DNA of 60,323 nt, filler included. It is 5 parts of 5 records of this genome, joined end to end, with 100 filler letters (N's around TTAATTAATTAA, not from the genome) between each part and the next. Parts side by side here need not be neighbours in the genome. Positions count along the whole stretch, not along the records: positions 46,034 to 52,314 come from DRR723986_28563; 4 more parts are not named here. One strand, given 5' to 3'. The notes below the pieces were generated by a model. That model searched no databases and was not told where the DNA came from. It saw nothing but the letters and a program-made list of their open reading frames with translations. Both the position numbers and the translations under genes were made by a program. Position 1 is the first letter of the stretch, and the number at the start of each line of letters is the position of its first letter. Shown here piece by piece: positions 1-60,323 of the stretch.

Positions 1-681
1 AAATACTCCAATATCAAAATATCGCTTAAATTCTTCAATGGCTGAATAATCATGTGAATGGTATATTTTGGAATGCGAAAGGTATGCCAATTTCCATCCA
101 TTCAATAACATTTTCCCCGCAATCAATACATCTTCGCCTAAAATGGATCCTATTGGGAATCCATTGACTTCAAAAAAAGCTGTCTTACGATATGCAGCGA
201 AGGAATTGGAGCAAGAGATAGTCCTAATTCCATAGTGATCAGCATCTTCCAAACTTCTAACCTTGGATTCAGAGGGATAATTAAACAGGCGTGCGTGGGT
301 CTCTAAAACCTTGGCATTCTTATGTGGAAGCTGCCTACCATAGACCAACCCTAGTTCCTGATTCTCTGTAAAAGAATGAACCATCGATGAAATGGCATCT
401 GGCTCTGCTAGAATTGCATCTTGCGTAAGAAATACAAAAATATCTGCATCGGGAAATGTCTCGGCAGCCATTTGGCGGGTACCTCCATGGTCAAAGTCCT
501 TTTTGTCAATTTGAATTAAATCGCAAGTTTCCTCATTGATCAAATCCAAAGTACCATCTGTACTACCCGAATCGATGATTACCAATCTTGAAATAGGATA
601 GTTTTGCATTGCCACACCAGCAAGTACCTCTTTCCACATCGGGCCGGCATTCAGTGTAGGAATAAAAAGATTGACTTTCAT
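1..681 (-). CDS. GT2 glycosyltransferase, rhamnosyltransferase-like (3'-partial, runs off the window; not in the ORF track)
   Basis: Translated by hand from ATG at 681: MKVNLFIPTLNAG...IIDSGSTDGT...FDHGGTRQ...FLTQDA...YGRQLP...GED...YHSHDY, motifs typical of RfbN/WbaN-type GT2. Confidence 0.85.
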   Translation of the reverse strand, partial: MKVNLFIPTLNAGPMWKEVLAGVAMQNYPISRLVIIDSGSTDGTLDLINEETCDLIQIDKKDFDHGGTRQMAAETFPDADIFVFLTQDAILAEPDAISSMVHSFTENQELGLVYGRQLPHKNAKVLETHARLFNYPSESKVRSLEDADHYGIRTISCSNSFAAYRKTAFFEVNGFPIGSILGEDVLIAGKMLLNGWKLAYLSHSKIYHSHDYSAIEEFKRYFDIGVF

Positions 682-684
682 AGT

Positions 685-2385
685 TTAAAAATAAATTTCT
701 GATACGTCTACTTCACCGTAATTAGCACTACCCGAAATGATTTTTTCCTTTCCGATCGACGCCTTTCCTTTTCCCACGAGAAGTACGGTTTCTGTATTTT
801 CAATTCCTCTATACTCATTGCCTTCCAAAGTCAGTTGATTAGGATAATGACTTCGAAATGCCTGATTTTCCGCGCCTCCTAGGATTGATGTGATTTTGTT
901 GTTTTTCACGACTAATTCCTTGGAGCTGTCGTCAAAAATAGCGGTGTTATACGATTTGATCTGATTGCCGATGAGCTGTACATTTTTAGCGGTTTTCCTG
1001 AGAATGATCGCTGATGCATTTTGACTGACAATTTCATTATTTTCAATTATTGCCCCATCAGCCTGCGTAATTAAAATAGCTGGGTTATTCGATTTATTCT
1101 CAATCTTATTGTCTTTCAATTCAACTTCCCCTTTCAAGTTTAGATTGAAGTTTGCATGTGAAAAGCTGTTGTTTTCTATGAAGAACTTATCGACACGAAT
1201 ACCATTTGGAAGGGAAAGAGAACCCAGCTCATTGTCCCGAAGATGAATTTTCTGAGCTTTTGTATTTGCGATCAAATTAATGCTGCTGAATCTATTTTTC
1301 TCTAAAAGCAATTCCTCTAAATCCAGCGTTATTTCAACTTGATTATCTGCCCAGTTTTCTTTCCCCAATATGACTCCACAGCTTTCCACGTATATAGCAG
1401 GTCGGTTATTTCGGTATGCTTCATTTTTATAAATCAACACATTGGATACATTGATCAATGTGACGATTCCAGAGCCATCCGGAGTAGACTCACCCTTCAC
1501 AAAACCATTTCCACACGTGATGTTTTTTGTAATCACACATTCTATATCCTTTGCTTTTTCTTTGGATCGGTTGTTAATGTCAATCGCATCGGAGGCATTT
1601 TCTTCCAAGATATTATAGGAGAAATTGTAATCTTTTTCTTTGCCGGTCTCGCCGAAGGCCACTTGTATACCCGACATTCCATTGTGGCGGATGACATTGT
1701 TGATGACTTCTACTTTGCGGCTACCGTGAATAAATACACCATTCTCACCGTTTTGATAAATCTCAGAATCATGTATGGAAATTGTATTACTGGACAGTAT
1801 TCGAATACCTGTTCCCGGCTGATAGGTGTGAGTTTCGGTCCTAGGCATACCAAAATGATGAATCTTCGAATTGACTATCTCAATACCACTAGACTCAAAA
1901 GTCATAATGCCAGGATACGCTCTTAGCTTTGTTGAATCGCCAATTAGCTCGGTGTTATAAATTCGGATTTGATGGCTTTTTAATAGGTAAATGCCTTCAT
2001 TTTTGGATTCGCCCCTCAAAGAAATACTCACATCACTCACGCCTTGTCCGAGAATCAAGGGATTTGGTGAGTTTTGTTTCTCGATGGAATATTCACCCAC
2101 TTTAACTGAAGGGTGATGTTTTAGAATTCCTTCTGCAAGAATATTCACGCCGGACTTAAGTAGGATGGTGCGAATCCGGTATTCACCTTTAGGGAAAAAG
2201 ATAGTCTCACCTTCTTTTGCCTGATTAATCAGGGTCTGAATTGCCTCTGTCTGGTCTTTTTCGGAATCAGCCAATATACCAAAGTCAAGAGCATTGGCGT
2301 ACCCTCCAACTTGCAAAGAATCCGATTGGCAGATTCCTGTTAATGGTGAAATAAAAAGCAGAAATAATGAAAGGTAGTTAAGCAT
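685..2385 (-). CDS. Secreted right-handed parallel beta-helix protein (pectate-lyase superfamily)
   Basis: Signal-peptide-like MLNYLSLFLL... (start 2385 preferred over 2415); NALDFG..D..DQTEAIQ..IFFPKGEY N-terminal motif; many Asn/Ile-rich PbH1-like repeats. Confidence 0.75.
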   Translation of the reverse strand: MLNYLSLFLLFISPLTGICQSDSLQVGGYANALDFGILADSEKDQTEAIQTLINQAKEGETIFFPKGEYRIRTILLKSGVNILAEGILKHHPSVKVGEYSIEKQNSPNPLILGQGVSDVSISLRGESKNEGIYLLKSHQIRIYNTELIGDSTKLRAYPGIMTFESSGIEIVNSKIHHFGMPRTETHTYQPGTGIRILSSNTISIHDSEIYQNGENGVFIHGSRKVEVINNVIRHNGMSGIQVAFGETGKEKDYNFSYNILEENASDAIDINNRSKEKAKDIECVITKNITCGNGFVKGESTPDGSGIVTLINVSNVLIYKNEAYRNNRPAIYVESCGVILGKENWADNQVEITLDLEELLLEKNRFSSINLIANTKAQKIHLRDNELGSLSLPNGIRVDKFFIENNSFSHANFNLNLKGEVELKDNKIENKSNNPAILITQADGAIIENNEIVSQNASAIILRKTAKNVQLIGNQIKSYNTAIFDDSSKELVVKNNKITSILGGAENQAFRSHYPNQLTLEGNEYRGIENTETVLLVGKGKASIGKEKIISGSANYGEVDVSEIYF

Positions 2386-2393
2386 GGTTTGAT

Positions 2394-3386
2394 TTAGGAA
2401 AGAATAGTGTCCCAAGTGGCTTTGGCAGTTTTTTCCCAGCTAAACTCCGGCGCCCGTTTCAATCCATTTACAACACATTCTACATAGAAATTCTCATCGT
2501 TGACCAATTTTTCTATGCCTTTTTGTATCGCAGAAACATCTTCAGGATCTACACAAAGTGCAGCTCCGCCAGCGACCTCAGGAAGGGAGCTAGTGTTTGA
2601 AGTCAAAACAGGAGTGCCCGACGCCATGGATTCAATGATAGGTAAGCCAAAGCCTTCCATTAGCGAAACAAATAAGGTAGCATGTGCGCCTTTGTATAGT
2701 TTCGGTAAGTCTTCTTCCTCTATAAAACCCAAAAACCGAACCCTTTTTTGGATACCGAGACTGTTGATCAATGCCTCGAGCTCCGGATCCTCGTTACCAG
2801 AAAGAAAAAACATAAAGTCGTTCGGGATCCTTGCCTTTGCAAAAGCAGTTAGCATGGCCGGTACATTTTTGTTTTTGCGCCGGTTTCCCACATATAAAAA
2901 ATAGGGGCGGGCGCTTTCGTATTCCTCTTCATTTTGCAGAAAGTGGTTATCCACTCCATTATAAATCACTTGAATCAAGCTTTCGGGAATTCCAAGAATT
3001 TCTACCAGCTGCTTTTTGCTGAAATGAGAAACAGTAATGATTTTCTTAGCTTTTGGCGCCAGCCTAGCTATCACCTGCTCGTAATAAATCTTGTGCAGCT
3101 TTGAATAGTAAAATAAATGCATCAAATCATGCACGGTGAAAATAAATGGCGTTTTCGAGAAAGCAGGAGGCATAAAGGACGGACTGTAGAAAACATCAGC
3201 ATTTGATTTCTTTATTTCCTCACCTAGCATCAAAGGGGAAAGTAGACTCCCCAGGCCCATTTTGCTCTTTACAAATTCACAGTTGGCTTCCACTGGAGCA
3301 TGCTTCATTACCTCGTGATAAAGTCTCCCGATGCCAGTATTTCCCGCCCAGCGACTATCAATCAATATCTTTTGTTGTCGATTCAT
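2394..3386 (-). CDS. GT4 glycosyltransferase (mannosyltransferase-like)
   Basis: TVHDL, KNVP and EGFGLPIIESMASGTPV GT-B motifs. Confidence 0.9.
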   Translation of the reverse strand: MNRQQKILIDSRWAGNTGIGRLYHEVMKHAPVEANCEFVKSKMGLGSLLSPLMLGEEIKKSNADVFYSPSFMPPAFSKTPFIFTVHDLMHLFYYSKLHKIYYEQVIARLAPKAKKIITVSHFSKKQLVEILGIPESLIQVIYNGVDNHFLQNEEEYESARPYFLYVGNRRKNKNVPAMLTAFAKARIPNDFMFFLSGNEDPELEALINSLGIQKRVRFLGFIEEEDLPKLYKGAHATLFVSLMEGFGLPIIESMASGTPVLTSNTSSLPEVAGGAALCVDPEDVSAIQKGIEKLVNDENFYVECVVNGLKRAPEFSWEKTAKATWDTILS

Positions 3387-4600
3387 AGGCTTATTTGGAC
3401 TTTTTTGAAATTGATTTCCTTGAAGGAGCCGATGAGAAATATTAGGCAGAAGTACATCACCAGGTCGTTGTCATAGCCGGAATACAAAATCATCATAATG
3501 GCTAGAACAGGTAGAAAAAGAGCAACCCACAGTTTAGAATTGTCCATTTTGCGCCAGCACTCCCGTATAAACCAGAATATAAAGGCGGAGAAGGAAATAA
3601 ACCCAACCACACCTAACTCCAGATATGCGGACATAAATGTATTGTGAATGTGAGGTTCACCTCTGTAAAATTCCGCATTTTCTCCAAGGAATTCTGGAGC
3701 GCTTAGAAATCCATTTCCAAAGGGTGAGATAGAGTTAAAATTCTGGATGAAGGCCTTCCAATAGACTAACCGGATGCCCATGCCGTCATTGGATGAGGTC
3801 AAAGAATCTATTCGGATTACTTTCTGAAGTACAAAAGGAAGGGCAAATGCCACTAAAACGAGCATAGCGATTTTCCATTTTTTTCCTATGGAAATCCAAA
3901 TAAGAAAGAAAACTCCAAAAATTAGAGCAACTATAGGCGTGCGGGAAAGGCTTAGAAAGGCAACTAGGAATACAAAAAGGATTCTCCAGGCCGACAGCTT
4001 ATTTTTCAAAACCACTGGAATACAGATAAATGCAAATCCTATAAGGGCGATGCGCGCACCGAACATGTTTTTATCGTCCAATCCCCAATAATATAGCGAG
4101 TCTCGATAAAGGGTGCTCGCTTGTCCAGATGATTCACTCCCGGTGATTAATTTGAAATCGTATGTCTGATGATAAATGAGAAGTTGCACAAGTGATAGTG
4201 CTAAAACAGCCAGCAAAACTGTATCTAACCTTTTTATTATTGATTCATTGTCTTGAGAGCTCAGCCAATTGATAGCAAAAAAGAGGAAAGAGAAATTGAT
4301 CAGTAGCTTTATAATATTGGTAAAAGCTAGTGGCTGCCCTGGATAAGTTATCAAATAGCTGATTACTGCGTAGGAGCTTAAAACGGCCAGAGCGATTGAC
4401 CAATTTTGGAATTTAATCTGAGGCGTTTCTCTGTAAAAAAAGAAGCAACTCACCAGAAAAAATACCGGGTAAACTTTTACCGGAAGGAACATGGAGATCA
4501 GCGATAGCAAAAAAAGGGTTTCCGCAATGGAAATTGCTTTCCAAGGATGTCCTTCAAAGGTCGAAGTCTGATTTTTCAATGTAATTTCCGGTGTGCTCAT
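3383..4600 (-). CDS. Polysaccharide polymerase / O-antigen ligase family membrane protein (Wzy-like)
   Basis: About 10 hydrophobic segments; SLSRT, R..YW and PHIHNTFMSAYLELG motifs; lies inside a GT cluster with wzx. Confidence 0.75.
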   Translation of the reverse strand: MSTPEITLKNQTSTFEGHPWKAISIAETLFLLSLISMFLPVKVYPVFFLVSCFFFYRETPQIKFQNWSIALAVLSSYAVISYLITYPGQPLAFTNIIKLLINFSFLFFAINWLSSQDNESIIKRLDTVLLAVLALSLVQLLIYHQTYDFKLITGSESSGQASTLYRDSLYYWGLDDKNMFGARIALIGFAFICIPVVLKNKLSAWRILFVFLVAFLSLSRTPIVALIFGVFFLIWISIGKKWKIAMLVLVAFALPFVLQKVIRIDSLTSSNDGMGIRLVYWKAFIQNFNSISPFGNGFLSAPEFLGENAEFYRGEPHIHNTFMSAYLELGVVGFISFSAFIFWFIRECWRKMDNSKLWVALFLPVLAIMMILYSGYDNDLVMYFCLIFLIGSFKEINFKKVQISL

Positions 4601-5808
4601 TTTGAAAAAACAGTTAGTGGTTTTTTCAATGCTTCTTTCAAAACAGTCTCATATTCCCCGATCAAGCGATCCGCATCCAAAATAGAAGCTACAGATTCCC
4701 GAGCAGCTTGACTAAACTGATTGTAAAGATGTGGCTCAAAATAGATCTGTCGCATCACCGCGCTCAAAGAACCCGGTTCGCTGTCATAACAATAAAGCCC
4801 ATTGATTCCGTCCTTTACCGTTTCCTGAAGTCCTCCTCTTTTGTTTGCGATCACCGGAACATGGTTTGCCAAGGCCTCGATAGCCACCATGCCGAGCGGT
4901 TCTTCCCAGAGTGATGGGACTATCAATACATCGATTTCTGCTAGAAATTCGGTGGAATTCATATAACCTACAAACTCAATATTCGCTCCGGAGGTAATTT
5001 CTTTCAGATGTTTTTCGTATTCCGAGTCCCCTTTTCCAGCAATGCTCAAGTTAGCATCGAAGTCTAAGGTCTTGAATTGTTCGATTAGCCATTCCAATCC
5101 CTTGACTTTAGATAGAGTGCCTAAGTAGCCGTATCGAATTGGTTGCTCAGATTTTCTAGGAGCTTTTGCAGATGGGTTTGGAATTGTTCGTGTGTTGTAA
5201 ATAATGTTTTTGGAAGCACGCGAGAAGTAGCCGAAATCAATAAAACGCTGCAAAATGCTATTGCTGATACCTACTACTGTGGACACTTGGGTTGACTTTT
5301 CAGCGTGATTGCTTCGCAAAAGTTTACAGCTCAAACACTGATTTTCGCAGGTTTGCTCATTCTTGAACATGTTACTATTCGGACAAAGCAAATACAGATC
5401 GTGTAGCACCTGAACGATTGGGATTCCGGCATGGTGTATTGGTTCCCAGACTGCCGCAGACCAACCTGCGAGGTTGTGACAGGAGACAATATCTGGTTTT
5501 TCAGCATCTAGAATCGTTTTTACTACCCTAGCCATTTTTTCGTTGGACTGGTCCTGATAGTGCCAATTAAGCTTTACTAACTTGTTTTTCTTCGTTTTGG
5601 AATAAGGCCAATACCCGTTTTGCAAACCAGCCCTATATACTTTTACTCCATCAACATGCTCCTTTTTCAGACCTGGTTCAGGCATTAGACTCAGGACTAG
5701 GACTTCATGGCCAAGAGATTTCATTCCCTCCACGATCAGCTTTAGGGAAATCTCCGCTCCTCCTTCGATGAGTGGGCTATAGAGAGAGTTGATGTATAGT
5801 ATTTTCAT
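4597..5808 (-). CDS. GT4 glycosyltransferase
   Basis: GGAE, LHDLYLLCP, KG and PSLWEEPLGMVAIEA motifs. Confidence 0.9.
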   Translation of the reverse strand: MKILYINSLYSPLIEGGAEISLKLIVEGMKSLGHEVLVLSLMPEPGLKKEHVDGVKVYRAGLQNGYWPYSKTKKNKLVKLNWHYQDQSNEKMARVVKTILDAEKPDIVSCHNLAGWSAAVWEPIHHAGIPIVQVLHDLYLLCPNSNMFKNEQTCENQCLSCKLLRSNHAEKSTQVSTVVGISNSILQRFIDFGYFSRASKNIIYNTRTIPNPSAKAPRKSEQPIRYGYLGTLSKVKGLEWLIEQFKTLDFDANLSIAGKGDSEYEKHLKEITSGANIEFVGYMNSTEFLAEIDVLIVPSLWEEPLGMVAIEALANHVPVIANKRGGLQETVKDGINGLYCYDSEPGSLSAVMRQIYFEPHLYNQFSQAARESVASILDADRLIGEYETVLKEALKKPLTVFSK

Positions 5809-5835
5809 TGAGTTCGACTAGCTGAAAAAAGTGTT

Positions 5836-6912
5836 TTAATTTAGAAGGCTTTCATATAGCTTGATTAAGCTATCCGTTACGACTTGTTTACTGTTTTTCT
5901 TTAAAACCAAATCTCTCATTCTATGGCCATTTTCGATCAGAGAATTGGGGTTAGTTTGATGAAGTGTTACTGCTTTGAGAATCTGCTTTTCCAGAGCTTT
6001 CAAGTGCTCCGACTCCTGCTCGTAACTATAATCAAAAACATCATCTCCTGCATTCAAGTCAGCAATAGTGCCAATTCTGGGACAGATGACGGTTCTTCCA
6101 TAAGAAAAAGCTAGAATGACAGTTCCGGAGTTAAGGCTACTTTCCAAGGAATAAGGAAGTATCAATAAATCGGATTGATGAATATAGCTTGGTAATTCAG
6201 CGTCCGGAATGAATTTCAATTTCAGAGAAATATTGGGCACTTTCTCTGCCAACTTCTGCAGTTCCACCCGGTAAGCTTCAGAATTTGGATTACCGGCAAT
6301 GGTCAAGTGTACTGAATCTGAAAAACCCTTTACCACTTCGATCAGCAACTCTATATTTTTATAAGGTTTGATTGCACCGATGAAAAGCAGCTTCAACTTT
6401 TCTTTCTTATTCTCAGTACTTTCTGGCAGAATTTGCCCATATACATCGACAAAATCAGGATGCGGAATATGGACGATTTTTGCGTTCAGATTTGGGTATT
6501 GACTTCGCAAAATATCTCTGCTCACCTCAGAATGTATTACAATGGCATCTGCTTGTGAGACGATTTTTCCGGTTAATACCCGACTTAGCTCCCCGGATTT
6601 CTTCTCGTGAGAAAGCCTGTTGTGCATCGTCCAAACCAGCTTTTTCTTACCAAATCTAATTGCTGCTAGCACTACTAATTTTCGGAAATAGCTTTTCCAC
6701 ATACTTGAAGCACTGCTGTCATCCAGATTTTCAAACCAATTCAGATGAAGCAATTTGATGGATTGGAAATGCTTTTTTGAAGAAAGAAAATCATCCAGTC
6801 TGTTCACGTCATACCCATGCTTTTCCAGCCCGTTCACTAGGATAGCGATGTATTGATTTTCCTTGTTTTCGCAGGGATTGAAAATGATTTTGGTATGTGA
6901 ATCCATATCCAT
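5836..6912 (-). CDS. GT4-like glycosyltransferase (GumI-like)
   Basis: HLNW, WTMHN..SHE, IG.IKPYKNI and LNSGTVILAFSYG motifs. Confidence 0.8.
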   Translation of the reverse strand: MDMDSHTKIIFNPCENKENQYIAILVNGLEKHGYDVNRLDDFLSSKKHFQSIKLLHLNWFENLDDSSASSMWKSYFRKLVVLAAIRFGKKKLVWTMHNRLSHEKKSGELSRVLTGKIVSQADAIVIHSEVSRDILRSQYPNLNAKIVHIPHPDFVDVYGQILPESTENKKEKLKLLFIGAIKPYKNIELLIEVVKGFSDSVHLTIAGNPNSEAYRVELQKLAEKVPNISLKLKFIPDAELPSYIHQSDLLILPYSLESSLNSGTVILAFSYGRTVICPRIGTIADLNAGDDVFDYSYEQESEHLKALEKQILKAVTLHQTNPNSLIENGHRMRDLVLKKNSKQVVTDSLIKLYESLLN

Positions 6913-7856
6913 TAAGAGCGGTTTGAATTCATGCTTTTTGCAAGAGCAACTCCTATATCCTTGATCGACAAGCCGAATTTGTCTCGTGCATTCATCCAGG
7001 TTTTGGCTTTTTCGAATGGATTACTACGCATGGAAAGCATCATTGTGTACAATTTCTTGTCATGCATGTATTTGTCCTTTTCCTTCAGTAAATGCTGATA
7101 AATCACTTTTTCTGAGGGATGTGGAGGATTATCTTTCATGAATTCGCTAAGCCACTCTGAATAATCCACGTCCGCCATCATCTTGTGCAGGTCATTCCCT
7201 GTGGAAGTGATGGAAAGTCGGTTGCTTCTGTATTCAAAAACAGGTTTGTTCGAGTGAGCAATTCCTTTTTCTGCAGATGCGAGGAAGGCGGTGATATCAT
7301 CCGAACCCCAGGCGAGTGGAAGTTTGTAAAAACCGCCTTGGGATTTTAGCGTGGAAGAATTATATAGATAATCTGAAATGTAATTTGAGCGCAACTGGCG
7401 CAAGCGATGCCATATCGAGTCATAGACATATTCGAAAGCCGGAAGGGCTGGTGTCAGCACTACGTCATTTCCATCATCATCGATGATCTTGCTTCGACAA
7501 TGGTACACGTTTAAGTTTGGATACTGTGAAATCAACTTTTCAAACTCAGCCAAATAATCTGCCGCTAAACGGTCATCATCCCCCATTATGACGATATATT
7601 CCCCAGTGGCAAGGGCTAGGCATTTATTCCAATTGTCCACCAAATCATAAGCACCAACATTCTTTTCGTTCTTGAAATAGCGGATTCTAGGATCCTTATT
7701 TTTCAGTGAAATTTCTTCTACTGGCTCCGGTGAGCAATCATTTAAAATGATCAGTTCGAAGTCCTCAACAGTCTGCGCAAGTATGCTGTCAATGCATTCT
7801 TGCAGGTATTTGCTCTTGTAAGCAGGAATACAAATCGAAAATTTATTCTTGCTCAT
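6912..7856 (-). CDS. GT2 glycosyltransferase
   Basis: SICIPAY, LNDCSPE and MGDDD (DxD) motifs. Confidence 0.9.
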   Translation of the reverse strand: MSKNKFSICIPAYKSKYLQECIDSILAQTVEDFELIILNDCSPEPVEEISLKNKDPRIRYFKNEKNVGAYDLVDNWNKCLALATGEYIVIMGDDDRLAADYLAEFEKLISQYPNLNVYHCRSKIIDDDGNDVVLTPALPAFEYVYDSIWHRLRQLRSNYISDYLYNSSTLKSQGGFYKLPLAWGSDDITAFLASAEKGIAHSNKPVFEYRSNRLSITSTGNDLHKMMADVDYSEWLSEFMKDNPPHPSEKVIYQHLLKEKDKYMHDKKLYTMMLSMRSNPFEKAKTWMNARDKFGLSIKDIGVALAKSMNSNRS

Positions 7857-9390
7857 TGGATACTTTTCTTTTCAAAAGTTTGGTGCGGAGAAATTCAATA
7901 TCCGCTGATTTGATGATAAACAGAAAATGGAATGCGGCAAAAATCGTAGTGAAAATGGCTGATCTGATGATCATTCCCAGAATTCCTGCCGGCATCTCTA
8001 TCCATTTCTCCAATCCAAAGGCAACTGCAAATGCGATCACAGCTCCTAGGACCGAAGGGGAAAAAGCACTGAGAAATATTTTCTTACTATCTAGCTTTAG
8101 CACTTTAGGAATATAATAAATATAGAAGAAACCGATCTGTATTAGCATGTAAGCTAAGTAACCGATTACTGCTGCGCCGACATTCAGTGTGGGTGCGAGG
8201 ATAATGGTAATCGGCAAAGAAAGTATGCAGGCAGTTGCGGAAGAGTAAATAAGGAAGCGGGTTTTACCTGAAGATAGGACCAGACTCGCCACCGGAGTAT
8301 TGTGCATATTGAGCAGCACAGTGAGTAACCAAATGTTCAGCCATACCGCCAAATGGAGGTAATCTTTCCCCATATAGAGGAGAAGAATAGCTTCAGAATT
8401 CAGCACAAGGAGAAAAACAATAAAACTTAGAAAAATTGAAATAAAGCGAGTGGCTGTAAAGACCATTTTCTCCATTTTAGGATGATTTCCCTCTTGGTAG
8501 ACTTTGGAAGCCGAAGGTAGAAGCACCTGCAAGAAAATTGTTCCAAAGGAAATGATGAGCATCGCAATCGTCTGAATTACACGATAATCTGTCAACACAT
8601 CGATGCCCGAGGCAAATTTGGCTAGCAAAATAGGTCGAAGTTCATTTGCAGTGAGTTGGAATAAACCCATCAAAAAGATCGCGGAACTGTAGCCAATAAT
8701 CTCCCTGAAAATTTTTCCATCCCATTTCGGAGTAAGTAATTGTCCTAAGGGAATTGGGAAAACTCTCAGTTTTAAAATATTAAGCGGAATCGGGACAAGG
8801 GTAGAAATGGTATAGAACAGAAAATACACCGGCAGCGACCATTTGAACTGTATGGCTGCGATAGCCACAAGGAAATTCAAAATACTACTGACTACTGTCA
8901 CCCGATTCACATATCCCAGCTCATCCTTCGCACTGAGCAGCTGAATGATCACATTCGAAAGCCAGTTTAAAACTGTACTTGCCGAAAGTATGTACATCAT
9001 AATCCGGTAAGTCGGAATTTGATCAGGTTTGAGGTTGAAGAAAAACTGGCCGTAATTGGCCATAAACATGAAAATCAGGGCATTAATGAGGCCAATGGTT
9101 CCATAGAAAATAATGCTGGAGCGTGATGCTTTCCCAATATTTTCCCAGTCGGATTTCGCTTCCCACATGGAGAAAAAACGGACTGATCCCACATTCATCC
9201 CCAAATCCATTAATCTTAGATAAGCATTGAGCGAGAAAGCCAAGGCAATCAATCCGTAGTCGGCTTTGCCATAATAGCCCACCAACAGAGGGATGGTCAC
9301 GAACTTGGCAGCGGCATCGAGAATTTTGGCTAAAATCCCCCAGACTGAACCTGAAAAAATACGATGGACTGCAACTGGTTTGGAGCTCAA
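7843..9390 (-). CDS. wzx: Wzx-type oligosaccharide flippase
   Basis: About 12-14 TM segments, YG..DYG and MDLG motifs; first gene of the GT cluster. Confidence 0.8.
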   Translation of the reverse strand: MSSKPVAVHRIFSGSVWGILAKILDAAAKFVTIPLLVGYYGKADYGLIALAFSLNAYLRLMDLGMNVGSVRFFSMWEAKSDWENIGKASRSSIIFYGTIGLINALIFMFMANYGQFFFNLKPDQIPTYRIMMYILSASTVLNWLSNVIIQLLSAKDELGYVNRVTVVSSILNFLVAIAAIQFKWSLPVYFLFYTISTLVPIPLNILKLRVFPIPLGQLLTPKWDGKIFREIIGYSSAIFLMGLFQLTANELRPILLAKFASGIDVLTDYRVIQTIAMLIISFGTIFLQVLLPSASKVYQEGNHPKMEKMVFTATRFISIFLSFIVFLLVLNSEAILLLYMGKDYLHLAVWLNIWLLTVLLNMHNTPVASLVLSSGKTRFLIYSSATACILSLPITIILAPTLNVGAAVIGYLAYMLIQIGFFYIYYIPKVLKLDSKKIFLSAFSPSVLGAVIAFAVAFGLEKWIEMPAGILGMIIRSAIFTTIFAAFHFLFIIKSADIEFLRTKLLKRKVSNEQE

Positions 9391-9575
9391 AATAGTCTTT
9401 TAATGATTTTGTACTGAATTTACGTCCATCTTACCAAAAATAGTTCCTCAGCTTAATTTCTCTGGATTTAAAATCAAGTATCTTTTTTGCAAGTAGTTCG
9501 TCGAACTTCTTCAAGAGACCTTGGGCAGATGAAAAATTCAATGCGCCGAAGCGCTCAAGGTTCAGTTTTATCGGC

Positions 9576-9603
9576 TGTGGACTATGGTCTATGGACAATT
9601 GAC
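9576..9603 (+). repeat. Degenerate 7-bp tandem repeat
   Basis: TGTGGAC TATGGTC TATGGAC AATTGAC. Confidence 0.55.
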
Positions 9604-9607
9604 TAAA

Positions 9608-10810
9608 ATGAAAAACATGACAAAAGTCTTAATTATAGGTGCCTTCGACCGCTACAACTATGGGGATTTGCTTTTCCCTTTGGTGATCGAGCGGCAATTG
9701 AGCTCATATGGCAAGGATTTCGAATTTGAATATTTTGGTTTGGTGGAGAGTGATCTTTCCAATGTGGGAGGATTGCCTACTAAAGGGCTACAGGAATTTT
9801 ATAAGAAATGTAGTGATCCTTCCAATCCGGTTCACGTGATTATCGCAGGTGGCGAGGCATTGGGCGTGACGTGGAATTCCCTGTTTGCAGCGCTTAATCC
9901 TTTATTTCAGCGCATCAATAAAAGACATGTGCGAGTCAATAAATTGTTGGATTTAAATGCCTGGACCAAAAAAATTCTGAAGGGAAAGACTACGCTTCCT
10001 TTTGTTTTTGATAAATCTGATTTTGCTGGAGTGCAGTCGGTGACCTTGAATTCTTTGGGCGGATCTGGTTTAAGTGCCGCTACCTTTGAAAAGTATGATT
10101 TCTTAAAAGAGAAATTGCAGAATGCAGATTATTTCGCTGTGCGAGATCAATTAACGGTAGATAACTTGAAGAAAAACGGTCTGAGTGCTAATCTTTTTCC
10201 AGATTCTGCGATTTTGATGTCTGAGTTTTATCCTTTGAATTTTCTCCATAAGAATGTGACTCAGAACGTCGCTGGGTATGTGGCAGAGCACTCTGGAAAG
10301 TATGTTTTTGCTCAAATAAATAAGAAAACTACCAGAGGGCATGAACAGACTATCGCGGATGGTTTGGATGAGATTTATCAAAAAGGGAATACTGAAATCT
10401 GCCTATGTCCAATAGGAAAAGCTTTGGATCATGACGATCATGAGGCGTTGCAGGAGATAGGGGCACTTTTGAAAAGCCCATACACTTATTTTGATGCGGA
10501 TAATATCTGGGACATTATGTACCTGATCGCAAACTCAAAGTGTTATGTTGGTACGAGTTTGCATGGGGCGATTACGGCGTTGAGCTATGCTGTACCGCAT
10601 GTAGGCTTAAAAGTAGAAAAGCTAGGTGCATATTTGGCAACCTGGGGTTTGAAGGGGAATCAGCGCTCCGTAGAATTTTCGGAGATTTATGAGCAATTCA
10701 AAGTGGCGACAAATGCCACTAAGGAAGAACTGGAAGCATCAAGAGCTCTTCAACTCGCAGAGATCAAAAAGGGTTTTGATAAGATGGTGAAGGTATTGGA
10801 GTCAAATTAA
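9608..10810 (+). CDS. Polysaccharide pyruvyl transferase family protein
   Basis: RYNYGDLL, AVRD, PDSA and GTSLHGAI motifs; start is probably 9608 or 9617 because 9584 lies in a heptamer repeat. Confidence 0.8.
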   Translation: MKNMTKVLIIGAFDRYNYGDLLFPLVIERQLSSYGKDFEFEYFGLVESDLSNVGGLPTKGLQEFYKKCSDPSNPVHVIIAGGEALGVTWNSLFAALNPLFQRINKRHVRVNKLLDLNAWTKKILKGKTTLPFVFDKSDFAGVQSVTLNSLGGSGLSAATFEKYDFLKEKLQNADYFAVRDQLTVDNLKKNGLSANLFPDSAILMSEFYPLNFLHKNVTQNVAGYVAEHSGKYVFAQINKKTTRGHEQTIADGLDEIYQKGNTEICLCPIGKALDHDDHEALQEIGALLKSPYTYFDADNIWDIMYLIANSKCYVGTSLHGAITALSYAVPHVGLKVEKLGAYLATWGLKGNQRSVEFSEIYEQFKVATNATKEELEASRALQLAEIKKGFDKMVKVLESN

Positions 10811-10861
10811 GAGCGTTTATACAGATTTTAGATGATTTCAAACTAAATGTTGTCCGTGATT

Positions 10862-10934
10862 TTTGTGATTACAATCACAAATAATAGCTATATTTTGTGA
10901 TTGCAATCACAAAAGTTATATTAAATTTGTGATT
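10862..10934 (+). promoter_or_regulatory. Three phased operator-like sites overlapping a Bacteroidota -7 promoter element
   Basis: TTTGTGATT-AC-AATCACAAA (10862-10881), perfect palindrome TTTTGTGATTGCAATCACAAAA (10893-10914), half site TTTGTGATT (10926-10934); TAAATTTG at 10922-10929 matches TAnnTTTG. Confidence 0.7.
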
Positions 10935-10947
10935 CATATTCTTAACT

Positions 10948-12093
10948 ATGTCACAAACTGCGATAAATAGAAACATTCTCCCTTCCATTAAAGAGCGTTT
11001 GTTCCGAAACAAAGCGATCCTGATTTTGGGGCCTAGGCAGGTTGGGAAAAGCACGCTTTGTGAAAAGTTATTGGAGGGGTCCGGCCATACTTGGCTGTAT
11101 CTAAATGGAGATGAGGCGGATGTGAGGTCTGAACTAACAGACACTACTGCTTCTCGGTTAAAAAATTTGTTGGGGGATCATAAGATCCTGTTTATTGATG
11201 AAGCGCAGCGAATTCCCGGCATAGGTATAACACTGAAAATAGTCGTAGATCAGCTCAAAGATGTGCAAGTTATTGCTACAGGTTCATCGGCATTTGACTT
11301 GGTGAATTTGTCGAATGAGCCTTTGACCGGCAGAAAATTTGAATTCTTTCTATTCCCTCTAAGTTTTGGAGAAATGGTAAATCATCATGGCTTATTGGCT
11401 GAAAAACGCCTGATCGAGCATCGTATGATTTATGGCTATTATCCAGAAATTGTGACGCATGCTGGTGAAGAAAAGGAGTTATTAAAACTTCTGGCGGGAA
11501 GCTATCTCTACAAAGATTTGTTGATGCTGGAACAAGTCAAAAAGCCAATTTTACTTGAGAAATTGCTTAAAGCTCTGGCGCTTCAGCTTGGCAGTGAAGT
11601 TAATTACCATGAGTTAGGGCAATTAGTCGAAGCTGATAAGACCACCGTAGAAAAATATATAGATCTGCTGGAAAAGGCCTATGTCATCTTTAGGGTTCCC
11701 GCGTACAATAGAAATATAAGAACTGAATTAAAGAAGGGGAAGAAAATTTACTTCTATGATTGCGGGATCAGAAATGCGATTTTAGGGAACTTCAATCCTT
11801 TTATAAACAGGACAGATGTGGGGGCTCTATGGGAAAATTACTATATCGTAGAACGGATGAAGTATCAGGCATATAACAACTCGGATGCTAACTATTATTT
11901 CTGGAGGACTACGGCACAGCAGGAAATTGATTTTATAGAAGAGTCAGAAGAAGGTATGAAAGCCATAGAATGTAAGTGGAGCGAAAAATCCAAAGCCAGA
12001 TTTCCCTCTACATTTACAGCTGCATACCCTGAGGCAACCCTAGGCCTAATTACTCCTAAGAATATTGAAGAGATGTTAGGGTTTGATAGATAG
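10948..12093 (+). CDS. AAA+ ATPase (AAA_14) with C-terminal DUF4143 / PD-(D/E)XK-like domain
   Basis: Walker A GPRQVGKS, Walker B FIDEAQ, TGS, LTGR, KIYFYDCGIRN, EIDF..IECK. Confidence 0.85.
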   Translation: MSQTAINRNILPSIKERLFRNKAILILGPRQVGKSTLCEKLLEGSGHTWLYLNGDEADVRSELTDTTASRLKNLLGDHKILFIDEAQRIPGIGITLKIVVDQLKDVQVIATGSSAFDLVNLSNEPLTGRKFEFFLFPLSFGEMVNHHGLLAEKRLIEHRMIYGYYPEIVTHAGEEKELLKLLAGSYLYKDLLMLEQVKKPILLEKLLKALALQLGSEVNYHELGQLVEADKTTVEKYIDLLEKAYVIFRVPAYNRNIRTELKKGKKIYFYDCGIRNAILGNFNPFINRTDVGALWENYYIVERMKYQAYNNSDANYYFWRTTAQQEIDFIEESEEGMKAIECKWSEKSKARFPSTFTAAYPEATLGLITPKNIEEMLGFDR

Positions 12094-12387
12094 GTTTTTA
12101 CTGTAAATCTGCCAGCTTGTCACCCTTTCGTACCAAAGAATTATTTGTCGTTTGACTTTTAAGAGTTTTAAGTTTCATTATTCTAACAACATTCCGCCAA
12201 TCTGCGAAATATCCTCTTTCGGTACGAAGGTTGTTTTAAAAATGTCAGGTTAACTAAGTTAAACCTGTATATATCAAGTTATCAACATTAAAAAGCTGTA
12301 ATTCAATTCTGATTTGTTTCCATTTTTGTCCCTCCACACGGGAGAGCCAGCTTCGGAAAAAATCAATTTAATATAAAAAAAGTAGAA

Positions 12388-13200
12388 ATGTCTAAGCAAA
12401 GAATTCTCATCAAATATGGTGGGAATGCGATGATCAATCCCCAGTTGCAGCAAGAAATTGCAGCACAGATTTTTAAACTTCAGGAAGCGGGATTTGAAGT
12501 CATCATGGTACACGGCGGTGGACCATTTATTAATAAAGCACTGGAAAAAGCAGCCATCAAATCACAATTCGTGGATGGCCTCAGAGTGACGGAAGCCATT
12601 GCTTTCGCAGAAATCCAAAAAGCTCTGATCGGAGAAGTCAATGCAGACTTAATCTCCACACTTAATCAAAATAACTTAAAAGCTGTCGGTCTTTCCGGTA
12701 AAGACGGAGGGATGGTGCTGGCGAAAAAATATCAGCACAAAACTGCTGATGGAAGTATAGCAGATTTGGGTTTGGTAGGTGAGATCACACGTATAGATGA
12801 TAAACTTATCAATTTGCTTTGCGAAGCAGGCTATGTGCCCGTAGTTGCTTGTGTGGCTGATGGTCTAGATGGGAATTCTTATAATATTAACGCAGATACG
12901 TTTGCGGGGAAACTTTCGGCAGCGGTGAACGCTGATCAGCTTATTGTCCTCACTGACGTGGATGGACTTTTCCTCAACTATCCTGATCCTGCATCGATCA
13001 TCCGCGAACTCAATGAAAGCGCTGTAAATGAACACATGGGATCGACGATTCAAGGCGGAATGATCCCTAAAATTCAATCTTGTATGCTGGCTTTGCAGGA
13101 AGGAGTGAAAAAAGCAATCATTCTAAATGGCACCAAGCCTGAGCAGATTGCACAGTATGTGATTGAAAATAAACAAATTGGAACCACTTTGACCCTATAA
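12388..13200 (+). CDS. argB: Acetylglutamate kinase
   Basis: IKYGGNA, VHGGGP, GLRVT, NINAD, LTDVDG, GGMIPK. Confidence 0.95.
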   Translation: MSKQRILIKYGGNAMINPQLQQEIAAQIFKLQEAGFEVIMVHGGGPFINKALEKAAIKSQFVDGLRVTEAIAFAEIQKALIGEVNADLISTLNQNNLKAVGLSGKDGGMVLAKKYQHKTADGSIADLGLVGEITRIDDKLINLLCEAGYVPVVACVADGLDGNSYNINADTFAGKLSAAVNADQLIVLTDVDGLFLNYPDPASIIRELNESAVNEHMGSTIQGGMIPKIQSCMLALQEGVKKAIILNGTKPEQIAQYVIENKQIGTTLTL

Positions 13201-13206
13201 AACACT

Positions 13207-14400
13207 ATGACAAATCAAGATTTATACACCAAAGACAGAGAGAATTACTTACCCACCTTTAATCGCTTTCCATTAGCTTTTATCAAAGGCAAAGGAAGTC
13301 GGCTTTGGGATGCAGATGGGAAAGAGTACATTGATTTATTGGCTGGTATAGCCGTGAATAACGTTGGGCATTGCCATCCGAAAGTGGTGAAAGCCATTCA
13401 GGAGCAAGCAGCTCAATTGATGCATATTTCTAATTTTTTCGTGAGTCCTCAGCAAGTTGCGCTGAGCGAATTGCTGGTGAAAATCTCAGGATTGGATCGG
13501 GTTTTCCTGACCAACAGTGGAGCTGAATCTGTGGAAGGCGCGATCAAAATTGCCCGCAGATATGCCCACAAACATGGAAAAGGTGGAAAAGTGATTTCCA
13601 TGCATAATTCATTTCACGGTAGAACTTTAGCTACTATCGCTACAGGTCAGGAGAAATATCAACAAGGATTTGGGCCTATTCCAACTGGATTTGCTCAAGT
13701 TCCTTTTAATGATCTTGCAGCTGTGGAAGCTGCGATTGATAACGAAACTGCGGCAGTGATTGTTGAGCCTATCCAAGGTGAGGGAGGAGTTGTTCCTGCG
13801 GAAAAAGCGTATCTGCAAGGGTTGAGAAAGCTTTGTGACGAGAAGGGAATACTCTTGATTTTTGATGAGATTCAATGTGGCATTGGCCGAACAGGAAAAT
13901 GGTTTGCCAAAGACCATTTTGGAGTACAACCAGATATCATGACTTTGGCCAAAGGCCTAGGTGGAGGAGCTCCAATTGGAGCAGTTCTATGTAATGAGAA
14001 GGTGGCAAGTGCTATTGAGTTTGGCGATCACGGAACGACTTTCGGAGGAAATCCATTGGTTGCAGCTTCAGCGATAGCGACTATTGAGGTGATCAATGAG
14101 GAGCAGCTTTGCAAAAGAGCGAGTGAAACAAGCGAATGGTTGCAAGGGAAGCTGGCTGAATTGATAGCGAAGCATGAGGAGCTGGAGTCTGTAAGAGGAT
14201 TAGGTCTCATGCTTGGAGTGAAAATGAAATCCGAAGCTAAGCCATATGTTTTGAGATTACTCGAAGAAGGAATTGTCGCCAATGCTACCGCAGGAAATAT
14301 TTTGAGACTCGTACCGGCATTGAATATCAGCAGAGAGGAGCTGAATATTTTCTTAGAGAAACTTGACGAAATTTTAACCGAAACCCCTGTATCCGCCTAA
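13207..14400 (+). CDS. argD: Acetylornithine aminotransferase
   Basis: NSGAE, SFHGRT, EPIQGEGG, DEIQCG, AKGLGGG, HGTTFGGNP; arg context. Confidence 0.93.
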   Translation: MTNQDLYTKDRENYLPTFNRFPLAFIKGKGSRLWDADGKEYIDLLAGIAVNNVGHCHPKVVKAIQEQAAQLMHISNFFVSPQQVALSELLVKISGLDRVFLTNSGAESVEGAIKIARRYAHKHGKGGKVISMHNSFHGRTLATIATGQEKYQQGFGPIPTGFAQVPFNDLAAVEAAIDNETAAVIVEPIQGEGGVVPAEKAYLQGLRKLCDEKGILLIFDEIQCGIGRTGKWFAKDHFGVQPDIMTLAKGLGGGAPIGAVLCNEKVASAIEFGDHGTTFGGNPLVAASAIATIEVINEEQLCKRASETSEWLQGKLAELIAKHEELESVRGLGLMLGVKMKSEAKPYVLRLLEEGIVANATAGNILRLVPALNISREELNIFLEKLDEILTETPVSA

Positions 14401-14401
14401 T

Positions 14402-15445
14402 ATGAGCACGCAAAAATTAAAAGTAGCCATAGTTGGAGCATCTGGATTTACAGGTTCTGAGTTGGCGAGATTACTCCTGAATCACGAAGGAGTTTCTATA
14501 GAAATGATCACTTCTGAATCACACGTGGGCAAGCCATTTTCTGATTTGCACCCGCAGTTTGTGGATAGATTAGATATTCCTTTGGTAAGTGCAGAGGAAG
14601 TGAGTAATAAAAATTTGGATGTGATTTACCTGGCTTTGCCTCATGGGGTTTCCATGGATTTTGTGGCAAAATGGAAGGATTCAGGAGCGAAGATTATTGA
14701 CCTTTCGGGTGATTTTAGACTTTCTACCAAGGAAGTTTACGAGGAATGGTACAACAAAAAGCATAGCTATCCTGAAGGATTTGCTACAGCAGTATATGGT
14801 TTGCCAGAGCTTTTTGCTGATAAAATCAAGTCTGCTAATCTCGTCGCTAACCCAGGTTGCTATTCAACAGCATCTATTTTAAGCATGGCTCCTCTTTTTG
14901 CGAAGCAACTGATTGAAGATAAATCTCTGATCATTGATGCAAAGTCGGGTCTAACGGGAGCCGGGATTAAGGCGAGTGCTACGACACATTTTTCTAATGT
15001 CAATGAGAATTTCAAGGCTTACGGCATCGCTGGTCACAGGCATACAATAGAGATTGAAGAGCAATTGGGTGGATTGGCAGGTAGCCAAACTGCGGTTCAG
15101 TTTACTCCGCATTTATTACCTGTGGATAGAGGTATTTTGGTTACGGCTTACGCCAAAATCAAGGGTGAAATGAATCAGGGAAAATTGACTGAGATCTATC
15201 GGGATTTTTACCAAGACAAGCCATTTGTAAGATTGAGGAATCAAGCTCCAGGGATCAAAGATGTGCGCGGAAGTCATTTTTGCGATGTGTTTCCAGTTTG
15301 GGATGCTAGGACTGAGCGTGTGATTGTGATCTCGGTAATTGATAACTTGCTAAAAGGCGCAGCTAGTCAGGCGGTTCACAATATGAATTTAATGTTTGGT
15401 TTGTCAGAGGCAGAAGGGTTGAACCAAGTGCCATTAAAACCCTAA
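14402..15445 (+). CDS. argC: N-acetyl-gamma-glutamyl-phosphate reductase
   Basis: GASGFTG, ALPHG, DLSGDFR, ANPGCY, DNLLKGAA. Confidence 0.95.
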   Translation: MSTQKLKVAIVGASGFTGSELARLLLNHEGVSIEMITSESHVGKPFSDLHPQFVDRLDIPLVSAEEVSNKNLDVIYLALPHGVSMDFVAKWKDSGAKIIDLSGDFRLSTKEVYEEWYNKKHSYPEGFATAVYGLPELFADKIKSANLVANPGCYSTASILSMAPLFAKQLIEDKSLIIDAKSGLTGAGIKASATTHFSNVNENFKAYGIAGHRHTIEIEEQLGGLAGSQTAVQFTPHLLPVDRGILVTAYAKIKGEMNQGKLTEIYRDFYQDKPFVRLRNQAPGIKDVRGSHFCDVFPVWDARTERVIVISVIDNLLKGAASQAVHNMNLMFGLSEAEGLNQVPLKP

Positions 15446-15564
15446 GGAGACGGAAGACCGATATAGGTGACCGAAGTCGCCCAGATGCTAGCGTTAAGCT
15501 GCTTTTATGATTAGTTAGTTTGCGGGCAATAAAGAGGATGTAAATAATCTTAATTTATAAATAG

Positions 15565-16776
15565 ATGATCAAAAATATAACAAACGTACGCGGCATTAAA
15601 TGCTGGGGTGCGCATACTGGGGTAAAATCCATGAAAAGGGATTTGGCTATTATTTATTCAGAGGTTCCAGCAGCTGCTGCTGGTACATTGACCCAGAATA
15701 AAGTGCGTGCAGAGCCTATCAAAATAACAGAGAAAAACCTTGAAAACAACCGAGCTCAGGTAATCATCTGTAATGCAGGTAATGCCAATGCCTGTACAGG
15801 AGACCAAGGACGCGAAGGCGCAGAGGCAATGGTTCGCACGACTGCTGAGGCTCTGGGGATTCCTGAAGAAGATGTGATTGTAGCCTCTACAGGTATTATC
15901 GGAGTGGAATTTCCTACCGAAGATGTAGTGGAAGGTCTGAAAGTCAATATTCCAAAACTAAGTGGAGAAATTAAGGCTGGGTCCTTTGTGGCTAATGCCA
16001 TTTTGACGACAGATACTTTCGCAAAGGAAGGATTTATTGAGTTTGAATATGAAGGAGTAAAGATCAATATGGGTGGTGTTGCCAAGGGGTCAGGAATGAT
16101 TCATCCAAATATGGCAACCATGCTGGCTTTCGTGGTAACGGATTTTAATATTGATGAAAAACTATTGCAAGAGGCTGTTTCCTATTGTGTGGATAGGTCT
16201 TTCAATATGATCACCGTAGATGGAGATACGTCTACAAATGATATGGTGGCTGTGATGGCAAATGGACTAGCCGGTAATAGAAAGGTGAATAGTAAAGACG
16301 ATCCAGGGTATGAGATTTTCTTGGAGAAATTATTGGAAATCTTAACTCACCTAGCAAAGCTCATCGTGTCCGATGGTGAAGGAGCTTCCAAGTTTATCGA
16401 ATATAGAGTGACTAATGCTAGAACTGAGGGGATTGCCAGAACTATAATTCGAGCTATATCGGATTCCACTTTGGTGAAAACTGCCATGTTTGGACGAGAC
16501 CCGAATTGGGGTAGAATTATAGCAGCAGCTGGTAATGCGGGTGTTTCATTTAACTATAAGAAGGTGAATCTATTCATTGGCGATCAAAACCATCTGGTTC
16601 AGGTCTTGGATAAAGGGAATCCTGTAAATTTTGAGAAGTCTTACATGAAAAAGCTTCTTCGTGAATCCCACATACGAGTTAAACTCGAACTTAATACAGG
16701 TGATGAAGAAGGTATAGGTTGGGGATCTGATTTAACCACGGATTATGTGATGTTCAATTCAGTTTATACGACTTGA
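15565..16776 (+). CDS. argJ: Bifunctional glutamate N-acetyltransferase / ornithine acetyltransferase
   Basis: GNANACTG, KGSGMIHPNMATML autoproteolysis site, DGDTSTND, DGEGA, DPNWGR. Confidence 0.95.
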   Translation: MIKNITNVRGIKCWGAHTGVKSMKRDLAIIYSEVPAAAAGTLTQNKVRAEPIKITEKNLENNRAQVIICNAGNANACTGDQGREGAEAMVRTTAEALGIPEEDVIVASTGIIGVEFPTEDVVEGLKVNIPKLSGEIKAGSFVANAILTTDTFAKEGFIEFEYEGVKINMGGVAKGSGMIHPNMATMLAFVVTDFNIDEKLLQEAVSYCVDRSFNMITVDGDTSTNDMVAVMANGLAGNRKVNSKDDPGYEIFLEKLLEILTHLAKLIVSDGEGASKFIEYRVTNARTEGIARTIIRAISDSTLVKTAMFGRDPNWGRIIAAAGNAGVSFNYKKVNLFIGDQNHLVQVLDKGNPVNFEKSYMKKLLRESHIRVKLELNTGDEEGIGWGSDLTTDYVMFNSVYTT

Positions 16777-16805
16777 TAAGTATTTTTCCTCAGGGTTAAA
16801 AGTTG

Positions 16806-16833
16806 TCCTGCTTCACCAGAAGCAGGATTTTTT
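16806..16833 (+). terminator. Rho-independent terminator after argJ
   Basis: TCCTGCTTC-ACCA-GAAGCAGGA followed by a T-run. Confidence 0.7.
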
Positions 16834-16842
16834 TATGTGCTT

Positions 16843-17451
16843 CTAATCAATTTTCTCAAAAAACGCTTCCAGGTCTAGCTCAAAACCGGGGATGCAGGCT
16901 GAGCTTATTATATCACCATGAGAAAAGAGTCGCGAAGGCTGATATTTTCCATCTATTAAACTGTAAATTATCATGGTCTCTTCAGATGGATGAATAATCC
17001 AGTATTCCTTGACACCGAACTCTTCATACACTTCATATTTGTTTCTTAACTCCTTCTTATTATTTCCTGGGGAAAGCACTTCTACTATCAGATCCGGCGC
17101 CCCGACACATCCTGCTTCATCCAATTTGGAACGGTCACAAACCACACAGACATCTGGCTGGACTACTGTGAATATGTCTTCATTCTTTCTGGACTTAACG
17201 GGTAGGCGCACATCAAAAGGAGCGATAAATACTTCGCATGATTTCTTCTCCAGGAAGTTTAAAAGCTCTGAGCCTAATCGAAGCACAATTTTCTGATGCT
17301 TCATTCTTGGCGCAGCTGCAGCAGAACGAAACACTTTACCCTTGATGAGTTCGACCATTTCATCAATCTCCCAAGTCAGATAGTCTGCATAGGAATATAC
17401 GCCGTATTCTGTAAACGGCTCTTTTCCAAGATCTTTCTGCTCAGATTCCAT
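16843..17451 (-). CDS. Uma2 (DUF820) family restriction-endonuclease-like protein
   Basis: ELIKG, APFDVRL, VQPD, GAPDLIVEVLSP, K..YE..GVKEYWII. Confidence 0.88.
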   Translation of the reverse strand: MESEQKDLGKEPFTEYGVYSYADYLTWEIDEMVELIKGKVFRSAAAAPRMKHQKIVLRLGSELLNFLEKKSCEVFIAPFDVRLPVKSRKNEDIFTVVQPDVCVVCDRSKLDEAGCVGAPDLIVEVLSPGNNKKELRNKYEVYEEFGVKEYWIIHPSEETMIIYSLIDGKYQPSRLFSHGDIISSACIPGFELDLEAFFEKID

Positions 17452-17527
17452 AGGAGCAATTTAATGAAATGGCTTGAAAAAAACAGTAACTATAAAAGTC
17501 CATCGAGATTCTTAAAACTCAAAGTGC

Positions 17528-18775
17528 TCACATGTACCTCCCCACTTCAAACCCTTTCAATTCCAAAGTGGTGTCTTTTTGCTGGTGCAATTCACTGATG
17601 ATTTTTCCGGAAGCTGGAGCTAAACTTACACCCATCATCGAGTGCCCAGAGTTCACCATGACATTGGAGTAGCCAGGAGCAAAACCTATATATGGAAGTC
17701 CATCAGGCGAGCAGGGTCTTAAACCTTTCCAGATTTTATTTTCTTCTGGGAATTTTGCTTCAAACGCAGGGTAATAGCGATTGATGGATTCGAAGATTCC
17801 CTTCACACGATTCAGGTTTACTTTTTGGTTAGTACCAGCGATTTCCATCGTTCCGCCAAAACGAATTTGCTCGCCATACGGGCTTACAGCGACTTTCATC
17901 TCAGTGAGAATTGATGATTGCATGATCTCAGGCTTGTTTTCTTGTAGAAAAGAATACCCCTTTCCTCCCATCATAGGAAGAGTAAAACCTAAAAGATCAG
18001 CCAATTCTCCCGACCATGATCCTCCACAAAGAATTACTTTCTCTACTTCAATTTTTCCTTGATCTGTAAGTACAGCATTCACTGAGTTTCCACTTTTTTC
18101 AAAACCAGTGACTTGTGTATTTGGGAGAAAATTGACTCCTTTTTGTAGTAAGTAACTTTTCAGGAACCCATACAATTTCCCTGGGTCTAAATGTGCATCG
18201 CCAGGAAATCGAACAGCTCCACGTGCTTTTACTTCTAGGTTTGGTTCGAAGGTGCGAATGTCATCTGGAGTTAAAATATCAGCCTGCAAGCCATTTGCAT
18301 TTGCCAGGTGTGCAAATTCAATTTCCTCCTTCTCAACTGCCTCAGTCTGATAGATCATCATCAATCCTTTCTCTTGCAAAGCAATCTGAGAGTCTGGATG
18401 CTCATCACGAAACTCCTGGTAAAGCGCCTTACTGAGTAAACTTAGATTTTTCAATACAGGAACAGATCGCTCCACATGCGCAGGACTAGAAGCTTTATAA
18501 AACTGGTAGCACCATTTCAGCAGTTTAGCATCAAGTCGAGGATGAATATAGAATGGGCTTTTGGAAGAAAACATCCAGGAAATACCCTTGCTAATCATGC
18601 CGGGAGCGGCCAAAGGAATTATATGGCTAGGTACGATCATGCCAGCATTGCCAGTGGAGCAATTCACCTGCATGTCGCCTTGATCAATTACTTGAACTTC
18701 AATTCCTTCTTTTTGAAGAAAATAGGCTGTAAAAAGGCCGATTACTCCGCCGCCGATGATGATTGTTGGTTTCAT
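17528..18775 (-). CDS. FAD-dependent D-amino-acid dehydrogenase (probable D-hydroxyproline dehydrogenase)
   Basis: MKPTIIIGGGVIG Rossmann start at 18775, GNAG, GLRPCSPDGLP, GH...G; directly downstream of the Hyp epimerase. Confidence 0.8.
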   Translation of the reverse strand: MKPTIIIGGGVIGLFTAYFLQKEGIEVQVIDQGDMQVNCSTGNAGMIVPSHIIPLAAPGMISKGISWMFSSKSPFYIHPRLDAKLLKWCYQFYKASSPAHVERSVPVLKNLSLLSKALYQEFRDEHPDSQIALQEKGLMMIYQTEAVEKEEIEFAHLANANGLQADILTPDDIRTFEPNLEVKARGAVRFPGDAHLDPGKLYGFLKSYLLQKGVNFLPNTQVTGFEKSGNSVNAVLTDQGKIEVEKVILCGGSWSGELADLLGFTLPMMGGKGYSFLQENKPEIMQSSILTEMKVAVSPYGEQIRFGGTMEIAGTNQKVNLNRVKGIFESINRYYPAFEAKFPEENKIWKGLRPCSPDGLPYIGFAPGYSNVMVNSGHSMMGVSLAPASGKIISELHQQKDTTLELKGFEVGRYM

Positions 18776-18780
18776 ATTTT

Positions 18781-18854
18781 TGTACCAGGTACCATGTACA
18801 AAGTACCAAGTCAAGTCACAAAGACATTGTACTTGGGACATTGTACTTTGTACA
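18781..18854. repeat. Inverted block of 7-bp repeats (hairpin)
   Basis: TGTACCA GGTACCA TGTACAA AGTACCA ... TTGTACT TGGGACA TTGTACT TTGTACA. Confidence 0.7.
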
Positions 18855-18856
18855 AT

Positions 18857-19861
18857 TTAAATCACTTGGAATCCATGTACATAGGGATCATCGTCATCAA
18901 GAATGATGGTGTTATATCCGTAAACTTTTGCCCAGCCTTCTATACTTGGAATAATGGCTGGTTTACCAGCTATTTCTGTTTCTTCTTCTATTCTTCCGAT
19001 GAATTTGGAACCAATGAAGCTCTCGTGAATGAAATCTTCTCCCGGTTTCAATAATCCTTTTGCATACCATTGAGCTAGACGAGCTGAAGTTCCCGTGCCG
19101 CAAGGCGAGCGGTCGATTGCCTTGTCACCGTAAAAGACCGCATTGCGAGCTGTACTCGTAGGATCGAGGGTTTTTCCAGTCCAAAGCACATGGGAAAGTC
19201 CTTTGATCGCGGGATGCTCAGGATGGACAAACTCGTATTTCTCATTCATCTTCTTTCGAAGAGAGCGAGCCATGGAGATCAATTGTTCTGCTTTGAAATG
19301 CTCCAGTCCAGGAAAATTCTCCTGTGGATCCACGATGCAATAAAAGTTGCCACCATAAGAAACATCCACTGTCAATTTTCCCAATTCGTCAGATTCTATC
19401 TCCAACCCCTCATTCGCAAGGAAGCTTTTGACATTGGTCAGCTTGACAGACTTGACTTTTCTGCCGTCTTGCTTGTACTCCACGAGAACTAATCCGGCGG
19501 GAGTTTCAAGCCTAAGCTTCCCTGGAGTTTTAGGGTAAATCAATCCTTCCTCAATAGCAATCGTCACCGTGCCGATCGTACCATGTCCACACATGGGTAG
19601 GCAACCGCTGGTCTCAATAAATAGCACTGCTACGTCATTCTCAGGATTGTGTGGAGGGAAAAGCATCGACCCAGACATCATATCATGACCTCGAGGTTCA
19701 AACATCAATCCCGTCCTGATCCAGTCTAAATTGTCTAGAAAATACTGGCGCTTTTCCAGCATATTGTCTCCTTTCAAAAAGGGAACTCCGCCCGAAACTA
19801 CCCGCACCGGATTGCCACAAGTATGGGCATCGATGCAGGAGAAAGTGTGTCGTGTTGACAT
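18857..19861 (-). CDS. 4-hydroxyproline 2-epimerase (proline racemase family)
   Basis: Both catalytic Cys motifs, PMCGHG and DRSPCGTGT; EPRGH. Confidence 0.92.
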   Translation of the reverse strand: MSTRHTFSCIDAHTCGNPVRVVSGGVPFLKGDNMLEKRQYFLDNLDWIRTGLMFEPRGHDMMSGSMLFPPHNPENDVAVLFIETSGCLPMCGHGTIGTVTIAIEEGLIYPKTPGKLRLETPAGLVLVEYKQDGRKVKSVKLTNVKSFLANEGLEIESDELGKLTVDVSYGGNFYCIVDPQENFPGLEHFKAEQLISMARSLRKKMNEKYEFVHPEHPAIKGLSHVLWTGKTLDPTSTARNAVFYGDKAIDRSPCGTGTSARLAQWYAKGLLKPGEDFIHESFIGSKFIGRIEEETEIAGKPAIIPSIEGWAKVYGYNTIILDDDDPYVHGFQVI

Positions 19862-20028
19862 TTATTAATTCAAAATTTGAATATTGAAATAACTTGTCCG
19901 CCGTGGCGGATTGGAAAATTAGAGATCAAAGATCTCCCGACAGTACTTAAAATCCCGAAGGGGAATTTTTTGAATAGAAGATGAAGTTCCGGAAGACCCG
20001 TAAATCAAACTTCGTAATTCGTAATCCC

Positions 20029-21483
20029 TTAGATTTTTTCAACCGTGAACTTCCCGTTTATTTGTCTTGTGATTCCCAAAGGATTCCCGTCTTTCAATGC
20101 GTCTGGAAGCAAATCGGCTGGCATATCCTGGAAAGCAATTGGTCTGGCGAAGCGCTTAATTGCATGAGCCCCAACTGAAGTACTATTAGCACTCGTAGTA
20201 GAAGGGAAAGGTCCGCCGTGTTGCATTGCATATCCAACTTCTACTCCTGTAGGAACCCCAGTAAATAGCAATCGACCACATTTCTCCTCCAATAGATTGA
20301 TCAGCTCCGTGTTTGCTTTTAGCTCAGTTGAATCAGCCCAAATCGTAATCGTAAGTTGTCCATGAAGTTTTTTGGCTACTTCTATTAGTTGCGCTTCATT
20401 TTCATAGACTACCATCAAAGCAAATGAACCGAATACTTCCTGCTGGAAAAGGTCATCAGCGATCCAATCAGCAGCTTTGATCTCAGCCAAAGCTGGACTT
20501 ACGTTTATCAAATGCTGAGCATCTGGCACTTTCACCCAATTCAGTTCTGAACGTGTTTTCAGATTATCTATCGCAGAATAATATGAGCTCGCGATCCCTT
20601 CATGCAGCATTGGTGAGCCAGCAGCTCCTTGCAAAGCTTCAGCTACTGCATTCTCAAATCGACCTGCTAATTCTTTTGGTACAAAGATCAGCCCTGGGTT
20701 AGTACAAAACTGTCCCGCACCCAAAGTCAGGGAGCTCACATAGCTTTGGGCCAAAGGAACGAGTTCATTGGCTAAGCGCTGAGGGAAAGTGAAAACCGGA
20801 TTGACAGAGCCCATTTCAGCATATACTGGAATAGGCTCGTCACGGTCGTTTGCTATATTAAAGAGAGATTTACCAGCACCGTATGAACCTGTAAATGCTA
20901 CTGCTTTTGCCACTGGATGCTTAACGAGATCTTGTCCCATTTTCACTCCACCTTCTACATGTGTGAAGATCCCTTCAGGCAAACCAGATTTTTTGACTGC
21001 CTGAGAAATGCAATCGCCTACAAATTTTGAAGTATCTGGATGTGCTGGGTGACCTTTGTAGATCACTGGACATCCTGCCGCCAAAGCTGAAATAGTGTCT
21101 CCGCCAGCTGTTGAAAATGCCAAAGGGAAATTACTCGCGCCAAACACTACTACCGGTCCGATAGGGATCAGCATTCTACGGATATCCGCTTTTGGCAAAG
21201 GAGTTCTTGTTGGATCTGCTGGATCAATGGTTGCTTCCACCCAAGATCCTTCTCTCAGCTGGTTAGCGAAAAGCTTAATCTGACCAGTTGTCCGGCCTAA
21301 TTCTCCATTAATTCTTCCCTCTGGAAGATTAGATTCTTTTACCGCCATCATCACAATCGCGCTTCGATTCTCTTCAAGTATTTCAGCAATTTTTTCTAGA
21401 AAATCCGCTTTTTTACTTCCTGAGAGATTTTTATACGATAAAAAGGCTTCTTGAGCAGCCGAGAAAATAAGATCGAGGTTCAT
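20029..21483 (-). CDS. Alpha-ketoglutarate semialdehyde dehydrogenase (NADP+ aldehyde dehydrogenase)
   Basis: FGASNFPLAFS, FTGS, EMGSVNP, GQFCTNPG, EVFG, HGGPFP. Confidence 0.88.
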   Translation of the reverse strand: MNLDLIFSAAQEAFLSYKNLSGSKKADFLEKIAEILEENRSAIVMMAVKESNLPEGRINGELGRTTGQIKLFANQLREGSWVEATIDPADPTRTPLPKADIRRMLIPIGPVVVFGASNFPLAFSTAGGDTISALAAGCPVIYKGHPAHPDTSKFVGDCISQAVKKSGLPEGIFTHVEGGVKMGQDLVKHPVAKAVAFTGSYGAGKSLFNIANDRDEPIPVYAEMGSVNPVFTFPQRLANELVPLAQSYVSSLTLGAGQFCTNPGLIFVPKELAGRFENAVAEALQGAAGSPMLHEGIASSYYSAIDNLKTRSELNWVKVPDAQHLINVSPALAEIKAADWIADDLFQQEVFGSFALMVVYENEAQLIEVAKKLHGQLTITIWADSTELKANTELINLLEEKCGRLLFTGVPTGVEVGYAMQHGGPFPSTTSANSTSVGAHAIKRFARPIAFQDMPADLLPDALKDGNPLGITRQINGKFTVEKI

Positions 21484-21603
21484 AGGTTTGTAAGGTTGAT
21501 TGTTAAAAGATTAAAATGAATTAGACTGAATTGGGAAATGAAAGCTCACAATATCAATTGATTGACCCATGCGTTAACCTTCCCAAATGCCTAACACTAT
21601 AAT

Positions 21604-22494
21604 CTACAATTTAGGTCGTTTAGCCAAACCATCGGTAATGATTTTCTCAACTCTTGCTCTTTCTTCTCCGATCAAGGTCAATCTTGGTGCACGTACGTGT
21701 TCAGATCCAATGCCGCAATGCTGCTCCGCAAGCTTTATGTATTGTACTAGTTTTGGATGGATATCAAGTTCCAACAGAGGGAGGAACCAACGATAGATTT
21801 CTCTCGCCTCTTCGTTTTTACCCTCGTTGATTAGGTTAAAAATTGTCACTGTTTCCTTCGGAAAAGCGCAAACTAAACCAGCAACCCAACCGTCTGCTCC
21901 CATTACCAATTCTTCCATCGCAAGCGTATCCACTCCACAAAGCAATTTGAAACGATCGCCAAAACGATTGCGCATCCGAGTCACATTAGAAATGTCACGA
22001 GTTGATTCTTTGATCGCCTCAATATTTTTACATTCTGCAAGCTCAGCAAACATGTCTATGGTTACCAGTGTTTTATAATCCACCGGATTGTTATAAATCA
22101 TTATTGGAAGATCCGTAGAATTCGCTACAGTTTTAAAATACGTAACTACTTCCCGAGCGTCAGCAGCATATCTCATTGGAGGAAGTATCATCAAACCAGC
22201 AGCTCCCAACTCTTTAGCTTTTGCCGCCCAGAAAAGTGCCTCTTGAGTTGCTCCTTCTGCTATATTCAAAATCACCGGTACTTTGCTATCAAGGTAATTA
22301 ACTGTTTCTCGGGTTAGGGTAATCTTTTCCTCCTGAGTTAGTACAGAACTTTCACCGAGGGTTCCGCCTAGAATAATTCCGTGAACTCCGGATTCCAGTT
22401 GGAAATCAATGTTTTTGAAAAATAGATCCATATCCAAACTTCCGTCAGCATGGAATTTAGTCGTTACAGCGGGGAATACACCTTTCCAGTTCAT
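21604..22494 (-). CDS. DapA-family lyase, probable delta1-pyrroline-4-hydroxy-2-carboxylate deaminase
   Basis: GTLGE, IYNNP, AIKES, GVD motifs; first gene of the Hyp operon. Confidence 0.82.
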   Translation of the reverse strand: MNWKGVFPAVTTKFHADGSLDMDLFFKNIDFQLESGVHGIILGGTLGESSVLTQEEKITLTRETVNYLDSKVPVILNIAEGATQEALFWAAKAKELGAAGLMILPPMRYAADAREVVTYFKTVANSTDLPIMIYNNPVDYKTLVTIDMFAELAECKNIEAIKESTRDISNVTRMRNRFGDRFKLLCGVDTLAMEELVMGADGWVAGLVCAFPKETVTIFNLINEGKNEEAREIYRWFLPLLELDIHPKLVQYIKLAEQHCGIGSEHVRAPRLTLIGEERARVEKIITDGLAKRPKL

Positions 22495-22507
22495 AGCTTT
22501 TTTCTTT

Positions 22508-22515
22508 CAAAATTA
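22508..22515 (-). promoter_or_regulatory. Bacteroidota -7 promoter element for the Hyp operon
   Basis: TAATTTTG on the minus strand (TAnnTTTG consensus), 13 nt upstream of the ATG at 22494. Confidence 0.5.
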
Positions 22516-22624
22516 GAGCATGAGTTAAAAGCATGAAAGTGGTCTATTAGTAAATAATGACTCTATTTTGATCAAATATTGATTAATTCTCAGTTTATTT
22601 ACTAATTCAAGCCTATTATGACAA

Positions 22625-23491
22625 ATGAGTAAAGTTATTTCCTTTCAGATTCCTAAATCTGAAAATTCATTTATACAATATCAGGAAGACCGTGGAAAGC
22701 ACTTCTACGACAGTCTCCACCAACATCCACAGGCTCAATTAACACTAATTGTAGAAGGGCGTGGCCAATTACTGGTTGGAGATTATGTTGGAAGGTTTGA
22801 GCCTGGGGATGTGTATTTGCTTGCCGAAAGTATCCCACATGTTTTCAGGAGCGATTCGGATTACTATCAGGAGGAAAGCAGTCTCAAGATAGGCGGAAAC
22901 ACTCTTTTCTTTGATTTCAAAGCTATGAATAAGGCATTCTCTGAGGTCGAAGACTTTCGAGACCTCATCCATCTCAATGAAAAAATAGCCGGATGTTTTA
23001 AGATTATTGGAGATACTAAAAACGAAATAGCAGCATTACTTGCTCGATTCGGTGAGTTTTCAGGATTGACTAGGCTAGGACATTGTATCCATATTTTATC
23101 ATTGCTAGATTTTACGTCTCCGGATATAGAGGCTTTGAATCAAATCCCCATTATGAAAACAATGACTGAGCGAGATGGCCGTAGAATGGATCAAGTGATG
23201 CGTTATATCCTGGATAACAGCAAAAGACAGATAACTTTGGAGGAAGTCGCTGAGCAGGCATATATGAGTAAGGAGGCATTTTGTAGATTTTTCAAACTTA
23301 GGACGAGAAAGACTTTTACTCAATATGTGCAGCAGCTTAGAATTACCGAAGCCAAGAAATTACTCTTAGAAACAGATTTAAGTATCTCCCAAGTCTCTTA
23401 TCAAGTGGGTTTCCAGACATTATCCCATTTCAATAAAACATTCAAAGGTCTCACTGAAATGACTCCTAAAGATTGGAGAAAATTGGAATAA
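22625..23491 (+). CDS. AraC-family transcriptional regulator
   Basis: Cupin LHQHP N-terminus, C-terminal double HTH (ITLEEVA..FCRFFK; VGF..SHFNKTFK); divergent from the Hyp operon. Confidence 0.92.
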   Translation: MSKVISFQIPKSENSFIQYQEDRGKHFYDSLHQHPQAQLTLIVEGRGQLLVGDYVGRFEPGDVYLLAESIPHVFRSDSDYYQEESSLKIGGNTLFFDFKAMNKAFSEVEDFRDLIHLNEKIAGCFKIIGDTKNEIAALLARFGEFSGLTRLGHCIHILSLLDFTSPDIEALNQIPIMKTMTERDGRRMDQVMRYILDNSKRQITLEEVAEQAYMSKEAFCRFFKLRTRKTFTQYVQQLRITEAKKLLLETDLSISQVSYQVGFQTLSHFNKTFKGLTEMTPKDWRKLE

Positions 23492-23701
23492 AAGAGCTGT
23501 CTAAAAGGCTCTATTGAGAAGAATATTCCCCAAAATAGGGTGATTAATTTGATTTTTTAATTGCTTATCTAACCTCGAAAATGGTTTGTTAAATCCTGTT
23601 AACAGGTTAATAAGAGGCTTTTAGAGCGTTATTGGGGTGCTGTATTTTTTTAGTGGCATTTGCTTTGGCAATACTGAAGAAAAAACAAACCAACATCAAC
23701 A

Positions 23702-24235
23702 ATGAAAAAGTTATTATTATCACTCACGCTCATGATGGCAGTTTTTGCTTCCTATGCACAGACTATCAGAGAAATCGAAGATATCAATGAAGATAATTCC
23801 TGGCTAAAACTTGGGCTTAATCTAGGTGTTCCAGTCGGAGACCTTGGAGATTATTCGTCTTTCGCTTTCGGGCTTGATGTAGCCGGACAGTTTATGAGAA
23901 CAGATAATTTTGGATTAGGTATCGTATCGGGGTACACGCAGTATTTTAAAAAATCAGATGTTGCAGGAGCTCAGGATTTCGGAGCCATTCCTTTAGGATT
24001 GATGCTAAGATATTATCCTCAGCCTTCAGGATTCTTTGCAGGGACTGATGTAGGATATACCTTTTTGACAGGTGATATTGCGAGTGACGGAGGGTTTTAT
24101 ATCCGTCCACAGGTAGGTTACCATAATTACGATTGGAATATTTTTGCTTTTTATAATCAAGTCTTCACTTCAGCTCCTTCGGTTGATATTCAGACTATTG
24201 GAGTAGCGGCGACTTATAATATTAGATTCAAATAA
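23702..24235 (+). CDS. Outer-membrane beta-barrel protein
   Basis: Signal peptide, alternating aromatic beta-strands, C-terminal aromatic residue (YNIRFK). Confidence 0.7.
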   Translation: MKKLLLSLTLMMAVFASYAQTIREIEDINEDNSWLKLGLNLGVPVGDLGDYSSFAFGLDVAGQFMRTDNFGLGIVSGYTQYFKKSDVAGAQDFGAIPLGLMLRYYPQPSGFFAGTDVGYTFLTGDIASDGGFYIRPQVGYHNYDWNIFAFYNQVFTSAPSVDIQTIGVAATYNIRFK

Positions 24236-24242
24236 AAATAAA

Positions 24243-24458
24243 ATGACCATGAAAAATCAACTTAAAAAGTACTCGCAGAGTGTGTTTTTATTTCTAATGA
24301 CCATGTTCTTTTCTGTAGCTGCCTTTGCTCAGGATGGTGGATTAGATATCGATGTGAATATCGGTAAGGAAGAATGGTACCAACAGCCTTGGGCTTGGGT
24401 AGTAGGTGGAGCTATATTCGTTTTAATACTTGTAGCCTTGCTTAGAAAAAGGAAATAA
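24243..24458 (+). CDS. Small membrane protein (signal peptide plus C-terminal TM)
   Basis: AFAQ cleavage-like site, WYQQPWAWVVGG TM, basic tail; followed by a terminator. Confidence 0.65.
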   Translation: MTMKNQLKKYSQSVFLFLMTMFFSVAAFAQDGGLDIDVNIGKEEWYQQPWAWVVGGAIFVLILVALLRKRK

Positions 24459-24495
24459 CAAAAAGGGTCGTTTCAACTTGAAACGACCCTTTTTG
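24459..24495. terminator. Bidirectional Rho-independent terminator
   Basis: CAAAAAGGGTCGTTTCAA-C-TTGAAACGACCCTTTTTG between convergent genes. Confidence 0.88.
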
Positions 24496-24497
24496 CA

Positions 24498-27122
24498 TTA
24501 CTCTACTTCTACACTTATGGTGTTGTCGTCAGGTATTCGATCTATCAATTTATTATATGGATCAATTCCTGCTTTTACAGGTTCACCTTTTACTCTTATA
24601 GTAAGGGTGGTTTCACCTGGTTTGAGCTTGTATTTTTGAACAAAAAGTGGATTAACCCGATCTTTTCCATTTTCATCGGTATCATCAGCTGCGAAGATTC
24701 CCACATCGATGTAATCACCTTCGTATTGAGCATCTGATTCTTGCCCTCCTGAATCCGCATAAAGTTTTTGGGACTTCAATTTCAGGGTTACATCATATTC
24801 TCCATCAGCTATTTTTGTCGCAGTCACTTCTTCTGCTTTGTTGTCATAAAGCGTGATTTTGTTCCAGGTGTCGTCCAAATAGTACATTAGACTATCAGGC
24901 GTCTTGGCTGCGAGGTGTCTATATAAGTCGGAACTTCCAGGGAAAGGTGGTGCTTGACGCAATCCAAATTCCTTGTTGAAATTGTACAGAGCTGAGTCAA
25001 TTGCTTCTTCTCCTATAAGGTCCCGAAGACCATAGAGGATCAGACTCCCTTTATTATACCATTGGTAGGCCCGATTACAATTGATGAAGACATTTTCTTT
25101 TTTACCCTCATTTGCCCTACCGCTGAGATAGTCATCCAATTCGTCTTTCAGGAATCGCTTCATGTTTTCTTTGCCATACTTACGTTCTGAAAGAATCAAT
25201 GCTGAGAATTCTGCTAAAGCTTCCGAAATTAAATTGGCTCCTCGAGTATAATTTGGAGTAATCTGATGCCCCCACCACTGATGTGCGAGTTCGTGCGCTG
25301 TCACGTAGTAGACGTAGTCAAAACTATTTGGATCAGAGAAATCTGCTACCCAACCAAAGCTTTCTGCAAAAGGGACTGTATTTGGGAATGATTGAGCAAA
25401 ACCTGCATAGCGAGGAAATTCCAAAATTCGCATTTGGCGGAATTGGAAGTCTCCGTAAGTATCAGAGAAATACTTTAACCCGTCCTTGTAGGAGTTTACA
25501 AAGCGATCAAGGTTGTAATCATGACCCTTCTGATAGTAAATTTCTATATCCACTTCCTTTCCTGAGGTCAAAGTTGCCTTATCACGAAGGACTTCATATT
25601 CGGCAGAAAGAACTGAGAAAAATGACTGAATAGGGGTATCCTGAATGTAATGGAAATAGCGACGATCACCTTCGGTCCATTCCTTTTGCAAATAACCGGG
25701 TGCGATTGCAATTTGACTCGGTATGGTGCTGACTGTGGCCTCGAATTGTATCAAATCGGCTTCATCAGCGAATAAGAGTGTGTTTTTGCCATAAGGATCG
25801 TCATGAGGAGGTAGATCTTCCAGTTTTTCAGGAAGATCATATTCTCTTCTTTTTTCATCACTGTTAAGTTCGCCATCAGCTGAATAACCAATTTCAGGCA
25901 TTCCGCCAGCGATAAAGCTTCCGTTATAAACCAATTCACGCCCAAAGCCAGAATTAGGGAATCCATCATTAGTCACTTTACTTTTGATCACAAGGTCCAG
26001 CGTGTCTCCTGGCATCATGGTCTCTGGTAAAGCAGTGATTTTATACCATTCTCGGTCCGGCTTTTTACCGAAAATCTGAAATTTGGCAGGTTCATAGACC
26101 AAAGGGAAACGGTATGGCAGACTTGTTCCTTGGTAAAGAATTTCAAAATCCGTCAAGCTGGTGCTATTAAAATGTACTGAGTCAATTGGTTCATTGGTTT
26201 TATTTACCATTTGAACAGCAGCTTCAAAATAGGCATCCCGCTCCATTGGAAAAAGGTCTGCTTTGAGGTTGACTTTGGTTATTTTAGGTTGAGCCATAAA
26301 CTCATATTGCTTCAACTGCTTTTCATAGGCCACCTGTCGTAACTCACCCTCATCGCTGGTTCGGTAGCTATTTTCATAAACTACAGCATTGAAAATATAG
26401 GCGCCAGAGGCGATTCCTATCAGTAGGAAAATGTATGCTGCTATGGAAGTTTTCTGAGTCAGGCGACTTTTGGCAGTTCTCCAGGTGTTTTTCCAGGAAT
26501 TCTCTGTTCCTCTGCTGTAGAAAATGCTGAAGAAAAGAATTAGGAATAAGCCGATTGCTGTCCAATAGAGGTTAAACCAAAATAGTGGTTCTCCAAAATG
26601 CCCTAGTCCATTCATATCGCTCCAGCGATAGCCAGGCTTATAAGAAAAGAAGAATGGGTTGAAATCATATCCTGCGAAGTCGCGCAACACGATCATCACC
26701 ATCCAAATACCAATAGCTGCCGCGTGACCTGCAAATTTATTATTGACCACCAAGTGCACCGCAAATACCAGCATCACCATTTGTAGGTAATCAGGCAGGG
26801 AAATTAAGTAACTATCGACGAGATAAACTCCCAAATCGTAATTGAAATATCCCTTAAGTGTTTGAACTAGTAATCCCACAATAATTGGAATGGTTGCCAG
26901 CATTAAGCAGATAAATGCCATTCCTGCAAATTTGGAAGCGATTACGGTTCCGTCTTTGACAGGGAAAGTGTCATTGATTACTGAATATCCGGATGACTTG
27001 TCGCGATGCAAACTTTCTCCGGTGAAAAACACAATGATAATGAATACAAAGAGGTTGTAATCAAAGGTTTTATACTCCATTAAAAAGGAAGTAGATGGAA
27101 AATTAGGTACACTGTACAGTGT
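24498..27122 (-). CDS. ABC-2-type membrane domain fused to an M1 zinc aminopeptidase (5'-partial)
   Basis: N-terminal TM helices, then FAQSFP, HELAHQWWG-x-E (HExxH+E) and WYNKG; frame stays open to the contig edge. Confidence 0.85.
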   Translation of the reverse strand, partial: TLYSVPNFPSTSFLMEYKTFDYNLFVFIIIVFFTGESLHRDKSSGYSVINDTFPVKDGTVIASKFAGMAFICLMLATIPIIVGLLVQTLKGYFNYDLGVYLVDSYLISLPDYLQMVMLVFAVHLVVNNKFAGHAAAIGIWMVMIVLRDFAGYDFNPFFFSYKPGYRWSDMNGLGHFGEPLFWFNLYWTAIGLFLILFFSIFYSRGTENSWKNTWRTAKSRLTQKTSIAAYIFLLIGIASGAYIFNAVVYENSYRTSDEGELRQVAYEKQLKQYEFMAQPKITKVNLKADLFPMERDAYFEAAVQMVNKTNEPIDSVHFNSTSLTDFEILYQGTSLPYRFPLVYEPAKFQIFGKKPDREWYKITALPETMMPGDTLDLVIKSKVTNDGFPNSGFGRELVYNGSFIAGGMPEIGYSADGELNSDEKRREYDLPEKLEDLPPHDDPYGKNTLLFADEADLIQFEATVSTIPSQIAIAPGYLQKEWTEGDRRYFHYIQDTPIQSFFSVLSAEYEVLRDKATLTSGKEVDIEIYYQKGHDYNLDRFVNSYKDGLKYFSDTYGDFQFRQMRILEFPRYAGFAQSFPNTVPFAESFGWVADFSDPNSFDYVYYVTAHELAHQWWGHQITPNYTRGANLISEALAEFSALILSERKYGKENMKRFLKDELDDYLSGRANEGKKENVFINCNRAYQWYNKGSLILYGLRDLIGEEAIDSALYNFNKEFGLRQAPPFPGSSDLYRHLAAKTPDSLMYYLDDTWNKITLYDNKAEEVTATKIADGEYDVTLKLKSQKLYADSGGQESDAQYEGDYIDVGIFAADDTDENGKDRVNPLFVQKYKLKPGETTLTIRVKGEPVKAGIDPYNKLIDRIPDDNTISVEVE

Positions 27123-27222
27123 NNNNNNNNNNNNNNNNNNNNNNNNNNNNNNNNNNNNNNNNNNNNTTAATTAATTAANNNNNNNNNNNNNNNNNNNNNN
27201 NNNNNNNNNNNNNNNNNNNNNN
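27123..27222. other. Artificial contig linker
   Basis: N-run, TTAATTAATTAA (stops in all frames), N-run; 100 nt; composition changes across it. Confidence 0.98.
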
Positions 27223-28342
27223 GATCGAACGCGAAGACATGGTCGTGACCGTCACATCCGGTGGTTACATCAAACGGACCCCTCTCGCCGATTTCCGGGC
27301 GCAAAAGCGTGGCGGCAAGGGTGTTTCGGGCATGCAGACTAAAGAAGAAGACGTGATTACCACGCTCTTTGTGGCCAACACGCATACGCAACTGTTGTTC
27401 TTCACCACGGACGGCATGGTATACAAGCTCAAGACGTGGCGCCTGCCGCAAGGGGGGCGCACTGCCAAAGGCAAAGCCATTGTCAATATTTTGCCAATCC
27501 CTCCCGGGGTATCGATTGCAGCGATCATGCCTGTCGACGTGCCCGAGGATGAGTGGGAAAATCTGCAGATCATCTTTGCCACCAGCGCTGGAGATGTGCG
27601 ACGTAACGCATTGAGCGACTTTACCAATGTGAAGCGGAACGGCAAAATCGCGATGGAATTGTCGGACGATGTTGAGTTGGTCAACGCGCGCATTTGTTCA
27701 GAAGACGACGATGTGATGCTGGTGACAAACTCTGGTCGCGCAATCCGGTTCCAAACCACCGATGTACGCGTCTTTAAGGGCCGCAAATCAACCGGTGTGC
27801 GTGGGATCAGACTGTCGAGCCCTGATCGCGTTGTTTCGATGTCTGTCATTCGCCATTTCGAAGCCACCTCGGATGAGCGTGTCGCCTATCTGAAAATGCG
27901 CCGCGCCGTCGCAGGTCTGGCTGACGATGCGGAAATGCCCGACGAAGAAGAGGGCAACGCGATGGCCACGATTAGCCAAGAGCGGTACGCTGCGATGTCC
28001 GCTGCTGAAAACCTGATCCTTACCATCACCAAGGGTGGGTCTGGGAAACTCAGCTCGTCTCATGATTACCCCGTTCGGGGTCGTGGCGGCATGGGTGTAA
28101 CAGCCATGGACAAGGCCATGCGCGGCGGTGATTTGATTGCGTCGTTCCCTGTAGAGATGGACGATCAAATTATGCTCGCCACCACAAAGGGGCAGTCTAT
28201 CCGGGTGCCTGTTGATGGGATATCGTTCCGCTCGCGCAGCGCTGGCGGAGTCCGCGTCTTTAACACTGGCAAGGGAGAAGAGGTTGTCAGTGTCGCCTGG
28301 ATCGCCGAACAGGGCGACGAGGAAAAACTCGAAGAAGAATAA
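27223..28342 (+). CDS. gyrA: DNA gyrase subunit A, C-terminal beta-pinwheel (5'-partial)
   Basis: GyrA-box QKRGGKG, repeated blade motifs (GVRGI, GRGGMG, SAGGVR), acidic tail. Confidence 0.95.
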
Positions 28343-28347
28343 ATGAC

Positions 28348-28377
28348 AAAGGGTGCCAAGTTTTTGGCACCCTTTTT
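28348..28377 (+). terminator. Rho-independent terminator after gyrA
   Basis: AAAGGGTGCCAA-GTTT-TTGGCACCCTTTTT. Confidence 0.85.
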
Positions 28378-28478
28378 ATTTGAGGGTCAGAGGAACGAAA
28401 CTTTCAACCCAAGACTGGTATGAAGTTCAGCACCCTACTTTCGGAATGCTTTTTCTAACAACTTCATAAACATACGTG

Positions 28479-29720
28479 TTACTTTGAAAGTGCTGATTTC
28501 AATTGCGCAACACAGTACTTAGCTTTCTCAACTTCACCGGTTTGCAAAAATGTTTCAATTTTATGCAAAGCCTGTACGCTCATTGTTTGATCCAAAACCG
28601 AACGTTCAGCGGTGGACCGACGTCGGATCGACAGATAAGAAACGGGAACATCTTCTGCCCCCAGGCTGTATTTGTAATCTGCATCGCCGTGTCCAAAGTC
28701 ATAGCTAGTGCACTTGGCGCGGATCGATTGGCGAATGGCATAGTGATGAAGCAATGTGCCGACTCCAAGATCCTCGCATTCGGGATCTCGCCCTTCTATC
28801 ACGCTGTGCAATTTTCGCGCGTCCGGGTCAACAAGATGGGCCATTGCCCCAAGCATCTTTTCACCATCCCAAAGGCAGACGAGAAACAGCATTCCCAATC
28901 GGTGCGACCTAACTAGAAACTCTCGATACTTATTTGTTAAGGCTTTGACTTTGGATGGGCTTTTTTGACCTTCCCACTTTAGACTCCAAAGCTCTAACAA
29001 TTTATCGCAATCCGACTCGACCTGTGCGCCTTTGGATACAACGAATTTCGGCGCGCCCAACTCTGCCAGTCGTCGCTCAAACCGTCTCAGTTTTTTGCGA
29101 GATCGACGCCCCAATCCAGTGACATAGCTTTCATAATCTGGCGGCAGTGACAAAACTGGGCATACCAATTGATTGGTTTCGCCTTTGTTGATCCGATATT
29201 CAGGCCAAGAGACTGAGAAATCTTCCCTTTTCTTAAAGGCTTCTGCGAATGTGTGCGATCGGCGTTCAGTCGGTTCATATCGCAGCGACAATCGCGCCCA
29301 GGGTTCTTTGGCTATGTGTGCTGCAAGCGCCTTGATCGCTGAGGTTTCAAATTGAGGATCACAGACAAACCCAACATAATCGCTGAGCCCCAATCGGCCC
29401 GCCGCAGAGTAGTATGTTTGGAGTTCCTCATTTGTCTCGCTCCAATGCAGTGTTCGGGACAGGGGCAAGAACCCGGAATATCCAGTCGGTGCCTCTGAAT
29501 TCTGAACGGCACAGAGCCGCCACTCCCCTGGATTGGAAGAGAAAATATCGAAAAGCCAATCCCACGACAAGAACACACCCGAGTCCGGGTCCCGTTTCTG
29601 AACGTCTTTGAACGCCTCTCTGAGTGAAAGAAGGTCTTGCAAGTCATCAATGACAATGACCTTAGACAACGGGCTAACCCGCGCTGGTGACACATTGTCC
29701 ACACGCTCAAGAATACTCAT
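28479..29720 (-). CDS. GNAT-fold protein, CelD/BcsL (Acetyltransf_6) family
   Basis: FLSWDW, SDY, R..KLRR and GTLL...YDFGHGDADYKY motifs. Confidence 0.75.
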   Translation of the reverse strand: MSILERVDNVSPARVSPLSKVIVIDDLQDLLSLREAFKDVQKRDPDSGVFLSWDWLFDIFSSNPGEWRLCAVQNSEAPTGYSGFLPLSRTLHWSETNEELQTYYSAAGRLGLSDYVGFVCDPQFETSAIKALAAHIAKEPWARLSLRYEPTERRSHTFAEAFKKREDFSVSWPEYRINKGETNQLVCPVLSLPPDYESYVTGLGRRSRKKLRRFERRLAELGAPKFVVSKGAQVESDCDKLLELWSLKWEGQKSPSKVKALTNKYREFLVRSHRLGMLFLVCLWDGEKMLGAMAHLVDPDARKLHSVIEGRDPECEDLGVGTLLHHYAIRQSIRAKCTSYDFGHGDADYKYSLGAEDVPVSYLSIRRRSTAERSVLDQTMSVQALHKIETFLQTGEVEKAKYCVAQLKSALSK

Positions 29721-29820
29721 GCGAAATCCCCGCTACTCATAAATACCGGGGCCAAAGATCGCAAAAAAATGCGGCACAAGTTTGGCCGCATTTCGCAGGT
29801 TTTAGGACAAATCTCGGGAC

Positions 29821-31290
29821 TTAAAGTCCGTAAATCTCGGAAAACTTAGTATCGAGATAGTTTAGAAGCGGCAGCTCTGACGGGGCCATTCCACTGGCTT
29901 TTTCAATAACGTCACGTGGTGCATAAAGGCTGCCGTGGCGTTGCAGGTTGTCACCCAACCAGCTTGTTGCGGTGCTGGTGTCCCCTTGGGCCAAGTGGGT
30001 GTCCAGATCAGGAATTGCGGATTTAAGTGCCTCAAACAAGCAGCCCGCGTAGACATTGCCCAACGAATAGGTTGGGAAATAGCCAAACAAGCCAACCGAC
30101 CAATGCACGTCCTGCAAACAGCCATTTGATGGCTTGTCGACCGCGTATCCAAAATCAGCTTCGAACCGGTCGTTCCAAGCGGCTTCCAGCTCTGACACCT
30201 GCAAGTCGCCCTGCATCAACGCGCGCTCAAGATCAAAGCGCAGCATGATATGGAGGTTGTATTGAACTTCGTCCGCTTCGGTTCGAATATAGCCGTTGTT
30301 CACCTTGTTCACCGCAGCATAAAAGCCATCTGCATCTGCGATGCCGAAATCGCCAAACACCTCGGACATTTCGTTGAAAAGCCATCCGGTAAAGGCACGA
30401 CCGCGCCCCAGTTGGTTTTCATAGATCCGGCTTTGGCTTTCATGCACACCCATCGACACGCCGCGCCCCAATGGGGTTAGCAAATATTGATCGTCAATGT
30501 TTTGCTCGTAACAGCCATGCCCGACCTCATGAATGGTCGAGTAAAAGCAATTGAATGGATCGGTTGGGTTTGTGCGAGTGGTGATCCGCACATCCTGACC
30601 ACTGCCAGAGCTGAAGGGGTGAACCGCCTTATCAACCCGGCCCCGATTCATATCATAGCCAAAGGTTTTCGCCAGTTTGCGCGTCAGCTTCATCTGCTTG
30701 GATTCATCGAATGTGCCGGTGACTCCATTGGGCGCGGCCTTTTCAAGAACCCGAGACCTTAGATCCACCAACCTGGGGCGCATGGCATCAAAGATCGTTG
30801 CGATCTCGTCACCCGTCGTGTTTGGCTCATAGTCTTCGACCATCGCATCGTAGAGCGTGCCGCCATTTGCAAGCGCGGCACCTTCTTCGCGCTTTAGGGC
30901 GACAACCTCTTCCAACACAGGCAGAAAGGCAGCGACGTCTTCGTCCGCTCGGGCTTGTGCCCATTTTCCCTGTGCCTCAGACGTGACGCGCGCAAGCGTT
31001 TTGGCCAGATCAGCCGGGACTTTGCCCGCCCGTTCATATGCACGGCGAATTTCACGCAGATGCGCTGCGCCAACTTCGTCAGTTGCTTCGGCTACTTCCA
31101 ACAACTCACCGACACGTGGATCAGAGCGACGCGCATGTAAAACGGCTTCGATCGCAGACATTTCCTGACCACGTTGAGCCGCAGATCCGCGAGGCATCAT
31201 GGTTTCCTGATCCCAGCCCAAGCGGCCCGAAATCTCGCCCAAAGCGGCGGTTTCACGGGCAAAGCCCATCAGTTCATCAAATGCGGTCAT
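29821..31290 (-). CDS. Carboxypeptidase Taq (M32 metallocarboxypeptidase)
   Basis: WDQET.MP, HPF, RITTR, HEVGH, HESQS, IRTEADE, QDVHW, YFPTY; start MTAFDE overlaps the ctaA stop. Confidence 0.93.
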   Translation of the reverse strand: MTAFDELMGFARETAALGEISGRLGWDQETMMPRGSAAQRGQEMSAIEAVLHARRSDPRVGELLEVAEATDEVGAAHLREIRRAYERAGKVPADLAKTLARVTSEAQGKWAQARADEDVAAFLPVLEEVVALKREEGAALANGGTLYDAMVEDYEPNTTGDEIATIFDAMRPRLVDLRSRVLEKAAPNGVTGTFDESKQMKLTRKLAKTFGYDMNRGRVDKAVHPFSSGSGQDVRITTRTNPTDPFNCFYSTIHEVGHGCYEQNIDDQYLLTPLGRGVSMGVHESQSRIYENQLGRGRAFTGWLFNEMSEVFGDFGIADADGFYAAVNKVNNGYIRTEADEVQYNLHIMLRFDLERALMQGDLQVSELEAAWNDRFEADFGYAVDKPSNGCLQDVHWSVGLFGYFPTYSLGNVYAGCLFEALKSAIPDLDTHLAQGDTSTATSWLGDNLQRHGSLYAPRDVIEKASGMAPSELPLLNYLDTKFSEIYGL

Positions 31291-32438
31291 GCTGCGTGTC
31301 CTCGGACAGATGTTGCGATGGGATACAGGCTCAGGAACCGAGCGCGCAGGATGAGCGCCCACAGGATCACAGCCATCAGTTGGTGTGTAATGGCAATGTG
31401 CCAATGTGCAGAATAAAGTACGGTCACGATGCCCAATACGATTTGCAGCAGCAACGCGCAGAACATCGCGTTAAAGGCAAATTGCGTTTGGCGATGGGCG
31501 CTTGCACGTCCGCGCAACCAGACCACAACGCCAAAGGCGAACAACAAATACCCGGCACAGCGATGTACAAACTGAACCAGACCCGCGTTTTCAAAGAAAT
31601 TGCGCCAAACCGGTTCCAGAACAAGCGGATCGGGTGGGATCACCTGCCCCGCCATCAGCGGCCAATCGGTGTAGCCGCGCCCGGCATCGATGCCTGCGAC
31701 CAATGCCCCCAACAGGATTTGCAAAAAGGCGAAATGCAGTAATCCAGTCGACAGTCCAAAAAGCTTTGCCTCTTTGGCGCGGCGCGCTTGCATGAGATCG
31801 CGCTCGCTTCGGCCTATCATATAGATATACCAACCAATGAACCCAAGAATGACAAAGGCCAAACCCAGATGGATTGCCAAGCGATAGCTGGCCACCGCAA
31901 TCATGCCTTCGCCTTGGGTTACACCGGATGCAACCATCCACCAGCCGATACCGCCCTGCGCGCCCCCCAATAGACCCAACAGGAACAATCGCCCGGTCCA
32001 CCCAGTTGGGATTTGTCGGGCAACAAGAAAGCCAAAGAACCCGAGCGCCCAAACTAGGCCAATCGCGCGACCAAGTTGACGGTGACCCCATTCCCACCAA
32101 TAGATGGATTTGAAATCAGCCAGTTCCATCCACTGGTTCTGAATTTCCCACTGATCGATCTGTTTGTATTTGTCGAATTCGGCTTGCCACTCAACCTCGC
32201 TAGTTGGCGGGATGGCACCTGTTAGCGGTTTCCATTCGGTGATCGACAGGCCGCTGTCGGTCAAACGGGTCAAGCCACCAACAACAATCATTGCCATGAC
32301 CAGACCAAACAACACCATCAACCAAGCCCGGATGCCCCTGCGGGCGCCACCGCGACCGCGGTCAATCATACCCGGTTGTACGGCCTCGGGTTTGCTGGTT
32401 TCTGATACGTCTTCAAAGATGCTGCGCTTGCCGCTCAT
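31287..32438 (-). CDS. ctaA: Heme A synthase (COX15/CtaA)
   Basis: GGLTRLTDSGLSITEW, WEWGHR, YRLAIH, QFVHR, THQ. Confidence 0.93.
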   Translation of the reverse strand: MSGKRSIFEDVSETSKPEAVQPGMIDRGRGGARRGIRAWLMVLFGLVMAMIVVGGLTRLTDSGLSITEWKPLTGAIPPTSEVEWQAEFDKYKQIDQWEIQNQWMELADFKSIYWWEWGHRQLGRAIGLVWALGFFGFLVARQIPTGWTGRLFLLGLLGGAQGGIGWWMVASGVTQGEGMIAVASYRLAIHLGLAFVILGFIGWYIYMIGRSERDLMQARRAKEAKLFGLSTGLLHFAFLQILLGALVAGIDAGRGYTDWPLMAGQVIPPDPLVLEPVWRNFFENAGLVQFVHRCAGYLLFAFGVVVWLRGRASAHRQTQFAFNAMFCALLLQIVLGIVTVLYSAHWHIAITHQLMAVILWALILRARFLSLYPIATSVRGHAA

Positions 32439-32497
32439 TCCATCCTCTTTCCTTGATTTCACAACAAGCTAGGGCGCACAGACCAGAAGGTCCAGCA

Positions 32498-33247
32498 TCA
32501 CTCGTCGCCGCGTTCTTTCCAACGGACCATCTGCCGCATTACACCGTGCATCATTTGCACATCGGCGCGCGTCAAACGCATGCGGCTCCAGAGGTTGCGC
32601 AAGTTGACCTTCATGCCTTCGGCCTTTTCTGGCGGGTAGAAAAAGCCAGCTTGGTCCAGACGGTCTTCGTAGTGTTCGACCAGTTTTTCAACTTCTACGC
32701 CGGTGGCCCAATCGCCTTTGCCCAAATCAGTCGCCTCGTGGGTTACCTGAGCCGATTGCCGCATCCACTCGTAAGATGTCAAAAGCACGCATTGTCCCAA
32801 ATTAAGCGACGCATAAAGCGGGTTCACCGGAACAGAAATGATGGCGTTGGCTTTAGCAATATCTTCGTTTTCCAAACCAGCACGTTCAGGCCCAAACAGG
32901 ATCGCGACCTGCTCACCGGCTGCAATTTTCTCGGCTGCCAGCTGCATTGCGCGCTCAGGGCTGTACACAGGTTTGGTCAATCCGCGCTGCCGTGCCGTGG
33001 TCGCAAAGGTAAACGTCCGATCCCCCAAGGCCCCTTCGAGATCGTCATACAGCTGCGCCTCGTCCAGCAGACGCCCCGCGCCCGAGGACATCGCCACTGC
33101 TTTGGGGTTGGGCCAGCCATCGCGCGGCGCAACGATCCGCATACGATCAAGCCCAAAGTTCCACATCGCCCGCGCGGCTGCGCCGATATTCTCGCCCATC
33201 TGTGGGCGGACAAGGACAATCGCGGGCTGTGGGGTGTCGCTGGGCAT
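32498..33247 (-). CDS. trmJ: SPOUT tRNA methyltransferase (TrmJ/LasT family)
   Basis: GENIGAAARAM.NFG, FGPERAGL, SLNLGQ. Confidence 0.85.
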   Translation of the reverse strand: MPSDTPQPAIVLVRPQMGENIGAAARAMWNFGLDRMRIVAPRDGWPNPKAVAMSSGAGRLLDEAQLYDDLEGALGDRTFTFATTARQRGLTKPVYSPERAMQLAAEKIAAGEQVAILFGPERAGLENEDIAKANAIISVPVNPLYASLNLGQCVLLTSYEWMRQSAQVTHEATDLGKGDWATGVEVEKLVEHYEDRLDQAGFFYPPEKAEGMKVNLRNLWSRMRLTRADVQMMHGVMRQMVRWKERGDE

Positions 33248-33408
33248 GGTATTCTCCGAAAAATCTTGCCTGCTCTAGTCTGACAAGGCAATTTGAGCAA
33301 TCCCTTGGCCCGATCTTGGCCATCAAATCCAAGAATCTGGGGCAAAAAAGTTTTCATCCCAGCTCCAATCCGCTACACCGCCCGAAAGTCAACGCAAGGA
33401 TCCGTCCC

Positions 33409-34029
33409 ATGGATAACCCAGAGCAGCCACAGATCTATCTTATCACACCGCCCAGCCTGGATCTGGAGAGCTTTCCTGACACGCTGGCCCGTGTTCTGGA
33501 TGGCGTGGACGTGGCGTGCCTGCGACTGGCACTAGCCGGCAGTGACGAAGACCAAATATCGCGTACCGCAGACGCCTTGCGCGAAGTGGCCCATGCCCGT
33601 GATATCGCTTTGGTGATTTCCGATCATGTCCTGTTGGCGCAACGGCTGGGTCTGGATGGGGTTCACCTGAACGATGCATCCAAATCAGTGCGTCACGCGC
33701 GCAAAGAGCTGGGCGCAGACGCCATTGTTGGCAGTTTCTGCAACAATTCCAGTCACGAAGGTCTGAATGCCGGTGAAGCAGGCGCCGATTATGTCAGCTT
33801 TGGCCCGGTAGGAACCTCTAACCTTGGTGACGGATCTATCGCCGATAGCGAACTATTCCAGTGGTGGTCCGATGTGGTCGAAGTTCCCGTCGTGGCCGAG
33901 GGAGGCTTGACTGTGGATCTGATCACAGCGCTGTCACCGCGCACCGATTTCTTTGGTATCGGTGAAGAAATCTGGTCTACGGATGATCCTTTGGCGACGC
34001 TGAAAACGCTCATCTCGGCGATGGGTTAA
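33409..34029 (+). CDS. Thiamine-phosphate synthase family protein (alphaproteobacterial ThiE-like)
   Basis: YLITP, LDGVHL, AGADYVSFG, PVVAEGG; start at MDNPEQP. Confidence 0.8.
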   Translation: MDNPEQPQIYLITPPSLDLESFPDTLARVLDGVDVACLRLALAGSDEDQISRTADALREVAHARDIALVISDHVLLAQRLGLDGVHLNDASKSVRHARKELGADAIVGSFCNNSSHEGLNAGEAGADYVSFGPVGTSNLGDGSIADSELFQWWSDVVEVPVVAEGGLTVDLITALSPRTDFFGIGEEIWSTDDPLATLKTLISAMG

Positions 34030-35117
34030 ATCGCACCAATCCGTTCGACGAACCAAAACAGACCAATCATCGCAATCACGACCGAGGCGGGAATCGCAAT
34101 CCTGCCCCGGTACCAGTATTTGTTGCGAAACCATACCCCAACGGTCAGAAAGGCAACCGCGATCACCGCAAGCTGACCCAGTTCGACGCCGACATTGAAT
34201 CCGATCAAAGCGGGTAGGAATTGCCCCTGTGGTAGTCCAAAGTCGCCTAAGACGCTCGCAAAGCCGAGCCCATGCAACAATCCAAACCCAAAAATGACCA
34301 CCGGTCGCCATGGATGCAGCTTGCGCACAAAGACATTCTCGAGCGCAACAAACACGATTGATGCAGCGATGAGCGGCTCCACTATGGCTGGATTAATTGA
34401 AATCCAACCTGCTGCCCCCATCGCCAGTGTAACGGTATGCGCCAGTGTAAAAGCGCTGATTTGCCAAACCAAAGGCCGCAAGCGCGCGCTCAGGAAAAAC
34501 AATCCCAAAACAAACAGGATATGATCCAGACCTTTGGGAATGATATGCGTGAACCCAACAGGGATATAGGATACCAGACTATCCCACGCGCCGAGCGATG
34601 CGCCCCCACCCAACGGGATGCTAGGGCTGGTTTCCCCTCCTTGTAGGTACCCCGTATAGGGATCGGTGACACCATGCTGACGCAAGACCAAAGCACCTGC
34701 CCCTTTGGGCCAAGTTACCGTAAGGCTTTGTGCCTCTGTTGGCAGCTGCGTCTCAAACAAAAGAAACGAAGCGCGCGGCAGGTCCACATTCCCGACAACG
34801 GGTATCCGCGCGCCCTCGTAAGACAAATCTAGTGGCGCGCCCGCAGTGATGTTTATTTGATTTGCCCAATCAACCGCGTATTGGCGGACTTGTGGGCTGA
34901 GTTCGGCAGACCCCATGGCCCGCAATGCATCATAACGCGCAGATTGATCATCCTCGTCGGTATTTTCCAAACCGTCGAGATCAATCCCGGCCAAAAACGC
35001 TTCGACATTCAGGCGAAGTTCAAGCTGGACCAGGCCATCTGACACCCGTAGATCGCCAATCGTCGGTGTAACCTCGTGGGCTGTTGCCATCCCGATGAAC
35101 ACCCACAGGCTTGACAT
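34026..35117 (-). CDS. HupE/UreJ family membrane protein with N-terminal periplasmic domain
   Basis: ATAHE signal end; GFTHI..GLDHILF, FTLAHTVTL, FGLLHGLGFA, FNVGVELGQ; start uncertain (35117, 35168 or 35198). Confidence 0.85.
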   Translation of the reverse strand: MSSLWVFIGMATAHEVTPTIGDLRVSDGLVQLELRLNVEAFLAGIDLDGLENTDEDDQSARYDALRAMGSAELSPQVRQYAVDWANQINITAGAPLDLSYEGARIPVVGNVDLPRASFLLFETQLPTEAQSLTVTWPKGAGALVLRQHGVTDPYTGYLQGGETSPSIPLGGGASLGAWDSLVSYIPVGFTHIIPKGLDHILFVLGLFFLSARLRPLVWQISAFTLAHTVTLAMGAAGWISINPAIVEPLIAASIVFVALENVFVRKLHPWRPVVIFGFGLLHGLGFASVLGDFGLPQGQFLPALIGFNVGVELGQLAVIAVAFLTVGVWFRNKYWYRGRIAIPASVVIAMIGLFWFVERIGAI

Positions 35118-35166
35118 AATCGCTACAAGACGCAGCTTGAATCCTATCAAATCAAAGGTTCGCCCC

Positions 35167-35964
35167 ATGATACCTCGTCTCTTGTTTTCCCTGACCATTT
35201 GTGCGGTCTCGGCCTTGCCTGCCCTTGCTCATGAGTTTTGGATCAAACCCCAGAATTATCAAGTCGAAAGCGGGGCGCCTTTTGTGGCGGATTTGATGAA
35301 TGGAGAGAATTTTGAGGGCGGGCCACAGGCTTTTTTCCAAACGCGGACTGCCCGATCAGAGCTGATCCAACGGGGAAAGACCACGTTGTACACTGGCAGG
35401 ATGGGGGATGTTCCAGCCATTCAGGCAGTCATTCCCGATGGAGGGTTGGCTGTTTACCTACACCAAACCCGCCCGGCGACATTGAAATACAAGACATGGG
35501 AGAAATTTGCGAATTTCGCCAAACATAAGGATTTTCCTGACATTCGGGCCCGTCAAAATGCGAGAAACCTGCCAGAACGGGATTTTTTTGAAACCTATAC
35601 CCGGTACACTAAGGCCCTTATCGCTGTTGGACATGCACGGGGTCAGGATGGCCCAACCGGGATGGAAACCGAATTCGTCGCTTTGTCCAATCCCTATGTC
35701 GATGATGTGTCTGCTGGCTTGCCGGTTCGGCTCTTGTATCGAGGACACCCAAGGCCGGATGCGCAGGTCGAAATTTTTGAACGTGTCCCAGATGGTCAGG
35801 TTACCATTTCCCTGACCCGAACAGATGCATTGGGACAGGCGATAATTCCGGTGGTTTCAGGGCATGAATATCTTTTGGATGCGGTCATTTTGCGCCCTGC
35901 CCCCCTTGGACAGCAAGCGGTTTGGGAAAGCCTGTGGGCCGCGATGACATTTCTTGTTCCGTGA
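35167..35964 (+). CDS. DUF4198 periplasmic protein (NikM-like)
   Basis: Signal peptide ending ALAHEFWI, Y.RYTK.L, TDA.G, W.SLWAAMTF. Confidence 0.75.
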   Translation: MIPRLLFSLTICAVSALPALAHEFWIKPQNYQVESGAPFVADLMNGENFEGGPQAFFQTRTARSELIQRGKTTLYTGRMGDVPAIQAVIPDGGLAVYLHQTRPATLKYKTWEKFANFAKHKDFPDIRARQNARNLPERDFFETYTRYTKALIAVGHARGQDGPTGMETEFVALSNPYVDDVSAGLPVRLLYRGHPRPDAQVEIFERVPDGQVTISLTRTDALGQAIIPVVSGHEYLLDAVILRPAPLGQQAVWESLWAAMTFLVP

Positions 35965-36016
35965 GCGTTAACGACCTCCTCTTGCACAGCGTTCCAACCT
36001 GCGTCATGACTGCCTT

Positions 36017-36910
36017 ATGACCAAAGAAACCGATATCCTTTGTATTGGCTCTGTGTTGTGGGATGTGATCGGACGATCCGCCAGCCACATGCAACAGGGC
36101 TCTGACGTTCCTGGACGCATCACCCGCCTGCCAGGTGGTGTTGCAATGAACATCGCCATGACGCTTGTGCGGTTTGGGATGACTCCAACGTTGCTGACGG
36201 CGATTGGCCAAGATCCCGAAGGGCATGAACTTGTCGATGCATGTCGCCAGCTTGGGATGGACACGGACCACATCTATCGCTCTGAGGACTTGCCAACAGA
36301 CCGCTATATGGCAGTCGAAGGGGCCAATGGGCTGATCGCGGCAATCGCTGATGCGCATTCTTTGGAGGCGGCCGGAACAAAGATCCTTTTGTCTTTGCAA
36401 AATGGACCCCTTGGATCTGACGCGGCCCCATTTCCAGGCTTGGTCGCGTTGGACGGCAACCTTACCCAACAGTTGCTGCAGGACATCGCCCAAAGCCCTG
36501 CTTTTGCACGGGCGGATTTAAGGGTCGCGCCAGCCTCACCCGGTAAAGCAGAACGCTTGTTGCCGTTTTTGGCGCAATCCCGTGGAACGCTGTACGTCAA
36601 CCTGATCGAAGCCAATATCATGTGCCAAACCGAATTCGCAGGTTCCGCCGAGGCAGCACAGGGCCTGCTAAGCCGTGGTGCACACCGGGTTCTGGTAACA
36701 GATGGTGGTAATCCAGCGACCGAGGCTGATGGCACTGATCTTATCACGCAAACACCGCCCGAAGTTCTGGTCACACGCGTGACGGGTGCGGGCGACACTT
36801 TCATGGCGGCACACATCGCAGCCGAGGCCGCAGGGCAAAACCGCGATGCGGCCCTTAACCGGGCCTTGCTGGCTGCCGCTACTTACGTTTCAGGAGAAAC
36901 CCCACTGTGA
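36017..36910 (+). CDS. PfkB-family kinase, probable pseudouridine kinase
   Basis: PGGVAMNIA, N..EA, VTGAGDTF; coupled to psuG. Confidence 0.82.
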   Translation: MTKETDILCIGSVLWDVIGRSASHMQQGSDVPGRITRLPGGVAMNIAMTLVRFGMTPTLLTAIGQDPEGHELVDACRQLGMDTDHIYRSEDLPTDRYMAVEGANGLIAAIADAHSLEAAGTKILLSLQNGPLGSDAAPFPGLVALDGNLTQQLLQDIAQSPAFARADLRVAPASPGKAERLLPFLAQSRGTLYVNLIEANIMCQTEFAGSAEAAQGLLSRGAHRVLVTDGGNPATEADGTDLITQTPPEVLVTRVTGAGDTFMAAHIAAEAAGQNRDAALNRALLAAATYVSGETPL

Positions 36911-37821
36911 TCGACCTCCAATTTTCAACCGAAGTGAAAGCCGCCAAAGAGGCGGGTGGCGCTATTGTGGCGCTCGAAAGCACCATTATCACCCATGGGA
37001 TGCCTTATCCGCAGAATATTGAGGTCGCAGCCCAGGTTGAACAAGACATCCGTGACGCTGGAGCAACCCCAGCAACCATAGCCGTTATCGAAGGTCGCCT
37101 GCACGTGGGTCTGGAACCCGAACAACTGAGCGGTTTGGGGCAAGCCCAAGGCGTGGCCAAGCTGTCGCGCGCAGATATGGCCGCCTGCATGGCCACGGGC
37201 GGAACCGGTGCAACGACGGTCGCCGCAACAATGATCGCAGCACATCATGCTGGCATCAGTGTTTTCGCAACCGGCGGCATCGGTGGCGTTCACAAAGGCG
37301 CTGAAACCAGTTTTGATATTTCCGCTGACCTGCATGAACTGGCGCAAACGCCTGTAACCGTTATTGCAGCAGGTGCTAAGGCCATATTGGACCTGAACAA
37401 AACACTGGAAGTCCTTGAAACGCTTGGCGTTCCTGTGATCGCTTATCGTCAAGATCAATTTCCTGCCTTTTGGTCGGCGCAATCAACGCTCGATGCCCCG
37501 TTGCGTATGGATGACAGTGCGGACATTGCGAAATCCCATGCGATGCGTCGCGCACTTGGTCTGCCCGGTGGGCAGCTTGTTGCGAACCCAATCCCGGCCC
37601 AAGATCAGATCGCGGCTAGCGAATTGGCCCCAATCATTGCTCAGGCCCAGGCCGATGCGGACGCTCACAATATCGCAGGCAAAAGCGTAACGCCCTATTT
37701 GCTGCAGCGGATTTTCGAACGCACCGAGGGTCGGTCGCTGGTCGCCAATATTGCTTTGGTGCGGAATAATGCACGTCTTGGCGCAAAAATTGCCCAAGAT
37801 TTGCAAAAAATTGCGCGATAA
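36907..37821 (+). CDS. psuG: Pseudouridine-5'-phosphate glycosidase
   Basis: VALESTIITHGMPYP, ATTVA, ATGGIGGVH, DISADL, GAKAILD. Confidence 0.95.
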   Translation: MIDLQFSTEVKAAKEAGGAIVALESTIITHGMPYPQNIEVAAQVEQDIRDAGATPATIAVIEGRLHVGLEPEQLSGLGQAQGVAKLSRADMAACMATGGTGATTVAATMIAAHHAGISVFATGGIGGVHKGAETSFDISADLHELAQTPVTVIAAGAKAILDLNKTLEVLETLGVPVIAYRQDQFPAFWSAQSTLDAPLRMDDSADIAKSHAMRRALGLPGGQLVANPIPAQDQIAASELAPIIAQAQADADAHNIAGKSVTPYLLQRIFERTEGRSLVANIALVRNNARLGAKIAQDLQKIAR

Positions 37822-37899
37822 GCGCGCTTGGGCTGCGACCATCCATTGCAGCCCTTGTCCTGAATCCTTACTTCTGGCTCTGCAACAAGCGGAAACCCG

Positions 37900-38577
37900 A
37901 TGAACACCCCATTTGACGAAGAACCCACCCGAGGTCCCGGTCTGTTTGCCCGGATACGATCATCGTTTTTGACCGGCATTGTCGTCATCGCCCCGGTTGG
38001 GGTAACGATTTGGTTGATCTGGACCGTCGTTGGGTGGATCGATGGGGTTGTTCTGCCATTTGTGCCGCAGACGATCCAACCCGAAGAATACATCGGCATC
38101 AACCTACGCGGCGTCGGTGTGATCATCTTCTTGATCTTCACCGTTTTGGTCGGCTGGATCGCCAAGGGAATTCTTGGACGATCCCTGATCCATTTCGCCG
38201 AAGGATTGGTCAACCGGATGCCAGTCGTGCGATCGATCTATTCCGGGATCAAACAAATCTCGGAAACAGTGTTTGCCCAAACCGAGCGTAGTTTTGAAAA
38301 AGCCTGCTTGATCCAATATCCGCGCCGAGGAATCTGGGCGATTGGGTTTGTTTCAACCATGGCCAAAGGCGAAATCGCTGAACGCGCGGAAACTGGTACC
38401 GGTTTGATGAGCGTATTCCTCCCAACAACTCCAAACCCAACATCGGGCTTTTTACTGTATTTCCCGGTCGAAGACGTCATCATTTTGGATATGAGCGTCG
38501 AAGATGCTGCGAAATTGGTGATCTCTGCCGGATTGGTCTATCCAAATGAAAAAGATCCATCACAACCGCCCGAGTAA
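37900..38577 (+). CDS. DUF502 membrane protein
   Basis: P.VRSIY, YPRRG, FLPTTPNPTSGF. Confidence 0.88.
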   Translation: MNTPFDEEPTRGPGLFARIRSSFLTGIVVIAPVGVTIWLIWTVVGWIDGVVLPFVPQTIQPEEYIGINLRGVGVIIFLIFTVLVGWIAKGILGRSLIHFAEGLVNRMPVVRSIYSGIKQISETVFAQTERSFEKACLIQYPRRGIWAIGFVSTMAKGEIAERAETGTGLMSVFLPTTPNPTSGFLLYFPVEDVIILDMSVEDAAKLVISAGLVYPNEKDPSQPPE

Positions 38578-39603
38578 TCAGCCAAACATTTCGGCCAAAT
38601 CTACGGTTGAACGCTGACCCAAGTCTGACTTGTGACCTTGCAGAAATCGATCTGTCGCGGTGCGTCCGGCTTCTTTTAGTCGCGCTAATACCATCGGTGT
38701 GGGCACCAGTTTCGTTGCCACCGACAAATCCGTCATCAATTCATCATCCGCAATCATATGTACCAGCACCCGGCTCATGGTTCCGGCCTTGATTGTCCCG
38801 TCTTCAAGCAAACGGGATACAAAATTGATGGCACGAAGTTCACGCAACAAGGATGAGTTAAAGCTGATCTCGTTGACGCGGTTTTGAATTTGCTGGGGCG
38901 TCACAGGCAGTTCTGACCGCTCAAGCGGGTTGATGTTCACAATGACCAGATCATCGGGCAAGCCCGCGTTAAACAGCGGATACAAGGCTGGATTTCCAGT
39001 ATATCCCCCATCCCAATATGGTTCGACTTCACCCGTCTCTGGATCGGCGATCTCGACCGCTTGGAAAATGGTTGGCAGGCAAGCCGACGCAAGAATGGCA
39101 TCGGTGGTGATTTCATCCCCTTGGAAAACGCGGATCTTACCGGACCGAACGCGTGTGGCACAGATAAACAACTCTGGCCCGGACTCTGAACAGATCCCCT
39201 CAAAATCAAAGGCATCCACGACAGTGCGCAGCGGGTTGCGGTAAAACGGCCCGTAGGCATAAGGCGAAACCATACGGGAATAAGCGTCAGCAAACGAAAA
39301 CGGGAAAGAATGCTCGATCGCCTGCGCCACCTGTGCAGGTTCCAACCCACGCATCCAATTGGCCACCCGCATGTCCCCGACAGCGCCCATGCGCCCCCAC
39401 AGACCATCCAGATTTGCGCGGGCGCCCTCGCGGCCACCTTTGACCATGCCCGCCTTGAAAGCCGCCCCATTCAGGGCCCCAGCAGAGGTTCCTGAAATCC
39501 CAGCAACCTCAACATCTGGTTCATCCAGCAACCGATCTAGCACACCCCAGGTAAAGGCCCCGTGTGCCCCACCGCCCTGCAACGCCAAATTAATCTGTTT
39601 CAC
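38578..39603 (-). CDS. Patatin-like phospholipase (possible intracellular PHB depolymerase)
   Basis: QGGGAHGA, GTSAG, ASACLP, WDGG; GTG start at 39603 after an AAGGA RBS; downstream of bdh. Confidence 0.85.
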   Translation of the reverse strand: MKQINLALQGGGAHGAFTWGVLDRLLDEPDVEVAGISGTSAGALNGAAFKAGMVKGGREGARANLDGLWGRMGAVGDMRVANWMRGLEPAQVAQAIEHSFPFSFADAYSRMVSPYAYGPFYRNPLRTVVDAFDFEGICSESGPELFICATRVRSGKIRVFQGDEITTDAILASACLPTIFQAVEIADPETGEVEPYWDGGYTGNPALYPLFNAGLPDDLVIVNINPLERSELPVTPQQIQNRVNEISFNSSLLRELRAINFVSRLLEDGTIKAGTMSRVLVHMIADDELMTDLSVATKLVPTPMVLARLKEAGRTATDRFLQGHKSDLGQRSTVDLAEMFG

Positions 39604-39676
39604 TGGATTTTCCTTAGCTTGCCACGGGTATTTTGAGCTCAACGGGGCCAAGAAAAAGGCCTACCGCCTTGTGCGT

Positions 39677-40450
39677 TTAAAGTGCCGTCCAGCCGCCATC
39701 GACGGACAGGGTTGTACCCGTCATCTGCGCTGCTGCGTCAGAGCACAGAAACACAGCGGTGCCACCAAGTTGCTCAACCGTGGCGAATTCACGGCTTGGT
39801 TGACGCTCCAACATGACCTTTTTGATCACCTCTTCGCGTCCCATGTTGTATTTTTCCATAGTGTCGGGGATCTGTGCCTCGACCAATGGTGTCAAAACAT
39901 ATCCCGGGCAAATCGCATTACACGTGATCGGCTCTTCAGCGGTTTCCAAGGCAACGGTTTTGGTCATGCCAACAACACCATGCTTTGCTGCGACATAGGC
40001 CGCCTTGAACGGTGATGCGGTCAATCCGTGCGCGGACGCAATGTTGACAATACGACCCCAACCGGCCTCGCGCATCATCGGCAGTGCAGCCGCCATCGTA
40101 TGAAAGACAGAGTTCATGTTGATCGCAATAATCGCATCCCACTTTTCAACCGGGAACTGATCAATGGGCGCAACATGCTGAATGCCTGCGTTGTTGATTA
40201 GAATATCGCACCGCCCGGCCTTTTCGATCAGTGCGCGACAATCATCCCCTTTGGACATATCCGCCTGAATGTAGCGCGCGCTCACACCAGTTTCAGACGC
40301 GATCTCGGCTGCAATCGCGTGGTCTTCTTCACGGTCGGTGAATGAATTCAGAACAACATCAGCACCCGCACGTGCCATTTCCCAAGCGACGCCCAGACCA
40401 ATCCCTGAATTCGACCCGGTAATGATTGCGGTTTTTCCAGTGAGCGACAT
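39677..40450 (-). CDS. bdhA: D-3-hydroxybutyrate dehydrogenase
   Basis: TGSNSGIG, NNAGIQHV, SAHGL.ASPFK.AYVAAKHG, CPGYVLTPLV. Confidence 0.9.
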   Translation of the reverse strand: MSLTGKTAIITGSNSGIGLGVAWEMARAGADVVLNSFTDREEDHAIAAEIASETGVSARYIQADMSKGDDCRALIEKAGRCDILINNAGIQHVAPIDQFPVEKWDAIIAINMNSVFHTMAAALPMMREAGWGRIVNIASAHGLTASPFKAAYVAAKHGVVGMTKTVALETAEEPITCNAICPGYVLTPLVEAQIPDTMEKYNMGREEVIKKVMLERQPSREFATVEQLGGTAVFLCSDAAAQMTGTTLSVDGGWTAL

Positions 40451-40594
40451 GGCTCTTCCCCTTCTGCAGATCTGAAATCGTCAGCACCCTGCCATGCTGC
40501 ACCTGCAAAGGGAACGGGGAAATACGCGCGGGCGGAACCCTGCCTGTTTCCTGGGGCGTCCGACAAACCACTTGCACCAGCGAAAATGCAGGGC

Positions 40595-40623
40595 AAAAAA
40601 AAACGCCCGCGCGAAGCGGGCGT
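40595..40623 (-). terminator. Rho-independent terminator of a minus-strand transcript upstream of bdhA
   Basis: Minus strand: ACGCCCGC-TTCGC-GCGGGCGT followed by a long T-run. Confidence 0.8.
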
Positions 40624-40654
40624 AAAGTTATTGAGGCAGGTTTCATACAGGCAA

Positions 40655-40754
40655 NNNNNNNNNNNNNNNNNNNNNNNNNNNNNNNNNNNNNNNNNNNNTT
40701 AATTAATTAANNNNNNNNNNNNNNNNNNNNNNNNNNNNNNNNNNNNNNNNNNNN
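40655..40754. other. Artificial contig linker
   Basis: N-run with TTAATTAATTAA. Confidence 0.98.
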
Positions 40755-40783
40755 CAGGTGTCTAGGAAACTAGGGGCACATCA
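40755..40783. mobile_element. Terminal inverted repeat of an IS3-family-like insertion sequence
   Basis: Reverse complement TGATGTGCCCCTAGTTTCCTAGACACCTG begins 5'-TG and resembles IS3-type ends; it sits at the contig edge and abuts a truncated gene. Confidence 0.6.
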
Positions 40784-41521
40784 TCCTGATCATCACCAAT
40801 GGCTCTCTCTTGCACCGCGAGAAGCTCGATCTCATCCACCGCTATGACATCGACATTGGTCTTAGCCATGATGGGCCCGGCCAAGATCAGCGCGGGCCGG
40901 ACCCGCTGGAGAACTCCGAGCAGCGGCGGTGGATTGAAGCGCTGCTTGCCGAACGCAAAGGTCATGTCAGCATCAATACCGTGCTGACGGCGCAGAACCA
41001 TAATCTTGGGTTTATTAAGGCGTGGTTCCAGGAGCGCCTGGCGCCGGATGTGCCGCTGTCGCTCGAGGGCGTGGTTAATGTCTATGACGCCGCCACGTTC
41101 CTCGGGGCAGGGCGGTTTGATGAGGCGGGTCTCAATGCCATCCGGCGCTCGGTCTTTGAAAGCCTCTTTACCGATCGCAGCCCTCGGCCAGAAATGCGGG
41201 ATGGACCAGCCCGAGCACATTGCGGTCGATCTTCAGGGCAATGTCATGACCTGTCAGAACACTGGTGCAAAGGGGCAGCACAAGATTGGACACGTCGACG
41301 AGTTCGACGCCATCGCACTCTACACCGCGACGCATTTTGCCTTCCGAGACGAGTGCATGTCATGCCATGTCGTTCAGCTCTGCAAGGGGTCCTGCATGTT
41401 CCTCGAAGGGGAGTTCTTCAAGCAAAGCTGCGCCAACGAGTTTGCGTTTAATATGGCGGCGGTATGGGGGATGACGAGGATGATTGTGGTTGGGGTGAAG
41501 GCCATAGATAAGGAAAACTGA
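40784..41521 (+). pseudogene. Radical SAM / SPASM-type protein remnant (5'-truncated, frameshifted)
   Basis: IITNGSLL and SHDG in the frame of ORF 40810; Cys-rich C-terminus (KCG..D..G.V.TC...C..C....CKGSC) in the frame of ORF 41006; frame switch near 41170-41185; no CxxxCxxC. Confidence 0.75.
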
Positions 41522-41567
41522 CGCATGTTCGCCGAATGTTCTTTTAGTGTGGGGGCGAAATGCCATC

Positions 41568-42935
41568 TCACCCGAGCAAAACCCGTTTCACGCTATCCAC
41601 GCCCTGCAAAATGAGTTCAGCGTCGCCACGTGCCTCGACGTTCAGCCTCACAACCGGTTCGGTATTCGAGCTGCGCAGATTGAAGCGCCATTTGCCCATG
41701 TTGAAGCCCAGCCCATCCATTTCGTCGATGGATATTGCTTCGGGTTCAAATAATGCTCGGACTCTCGCGATGGCGGCCTTGGGGTCGTCTAGCGTGAAAT
41801 TGAGCTCCCCTGAAGAAGGAAACGCCGCTTTTCGATCCGCGATTAGATCCGCAAGCGGACCATGGCGGCTGACCAGTTCGGCCACGAGCAACCAGGGGAT
41901 CATGCCACTGTCGCAGTAGACGAAGTCGCGGAAATAGTGATGCGCTGACATTTCGCCACCGTAGACAGCATTTTCATCCCGCATGGCTTGTTTGATGAAG
42001 GCGTGACCAGTGCTCGTTTGAACAGCTCGCCCGCCAGCTTTCGCTACAAGGTCTTGCGTATTCCAAATGATCCGAGGATCGTGAATGATCGTCGAGCCTG
42101 GCTCTTTGGCAAGGAATGCCTCTGCGAGCAGACCGACGACATATTCGCCGTCGATGAAGGCTCCGGTGTGATCAAAGAAGAAGCAGCGGTCGAAATCGCC
42201 GTCCCATGCAACCCCGAAATCGGCGCCCGCAGCGCGAACGGCGTCTGCAGACGCGGGTCGGTTTTCTGATAGGAGCGGGTTTGGGATGCCTTTTGGAAAT
42301 GTACCATCTGGTTTGTGGAATAGACGTTCGAACACCAACGGAGTCCCAAGCTCTGTCAGTCGCGCTGCAATTGCATCAAACGTAGGTCCGGCAGTTCCAT
42401 GACCTGCATTCACGAGTATTGTCAGAGGCTTAAGCGCGGAGATATCAACAAACTGGCAAATGCGATCGACGTATGCTGCACGCGCCTCTCCCACGACGTT
42501 CCGGAACTTGCCGAGAGTGGTGCTTTTCTCGAATGCGTTTGCCTCGGCGAGCTCTTTGATACGCGCCAGGCCGCTGGCCAAGTTAAGCGGCGCCGATCCC
42601 GCCCGCACCATTTTCATGCCGTTGTAATCCATCGGATTGTGTGAGGCAGTCACGCAAATCCCGCCATCGGCCCCGAAATGGGTAGTCGCGAAATACATCT
42701 CCTCGGTGCCAGAGAGCCCAAGATTAAGTACTTCGCAACCTTGATCGGTCAGTCCTTGTGCGACTTTGCTTGCAAGTTCCTCTGAGGATGCTCGGACATC
42801 ACGTCCGAGAACAACCGTTTTTGCTTCAAGTGCAACCGCAAAGGCTGCGCCGATGCGGTAGGCGATGTTTTCGTCCAGATCGATGCCCAGGCGGCCACGG
42901 ATGTCGTAGGCTTTGAAGCAGGTCAGAGATGTCAT
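41568..42935 (-). CDS. manB: Phosphomannomutase
   Basis: FKAYDIRG, TASHNP, DGDFDR, GEMSAH, RSSNTEP. Confidence 0.95.
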   Translation of the reverse strand: MTSLTCFKAYDIRGRLGIDLDENIAYRIGAAFAVALEAKTVVLGRDVRASSEELASKVAQGLTDQGCEVLNLGLSGTEEMYFATTHFGADGGICVTASHNPMDYNGMKMVRAGSAPLNLASGLARIKELAEANAFEKSTTLGKFRNVVGEARAAYVDRICQFVDISALKPLTILVNAGHGTAGPTFDAIAARLTELGTPLVFERLFHKPDGTFPKGIPNPLLSENRPASADAVRAAGADFGVAWDGDFDRCFFFDHTGAFIDGEYVVGLLAEAFLAKEPGSTIIHDPRIIWNTQDLVAKAGGRAVQTSTGHAFIKQAMRDENAVYGGEMSAHHYFRDFVYCDSGMIPWLLVAELVSRHGPLADLIADRKAAFPSSGELNFTLDDPKAAIARVRALFEPEAISIDEMDGLGFNMGKWRFNLRSSNTEPVVRLNVEARGDAELILQGVDSVKRVLLG

Positions 42936-44377
42936 CCTTTAGCCCCTTGCCCACGTGCGTAGACATCTTCGTATCTAATGATGTCGTCCTCGCCGAGATA
43001 GCTGCCAGTCTGGACTTCGATTAGGGTGAGCGGCACCTTGCCGGGATTTTCCATGCGATGGACGGCGCCGAGCGGGATGTAGACGGACTGATTTTCCGAG
43101 ACGAGCTTGATGTCGTTATCGACGGTCACTTTGGCGGTGCCTCCGACGACGATCCAGTGCTCGGCGCGGTGGTGGTGGCTTTGCAGGGATAGCGCCGCGC
43201 CGGGGTGGACGACGATGCGCTTCACCTGAAAGCGCGGTCCGACGACGAGGCTTTCGTACCAGCCCCAGGGGCGGTAGTCGCGTGGGAGCGTTTCGGCCTG
43301 TGGGGCGGCTTTGGCCTTCAGCGCGGCGACGGCCTGTTTGACCTCTTGCGCGCGGTCCTTGTGGGCAACCAGCACGGCGTCGGGCATGGCGACCGCGATG
43401 ATGTCTTTGAGGCCAATGCCGACAAGCTGCTGTGCTTCGCTCGCTGCTTGTAAAAGCGTGTCGTGGCAATCAAGCGCACTCGCGGGACCAGCGGTGACGG
43501 TGCCAGTGTTGTCGGCCTCGGCTTCGCGCCAAACGGCCTGCCAATCGCCGAGGTCTGACCAGGCGCCCGCATAGGGGACAACAGTCAGGTTCGGCGCACG
43601 CTCCATCACAGCGTAGTCAATCGAGATTTCGGGGAGGTCGGCCCATGGCGCGGGGGCGAGGCGGGTGAAGGACAGGTCTTTTTCCGCCGCCTCAAAGGCC
43701 GCGCGTGTGGCTACCAGAACCTCGGGCGCGTGGGCAGCAAAGGCGTCAAGGATACTGGTCGTCGAGAAGAGGAAGATCCCCGCGTTCCACAGGTGCATCC
43801 CACCAGCCAGAAGCGCCTCGGCCTTGGCGAGATCGGGCTTTTCGACAAAGCTGCGAAGGGGTTGCGGCTTGGGGGCAAAGTCGGGCGTGGGGTTTGAAAG
43901 TTCAAGCCAGCCATAGCCCGTCTCAGCTCGATCTGGGCGGATGCCGAAGGTGACAAGCTGACCAGCGGACGCGGCAGGTGCGGCGGCCTGAACGGCGTCG
44001 CGAAAACGAGGGGCATCGGGGATCACATGGTCTGAGGGTGCCACCAACATCAGCGCACCAGTCGCGCGGGCCTCCAGCGCCAGGGCGGCGGCGCAGATCG
44101 CTGCGGCGGTATTCTTGGCGGAAGGCTCGATCAGGATGTCGGCGGGGGCAATGTCAAGCGGGGCAAGCTGTTCGATCACGATGAAACGGAAGTCGGCGGC
44201 GGTAACAATCGTGGGCGCGGCAAACCCCGTGCCAGACAAGCGACGCGCCGAGGCCTGATAGAGGCTTTCGTCGCCGGTCAGCTCGACGAACTGCTTGGGG
44301 TAGGACTTGCGCGACAAAGGCCAAAGCCGCGTGCCGGAGCCGCCGCAGAGGAGAACTGGGTGAATGAGGTTTGCCAT
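42932..44377 (-). CDS. manC: Mannose-1-phosphate guanylyltransferase / mannose-6-phosphate isomerase
   Basis: GGSGTRLWPLSR..PKQF, FVEKP, SIDYAVME, RPWG, C-terminal cupin HHHRAEHW. Confidence 0.95.
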   Translation of the reverse strand: MANLIHPVLLCGGSGTRLWPLSRKSYPKQFVELTGDESLYQASARRLSGTGFAAPTIVTAADFRFIVIEQLAPLDIAPADILIEPSAKNTAAAICAAALALEARATGALMLVAPSDHVIPDAPRFRDAVQAAAPAASAGQLVTFGIRPDRAETGYGWLELSNPTPDFAPKPQPLRSFVEKPDLAKAEALLAGGMHLWNAGIFLFSTTSILDAFAAHAPEVLVATRAAFEAAEKDLSFTRLAPAPWADLPEISIDYAVMERAPNLTVVPYAGAWSDLGDWQAVWREAEADNTGTVTAGPASALDCHDTLLQAASEAQQLVGIGLKDIIAVAMPDAVLVAHKDRAQEVKQAVAALKAKAAPQAETLPRDYRPWGWYESLVVGPRFQVKRIVVHPGAALSLQSHHHRAEHWIVVGGTAKVTVDNDIKLVSENQSVYIPLGAVHRMENPGKVPLTLIEVQTGSYLGEDDIIRYEDVYARGQGAKG

Positions 44378-44386
44378 AATAAACTC

Positions 44387-45346
44387 TTAACGCCTGAAGG
44401 TCTCGGAATTGGCCAGAAACCATTGGTAGGTTTCCGCAAGCCCCTGATCCAATCCGATCTGTGCCGACCAGCCCATCTGGGTCAGCCGCGAAACATTCAT
44501 CAGTTTGCGCGGGGTTCCGTCGGGTTTGGTCGGGTCGGTGACAATGCGCCCCTTAAAGCCTGTGATCACGGCGACCTTTCGTGCCAGCTCAAGGATCGAG
44601 ATGTCGATGCCAGTGCCGACGTTGATATGGCTCAGCATGGGTTGGGTGTTCGCCTCGTAGTCGGCTTTCGGCAGATCAAGCACGAAGAGCGAAGCGGAAG
44701 CCATATCATCCACATGCAGGAACTCGCGGCGTGGGGTGCCGGTGCCCCAGATCGTCACCTCTTCGGTTCCTGATTGCGCGGCCTCGTGAAAGCGGCGGAT
44801 CACGGCAGGCAGGACATGACTGTTCTCGGGGTGGAAGTTGTCGCCGGGGCCATAAAGGTTGGTTGGCATGACCGAGCGGTAATCGGTGCCGTGTTGGCGG
44901 TTATAGCTTTCGCAGAGCTTGATCCCAGCGATCTTGGCAATGGCATAGGGTTCGTTCGTCGGTTCCAGCACGCCGGTCAGGAGCGCATCCTCGCACATCG
45001 GCTGCGGCACGGCGCGGGGGTAGATGCAGGACGATCCAAGCTGCAAGAGCCGCGTGACGCCAGCGGCAAAAGCCTGATGGATGACATTCGCCTCAATCAT
45101 CAGGTTGTCGTAGATGAAGTCGGCGGGATAGCTGTTGTTTGCGAGGATTCCGCCGACCTTGGCAGCGGCAAGGATTACCACATCGGGGCGCTCGGCTTGC
45201 ATGAAGGCCCGTACAGCGGCCTGATCGGTCAGGTCCAGTTCCGCATGTGTGCGGGTGACGACGTTGGTTTCGCCGCGCGCTTGCAACTGCCGCAGGATCG
45301 CCCCTCCGACCATGCCACGGTGGCCTGCAAGGTATATCTTGCGCAT
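44387..45346 (-). CDS. fcl: GDP-L-fucose synthase
   Basis: [41 protein letters not shown]. Confidence 0.95.
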
Positions 45347-45350
45347 CGCC

Positions 45351-45933
45351 TTACCCCTCGATCGAAACGGGCAGGTCCAGCCCATGTTCGCGCAACAAGC
45401 GGGTGCGGCGCGCGTTTTGCAGGTCGTGGGCAACCATTTCGGCGCACATTTCCTGAACCGTGATCTCAGGCGTCCAGCCGAGCTTGGCCCTGGCCTTGGA
45501 GGGATCCCCAAGGAGCGTTTCGACCTCGGCGGGGCGGAAGTAGCGCGGGTCGATACGCACGATCACATCGCCAACCGAAAGCGCAGGCGCCGCATCGCCG
45601 TCAATCGCGGCGACAATGCCGACCTCGTCCAGCCCCTTGCCCTCAAAACGTATCGTGATGCCCAACTCGGCAGCGGACCATTCGATGAACTGACGCACGG
45701 AGTATTGCACGCCGGTGGCGATGACAAAATCGTCGGGTGTGTCTTGTTGCAGCATCATCCACTGCATGCGAACGTAATCCTTCGCGTGGCCCCAATCGCG
45801 AAGGGCGTCGATATTGCCCATGTAGAGGCAAGGCTCCAACCCCTGAGCGATATTGGCCAGACCGCGGGTGATTTTGCGAGTCACGAATGTCTCACCGCGA
45901 CGAGGGCTCTCGTGATTGAAGAGGATGCCGTTG
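45351..45933 (-). CDS. gmd: GDP-mannose 4,6-dehydratase (5'-partial)
   Basis: [34 protein letters not shown]. Confidence 0.95.
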
Positions 45934-46033
45934 NNNNNNNNNNNNNNNNNNNNNNNNNNNNNNNNNNNNNNNNNNNNTTAATTAATTAANNNNNNNNNNN
46001 NNNNNNNNNNNNNNNNNNNNNNNNNNNNNNNNN
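45934..46033. other. Artificial contig linker
   Basis: N-run with TTAATTAATTAA. Confidence 0.98.
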
Positions 46034-46061
46034 CACCGTGAACCAGTTTTGCGTGCGGATC
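46034..46061 (+). repeat. 28-bp direct repeat identical to the other contig end (52287-52314)
   Basis: CACCGTGAACCAGTTTTGCGTGCGGATC at both ends. Confidence 0.95.
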
Positions 46062-46087
46062 GCGTCCGCCATTCTACGCAAGATCAT
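46034..46087 (-). CDS. 5' end of a further conserved-leader paralogue (3'-partial; not in the ORF track)
   Basis: ATG at 46087 reads MILRRMADAIRTQNWFTV to the contig edge; purine-rich RBS upstream. Confidence 0.85.
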
Positions 46088-46111
46088 CGGCTCATTCCCC
46101 CATTTTCCTGA

Positions 46112-46879
46112 CTATTTAAATTTTGCTTCGTGGCGAGCTTCCATGGGCATCAGCGCCGCCCGGATGGTGGCACCCCAGATGATGTTGCCCAGATCATTAA
46201 AGTGTAGGTTATCTTCAACGAAGATGTCTGTCATGACCTTGCCGTCTGCATTAAGAAACGGGCTTGCCACATCCACATAAAATACCAATGGGTCATTATC
46301 GGCTATGGCTTTATACCCGGCATTAACATGCTGTGCCGCTAGCCAAACCGCTTCCCGCGAGACGCTTGGCTTGATAGACAAAACATAAATGCGGGTTTCA
46401 GGCAGCGCATCATGAATGCGCCCGATTATGGCCTTCAGGTCCCCTAAAATATCGTCACGGGTCAGCCCAAACTGAGTCAATGCAGTATCATTGTCCCCTT
46501 CGTAAATAAGGATCGCTCGCGGCTTATATGTCAGGGCGACGCGGTCCAGATAATGCAAAACATCACGCATAATAGAACCACCAAAGCCCCTTGGTATGAC
46601 CGTTAGTGGGGCCAGTGCCTTTATTGATTGTTCACTCCATCGGGCGATGCTGGAACTGCCGGTTAGCACAATGGCCCCTTCTGGCGGCGGGGAGAGCAGG
46701 TCTTGTTCCTCAAAACGCTTTATAGCATTTTCAAAACGCCTTGCGTCCGGATAATCCTGAGCGGCCAATGGGCCTGTTGCCAGCACCGCAAACAAAAGAG
46801 CAATGATAGTATGTATGCTGAAGGTGTAACCTCTCATCGTTTTAGTGGCTTTCTCATCTGCTGTGCGATGCAATATCAT
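46112..46879 (-). CDS. Secreted SGNH/GDSL hydrolase
   Basis: GSSS, RGFGGS, YEGDND, DNLH blocks; signal peptide from the Met at 46837; first residues MILHRTAD look like a leader relic. Confidence 0.85.
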   Translation of the reverse strand: MILHRTADEKATKTMRGYTFSIHTIIALLFAVLATGPLAAQDYPDARRFENAIKRFEEQDLLSPPPEGAIVLTGSSSIARWSEQSIKALAPLTVIPRGFGGSIMRDVLHYLDRVALTYKPRAILIYEGDNDTALTQFGLTRDDILGDLKAIIGRIHDALPETRIYVLSIKPSVSREAVWLAAQHVNAGYKAIADNDPLVFYVDVASPFLNADGKVMTDIFVEDNLHFNDLGNIIWGATIRAALMPMEARHEAKFK

Positions 46880-47412
46880 GGTGTTTCTCCCTCATTGGGG
46901 CAAAAGCTGCCACCGCAGCGCTCGGTCATGTAGGTTTCAACTTCCAACAGCCATGTGCCGCCTTCACGGCGCCATTTGGCGGTATAGCTGCCCGATGCAA
47001 AGCTGGCGGCTGAATGGCTTTCGCCGCCGTGCCATGTGCCGTATTCCATCGCGATTGGAAATGTGGATGAGGCCTGAACGCAAGCAGGGGTACGCACATA
47101 AATCGCCCGGCCCCGGCTTTCGCTGTCAGCACGCCATATATCAAGCTGTGCTTCGCGGCCAGTGTAAACATCGCTGTCGGTGCCGGTAATCAGCAGCACA
47201 TCTTCCGCGAGCACGGCCTCAATGGCCTCTATGTCCAGCGAGCGGATAGCGGCATTGAAAGCATCACGTTGACCGCGAATAGCGGCGACGTGCGCGCTGT
47301 CCCCAGTGTCGGTACAAACGGGCTTTTCATTTGCACTGACATGAAGTGAAACCGCGCTGTGTAAGGCGGCGCACACCAAGGTGGTGATCAGTCTTAAGCG
47401 ATGTAAAGTCAT
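46876..47412 (-). CDS. Secreted NTF2-like / SnoaL (DUF4440-type) protein
   Basis: Signal-like MTLHRLRLITTLVCAAL (ATG 47412), FN.AI..D, E.G.W, GSY.AKWRR.GG.W. Confidence 0.7.
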   Translation of the reverse strand: MTLHRLRLITTLVCAALHSAVSLHVSANEKPVCTDTGDSAHVAAIRGQRDAFNAAIRSLDIEAIEAVLAEDVLLITGTDSDVYTGREAQLDIWRADSESRGRAIYVRTPACVQASSTFPIAMEYGTWHGGESHSAASFASGSYTAKWRREGGTWLLEVETYMTERCGGSFCPNEGETP

Positions 47413-47434
47413 ACCAAAGTTGCTTTCATAGGGG

Positions 47435-47494
47435 TTAATATGCGTACTCAGACGCGGTGTGCACCAAGAGCTTACCAGAGCCTTCAACGGTCAC
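47435..47494 (-). pseudogene. Diverged duplicate of the PaaI gene 3' end (19 codons plus stop)
   Basis: VTVEGSGKLLVHTASEYAY* versus VTFEGSGKLVVHATSEYAY* at 48179-48238: 15/19 aa and 45/60 nt identical. Confidence 0.9.
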
Positions 47495-48051
47495 TGCAAA
47501 ATGCCTTCTGTTGGGCCGTTATTGTTGGTGGTGGATGCAACCGGTTCAGGCGCAAAAAACGGGTATAATTCCCATACGAGCGGCACATCTGTTCGCTCTT
47601 CAAGCCCTTCATCTATGGCGTTACGGACGTCTTCGGTATAGGCAAGTCGAACTTGTTGCCAATATTGCCGGCCACCCGGCGTTTTAAGATACATCAATGG
47701 TATGCCCAGCGAGCTTCGATAAATTTGCTCGTCAATAAGATCATCGTTGTGCAAAAACACGACCCGTTCTGCGATATTGATGCCGCGGTGCATTAAGTAT
47801 CCGAATTGAACCTGCTCAACGGGTGTAGCGCCCTCATAATCTTGAAAGCATGCCTTGATAGCTTCGAAGGTCTCAGCGTCCCGCGTGAGATACTCATACA
47901 ATGTGTTTGTTACATCGAACGCCTCGTGTTGACGCTCGGCGCGCGCCAAGTCGTGATCGGCACGCTGTTGGATATAGATCGCAATCAAAGATATCAGGAT
48001 CGCAATAATACCCGTGATTTCAGCGAGATTTGTAAGTTTTTTGAGGTTCAT
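47491..48051 (-). CDS. Hypothetical protein with N-terminal TM anchor
   Basis: 186-aa ORF co-oriented with the array; LAEITGIIAILISLIAIYIQ TM; TPGG..YW motif. Confidence 0.7.
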   Translation of the reverse strand: MNLKKLTNLAEITGIIAILISLIAIYIQQRADHDLARAERQHEAFDVTNTLYEYLTRDAETFEAIKACFQDYEGATPVEQVQFGYLMHRGINIAERVVFLHNDDLIDEQIYRSSLGIPLMYLKTPGGRQYWQQVRLAYTEDVRNAIDEGLEERTDVPLVWELYPFFAPEPVASTTNNNGPTEGILQ

Positions 48052-48178
48052 ACTATGTCTGCCTGATCAATATTGTTTACTGGCCGCCCGTTGTACTAAG
48101 CAACAAGGCTGGAAAAGCAACAAACACGAGCGTGGAAGCAATGACACCATTGAAGGCCTTGCGCAGCTGCTTTTTACG

Positions 48179-48628
48179 TTAATATGCATATTCGGATGTG
48201 GCGTGCACCACCAATTTGCCGGAGCCCTCAAAGGTTACTTTGGTCTCGCCGTAAGCAAGCGTTTTGCCCATTTTCAGCACCCTCGCCTCAATGATCATAT
48301 CATCGCCGATGGCCGCGCGCAGAAACTGGTTGTTTTGGCTCACGGTGCCTTTGCTGGGGCGCGGGTATGTGTGAATGGCCATGGACATAACCGTATCCAC
48401 CGCTGACATCAGCGCCTGCCCGCACATGGCGCCGGAGAAAAACTGCTGTGAAGGGTCTTGGCGCAGCCGGGCTTTTATCCGGCCTTCTTCCACCTCGAGA
48501 AACTCTAACCCCTGCTGTTTGACCCACGGGGCGAAAACAAGGGCGTAAAGCTCGCTAGCATTCTCCATGGTGTAAGGACCATAGTTGGAGATTGTGGTGA
48601 TTAGGTCTTCTGATTGGGTCGGCTTCAT
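48179..48628 (-). CDS. PaaI-family hotdog-fold thioesterase
   Basis: FAPW, G..CGQALM..VDT, T.S...QFLR, ARVLK.GK.LAYGE. Confidence 0.8.
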   Translation of the reverse strand: MKPTQSEDLITTISNYGPYTMENASELYALVFAPWVKQQGLEFLEVEEGRIKARLRQDPSQQFFSGAMCGQALMSAVDTVMSMAIHTYPRPSKGTVSQNNQFLRAAIGDDMIIEARVLKMGKTLAYGETKVTFEGSGKLVVHATSEYAY

Positions 48629-49392
48629 TCGGCGCTCTCCGCATGCTGGATATTGAGCATTGCATCCAGCTGTTCATGCACTGCTTTGGTTTGTTCCACC
48701 CATGACTTAATCCCTACCAGGTTCACCACGGCGTCGTAGGCCTCCAGATTGTAGGCAATGGCATTCAGCGCTGATGGGTCTTTTGCCAATCCTGGTCCAT
48801 CGCATGTCTGGGCCAAATCATATTCCGTGCGCTTAGGGTCGCCTGCGAGCGGAACAATCACAGGTACTGTCTGAATGAGTTTTGGATAAAAACGCGCGAG
48901 GTCAACCGCAGTTCTGCTTACGGATTCAATAATGTATGTTAGGGCCTCTTGCCGCTGAGTAAGTTTAGCAAGACTACCGACCAAGCGGCTATTGCGTATG
49001 ATCCCGGTCCGGCCGGCATCGCGAAGCGTGATCATGGAAGGTAGACTGGTTGGCAGCACGGCCGTGATATGCGATGTGCCAAGAGCTTTACACTCATCTT
49101 GCGTTAAAGGACGCTGTTCTGTCCTGCCAAATAAGACATCGGCGGCGGATTCCATGTCGGTAAAATACTTTAGCCGAAAACTGAGTGTCCGTTTTGTAAT
49201 TTTCTCCATCTCAACAATATCTTGATGCAGCGCTTGCAGAAAAACGGCTTCATCGGCCCGGTCAATACGGGCTTGGTTCCATTCGTTGACCTGAAGGCCA
49301 AGGAAAATACCAATTACAACAATCAGTATTTCGATGATCACGATGAACCAGTTTTGGGTGCGGATGCCGTCCGCCAAGCGGCGCAGGATCAT
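48625..49392 (-). CDS. Conserved-leader paralogue (DUF6090-like single-TM protein)
   Basis: MILRRLADGIRTQNWFIVIIEILIVVIGIFLGLQVNEWN; family name recalled, not verified. Confidence 0.8.
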   Translation of the reverse strand: MILRRLADGIRTQNWFIVIIEILIVVIGIFLGLQVNEWNQARIDRADEAVFLQALHQDIVEMEKITKRTLSFRLKYFTDMESAADVLFGRTEQRPLTQDECKALGTSHITAVLPTSLPSMITLRDAGRTGIIRNSRLVGSLAKLTQRQEALTYIIESVSRTAVDLARFYPKLIQTVPVIVPLAGDPKRTEYDLAQTCDGPGLAKDPSALNAIAYNLEAYDAVVNLVGIKSWVEQTKAVHEQLDAMLNIQHAESAE

Positions 49393-50144
49393 GGCGTTTC
49401 TCCAGCTGATTCAGGTTCCCCAACGGCACTTAGGAAATCATTGGTGGTGTTAATAAAGTTATTCATCAGGTTAACTTGATAGAGTGTCCCGTTTTCCCAG
49501 CGATTGAAGATTTTACGAAACGAAACATCTGTGCAGGCCTCATTCATGCTCACCGTCAAGACCAGCGGTGATGTATTCCCCGCAAGCGAATTTTGTGTTT
49601 TATCTGGATCTCGCCGCCCGTAATCCAGAAATGGATGGTTATCGTCAAACTGGTCTTCCATCCGCTGCTGCCACTCGCTGCCGAAATGGATGATCGTGTT
49701 AAGCCTTCTGTCATATTCAGCATAGAGCTGTCGCAGGTGCGCTGGTTGCTGCTCGAGTAATCGCTCTGAGCTATTGAGGGTTTCTGCGGCGCTATTTTCA
49801 AGCCGGGCAGCAAATGTAGTATTTATGTAGGTTAGCGCAACATCCATTCGCTCCCGAGCATCTTGATCATTCCTGCATTCACGCAGGTCTTCGATGGTGT
49901 TTTCAACTGACGTAATAATAGGTTCTATGGTGTTCCGTGACCGGTTGGTCGTCGCGATATTTCGTTTCGCTTCTTCGACCATACGGTCATGCGCTTCGAT
50001 ATATGCCTGATGATCCTGCCGCGTCTCGTTCCAGTTCGCGACCTCGATACCGATATAAACCCCGACAACGACGATGATGAAATCAAGCCCAACCGCGAAC
50101 CAGTTTTGGTCTTTCACGTGTTTTGTAAGTGAGCGCAGGATCAT
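49389..50144 (-). CDS. Conserved-leader paralogue (DUF6090-like single-TM protein)
   Basis: MILRSLTKHVKDQNWFAVGLDFIIVVVGVYIGIEVANWN. Confidence 0.8.
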   Translation of the reverse strand: MILRSLTKHVKDQNWFAVGLDFIIVVVGVYIGIEVANWNETRQDHQAYIEAHDRMVEEAKRNIATTNRSRNTIEPIITSVENTIEDLRECRNDQDARERMDVALTYINTTFAARLENSAAETLNSSERLLEQQPAHLRQLYAEYDRRLNTIIHFGSEWQQRMEDQFDDNHPFLDYGRRDPDKTQNSLAGNTSPLVLTVSMNEACTDVSFRKIFNRWENGTLYQVNLMNNFINTTNDFLSAVGEPESAGETP

Positions 50145-50881
50145 TCTGTGTCTCCTCGATCATCAATAAGTCGAATAATCTCGCGGGCATGCTCTGCGAG
50201 CTCGCGAGTATAGGTTATGTCCTGCAAAGTTGATATTTGCCTGCCCATCAGGATGTTATCCAGCACCCGGTCTTCTGATAGCTCTTTTCTGGAGTTTCCA
50301 ATTTTGGATGGGGCGATTTTGCCATCTGCAATACCCGCTGTCGCAAATACGGAAGCGTAAGCGAGGTGCTCAATATAGTAAGGGTGCATTGTGTTATCAC
50401 GAAATCTGAGCGAATCCTGTTGTACCCGGTTTAGTTGGGATAACTTCTCCTCCCACTGCTCAACTGCGTCGATAAGTGCCGGTGAATTTGTTTTGGTATA
50501 CAGGTCAGACGATAGAGCGGCATCAAGCGAATTTCGCTTTGTGTAGACACCGGTCACCCCAACAGATTGAAAAAACAATTTATCGATTTCCAAATCTGAC
50601 GCCTCGATATCTGGATCACTGAGGAGCGAGCGCAGTTTCGCAATGTCAGCGAACTGAGCCTCATTCTTCTCTATCGTGGATTCATAGCGCTCCAGATTTT
50701 CCGTCATTTCAATCTTAAGTGCCTGCATTTGTCGTTCAAAGGTCGCAAGTTCGCTGCGTTTTTCGGCCATAGAAGAAATCTGGAATGCGATCAATATTCC
50801 GACAACAACGATGAAGAAATCAAGGAACACCGCAAACCAGTTCTGCTCGCGTATCGCATCCGCTAGTCGGCGCAGGATCAT
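50141..50881 (-). CDS. Conserved-leader paralogue (DUF6090-like single-TM protein)
   Basis: MILRRLADAIREQNWFAVFLDFFIVVVGILIAFQI. Confidence 0.8.
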   Translation of the reverse strand: MILRRLADAIREQNWFAVFLDFFIVVVGILIAFQISSMAEKRSELATFERQMQALKIEMTENLERYESTIEKNEAQFADIAKLRSLLSDPDIEASDLEIDKLFFQSVGVTGVYTKRNSLDAALSSDLYTKTNSPALIDAVEQWEEKLSQLNRVQQDSLRFRDNTMHPYYIEHLAYASVFATAGIADGKIAPSKIGNSRKELSEDRVLDNILMGRQISTLQDITYTRELAEHAREIIRLIDDRGDTE

Positions 50882-51582
50882 TATTTTTCCTCGTTTTCAA
50901 ACACAGCTTGATTGCTGTCGTCGAAGTCGAAAGCAGGCACGCAGGTTCTACCGCTCAACGCCAATGCCTCAAGGTTATCCGCCAAACACTTTGCCCAACC
51001 TGCATTGGTTAAAGACTCGCGCTTCCAGGACAATAGAAGGTCCATATAGTTTTCAAACTCGGGTTTCAAACGAGAGCCATCTGCGGTGTAAAATACCGAC
51101 GGGTCTAACTTTAAGCGTGGCAGAATTTCCATTTCCGCAAAGCGGACGTAACGGATGGCTTTTCGCCCAACACCCTCACGTTCGGAATAGTAAAAGGCGA
51201 GCTCAAACATTAGTTTCGGATGCACCAATTCACCCAGTTTCATGTTCAAAAGGGCATCCCATGTCTTGCTAGGCGGCGTATCGGACCCCGGCGTGCGAAA
51301 ATGATACGGGGCAAGGCGCTTGCCCTCATCAAATGCCTTTTGCCAGGCGTCCAGGCCCGCTTGAATCTGGCTGGTATACTGAACTTCATAAGCAATCGAT
51401 GTTCTCAGATCTTCACGCAAGGTTTCCAGCACTTGTTTGGTTCGCGCCTTCTGCTGCCGATCTTCATTCCATTCGGAAACCTGAAGGCCAAGGAAAATAC
51501 CGATCACGACAATTAGGATTTCGATAATGACCGTGAACCAGTTTTGCCCGCGGAGCCCCTCCGCTATGCGCTTGATAATCAT
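50881..51582 (-). CDS. Conserved-leader paralogue (DUF6090-like single-TM protein)
   Basis: MIIKRIAEGLRGQNWFTVIIEILIVVIGIFLGLQVSEWN. Confidence 0.8.
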   Translation of the reverse strand: MIIKRIAEGLRGQNWFTVIIEILIVVIGIFLGLQVSEWNEDRQQKARTKQVLETLREDLRTSIAYEVQYTSQIQAGLDAWQKAFDEGKRLAPYHFRTPGSDTPPSKTWDALLNMKLGELVHPKLMFELAFYYSEREGVGRKAIRYVRFAEMEILPRLKLDPSVFYTADGSRLKPEFENYMDLLLSWKRESLTNAGWAKCLADNLEALALSGRTCVPAFDFDDSNQAVFENEEK

Positions 51583-52314
51583 GGCGCTAACTCCGTCAAT
51601 AAGGCCTGCGTTAACACCTGTGTTTCAACATATTCTTGGCGCAACTTCTTGTTGAATATCGAAACATTGCTTTGCCAAACCTCCCACTTAAGAAGCCATT
51701 GTTGTAACTCTATGTCCTTGCAGGCCTGCTGCATCGGTACATTCAAAACCAGCGGGTAGCGAGGCACCTCATAATCAATCCCAAAGAAAGTGTCTTGCAA
51801 AGTTTCGGCCTGTTTAATGGCAAGTGTAGGTTTGTCCGCAGCCCATGTGTTTAACGAGTCAGGCTCAAATCGTTGTAAAATGCTGCTCGCCAATTCAAGG
51901 AAATATAGCGCGTCGGCAAACTGCTGACGCGCCGCGTTTGTTTGCTTAGCCAACAAAACCGGGTTTGAAGTTAATTCTGTTAATGCCGTTGCACGCAGCT
52001 CAACGCCCCGCGTGCCCCTCACTTGGGCTATACCGGCATTCACTGCATTGATGGCATCTGTACCTTCAGCGCAGGCTAGAAGCGCATCAAGACCCGCGCG
52101 TCCAATGGCAAGATTTCTTTCAATAACGATGGTTTCAGCATCAATCGTGGCTAAGTTTTCACGGGCCTCAACATTAAGCCGCTCTATCGCTTGGTGGTAA
52201 ATACGGTCGTTTGCGCGATCATCGTTCCAGTTAGAAACCTGAATACCAATGAACACACCGAGAACCACGATGAAAATTTCCACGATCACCGTGAACCAGT
52301 TTTGCGTGCGGATC
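51579..52314 (-). CDS. Conserved-leader paralogue (5'-partial)
   Basis: Reads IRTQNWFTVIVEIFIVVLGVFIGIQVSNWN from the contig edge. Confidence 0.8.
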
Positions 52315-52414
52315 NNNNNNNNNNNNNNNNNNNNNNNNNNNNNNNNNNNNNNNNNNNNTTAATTAATTAANNNNNNNNNNNNNNNNNNNNNNNNNNNNNN
52401 NNNNNNNNNNNNNN
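52315..52414. other. Artificial contig linker
   Basis: N-run with TTAATTAATTAA. Confidence 0.98.
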
Positions 52415-52455
52415 TGCCTCTTCCGGTTACTGCAATAATAAGTGTCTCATAACAT

Positions 52456-52498
52456 CTGTCATTTGAGTTTCATCTAACTGACATCTTGCGTTTACGCT
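52456..52498 (+). promoter_or_regulatory. Tandem PhoB boxes with a putative -10 element
   Basis: CTGTCAT-ttga-GTTTCAT-ctaa-CTGACAT (11-bp period, 52456-52484) matches CTGTCAT-N4-CTGTCAT; TACGCT at 52493-52498. Confidence 0.75.
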
Positions 52499-52574
52499 GA
52501 GCCAATAGTGGGGCCGAGACGAGTGGATCGATCCATTCGGAACTTCTCTCAGACTTTCACCTGAAGGTATCAAA

Positions 52575-54071
52575 ATGAAAAAGTCTCTCCTGCTTTCGGC
52601 AGCCGTGGCACTATTGGGCTCTGCAGCCTCCGCCGAAACGCTGCGTATTCCACATGAATTGGGGTATGGCGGATCCGAGTCGATCGACCCGATTTCGCCT
52701 CAGCGTTTTTACGAGGCTATCCAGAACGTGTACTCGCGTTTGGTACGTCAGGGCGATGATGGTCGCCCTTCTGCCGATCTGGCGCTGAGCTGGGAACCAA
52801 CACCAGATGCCAAAGAGTGGACCTTTAAGCTGCGCTCTGATGTGACGTTCCACAACGGCAATGCCTTTACGGCTGAAGACGTGGCATTTTCGCTGATGCG
52901 CACCCAGTCCGAGACAATCGACAGCCCCACCAAAGGCGTGATGGAGGTGATCGATCACGTTGAAGTCGTCGACGCGCTGACCGCCAAAGTGGTTCTGAAA
53001 CAAACCCACGCCGACTTCCCGTTGTTGGTCATGGATTATCGGATCAAGATGCTGGACGCCGAGACCTGCGGCAATGATCTGGATGCGCTGTGCGAAAACG
53101 GCATCGGCACCGGTCCCTATGCGATGGTGAACTATGATCCGTTGGGTACTACGACGCTGAAGCGTTTTGACAACTACTATGGCGGCACTGTTGGTACCGA
53201 AAACATGGAATTGATCGCAATTGCAGATCAGGACGCCCGTGTTGCAGCCCTTCAAGCGGGTCAGATCGACTTCATCTATGCGCTGTCAGCAGAGCAGGTT
53301 CCGCTGTTTGCCAACAACCCGAATTTTACGGTTCAATCGGTTCCGACTGGCCGCTGGGTTGGTCTGGTTATGAACACCCAAGAAGCGCCGTTCAACGACC
53401 CACGTGTGCGCAAGGCCATCCGCATGACGGCCGATCGTGATGCATTGGGTAAACTGGTTTATGGCAAGGGTGGCTATATCACCTCATGTGACCATCCTGT
53501 CTGGTCCGGCGATCAATACCGCACTGAAATCGAATGTGACCGCGACATCGAAGGCGCCAAGGCCTTGCTGGCCGAAGCCGGATATGCCGACGGCCTCACG
53601 GTTGAGCTGTTCGTTTCGGATATCTCTGAGGGCGCCGTGAAAATGGCCGAGGTCCTGCAGAACCAGGCCAAAGACGCGGGTATCACCATCGAACTGGTTC
53701 CTGCCCCTTCAGATGGGTACTGGGGTGACGTTTGGATGAAAGAGCCATTCTTTGCCACCGGCTGGTCCCAGCGCCCAACCGATCAGATCCTCAATGAGGC
53801 CTATCGGTCAACCGCAACCTGGAACGAAACCGCGTGGAACAGCGCCGAGTTTGACGCCAAGCTGGACGCTGCGCGCGGCGAGCTGGATTTTGACAAGCGC
53901 AAAGCGCTGTATGGTGAGCTGCAGAATGAACTGTGGGAAACAGGCGGATCCTTCATCCCTGTCCACCTGAACACAGTCCGCGCCTTCAGCGCCAAGCTGT
54001 CGGGCATCCAGCCGGTCGAAGACTTCTCGATCCGGTACGAAGACGTTGTGAAATCGGCGTCCGGTTCCTGA
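52575..54071 (+). CDS. ABC transporter substrate-binding protein, family 5 (Dpp/Opp/Nik-like)
   Basis: Signal peptide, LA.SW...D..WTFKLR.DV.FHNG..FTAEDV, GTGPY, PF.DPRVRKA. Confidence 0.92.
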   Translation: MKKSLLLSAAVALLGSAASAETLRIPHELGYGGSESIDPISPQRFYEAIQNVYSRLVRQGDDGRPSADLALSWEPTPDAKEWTFKLRSDVTFHNGNAFTAEDVAFSLMRTQSETIDSPTKGVMEVIDHVEVVDALTAKVVLKQTHADFPLLVMDYRIKMLDAETCGNDLDALCENGIGTGPYAMVNYDPLGTTTLKRFDNYYGGTVGTENMELIAIADQDARVAALQAGQIDFIYALSAEQVPLFANNPNFTVQSVPTGRWVGLVMNTQEAPFNDPRVRKAIRMTADRDALGKLVYGKGGYITSCDHPVWSGDQYRTEIECDRDIEGAKALLAEAGYADGLTVELFVSDISEGAVKMAEVLQNQAKDAGITIELVPAPSDGYWGDVWMKEPFFATGWSQRPTDQILNEAYRSTATWNETAWNSAEFDAKLDAARGELDFDKRKALYGELQNELWETGGSFIPVHLNTVRAFSAKLSGIQPVEDFSIRYEDVVKSASGS

Positions 54072-54101
54072 TCCTGATCGGGATTTCCGACATATCTCCC
54101 C

Positions 54102-54133
54102 ACGTGGCCTGTTTTGCAAAAATCAGGCCACGT
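54102..54133 (+). other. Intergenic hairpin after the SBP gene (possible mRNA stabiliser or attenuator)
   Basis: ACGTGGCCTG...CAGGCCACGT inverted repeat. Confidence 0.55.
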
Positions 54134-54164
54134 TGCCTTTTGAATTTCTGAACAGGGCCCACTC

Positions 54165-55115
54165 ATGCCAACCCTCATCCTGCGTCGCTTTGGTTTTGCG
54201 GCGTTCACCGTTGCATTTGTCTCGATTATCATGTTTCTCGCCGTCGAGGCGCTGCCCGGCAACGTGTGTACCTCATTCCTGCAACGGTTCGCACAAGGCC
54301 CACGGCTTGAGCGCTGTATTGAACAACAGGGCCTGAATCGCCCGGCCGTGGTGCGTTATGGCGAATGGGTGGCCGGGGCCGCACAGGGAGATTTCGGCTA
54401 TTCCCTGAAGAAACGCAAACCTATCAACGAGTTGATCTGGCAGCGGTTCCGCAATACCGCCTTGTTGGGCGGGTTTGCTGCGTTGCTGGCGATTCCGCTG
54501 GCGATCTTTTTGGGGATTGCAGCGGGGGTTCGGCGAGATCGGCCGTTAGACCTGTCGTTGTCAGGTGCGGCAATGCTGGCGATGACAGTGCCTGAATTCG
54601 TGACAGCCACGGCGCTGATCTATGTCTTTGCCATCACGCTGCAGTGGTTTCCGGCTGTAACTATCATCTCGCCCGGGGCGGGGTTGATGCAGATGCTGCC
54701 TAATATCGTCCTGCCCGTGATCGTCCTGAGCGCGGTTTTGATCGCCCATATCATGCGAATGATGCGCGCAAGCGTGATTGATGTGATGACCAGCGATTAC
54801 GTGCAGATGGCGCGCCTGAAAGGGGTGCCAGAACGTCAAATCATCTGGAAACACGTTGTCCCTAACGCGATGATTCCGGCCCTAAATGTGATTGCTCTGA
54901 CCATCGCCTGGTTGTTGGCCGGGGTCGTGGTGGTCGAAAAAGTCTTTAATTACCCCGGCCTTGGTACCTTGATGATCCAGGCCATTTTCGACCGCGACCT
55001 GCCAATGGTGCAGGCTATCGCACTGATTTTCTCGGTTATTTACGTGGGCGTGAACTTGCTGGCTGATCTTGCCGCGGTGGCCTTGGATCCCCGTTTGCGC
55101 CGCAAAGGACATTGA
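54165..55115 (+). CDS. ABC transporter permease (DppB-like)
   Basis: GDFGYS, DYVQMARLKG EAA loop, VVEKVFNYPGLG, RDLP. Confidence 0.92.
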   Translation: MPTLILRRFGFAAFTVAFVSIIMFLAVEALPGNVCTSFLQRFAQGPRLERCIEQQGLNRPAVVRYGEWVAGAAQGDFGYSLKKRKPINELIWQRFRNTALLGGFAALLAIPLAIFLGIAAGVRRDRPLDLSLSGAAMLAMTVPEFVTATALIYVFAITLQWFPAVTIISPGAGLMQMLPNIVLPVIVLSAVLIAHIMRMMRASVIDVMTSDYVQMARLKGVPERQIIWKHVVPNAMIPALNVIALTIAWLLAGVVVVEKVFNYPGLGTLMIQAIFDRDLPMVQAIALIFSVIYVGVNLLADLAAVALDPRLRRKGH

Positions 55116-55116
55116 T

Positions 55117-55959
55117 ATGCTGAGCCTCATTCAAAACGTGGCCGCGCGCCCTTCGGGAGCCATTGGCCTGATCCTGACCCTGTTTCATGTGGGCATGGCG
55201 TTGTTGGCACCTTTTCTGGCCCCTTATGATCCTACCATGCAGGATGCGGATGCAATTCTGCGGGCTCCTTCAATGACCCATTGGATGGGCACCGATACGC
55301 TGGGTCGGGATGTGTTTTCCCGTGTGATCTATGGGGGGAGGTTGGCAATTTCCGTGACTTTTGCGGCGGCTGTTATTGCAACGCTCTGGGGCGGGTTCGC
55401 AGGTATCTTTTTTGGCACTGTTGGTGGGCGCGTAGATGAATACTCTATGCGGATTGTTGATGCTTTTTTGTCGATGCCATGGCTGTTGTTTCTGTTGCTG
55501 ATCATCTCAATTGGTGGCGCAGGGCCGGTGACTATCATCCCGACACTTGGGTTTTTCTATGGCGTTGCGGTTTTGCGCGTGGTGCGTGGGGCAGCGATGC
55601 AAGTGGCGGCGCGGGATTTTGTCACCGCAGCCAAAGCACGGGGAGAAAAACTCTGGCCGATCATCACCCGCGAGATGTTCCCGAACTTGTCCGACATCCT
55701 GCTGGTTGAAGGTGCAATGCGGTGGAGTTGGATGCTGTTGGCGTTCTCGTCACTGTCGTTTCTTGGGTTTGGCGCTACGCCGCCCACGCCTGATTGGGGG
55801 CTGATGGTTGCACAAGAGCGCGGACTTTTGTCGACGGCTCCGTGGGGCGTGTTCTGGCCCTGTCTGGCGCTGTCGTCGTTGATCATCGGGATCAATCTGT
55901 TGGCTGATGCTGTGGGCAAGGCGCTTGGCCTTGATCGTGCAACCGCCATTGCTGTGTGA
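55117..55959 (+). CDS. ABC transporter permease (DppC-like)
   Basis: HWMGTD.LGRD, FV.AAKARG, LSFLG.G..PPTPDWG. Confidence 0.92.
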   Translation: MLSLIQNVAARPSGAIGLILTLFHVGMALLAPFLAPYDPTMQDADAILRAPSMTHWMGTDTLGRDVFSRVIYGGRLAISVTFAAAVIATLWGGFAGIFFGTVGGRVDEYSMRIVDAFLSMPWLLFLLLIISIGGAGPVTIIPTLGFFYGVAVLRVVRGAAMQVAARDFVTAAKARGEKLWPIITREMFPNLSDILLVEGAMRWSWMLLAFSSLSFLGFGATPPTPDWGLMVAQERGLLSTAPWGVFWPCLALSSLIIGINLLADAVGKALGLDRATAIAV

Positions 55960-55969
55960 GGGATGTGAT

Positions 55970-58018
55970 ATGACAAAATCATTGATCAAAATCGAGGACC
56001 TGTCACTGGGGTTCGTTGCCAAAGGCGGTCGCGAAGCCCCCATTCTGCGCGGTGTATCGCTGGAACTGGCGGCTGGGGAAACCCTTGGCATTGTGGGCGA
56101 AAGCGGATCGGGGAAATCGACTGTGGCGTTGGCGATGATGGGGTATCTGAAACCCGGCCTGGCCGTGTTTCGTGGGCGCGCCGTGTTTGATGGCCACGAC
56201 ATGTTTGCCTTGCCAGAAAGAGAGCGTGCCAAATTGCGCGGCGGGGCGATTGCATTGATCCCGCAAAACGCTGGACAAGCGCTGACGCCAACGCTGAAGA
56301 TTGGTCAGCAAATTGACGAGGCCCTGAGGCTGCATTCTGATCTAGATGCGACGGGACGTGCAGACCGCGTGATTGAATTGCTGGCCCGTGTGCGCCTGCC
56401 TAGCCCCGCAGATATGGCGCAGCGGTATCCGCACGAATTGTCCGGTGGGCAACAACAACGCGCGGCAGTTGCCATGGCGCTGGCGGGCAATGCCAAAGCG
56501 TTATTGCTGGATGAGCCGACCACGGGATTGGATGTGACAACTCAGGCGCATATTCTCGATTTCCTACGCACATTGGCCCAAGAAATGGGCGTGGCGATGA
56601 TCTACGTCAGTCACGACATGGGCGTGATCGCCCGTGTCGCGGATCGTGTCGCGGTGATGTATGCGGGGCAATTGGCTGAAGAAGGGCCCACGCGTGATGT
56701 TTTGCGTGCGCCAAAGCACCCTTACACGCGCGGTCTGCTGGCCTCGATCCCCCGATTAGGCGATCCCGGAATTCCTGCCTCAATGCCGGGCACACCGCCT
56801 GCAGTTGGATCCGCATTGACGCAATGTGCCTTTGCAGACCGCTGTGCATTGGTGCGTGATGATTGTCGGCAACGCGTGCCGGATCTGCAAAAGATGGGGT
56901 CGTCTCAGGCCCGCTGTCTGCATTCCGACAAACCAGATCGGCCACGCCCGCAAACCCACCGGGAACCAGATGTGCAAGACGCGTCGGCGCTGCAGCTTCG
57001 GGATGTGGCGATCAGCTACAGCAAGCCAGGTCTGCTGGACCGGGTGTTCAAACGCCCACATAAAACGCCGACCGTTGAGCGTGTGGACTTTGACCTCAAA
57101 AAGGGCGAGACTCTTGGGTTAGTTGGCGAAAGTGGCTCTGGTAAATCCACCATTCTGCGGGCCATTGCCGGTCTAGTCGGAACTCAGGCGGGATCGGTGA
57201 CGCTGGGCGATGGCCAAGATTTGAGGTCATCAGTCTCCAGAAGAGATCGCGAAACCCTGCGGCGGGTGCAGATGATTTTTCAGAACGCGGATGCATCCTT
57301 GAACCCGCGCCAGACCATAGGAGAAATCCTTGGAGCGCCGTTGCGGTTGTATCACGGCGTGAAAGGGTCAGAGGCGCAGGCACGGACCAAATCGCTTCTG
57401 GAAGCCGTACGCCTGCCTGCGCGTTACTCGTCCCGCTTTCCTGGACAGTTATCAGGTGGCGAAAAGCAGCGTGTTGGTGTGGCCCGGGCCTTTGCGGCCA
57501 ATCCAGAAGTAACCCTATGTGATGAAGTGACCTCGGCTCTGGATGTGTCGGTACAGGCTGCTGCACTGGCATTGTTGGCTCGATTGCAAAAAGAAAACGG
57601 ATCCTCCTACATTTTTGTCAGTCATGATCTTGCGGTGGTACGGGCCGTGTCGGATCGGGTGGCTGTGCTGTATCAGGGACGGATCTGTGAAATCGGCCCC
57701 GCTGCCGAGGTCTATGCTCCCCCCTATCATCCCTATACGCAAACGCTGATGGGGGCTGTGCTAGAGCCTGATCCAGATGCAACGCTTGCATTGCTGGCAG
57801 ATGACGTGACTGAAAAATCCCCTCCGGCGACGGGTTGCCCGTTCAAGCGGCGGTGTCCTCGCCGTGTTGGATCGATCTGTGACACCACTGTGCCGCCTCG
57901 GCGCCAGATGACGGCTGAGCATGTGATCCACTGCCATTTGGAAACACGAGACCTGATGCCTCAACCCGATGTGACAAACCGTACACATGTTTTGGCGAAG
58001 CCAGAACCGGCGTGCTGA
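55970..58018 (+). CDS. Fused double ABC ATPase (DppD/F-like)
   Basis: Two GESGSGKS Walker A, two LSGG signatures, two HPYT plus Cys-rich C-terminal modules. Confidence 0.93.
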   Translation: MTKSLIKIEDLSLGFVAKGGREAPILRGVSLELAAGETLGIVGESGSGKSTVALAMMGYLKPGLAVFRGRAVFDGHDMFALPERERAKLRGGAIALIPQNAGQALTPTLKIGQQIDEALRLHSDLDATGRADRVIELLARVRLPSPADMAQRYPHELSGGQQQRAAVAMALAGNAKALLLDEPTTGLDVTTQAHILDFLRTLAQEMGVAMIYVSHDMGVIARVADRVAVMYAGQLAEEGPTRDVLRAPKHPYTRGLLASIPRLGDPGIPASMPGTPPAVGSALTQCAFADRCALVRDDCRQRVPDLQKMGSSQARCLHSDKPDRPRPQTHREPDVQDASALQLRDVAISYSKPGLLDRVFKRPHKTPTVERVDFDLKKGETLGLVGESGSGKSTILRAIAGLVGTQAGSVTLGDGQDLRSSVSRRDRETLRRVQMIFQNADASLNPRQTIGEILGAPLRLYHGVKGSEAQARTKSLLEAVRLPARYSSRFPGQLSGGEKQRVGVARAFAANPEVTLCDEVTSALDVSVQAAALALLARLQKENGSSYIFVSHDLAVVRAVSDRVAVLYQGRICEIGPAAEVYAPPYHPYTQTLMGAVLEPDPDATLALLADDVTEKSPPATGCPFKRRCPRRVGSICDTTVPPRRQMTAEHVIHCHLETRDLMPQPDVTNRTHVLAKPEPAC

Positions 58019-58037
58019 TAGCGTAAGAAGAAGATTG

Positions 58038-58670
58038 ATGATTATATTTGACTATGACGGCGTGCTTGCGGATTCATTGACCACCTGTCTGGCTGCGTGC
58101 ACCAAAGCAGCAAATGCACAAGGCTTGGATCTGAATCTGACAAGGGATTCCTTTGCCACATTGGATCCGGTGACCTTCGAAGCGCTGGCCGAGCGGCACA
58201 GCCTTGAACCCGGACAATTTGCGCAGGACGTGACACAAGCAGTATCTAGCTCTGCACAGCAGTCGCCGATATTTGACGGGATTGCGCAATCGTTAACAAC
58301 CTTGGCCAAGGATCATGATCTTTGTGTGGTCAGTGCCAGCCATAGCGGTGTCATCCGCACTGTCCTTGCGACACAAGGGTTGGACCTCTTGATGTCTCGT
58401 ATCATTGGCGGTGAAACACCCGGCCAAAAGTCCGCGAAAATCTCTGGGCTAATCGCGCCGCGATCAGATGGTCCGCATATCATGGTTGGCGATGCAAGCA
58501 GCGATATTCAAGCGGCGCGTACCGCTGGCATCCTAGCCATAGCGGTTACTTGGGGTTGGCAGACGCCGGACCACCTAATGTCCTTTGCACCTGATGCAGT
58601 GGCTGAAACTCCGGCGGTTCTCTCTCAGGTTTGTTTGAAACTCTTGAGCCAGCAAGGGGAAAAAGCATGA
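58038..58670 (+). CDS. HAD-superfamily phosphatase
   Basis: FDYDGVLADS (DxD), VVS, K, MVGD..SD..A, VTWG. Confidence 0.85.
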   Translation: MIIFDYDGVLADSLTTCLAACTKAANAQGLDLNLTRDSFATLDPVTFEALAERHSLEPGQFAQDVTQAVSSSAQQSPIFDGIAQSLTTLAKDHDLCVVSASHSGVIRTVLATQGLDLLMSRIIGGETPGQKSAKISGLIAPRSDGPHIMVGDASSDIQAARTAGILAIAVTWGWQTPDHLMSFAPDAVAETPAVLSQVCLKLLSQQGEKA

Positions 58671-59467
58671 AGTTCATACATTTGACGGATCTGCACGTCT
58701 GTGTGGGCACACAGGAAAAACCGCTCGCCCGAGCTGTCGAACAGACCCGAGCGGCGATCGCCGAAATCAACCGAATGCACAGCGATGCCGAGCTGTGCGT
58801 CATCACTGGCGACATTGTTGCCGACCCCGACCCGGCGGCCTATCGCCTGGCCGAAGAGCTCCTTTCAACACTTCGGATGCCGACCTATTGCCTGCTGGGC
58901 AATCACGATGACAGGGACATGGCCGGTAGCGCGCTGTCGACCGTTTCTATGGACGAAAACGGGTTTCTACAAAGTGCAATTCGCACGTCACAAGGTCTGT
59001 TCCTGACGTTGGACACCAAAGCGGGCGTCGGCCACGGTGGAGAGCTATGCCTACGTCGCCTGAACTGGATTGCTGATCGGCTTGCAGCCAATCCCGGCCC
59101 AGTGTGGGTGTTCATGCACCATGCTCCGTTTGCGACAGGGTTGGCGGCTATGGATACAATCGGGCTGGAGGCGAAAAGCGCTGAGGCTCTTGGGCAACTT
59201 TTTGACGCACACGGTAACATCCAGCATCTGTTCTTTGGGCATTATCACAGGCCAATGTCCGGGGTTTGGCGCGGCGTACCTTTCTCGTCGCACAGATCGA
59301 TGATGTTGCAATGCGCATTGAACTTGTCAGAGCTTGAACTTGTTTCCGCGATTTACGAAGAACCTCAATTCGCCGTTGTTCTGGCCCACGAAGATCGCAC
59401 AATTGTGCATTACCACGACTTCGCGGCAGCGGTAGAGGACGCAAACATGGGACCAGCTTCTGGGTAG
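58667..59467 (+). CDS. Calcineurin-like metallophosphodiesterase (GpdQ/CpdA-like)
   Basis: TDLH, TGD, GNHD, MHHAP, FGHYH; ATGA overlap with the HAD gene. Confidence 0.88.
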   Translation: MKFIHLTDLHVCVGTQEKPLARAVEQTRAAIAEINRMHSDAELCVITGDIVADPDPAAYRLAEELLSTLRMPTYCLLGNHDDRDMAGSALSTVSMDENGFLQSAIRTSQGLFLTLDTKAGVGHGGELCLRRLNWIADRLAANPGPVWVFMHHAPFATGLAAMDTIGLEAKSAEALGQLFDAHGNIQHLFFGHYHRPMSGVWRGVPFSSHRSMMLQCALNLSELELVSAIYEEPQFAVVLAHEDRTIVHYHDFAAAVEDANMGPASG

Positions 59468-59675
59468 TTCCGTTTAGCAGATCTGCCACTGTTTAGAAAA
59501 TTGCACAGTTCGTGACAAGTGAGACACTTGGGGCCAATTTTCTACTCTCTACAAGAGTTCGCAGGGACTTGTCTTCGCAGGCGCAGCGAATGTCGACAAC
59601 GACCAGCTGTTACGCAGCAGTTCGAAACATTGTTGGACGGCGACTCAGGGCCGTCCATGCAGACGGCTCGCGCCT

Positions 59676-60308
59676 TCAGATTTCAATGGCCTCCGCTATG
59701 GCGAGGGCGTCTTCAAGCTCGACGCCAAGGTATCTGACAGTGCTGTCCATCTTTGTATGGCCCAACAACAGTTGGACAGCGCGCAGGTTGCCTGTCTTCT
59801 TGTAGATCTGCGTCACCTTTGTACGCCGCATCGAATGCGTACCATATGCACTCGCTTCGAGGCCGATCGAGGACACCCAATCTCGGACGATCCGCGCATA
59901 CTGGCGGGTCGAGATGTGCAGACGTTCATGAAATCGACCAGGCCAAAGATACTCGGAGCCAACCATCAGCTCGTTTTCCATCCATTTCTCGACTGAGGCC
60001 CGTGTGCCTTCCGAGATTTCGAAACGGACTGGTTTCTGCGTTTTGCTTTGCAAGACTGATGCCCGTTCCTTGATCTGTCCCGAAGCCATCACGTCGACGA
60101 CTTTCATCTTCACTAGATCGCAGCCGCGGAGCTTGCTGTCGATCGCCATGTTAAAAAGCGCAAGGTCACGGTGGTTCCCCGCTAACTCGAGGCGAACGCG
60201 GATTGCCCAAACGTGCTTTGGCTTTAATGGTCGCTTCTGACCGACAATACGGCCTTTGTTCCATGCAGGGCGCAGCGCGCGAATGGCAGGTAAGTTTGGT
60301 GTTTCCAT
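59676..60308 (-). CDS. Small tyrosine recombinase / integrase
   Basis: LRGCD (R), HSMRR (H..R), LLGH, Y (TVRYLG); catalytic domain only, 210 aa. Confidence 0.9.
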   Translation of the reverse strand: METPNLPAIRALRPAWNKGRIVGQKRPLKPKHVWAIRVRLELAGNHRDLALFNMAIDSKLRGCDLVKMKVVDVMASGQIKERASVLQSKTQKPVRFEISEGTRASVEKWMENELMVGSEYLWPGRFHERLHISTRQYARIVRDWVSSIGLEASAYGTHSMRRTKVTQIYKKTGNLRAVQLLLGHTKMDSTVRYLGVELEDALAIAEAIEI

Positions 60309-60323
60309 GACTGATCCTCCGAT

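What the first reader, a model, noticed from the sequence alone, without database searches (positions are those of the whole stretch)
46034..52314. Cassette-like array built on a conserved coding leader: candidate integrase-free gene capture/shuffling system
Seen: five or six co-oriented genes start with the same ~45-aa leader (MILRRL.D.IR.QNWF, a TM helix, WN) and then have dissimilar ~200-aa helical bodies of similar length. Unrelated small cargo genes (PaaI, TM hypothetical, NTF2-like, SGNH) are interspersed, everything is on one strand, and there are relic fragments at junctions. I found no attC hairpins, transposase or integrase on the contig. Inferred: the leader works both as a membrane anchor and as a homology/recombination site through which modules are added, swapped or excised, giving a hypervariable repertoire of membrane-anchored proteins. 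The leader resembles DUF6090 (from memory), whose function I do not know to be described.
Basis: partly seen in the sequence, partly recalled or inferred. Interest (0 to 1): 0.85.

Follow-up and report, generated by a model that had tools for sequence, protein, structure and literature searches.

The report
Tandem membrane-protein genes recombining at shared leader
A short contig carries part of a row of related genes for membrane-anchored periplasmic proteins of unknown function, and their shared first 45 codons are where neighbouring copies recombine, so relatives differ in which copies they carry and in what order.

Summary
Five co-oriented genes (g5 to g1, 51579-52314 down to 48625-49392, minus strand) share a ~45-residue leader. 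A sixth starts at 46034-46087. Four other small genes lie between g1 and g6.

The region is one whole 6,281-bp contig of a mixed draft assembly, bounded by N/stop-codon linkers. "No integrase on the contig" therefore says little.

The bodies are not unrelated modules:
- 369 of 384 leaderless bodies from 80 sources link into one BLASTP component.
- g1 and g4 fold alike in AlphaFold2.
- Orthologous bodies are under purifying selection (median dN/dS 0.20).

The family is sub-threshold to Pfam DUF6090. It has about 10,000 cluster representatives and forms arrays of up to 22 genes in marine Proteobacteria.

The leader does behave as the recombination handle:
- In 14 of 39 orthologous pairs the leader is more than 10 points more diverged than the body (control windows 1, 0, 0).
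- Identity changepoints fall mostly at nt 66-160.
- Two Hyphomonas assemblies differ by two one-unit indels bounded by leaders.
- The closest relatives (L084, one metagenome contig) lack g3-g2-g1 and the TM gene.

I found no recombinase, attC site or leader-mediated capture of the window's cargo genes. My verdict is an ordinary birth-and-death gene family with leader-mediated unequal crossing-over, in an undescribed family.

The parts
51579..52314 (-). g5: leader-family gene; its first ~8 codons are lost at the contig end
   Evidence: Body orthologues reach 58%.
50881..51582 (-). g4: leader-family gene, 233 aa
   Evidence: 15 full-length orthologues at 45-77%. AF2 model pLDDT 79.
50141..50881 (-). 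g3: leader-family gene, 246 aa
   Evidence: Body orthologues reach 61%. Absent from L084 and from X1 record 1.
49389..50144 (-). g2: leader-family gene, 251 aa
   Evidence: Pfam DUF6090 21.2 bits over profile positions 2-141. 94.5% nt orthologue in X2 record 7.
48625..49392 (-). g1: leader-family gene, 255 aa
   Evidence: AF2 model pLDDT 93.3.
48179..48628 (-). Hotdog-fold (4HBT/PaaI-like) thioesterase; its start overlaps the g1 stop (ATGA)
   Evidence: 83% aa to L084:10723-11151.
47491..48051 (-). N-terminally anchored helical protein of a second family that recurs beside these arrays
   Evidence: 22 and 6 ORFs in 17 and 6 loci. Not homologous to the leader family. Absent from L084 and X1 record 1.
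47434..47495 (-). Relic copy of the PaaI 3' end; marks a recombination junction
   Evidence: 62 nt, 76% identical to 48178-48239. In L084 this relic is continuous with the 93%-identical downstream block.
46876..47412 (-). DUF4440/SnoaL-like (NTF2 fold) exported protein; likely start is the ATG at 47412
   Evidence: 89% aa to L084. The domain is fused to the TM companion family in L063:6082-7005.
46112..46879 (-). SGNH/GDSL hydrolase; a signal-peptide-like start lies at M15 (46837)
   Evidence: 96% aa to L084.
46034..46087 (-). First 18 codons of a sixth leader-family gene (g6), cut by the contig end
   Evidence: The 93%-identical block runs on into the family gene L084:12506-13291.
52287..52314 (.). 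28-nt word identical to 46034-46061; both contig ends stop in it
45934..46033 (.). Assembly linker (N44, six-frame stop spacer, N44)
52315..52414 (.). Assembly linker (N44, six-frame stop spacer, N44)

Best explanation
**What it is.** The region is a fragment of a longer, co-transcribed tandem array: g5 g4 g3 g2 g1, PaaI, TM companion, DUF4440, SGNH, g6 and onward. It lies on one short contig of a mixed assembly.

**The proteins.** The array genes are diverged paralogues of one large uncharacterised family that is distantly related to Pfam DUF6090. Each protein has three parts:
- a basic 16-residue cytoplasmic head;
- one TM helix with a conserved acidic residue and a GxxxG-like motif;
- a ~200-residue, probably periplasmic, helical-bundle domain with a conserved cysteine pair.

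**Shown.** The bodies are homologous. They are individually conserved between orthologues and highly diverged between paralogues.

**Shown in relatives, inferred for the window.** The ~130-nt leader is the only stretch of nucleotide similarity between units. General homologous recombination (unequal crossing-over and gene conversion) therefore acts there. It deletes, duplicates and reorders whole units and swaps leaders between bodies. Other genes embedded in arrays ride along, and some in relatives begin with a leader head.

**Inferred, weak.** The conserved anchor docks all paralogues to a common membrane partner or to each other, and the bodies supply different binding specificities. No dedicated recombinase is needed.
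For: **Architecture.**
- Five leader genes plus a sixth head, with 1- to 4-nt start/stop overlaps that include g1 to PaaI and DUF4440 to SGNH.
- g1 AF2 model, pLDDT 93.3: helix 2-12, a 73-residue helix 15-87, a helical bundle and a hairpin at 173-197.
- g4 model, pLDDT 79, has the same element order.
- Conserved cysteines are C101/C197 in the g1 subfamily and C199/C214 in the g4 subfamily.

**One family.**
- 369 of 384 leaderless bodies fall in one BLASTP component; lengths run 235-265 aa (5th-95th percentile).
- 10,142 cluster representatives match at E<=1e-3.
- 64 of 80 sources hold two or more copies, with a maximum of 22 in one 20.7-kb locus.
- One 2.8-Mb genome holds 39 matches.

**Conserved bodies.** dN/dS between orthologues has a median of 0.20 (n=40).

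**Leader recombination.**
- Same codon given same residue, within arrays: leader 0.595 against 0.452 at non-homologous leader positions; body 0.385 against 0.375 expected.
- Leader DNA is 82-99% identical over 80-135 nt between paralogues whose bodies do not align.
- In 14 of 39 orthologous pairs the leader is more than 10 points below the body, against 1, 0 and 0 for control windows. In 20 of 39 a same-array paralogue's leader is closer than the orthologue's.
- Changepoints fall at or before nt 160 in 15 of 18 pairs.
- L056 and L057 differ by two unit indels with leader-overlapping ends.

**Window lineage.**
- L084 has g4, PaaI, DUF4440, SGNH and g6 without g3-g2-g1 or the TM gene. Segment identities are 93%, 86% and 75%.
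- X1 record 1 shows the same adjacency.
- X2 record 7 has 95 nt identical to the g1 leader, beyond which nothing was laid at the 85% floor.
- L083 and L084 hold the same unit types in a different order.
- Both contig ends stop in one shared 28-nt leader word.

**No recombinase.** None is among the 25 commonest families of 128 flanking ORFs.
Against: **Relatives may mislead.** Most related loci are short-read metagenome bins. Mis-joins at repeated leaders could mimic leader/body mosaics and shuffled order. No long-read or isolate strain pair was compared.

**The window's own leaders are weakly homogenised.** The longest shared words are 8-23 nt, apart from the 28-nt contig-end word. Direct evidence of leader recombination in this genome is therefore indirect.

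**Not all indels are leader-bounded.**
- The g3-g2-g1 block and the TM gene are bounded by gene junctions or by a PaaI relic, not by two leaders.
- One of the three L056/L057 indels is an internal deletion.

**Codon conservation may have another cause.** Codon identity in the leader is also raised between unrelated genomes (0.449 against 0.372). Part of the nucleotide conservation may come from selection on the mRNA rather than from conversion.

**Selection could place the breakpoints.** Selection for intact genes would by itself put surviving breakpoints at unit boundaries.

**Function is unproven.** It is unsupported by any named homologue. Fold matches are generic helical bundles.
Confidence: 0.7

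Rival explanations
1. Plain tandem duplication and divergence. The leader is conserved only because the protein needs its anchor. Recombination at the leader has no special role, and the apparent mosaics are assembly artefacts of metagenome bins.
For: - The bodies are homologous and under purifying selection.
- The window's own leaders share only 8-23-nt words.
- Most comparison loci are MAG contigs.
- Raised codon identity is also seen between unrelated genomes.
Against: - In 14 of 39 orthologue pairs the leader is much more diverged than the body, against 1, 0 and 0 for control windows. In 20 of 39 a same-array paralogue's leader is nearer.
- Leader DNA reaches 99% identity beside unalignable bodies.
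- L056 and L057 differ by unit-sized indels with leader-overlapping ends.
- Mis-assembly needs exact repeats of at least k-mer length, and most leaders lack these.
Confidence: 0.15
2. A dedicated cassette system. The leader sequence is maintained at the nucleotide level as a recombination site. Through it, modules, including unrelated cargo genes, are captured, swapped or excised.
For: - Codon-level conservation at homologous leader positions persists even between unrelated genomes (0.449 against 0.372).
- Unrelated exported proteins inside relatives' arrays begin with a leader head: L083:1899-2609 matches leader positions 1-19; L053:10741-11994 is a beta-propeller (E 0.008); L012:9976 (E 0.0013).
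- The same unit types appear in a different order in L083 and L084.
Against: - No recombinase family recurs among 128 flanking ORFs.
- No attC-like element or Rfam match was found.
- Genes overlap by 1-4 nt, which leaves no room for sites.
- The window's cargo genes have no significant leader relic.
- Leader-head chimeras are few: 2 of 989 non-family ORFs at E<0.01.
- The bodies are one family.
Confidence: 0.1
3. The contig is a closed 6.25-kb circle or a collapsed tandem repeat. Its two ends overlap by 28 nt, so the sixth leader head would be the missing head of g5.
For: There is an exact 28-nt terminal overlap, and joining the ends would give an in-frame full-length g5.
Against: - In L084 the 93%-identical block runs from DUF4440 and SGNH into a different family gene (12506-13291). 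The g5-like gene lies about 4 kb upstream.
- The contig has no replication or mobilisation gene.
- Related arrays lie in chromosomes of 3.07-3.93 Mb.
Confidence: 0.03

Closest known systems
Pfam DUF6090 (PF19578), uncharacterised single-pass membrane family
   Same: - The N-terminal TM region matches the start of the profile.
- g2 aligns over profile positions 2-141 of 182.
- Some homologues carry precomputed PF19578 hits.
- The ESM Atlas's third-nearest cluster is named DUF6090, with 14% of its members carrying PF19578.
   Different: - All four hits lie below the gathering score (17.0-22.9 against 23.5 bits), and g3 has none.
- This proteobacterial branch has its own basic head ending in QNWF.
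- No paper in the held library mentions DUF6090 or PF19578.
Integron gene-cassette arrays (IntI, attI, attC)
   Same: A co-oriented row of small genes whose content varies between relatives.
   Different: - No attC-like hairpins or Rfam hits.
- No integrase on the contig or recurrent beside 128 array-flanking ORFs.
- ORFs overlap by 1-4 nt.
- The units are paralogues of one family.
CdiA-CT and Rhs 'orphan' toxin/immunity modules, which keep a piece of the conserved upstream coding region as a homology handle (recalled; no paper read here)
   Same: A conserved coding segment in front of variable C-terminal modules gives homologous recombination a place to swap modules.
   Different: - Every unit here is a complete gene with its own start.
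- The units are translationally linked.
- There is no large master gene.
- No toxin or immunity signature was found.
Multigene families with conserved 5' leader and variable mature part, such as Borrelia Erp and Mycoplasma Vsp/Vlp lipoproteins (recalled; an earlier AI note names Erp)
   Same: Tandem or clustered paralogues in which the 5' end is homogenised by recombination while the rest diverges.
   Different: - Those are surface lipoproteins of host-associated bacteria with individual promoters and phase variation.
- These are inner-membrane-anchored proteins of free-living marine Proteobacteria in overlapping-ORF rows.
- Their bodies are under purifying selection.
Four-helix-bundle periplasmic sensor domains (PilJ, NarQ, McpN, MCP2201 ligand-binding domains)
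   Same: An N-terminal TM helix continues into a periplasmic helical bundle. VIA-align Z is 6.5-7.7.
   Different: - There is no second TM helix and no cytoplasmic signalling domain.
- Better scores go to designed helical bundles (Z 11.2), so the match is generic.
- Foldseek found nothing at E<=1e-3.

Membership tests
Pfam DUF6090 (PF19578) | Whole-protein score at or above the curated gathering score of 23.5 bits | tested here: not met
   g1 22.9, g2 21.2, g4 17.0, g5 17.6 bits; g3 has no hit. I treat the genes as a distant, sub-threshold relative and not as a filed member.
Pfam DUF6090 (PF19578) | Match over the whole 182-position profile, not just the TM segment | tested here: inconclusive
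   g2 covers positions 2-141. g1, g4 and g5 cover only positions 1-40 to 1-49.
Integron cassette array | attC recombination sites (imperfect inverted repeats) between cassettes | tested here: not met
   Genes overlap by 1-4 nt. No junction-associated inverted repeats. No Rfam match at E<=1.
Integron cassette array | IntI tyrosine recombinase and attI next to the array | tested here: inconclusive
   None lies on the 6.3-kb contig, but the contig is cut at both ends. Among 128 ORFs flanking arrays with at least 3 members in relatives, no recombinase family is in the 25 commonest of 135 families. The rest of that list was not shown.
Leader-family arrays of marine Proteobacteria (defined here) | N-terminal leader matching the leader HMM, a ~250-aa length, and tandem co-orientation | tested here: met
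   five window ORFs match at leader positions 1-36 to 1-46; median length is 251 aa.
Leader-family arrays of marine Proteobacteria (defined here) | Body homologous to other members once the leader is removed | tested here: met
   g1, g2, g3 and g5 lie in the 369-member component. g4 lies in a 2-member component but has the same predicted architecture and 15 full-length orthologues.
Anti-phage defence systems (PADLOC) | Match to a defence-system protein model | tested here: not met
   only marginal hits (E 0.002-0.008, 13-15 bits).

The most novel reading that the evidence does not exclude
The leader's nucleotide sequence, and not only its peptide, is kept similar within and between genomes because it serves as a portable pair of homology arms. 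Anything lying between two leaders, whether a family body or a foreign exported enzyme that has kept a leader head, would then be a unit that RecA can move, delete or import from other marine bacteria. That would be a recombinase-free analogue of a cassette array.
Probability: 0.2. Interest if true: 0.8.

Novelty: new variant of a known kind. Interest (0 to 1): 0.55.

Why it matters
**Size of the unknown.** The family has about 10,000 sequence clusters and can supply 39 genes to a 2.8-Mb genome. Yet it has no named function, and no paper in the searched library mentions its nearest Pfam family. That makes it a large unexplored part of the envelope of marine Alpha- and Gammaproteobacteria.

**Evolutionary interest.** The arrays are a clean natural example of a conserved coding segment that steers recombination so that whole protein modules are gained, lost and reordered while each module stays under purifying selection.

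**Practical consequence.** The repeated leader breaks and may mis-join short-read assemblies. This affects how such regions should be read in MAGs. The finding itself is one such broken contig, inside an assembly that mixes at least two organisms.

Tried and rejected
- **Whole-genome file.** Not held for this window.
- **Nearest genome G001.** It has no DNA match to contig 4, contig 2 or contig 5 and matches only contig 1. It could not serve as a close-strain comparison.
- **Sequencing runs.** Only two runs hold small shares of the contig (0.12 and 0.06). They are Logan contigs, so they give no read-level view of the contig ends.
- **Leader relics at cargo junctions.** Local DNA alignment found none with score >=30. 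The MILHR start of SGNH scores E=4.
- **TM companion family against the leader family.** hhalign probability 7.9%, TM helix only.
- **Foldseek against PDB.** No match at E<=1e-3; the weak rows were V-ATPase stalks and ClyA-type toxins.
- **VIA-align wide search.** Only generic helical bundles.
- **NCBIfam and PADLOC.** Nothing meaningful.
- **Homodimer prediction for g1.** No answer: score 0.02, controls not run, and my alignment was not used.
- **Synteny of window genes across the 79 genome loci.** Only L001 keeps g2 next to g1, at 40% and 55%.
- **Earlier findings.** Searches by place and by sequence returned nothing.
- **Literature.** 'DUF6090' and 'PF19578' returned 0 papers each. A six-term search returned one irrelevant plant paper, seen as a listing only.
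- **Supplementary files.** None were consulted.


Full report
**1. What the window is**

The 60-kb window is not continuous DNA. Four N44-TTAATTAATTAA-N44 linkers split it into five contigs: 1-27122, 27223-40654, 40755-45933, 46034-52314 and 52415-60323.

The finding's coordinates are exactly contig 4 (6,281 bp, GC 0.50). Contig 1 (GC 0.41) is 98% identical to the nearest held genome, G001. Contigs 2, 4 and 5 have no DNA match there. The assembly therefore mixes at least two organisms, and the neighbouring contigs say nothing about the array's context.

Both ends of contig 4 stop inside a leader, in the same exact 28-nt word.

**2. The observation**

All nine genes of contig 4, plus one truncated gene head, lie on the minus strand. 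In gene order they are:
- g5 (51579-52314, head cut off);
- g4 (50881-51582);
- g3 (50141-50881);
- g2 (49389-50144);
- g1 (48625-49392);
- a hotdog-fold thioesterase (48179-48628);
- a TM protein without a Pfam hit (47491-48051);
- a DUF4440/SnoaL protein (46876-47487, likely start 47412);
- an SGNH hydrolase (46112-46879);
- the first 18 codons of a sixth leader gene (46034-46087).

Pfam supports the three enzyme-like genes.

Consecutive genes overlap by 1-4 nt, and this includes g1 to thioesterase and DUF4440 to SGNH. That fits a translationally coupled operon, which is an inference.

The five paralogues share ten invariant leader columns. Amino-acid identity is 0.52 in the leader and 0.13 in the body.

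The four cargo genes form one block rather than being interspersed.

**3. The bodies are one family**

A leader HMM found 392 leader-bearing ORFs in the window contig plus 79 related genome loci. Of these 80 sources, 64 hold two or more copies, nearly always co-oriented and abutting. The largest counts are 22, 19, 16 and 16 within loci of about 14-21 kb.

With residues 1-48 removed, 369 of 384 bodies form a single BLASTP component (E<=1e-3, at least 50% coverage). Lengths are 235-265 aa (5th to 95th percentile).

g4's body sits in a two-member component. It still has 15 full-length orthologues at 45-77% identity.

AlphaFold2 gives the following:
- **g1:** a confident model (pLDDT 93.3) with a short N-terminal helix, a 73-residue helix (TM plus stalk), a helical bundle and a beta-hairpin.
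- **g4:** the same order of elements at pLDDT 79.

Each window body has its own orthologues elsewhere. For g1 they run from 62% identity downwards; body-only best hits are g1 59%, g2 86%, g3 61%, g4 40% and g5 58%.

Between orthologues the bodies are under purifying selection. Median dN/dS is 0.20, range 0.05-0.96, n=40.

A profile of the five paralogues finds 10,142 cluster representatives at E<=1e-3 and 3,215 at E<=1e-10. Single genomes hold 39, 29, 12, 12 and 7 matches.

The hosts named in the records are marine Alphaproteobacteria (Robiginitomaculum, Henriciella, Hellea, Hyphomonas, Maricaulis, Hyphobacterium, Parvularcula) and Gammaproteobacteria (Marinicella, Kangiella, Congregibacter, Wenzhouxiangella).

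**4. Relation to DUF6090**

Four of the five paralogues hit PF19578 below its gathering score (17.0-22.9 against 23.5 bits). Three of them match only over the TM segment. g2 matches over profile positions 2-141. A minority of homologues carry precomputed PF19578 hits.

I treat the family as a distant relative of DUF6090 and not as a filed member. An earlier AI note (e1-4328023) describes long tandem arrays of a DUF6090-like family in soil Bacteroidota, with the anchor's first codons reused by neighbouring genes. It is a lead that agrees with what I see here, not independent evidence.

**5. Does the leader act as a recombination site?**

*Nucleotide conservation.* Within arrays, megablast finds 80-135-nt leader matches at 82-99% identity between paralogues whose bodies do not align at all.

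Where two paralogues have the same residue, the share using the same codon is:

| Comparison | Leader | Control | Body | Expected from codon usage |
|---|---|---|---|---|
| Within arrays | 0.595 | 0.452 | 0.385 | 0.375 |
| Between unrelated genomes | 0.449 | 0.372 | 0.338 | 0.330 |

The control is the same residue at non-homologous leader positions.

Body synonymous sites are therefore saturated. Leader sites are not, and the excess in the leader is about twice as large within arrays.

*Separate histories.* Among 87 reciprocal-best orthologue pairs with complete leaders, 39 have body identity of at least 0.80.
- In 14 of the 39, the leader (first 132 nt) is more than 10 points less similar than the body. 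For three control windows inside the body the counts are 1, 0 and 0 of 39.
- In 20 of the 39, a paralogue in the same array has a closer leader than the orthologue does.

For 18 such pairs that I picked from that list, the best identity changepoint lies at nt 66-213. It lies at or before nt 160 in 15 of them.

*Indels.* Two Hyphomonas assemblies (L056 and L057, 91-97% identical here) differ by three indels. Two are single-unit indels whose alignment ends overlap in leader homology. The third is a 476-nt deletion that starts just after a leader.

L019 and L066 stay alignable through the first gene and the next leader, then diverge. L012 and L026 hold the same pieces in a different order.

**6. 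The window's own lineage**

A 93-kb metagenome contig (L084) is the closest locus that I could read. Its order is: a g5-like gene (52% aa); a family gene; an exported gene; g4 (75% aa); thioesterase (83%); DUF4440 (89%); SGNH (96%); then four more family genes.

Window DNA from the PaaI relic through DUF4440, SGNH and the sixth leader head is 93% identical to L084:11102-12559. The thioesterase is 86% identical and g4 is 75%. Three conclusions follow:
- g6 is a real gene, and the contig is not a circle.
- g3-g2-g1 and the TM gene are absent from this relative.
- Identity steps at 47487-47495, where a 62-nt relic of a thioesterase 3' end sits. This marks a crossover that is not in a leader.

A 3.1-kb contig in run X1 shows the same g4, thioesterase, DUF4440 adjacency.

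A 17.8-kb contig in run X2 holds a g2 orthologue (94.5%) and three further leaders at unit spacing. One of them is identical to the g1 leader over 95 nt (49277-49371), and nothing beyond it was laid at the 85% floor.

L083 and L084 share three unit types in a different order.

**7. Cargo and companions**

The TM protein belongs to a second N-terminally anchored family. That family is found in 17 loci, plus 6 loci for a sister cluster, and it often sits inside arrays. It is not detectably homologous to the leader family. One member is fused to DUF4440, which ties it to the window's TM-gene/DUF4440 pair.

In relatives, a few unrelated exported proteins inside arrays begin with a leader head:
- L083:1899-2609 (leader positions 1-19);
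- L053:10741-11994 (beta-propeller);
- L012:9976.

L047:8290-9267 (metallo-beta-lactamase fold) and L052:7314-8180 also start with leader-like residues, but their matches are weak (E 5 and 0.35).

In the window itself no cargo gene has a significant leader remnant.

Among 128 ORFs flanking arrays of three or more members, no recombinase family is in the 25 commonest families. The most frequent were TPR with 5 members, alpha/beta hydrolases with 4, and SDR and SnoaL_2 with 3 each.

**8. How it most likely works**

*Shown.* A large family of single-pass proteins in tandem, overlapping-ORF arrays. The leader is conserved. The bodies are homologous, diverged between paralogues, and individually conserved between orthologues. 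In relatives, leader and body have different histories and arrays differ by whole units.

*Inferred.* General homologous recombination between leaders drives unit gain, loss, reordering and leader swapping. The protein's N terminus is cytoplasmic (basic head). Its body is periplasmic, judged from the conserved cysteine pairs. The common anchor, with its conserved acidic residue and small-residue motif, contacts a shared partner while the bodies differ in what they bind.

The last step is the weakest, because the fold searches gave only generic helical bundles.

**9. Caveats**

- Most comparison loci come from metagenome bins, where repeats can cause mis-joins.
- The 18 changepoint pairs were chosen by me.
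- Selection for intact genes would also place surviving breakpoints at unit boundaries.
- The window's own leaders are only moderately alike.

**10. Verdict**

The leader is both anchor and recombination handle, and arrays are fluid. But this is a birth-and-death paralogue family using ordinary recombination, not a demonstrated capture system for unrelated genes. The family and its array behaviour appear undescribed.

Noticed in passing
window 1-60323: The window joins five contigs through N44/stop-codon linkers. Contig 1 (GC 0.41) is 98% identical to G001. Contigs 2, 4 and 5 (GC 0.50-0.56) have no match there. Contig 3 was not searched. The assembly mixes at least two organisms.
   Followed up: partly
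window 47434-47495: A 62-nt relic of the thioesterase 3' end lies right after the TM gene's stop. Identity to L084 steps from 86% or lower upstream to 93% downstream at this point, so it marks a crossover outside any leader.
   Followed up: yes
L063:6082-7005; window 46876-48051: The TM companion family is fused to a DUF4440 domain in L063. In the window the two are adjacent separate genes, which suggests a functional pair.
   Followed up: partly
L045:13942-20314 (also L005, L007, L079): A second family of 640-743-aa TPR proteins has its own conserved N-terminal anchor (ELKRRNVFRV...). It occurs in 14 loci next to or inside the arrays, and three stand in tandem with 4-nt overlaps in L045.
   Followed up: partly
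L083:1899-2609; L084:9315-10004; L053:10741-11994; L047:8290-9267; L052:7314-8180: Unrelated exported proteins inside arrays (beta-propeller, metallo-beta-lactamase fold, unknown) start with 5-19 leader-like codons and then continue into their own signal peptide. Only L083 and L053 are significant leader matches; the others are weak.
   Followed up: partly
L011 vs L037; L015 vs L019/L066: Unit bodies are 88-93% identical in DNA between bins labelled as different classes or orders (Hyphococcus vs 'Gammaproteobacteria'; Terricaulis vs Parvularculaceae). This points to horizontal transfer of units or to mis-binned array contigs.
   Followed up: no
window 50024-50233: In both metagenome runs, summed contig depth over the g2 leader core is far above the rest (197 and 859 against about 20 and 12), with loose ends on both sides. 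Many other contigs there share this ~56-nt leader core at 85% or more.
   Followed up: no
L030 and L031, position 9232: Two bins from one study are 100% identical for 6,559 nt and unrelated upstream. The break lies 2 nt before the first leader gene, so it is either a recombination junction or an assembly join at the array edge.
   Followed up: no
G001:C2:25598-26772 (L080, L081): The 41%-GC genome nearest to contig 1 also has two adjacent weak family-like ORFs of 248-249 aa that match from profile position 21 onward. They have the TM and body but not the basic head.
   Followed up: no
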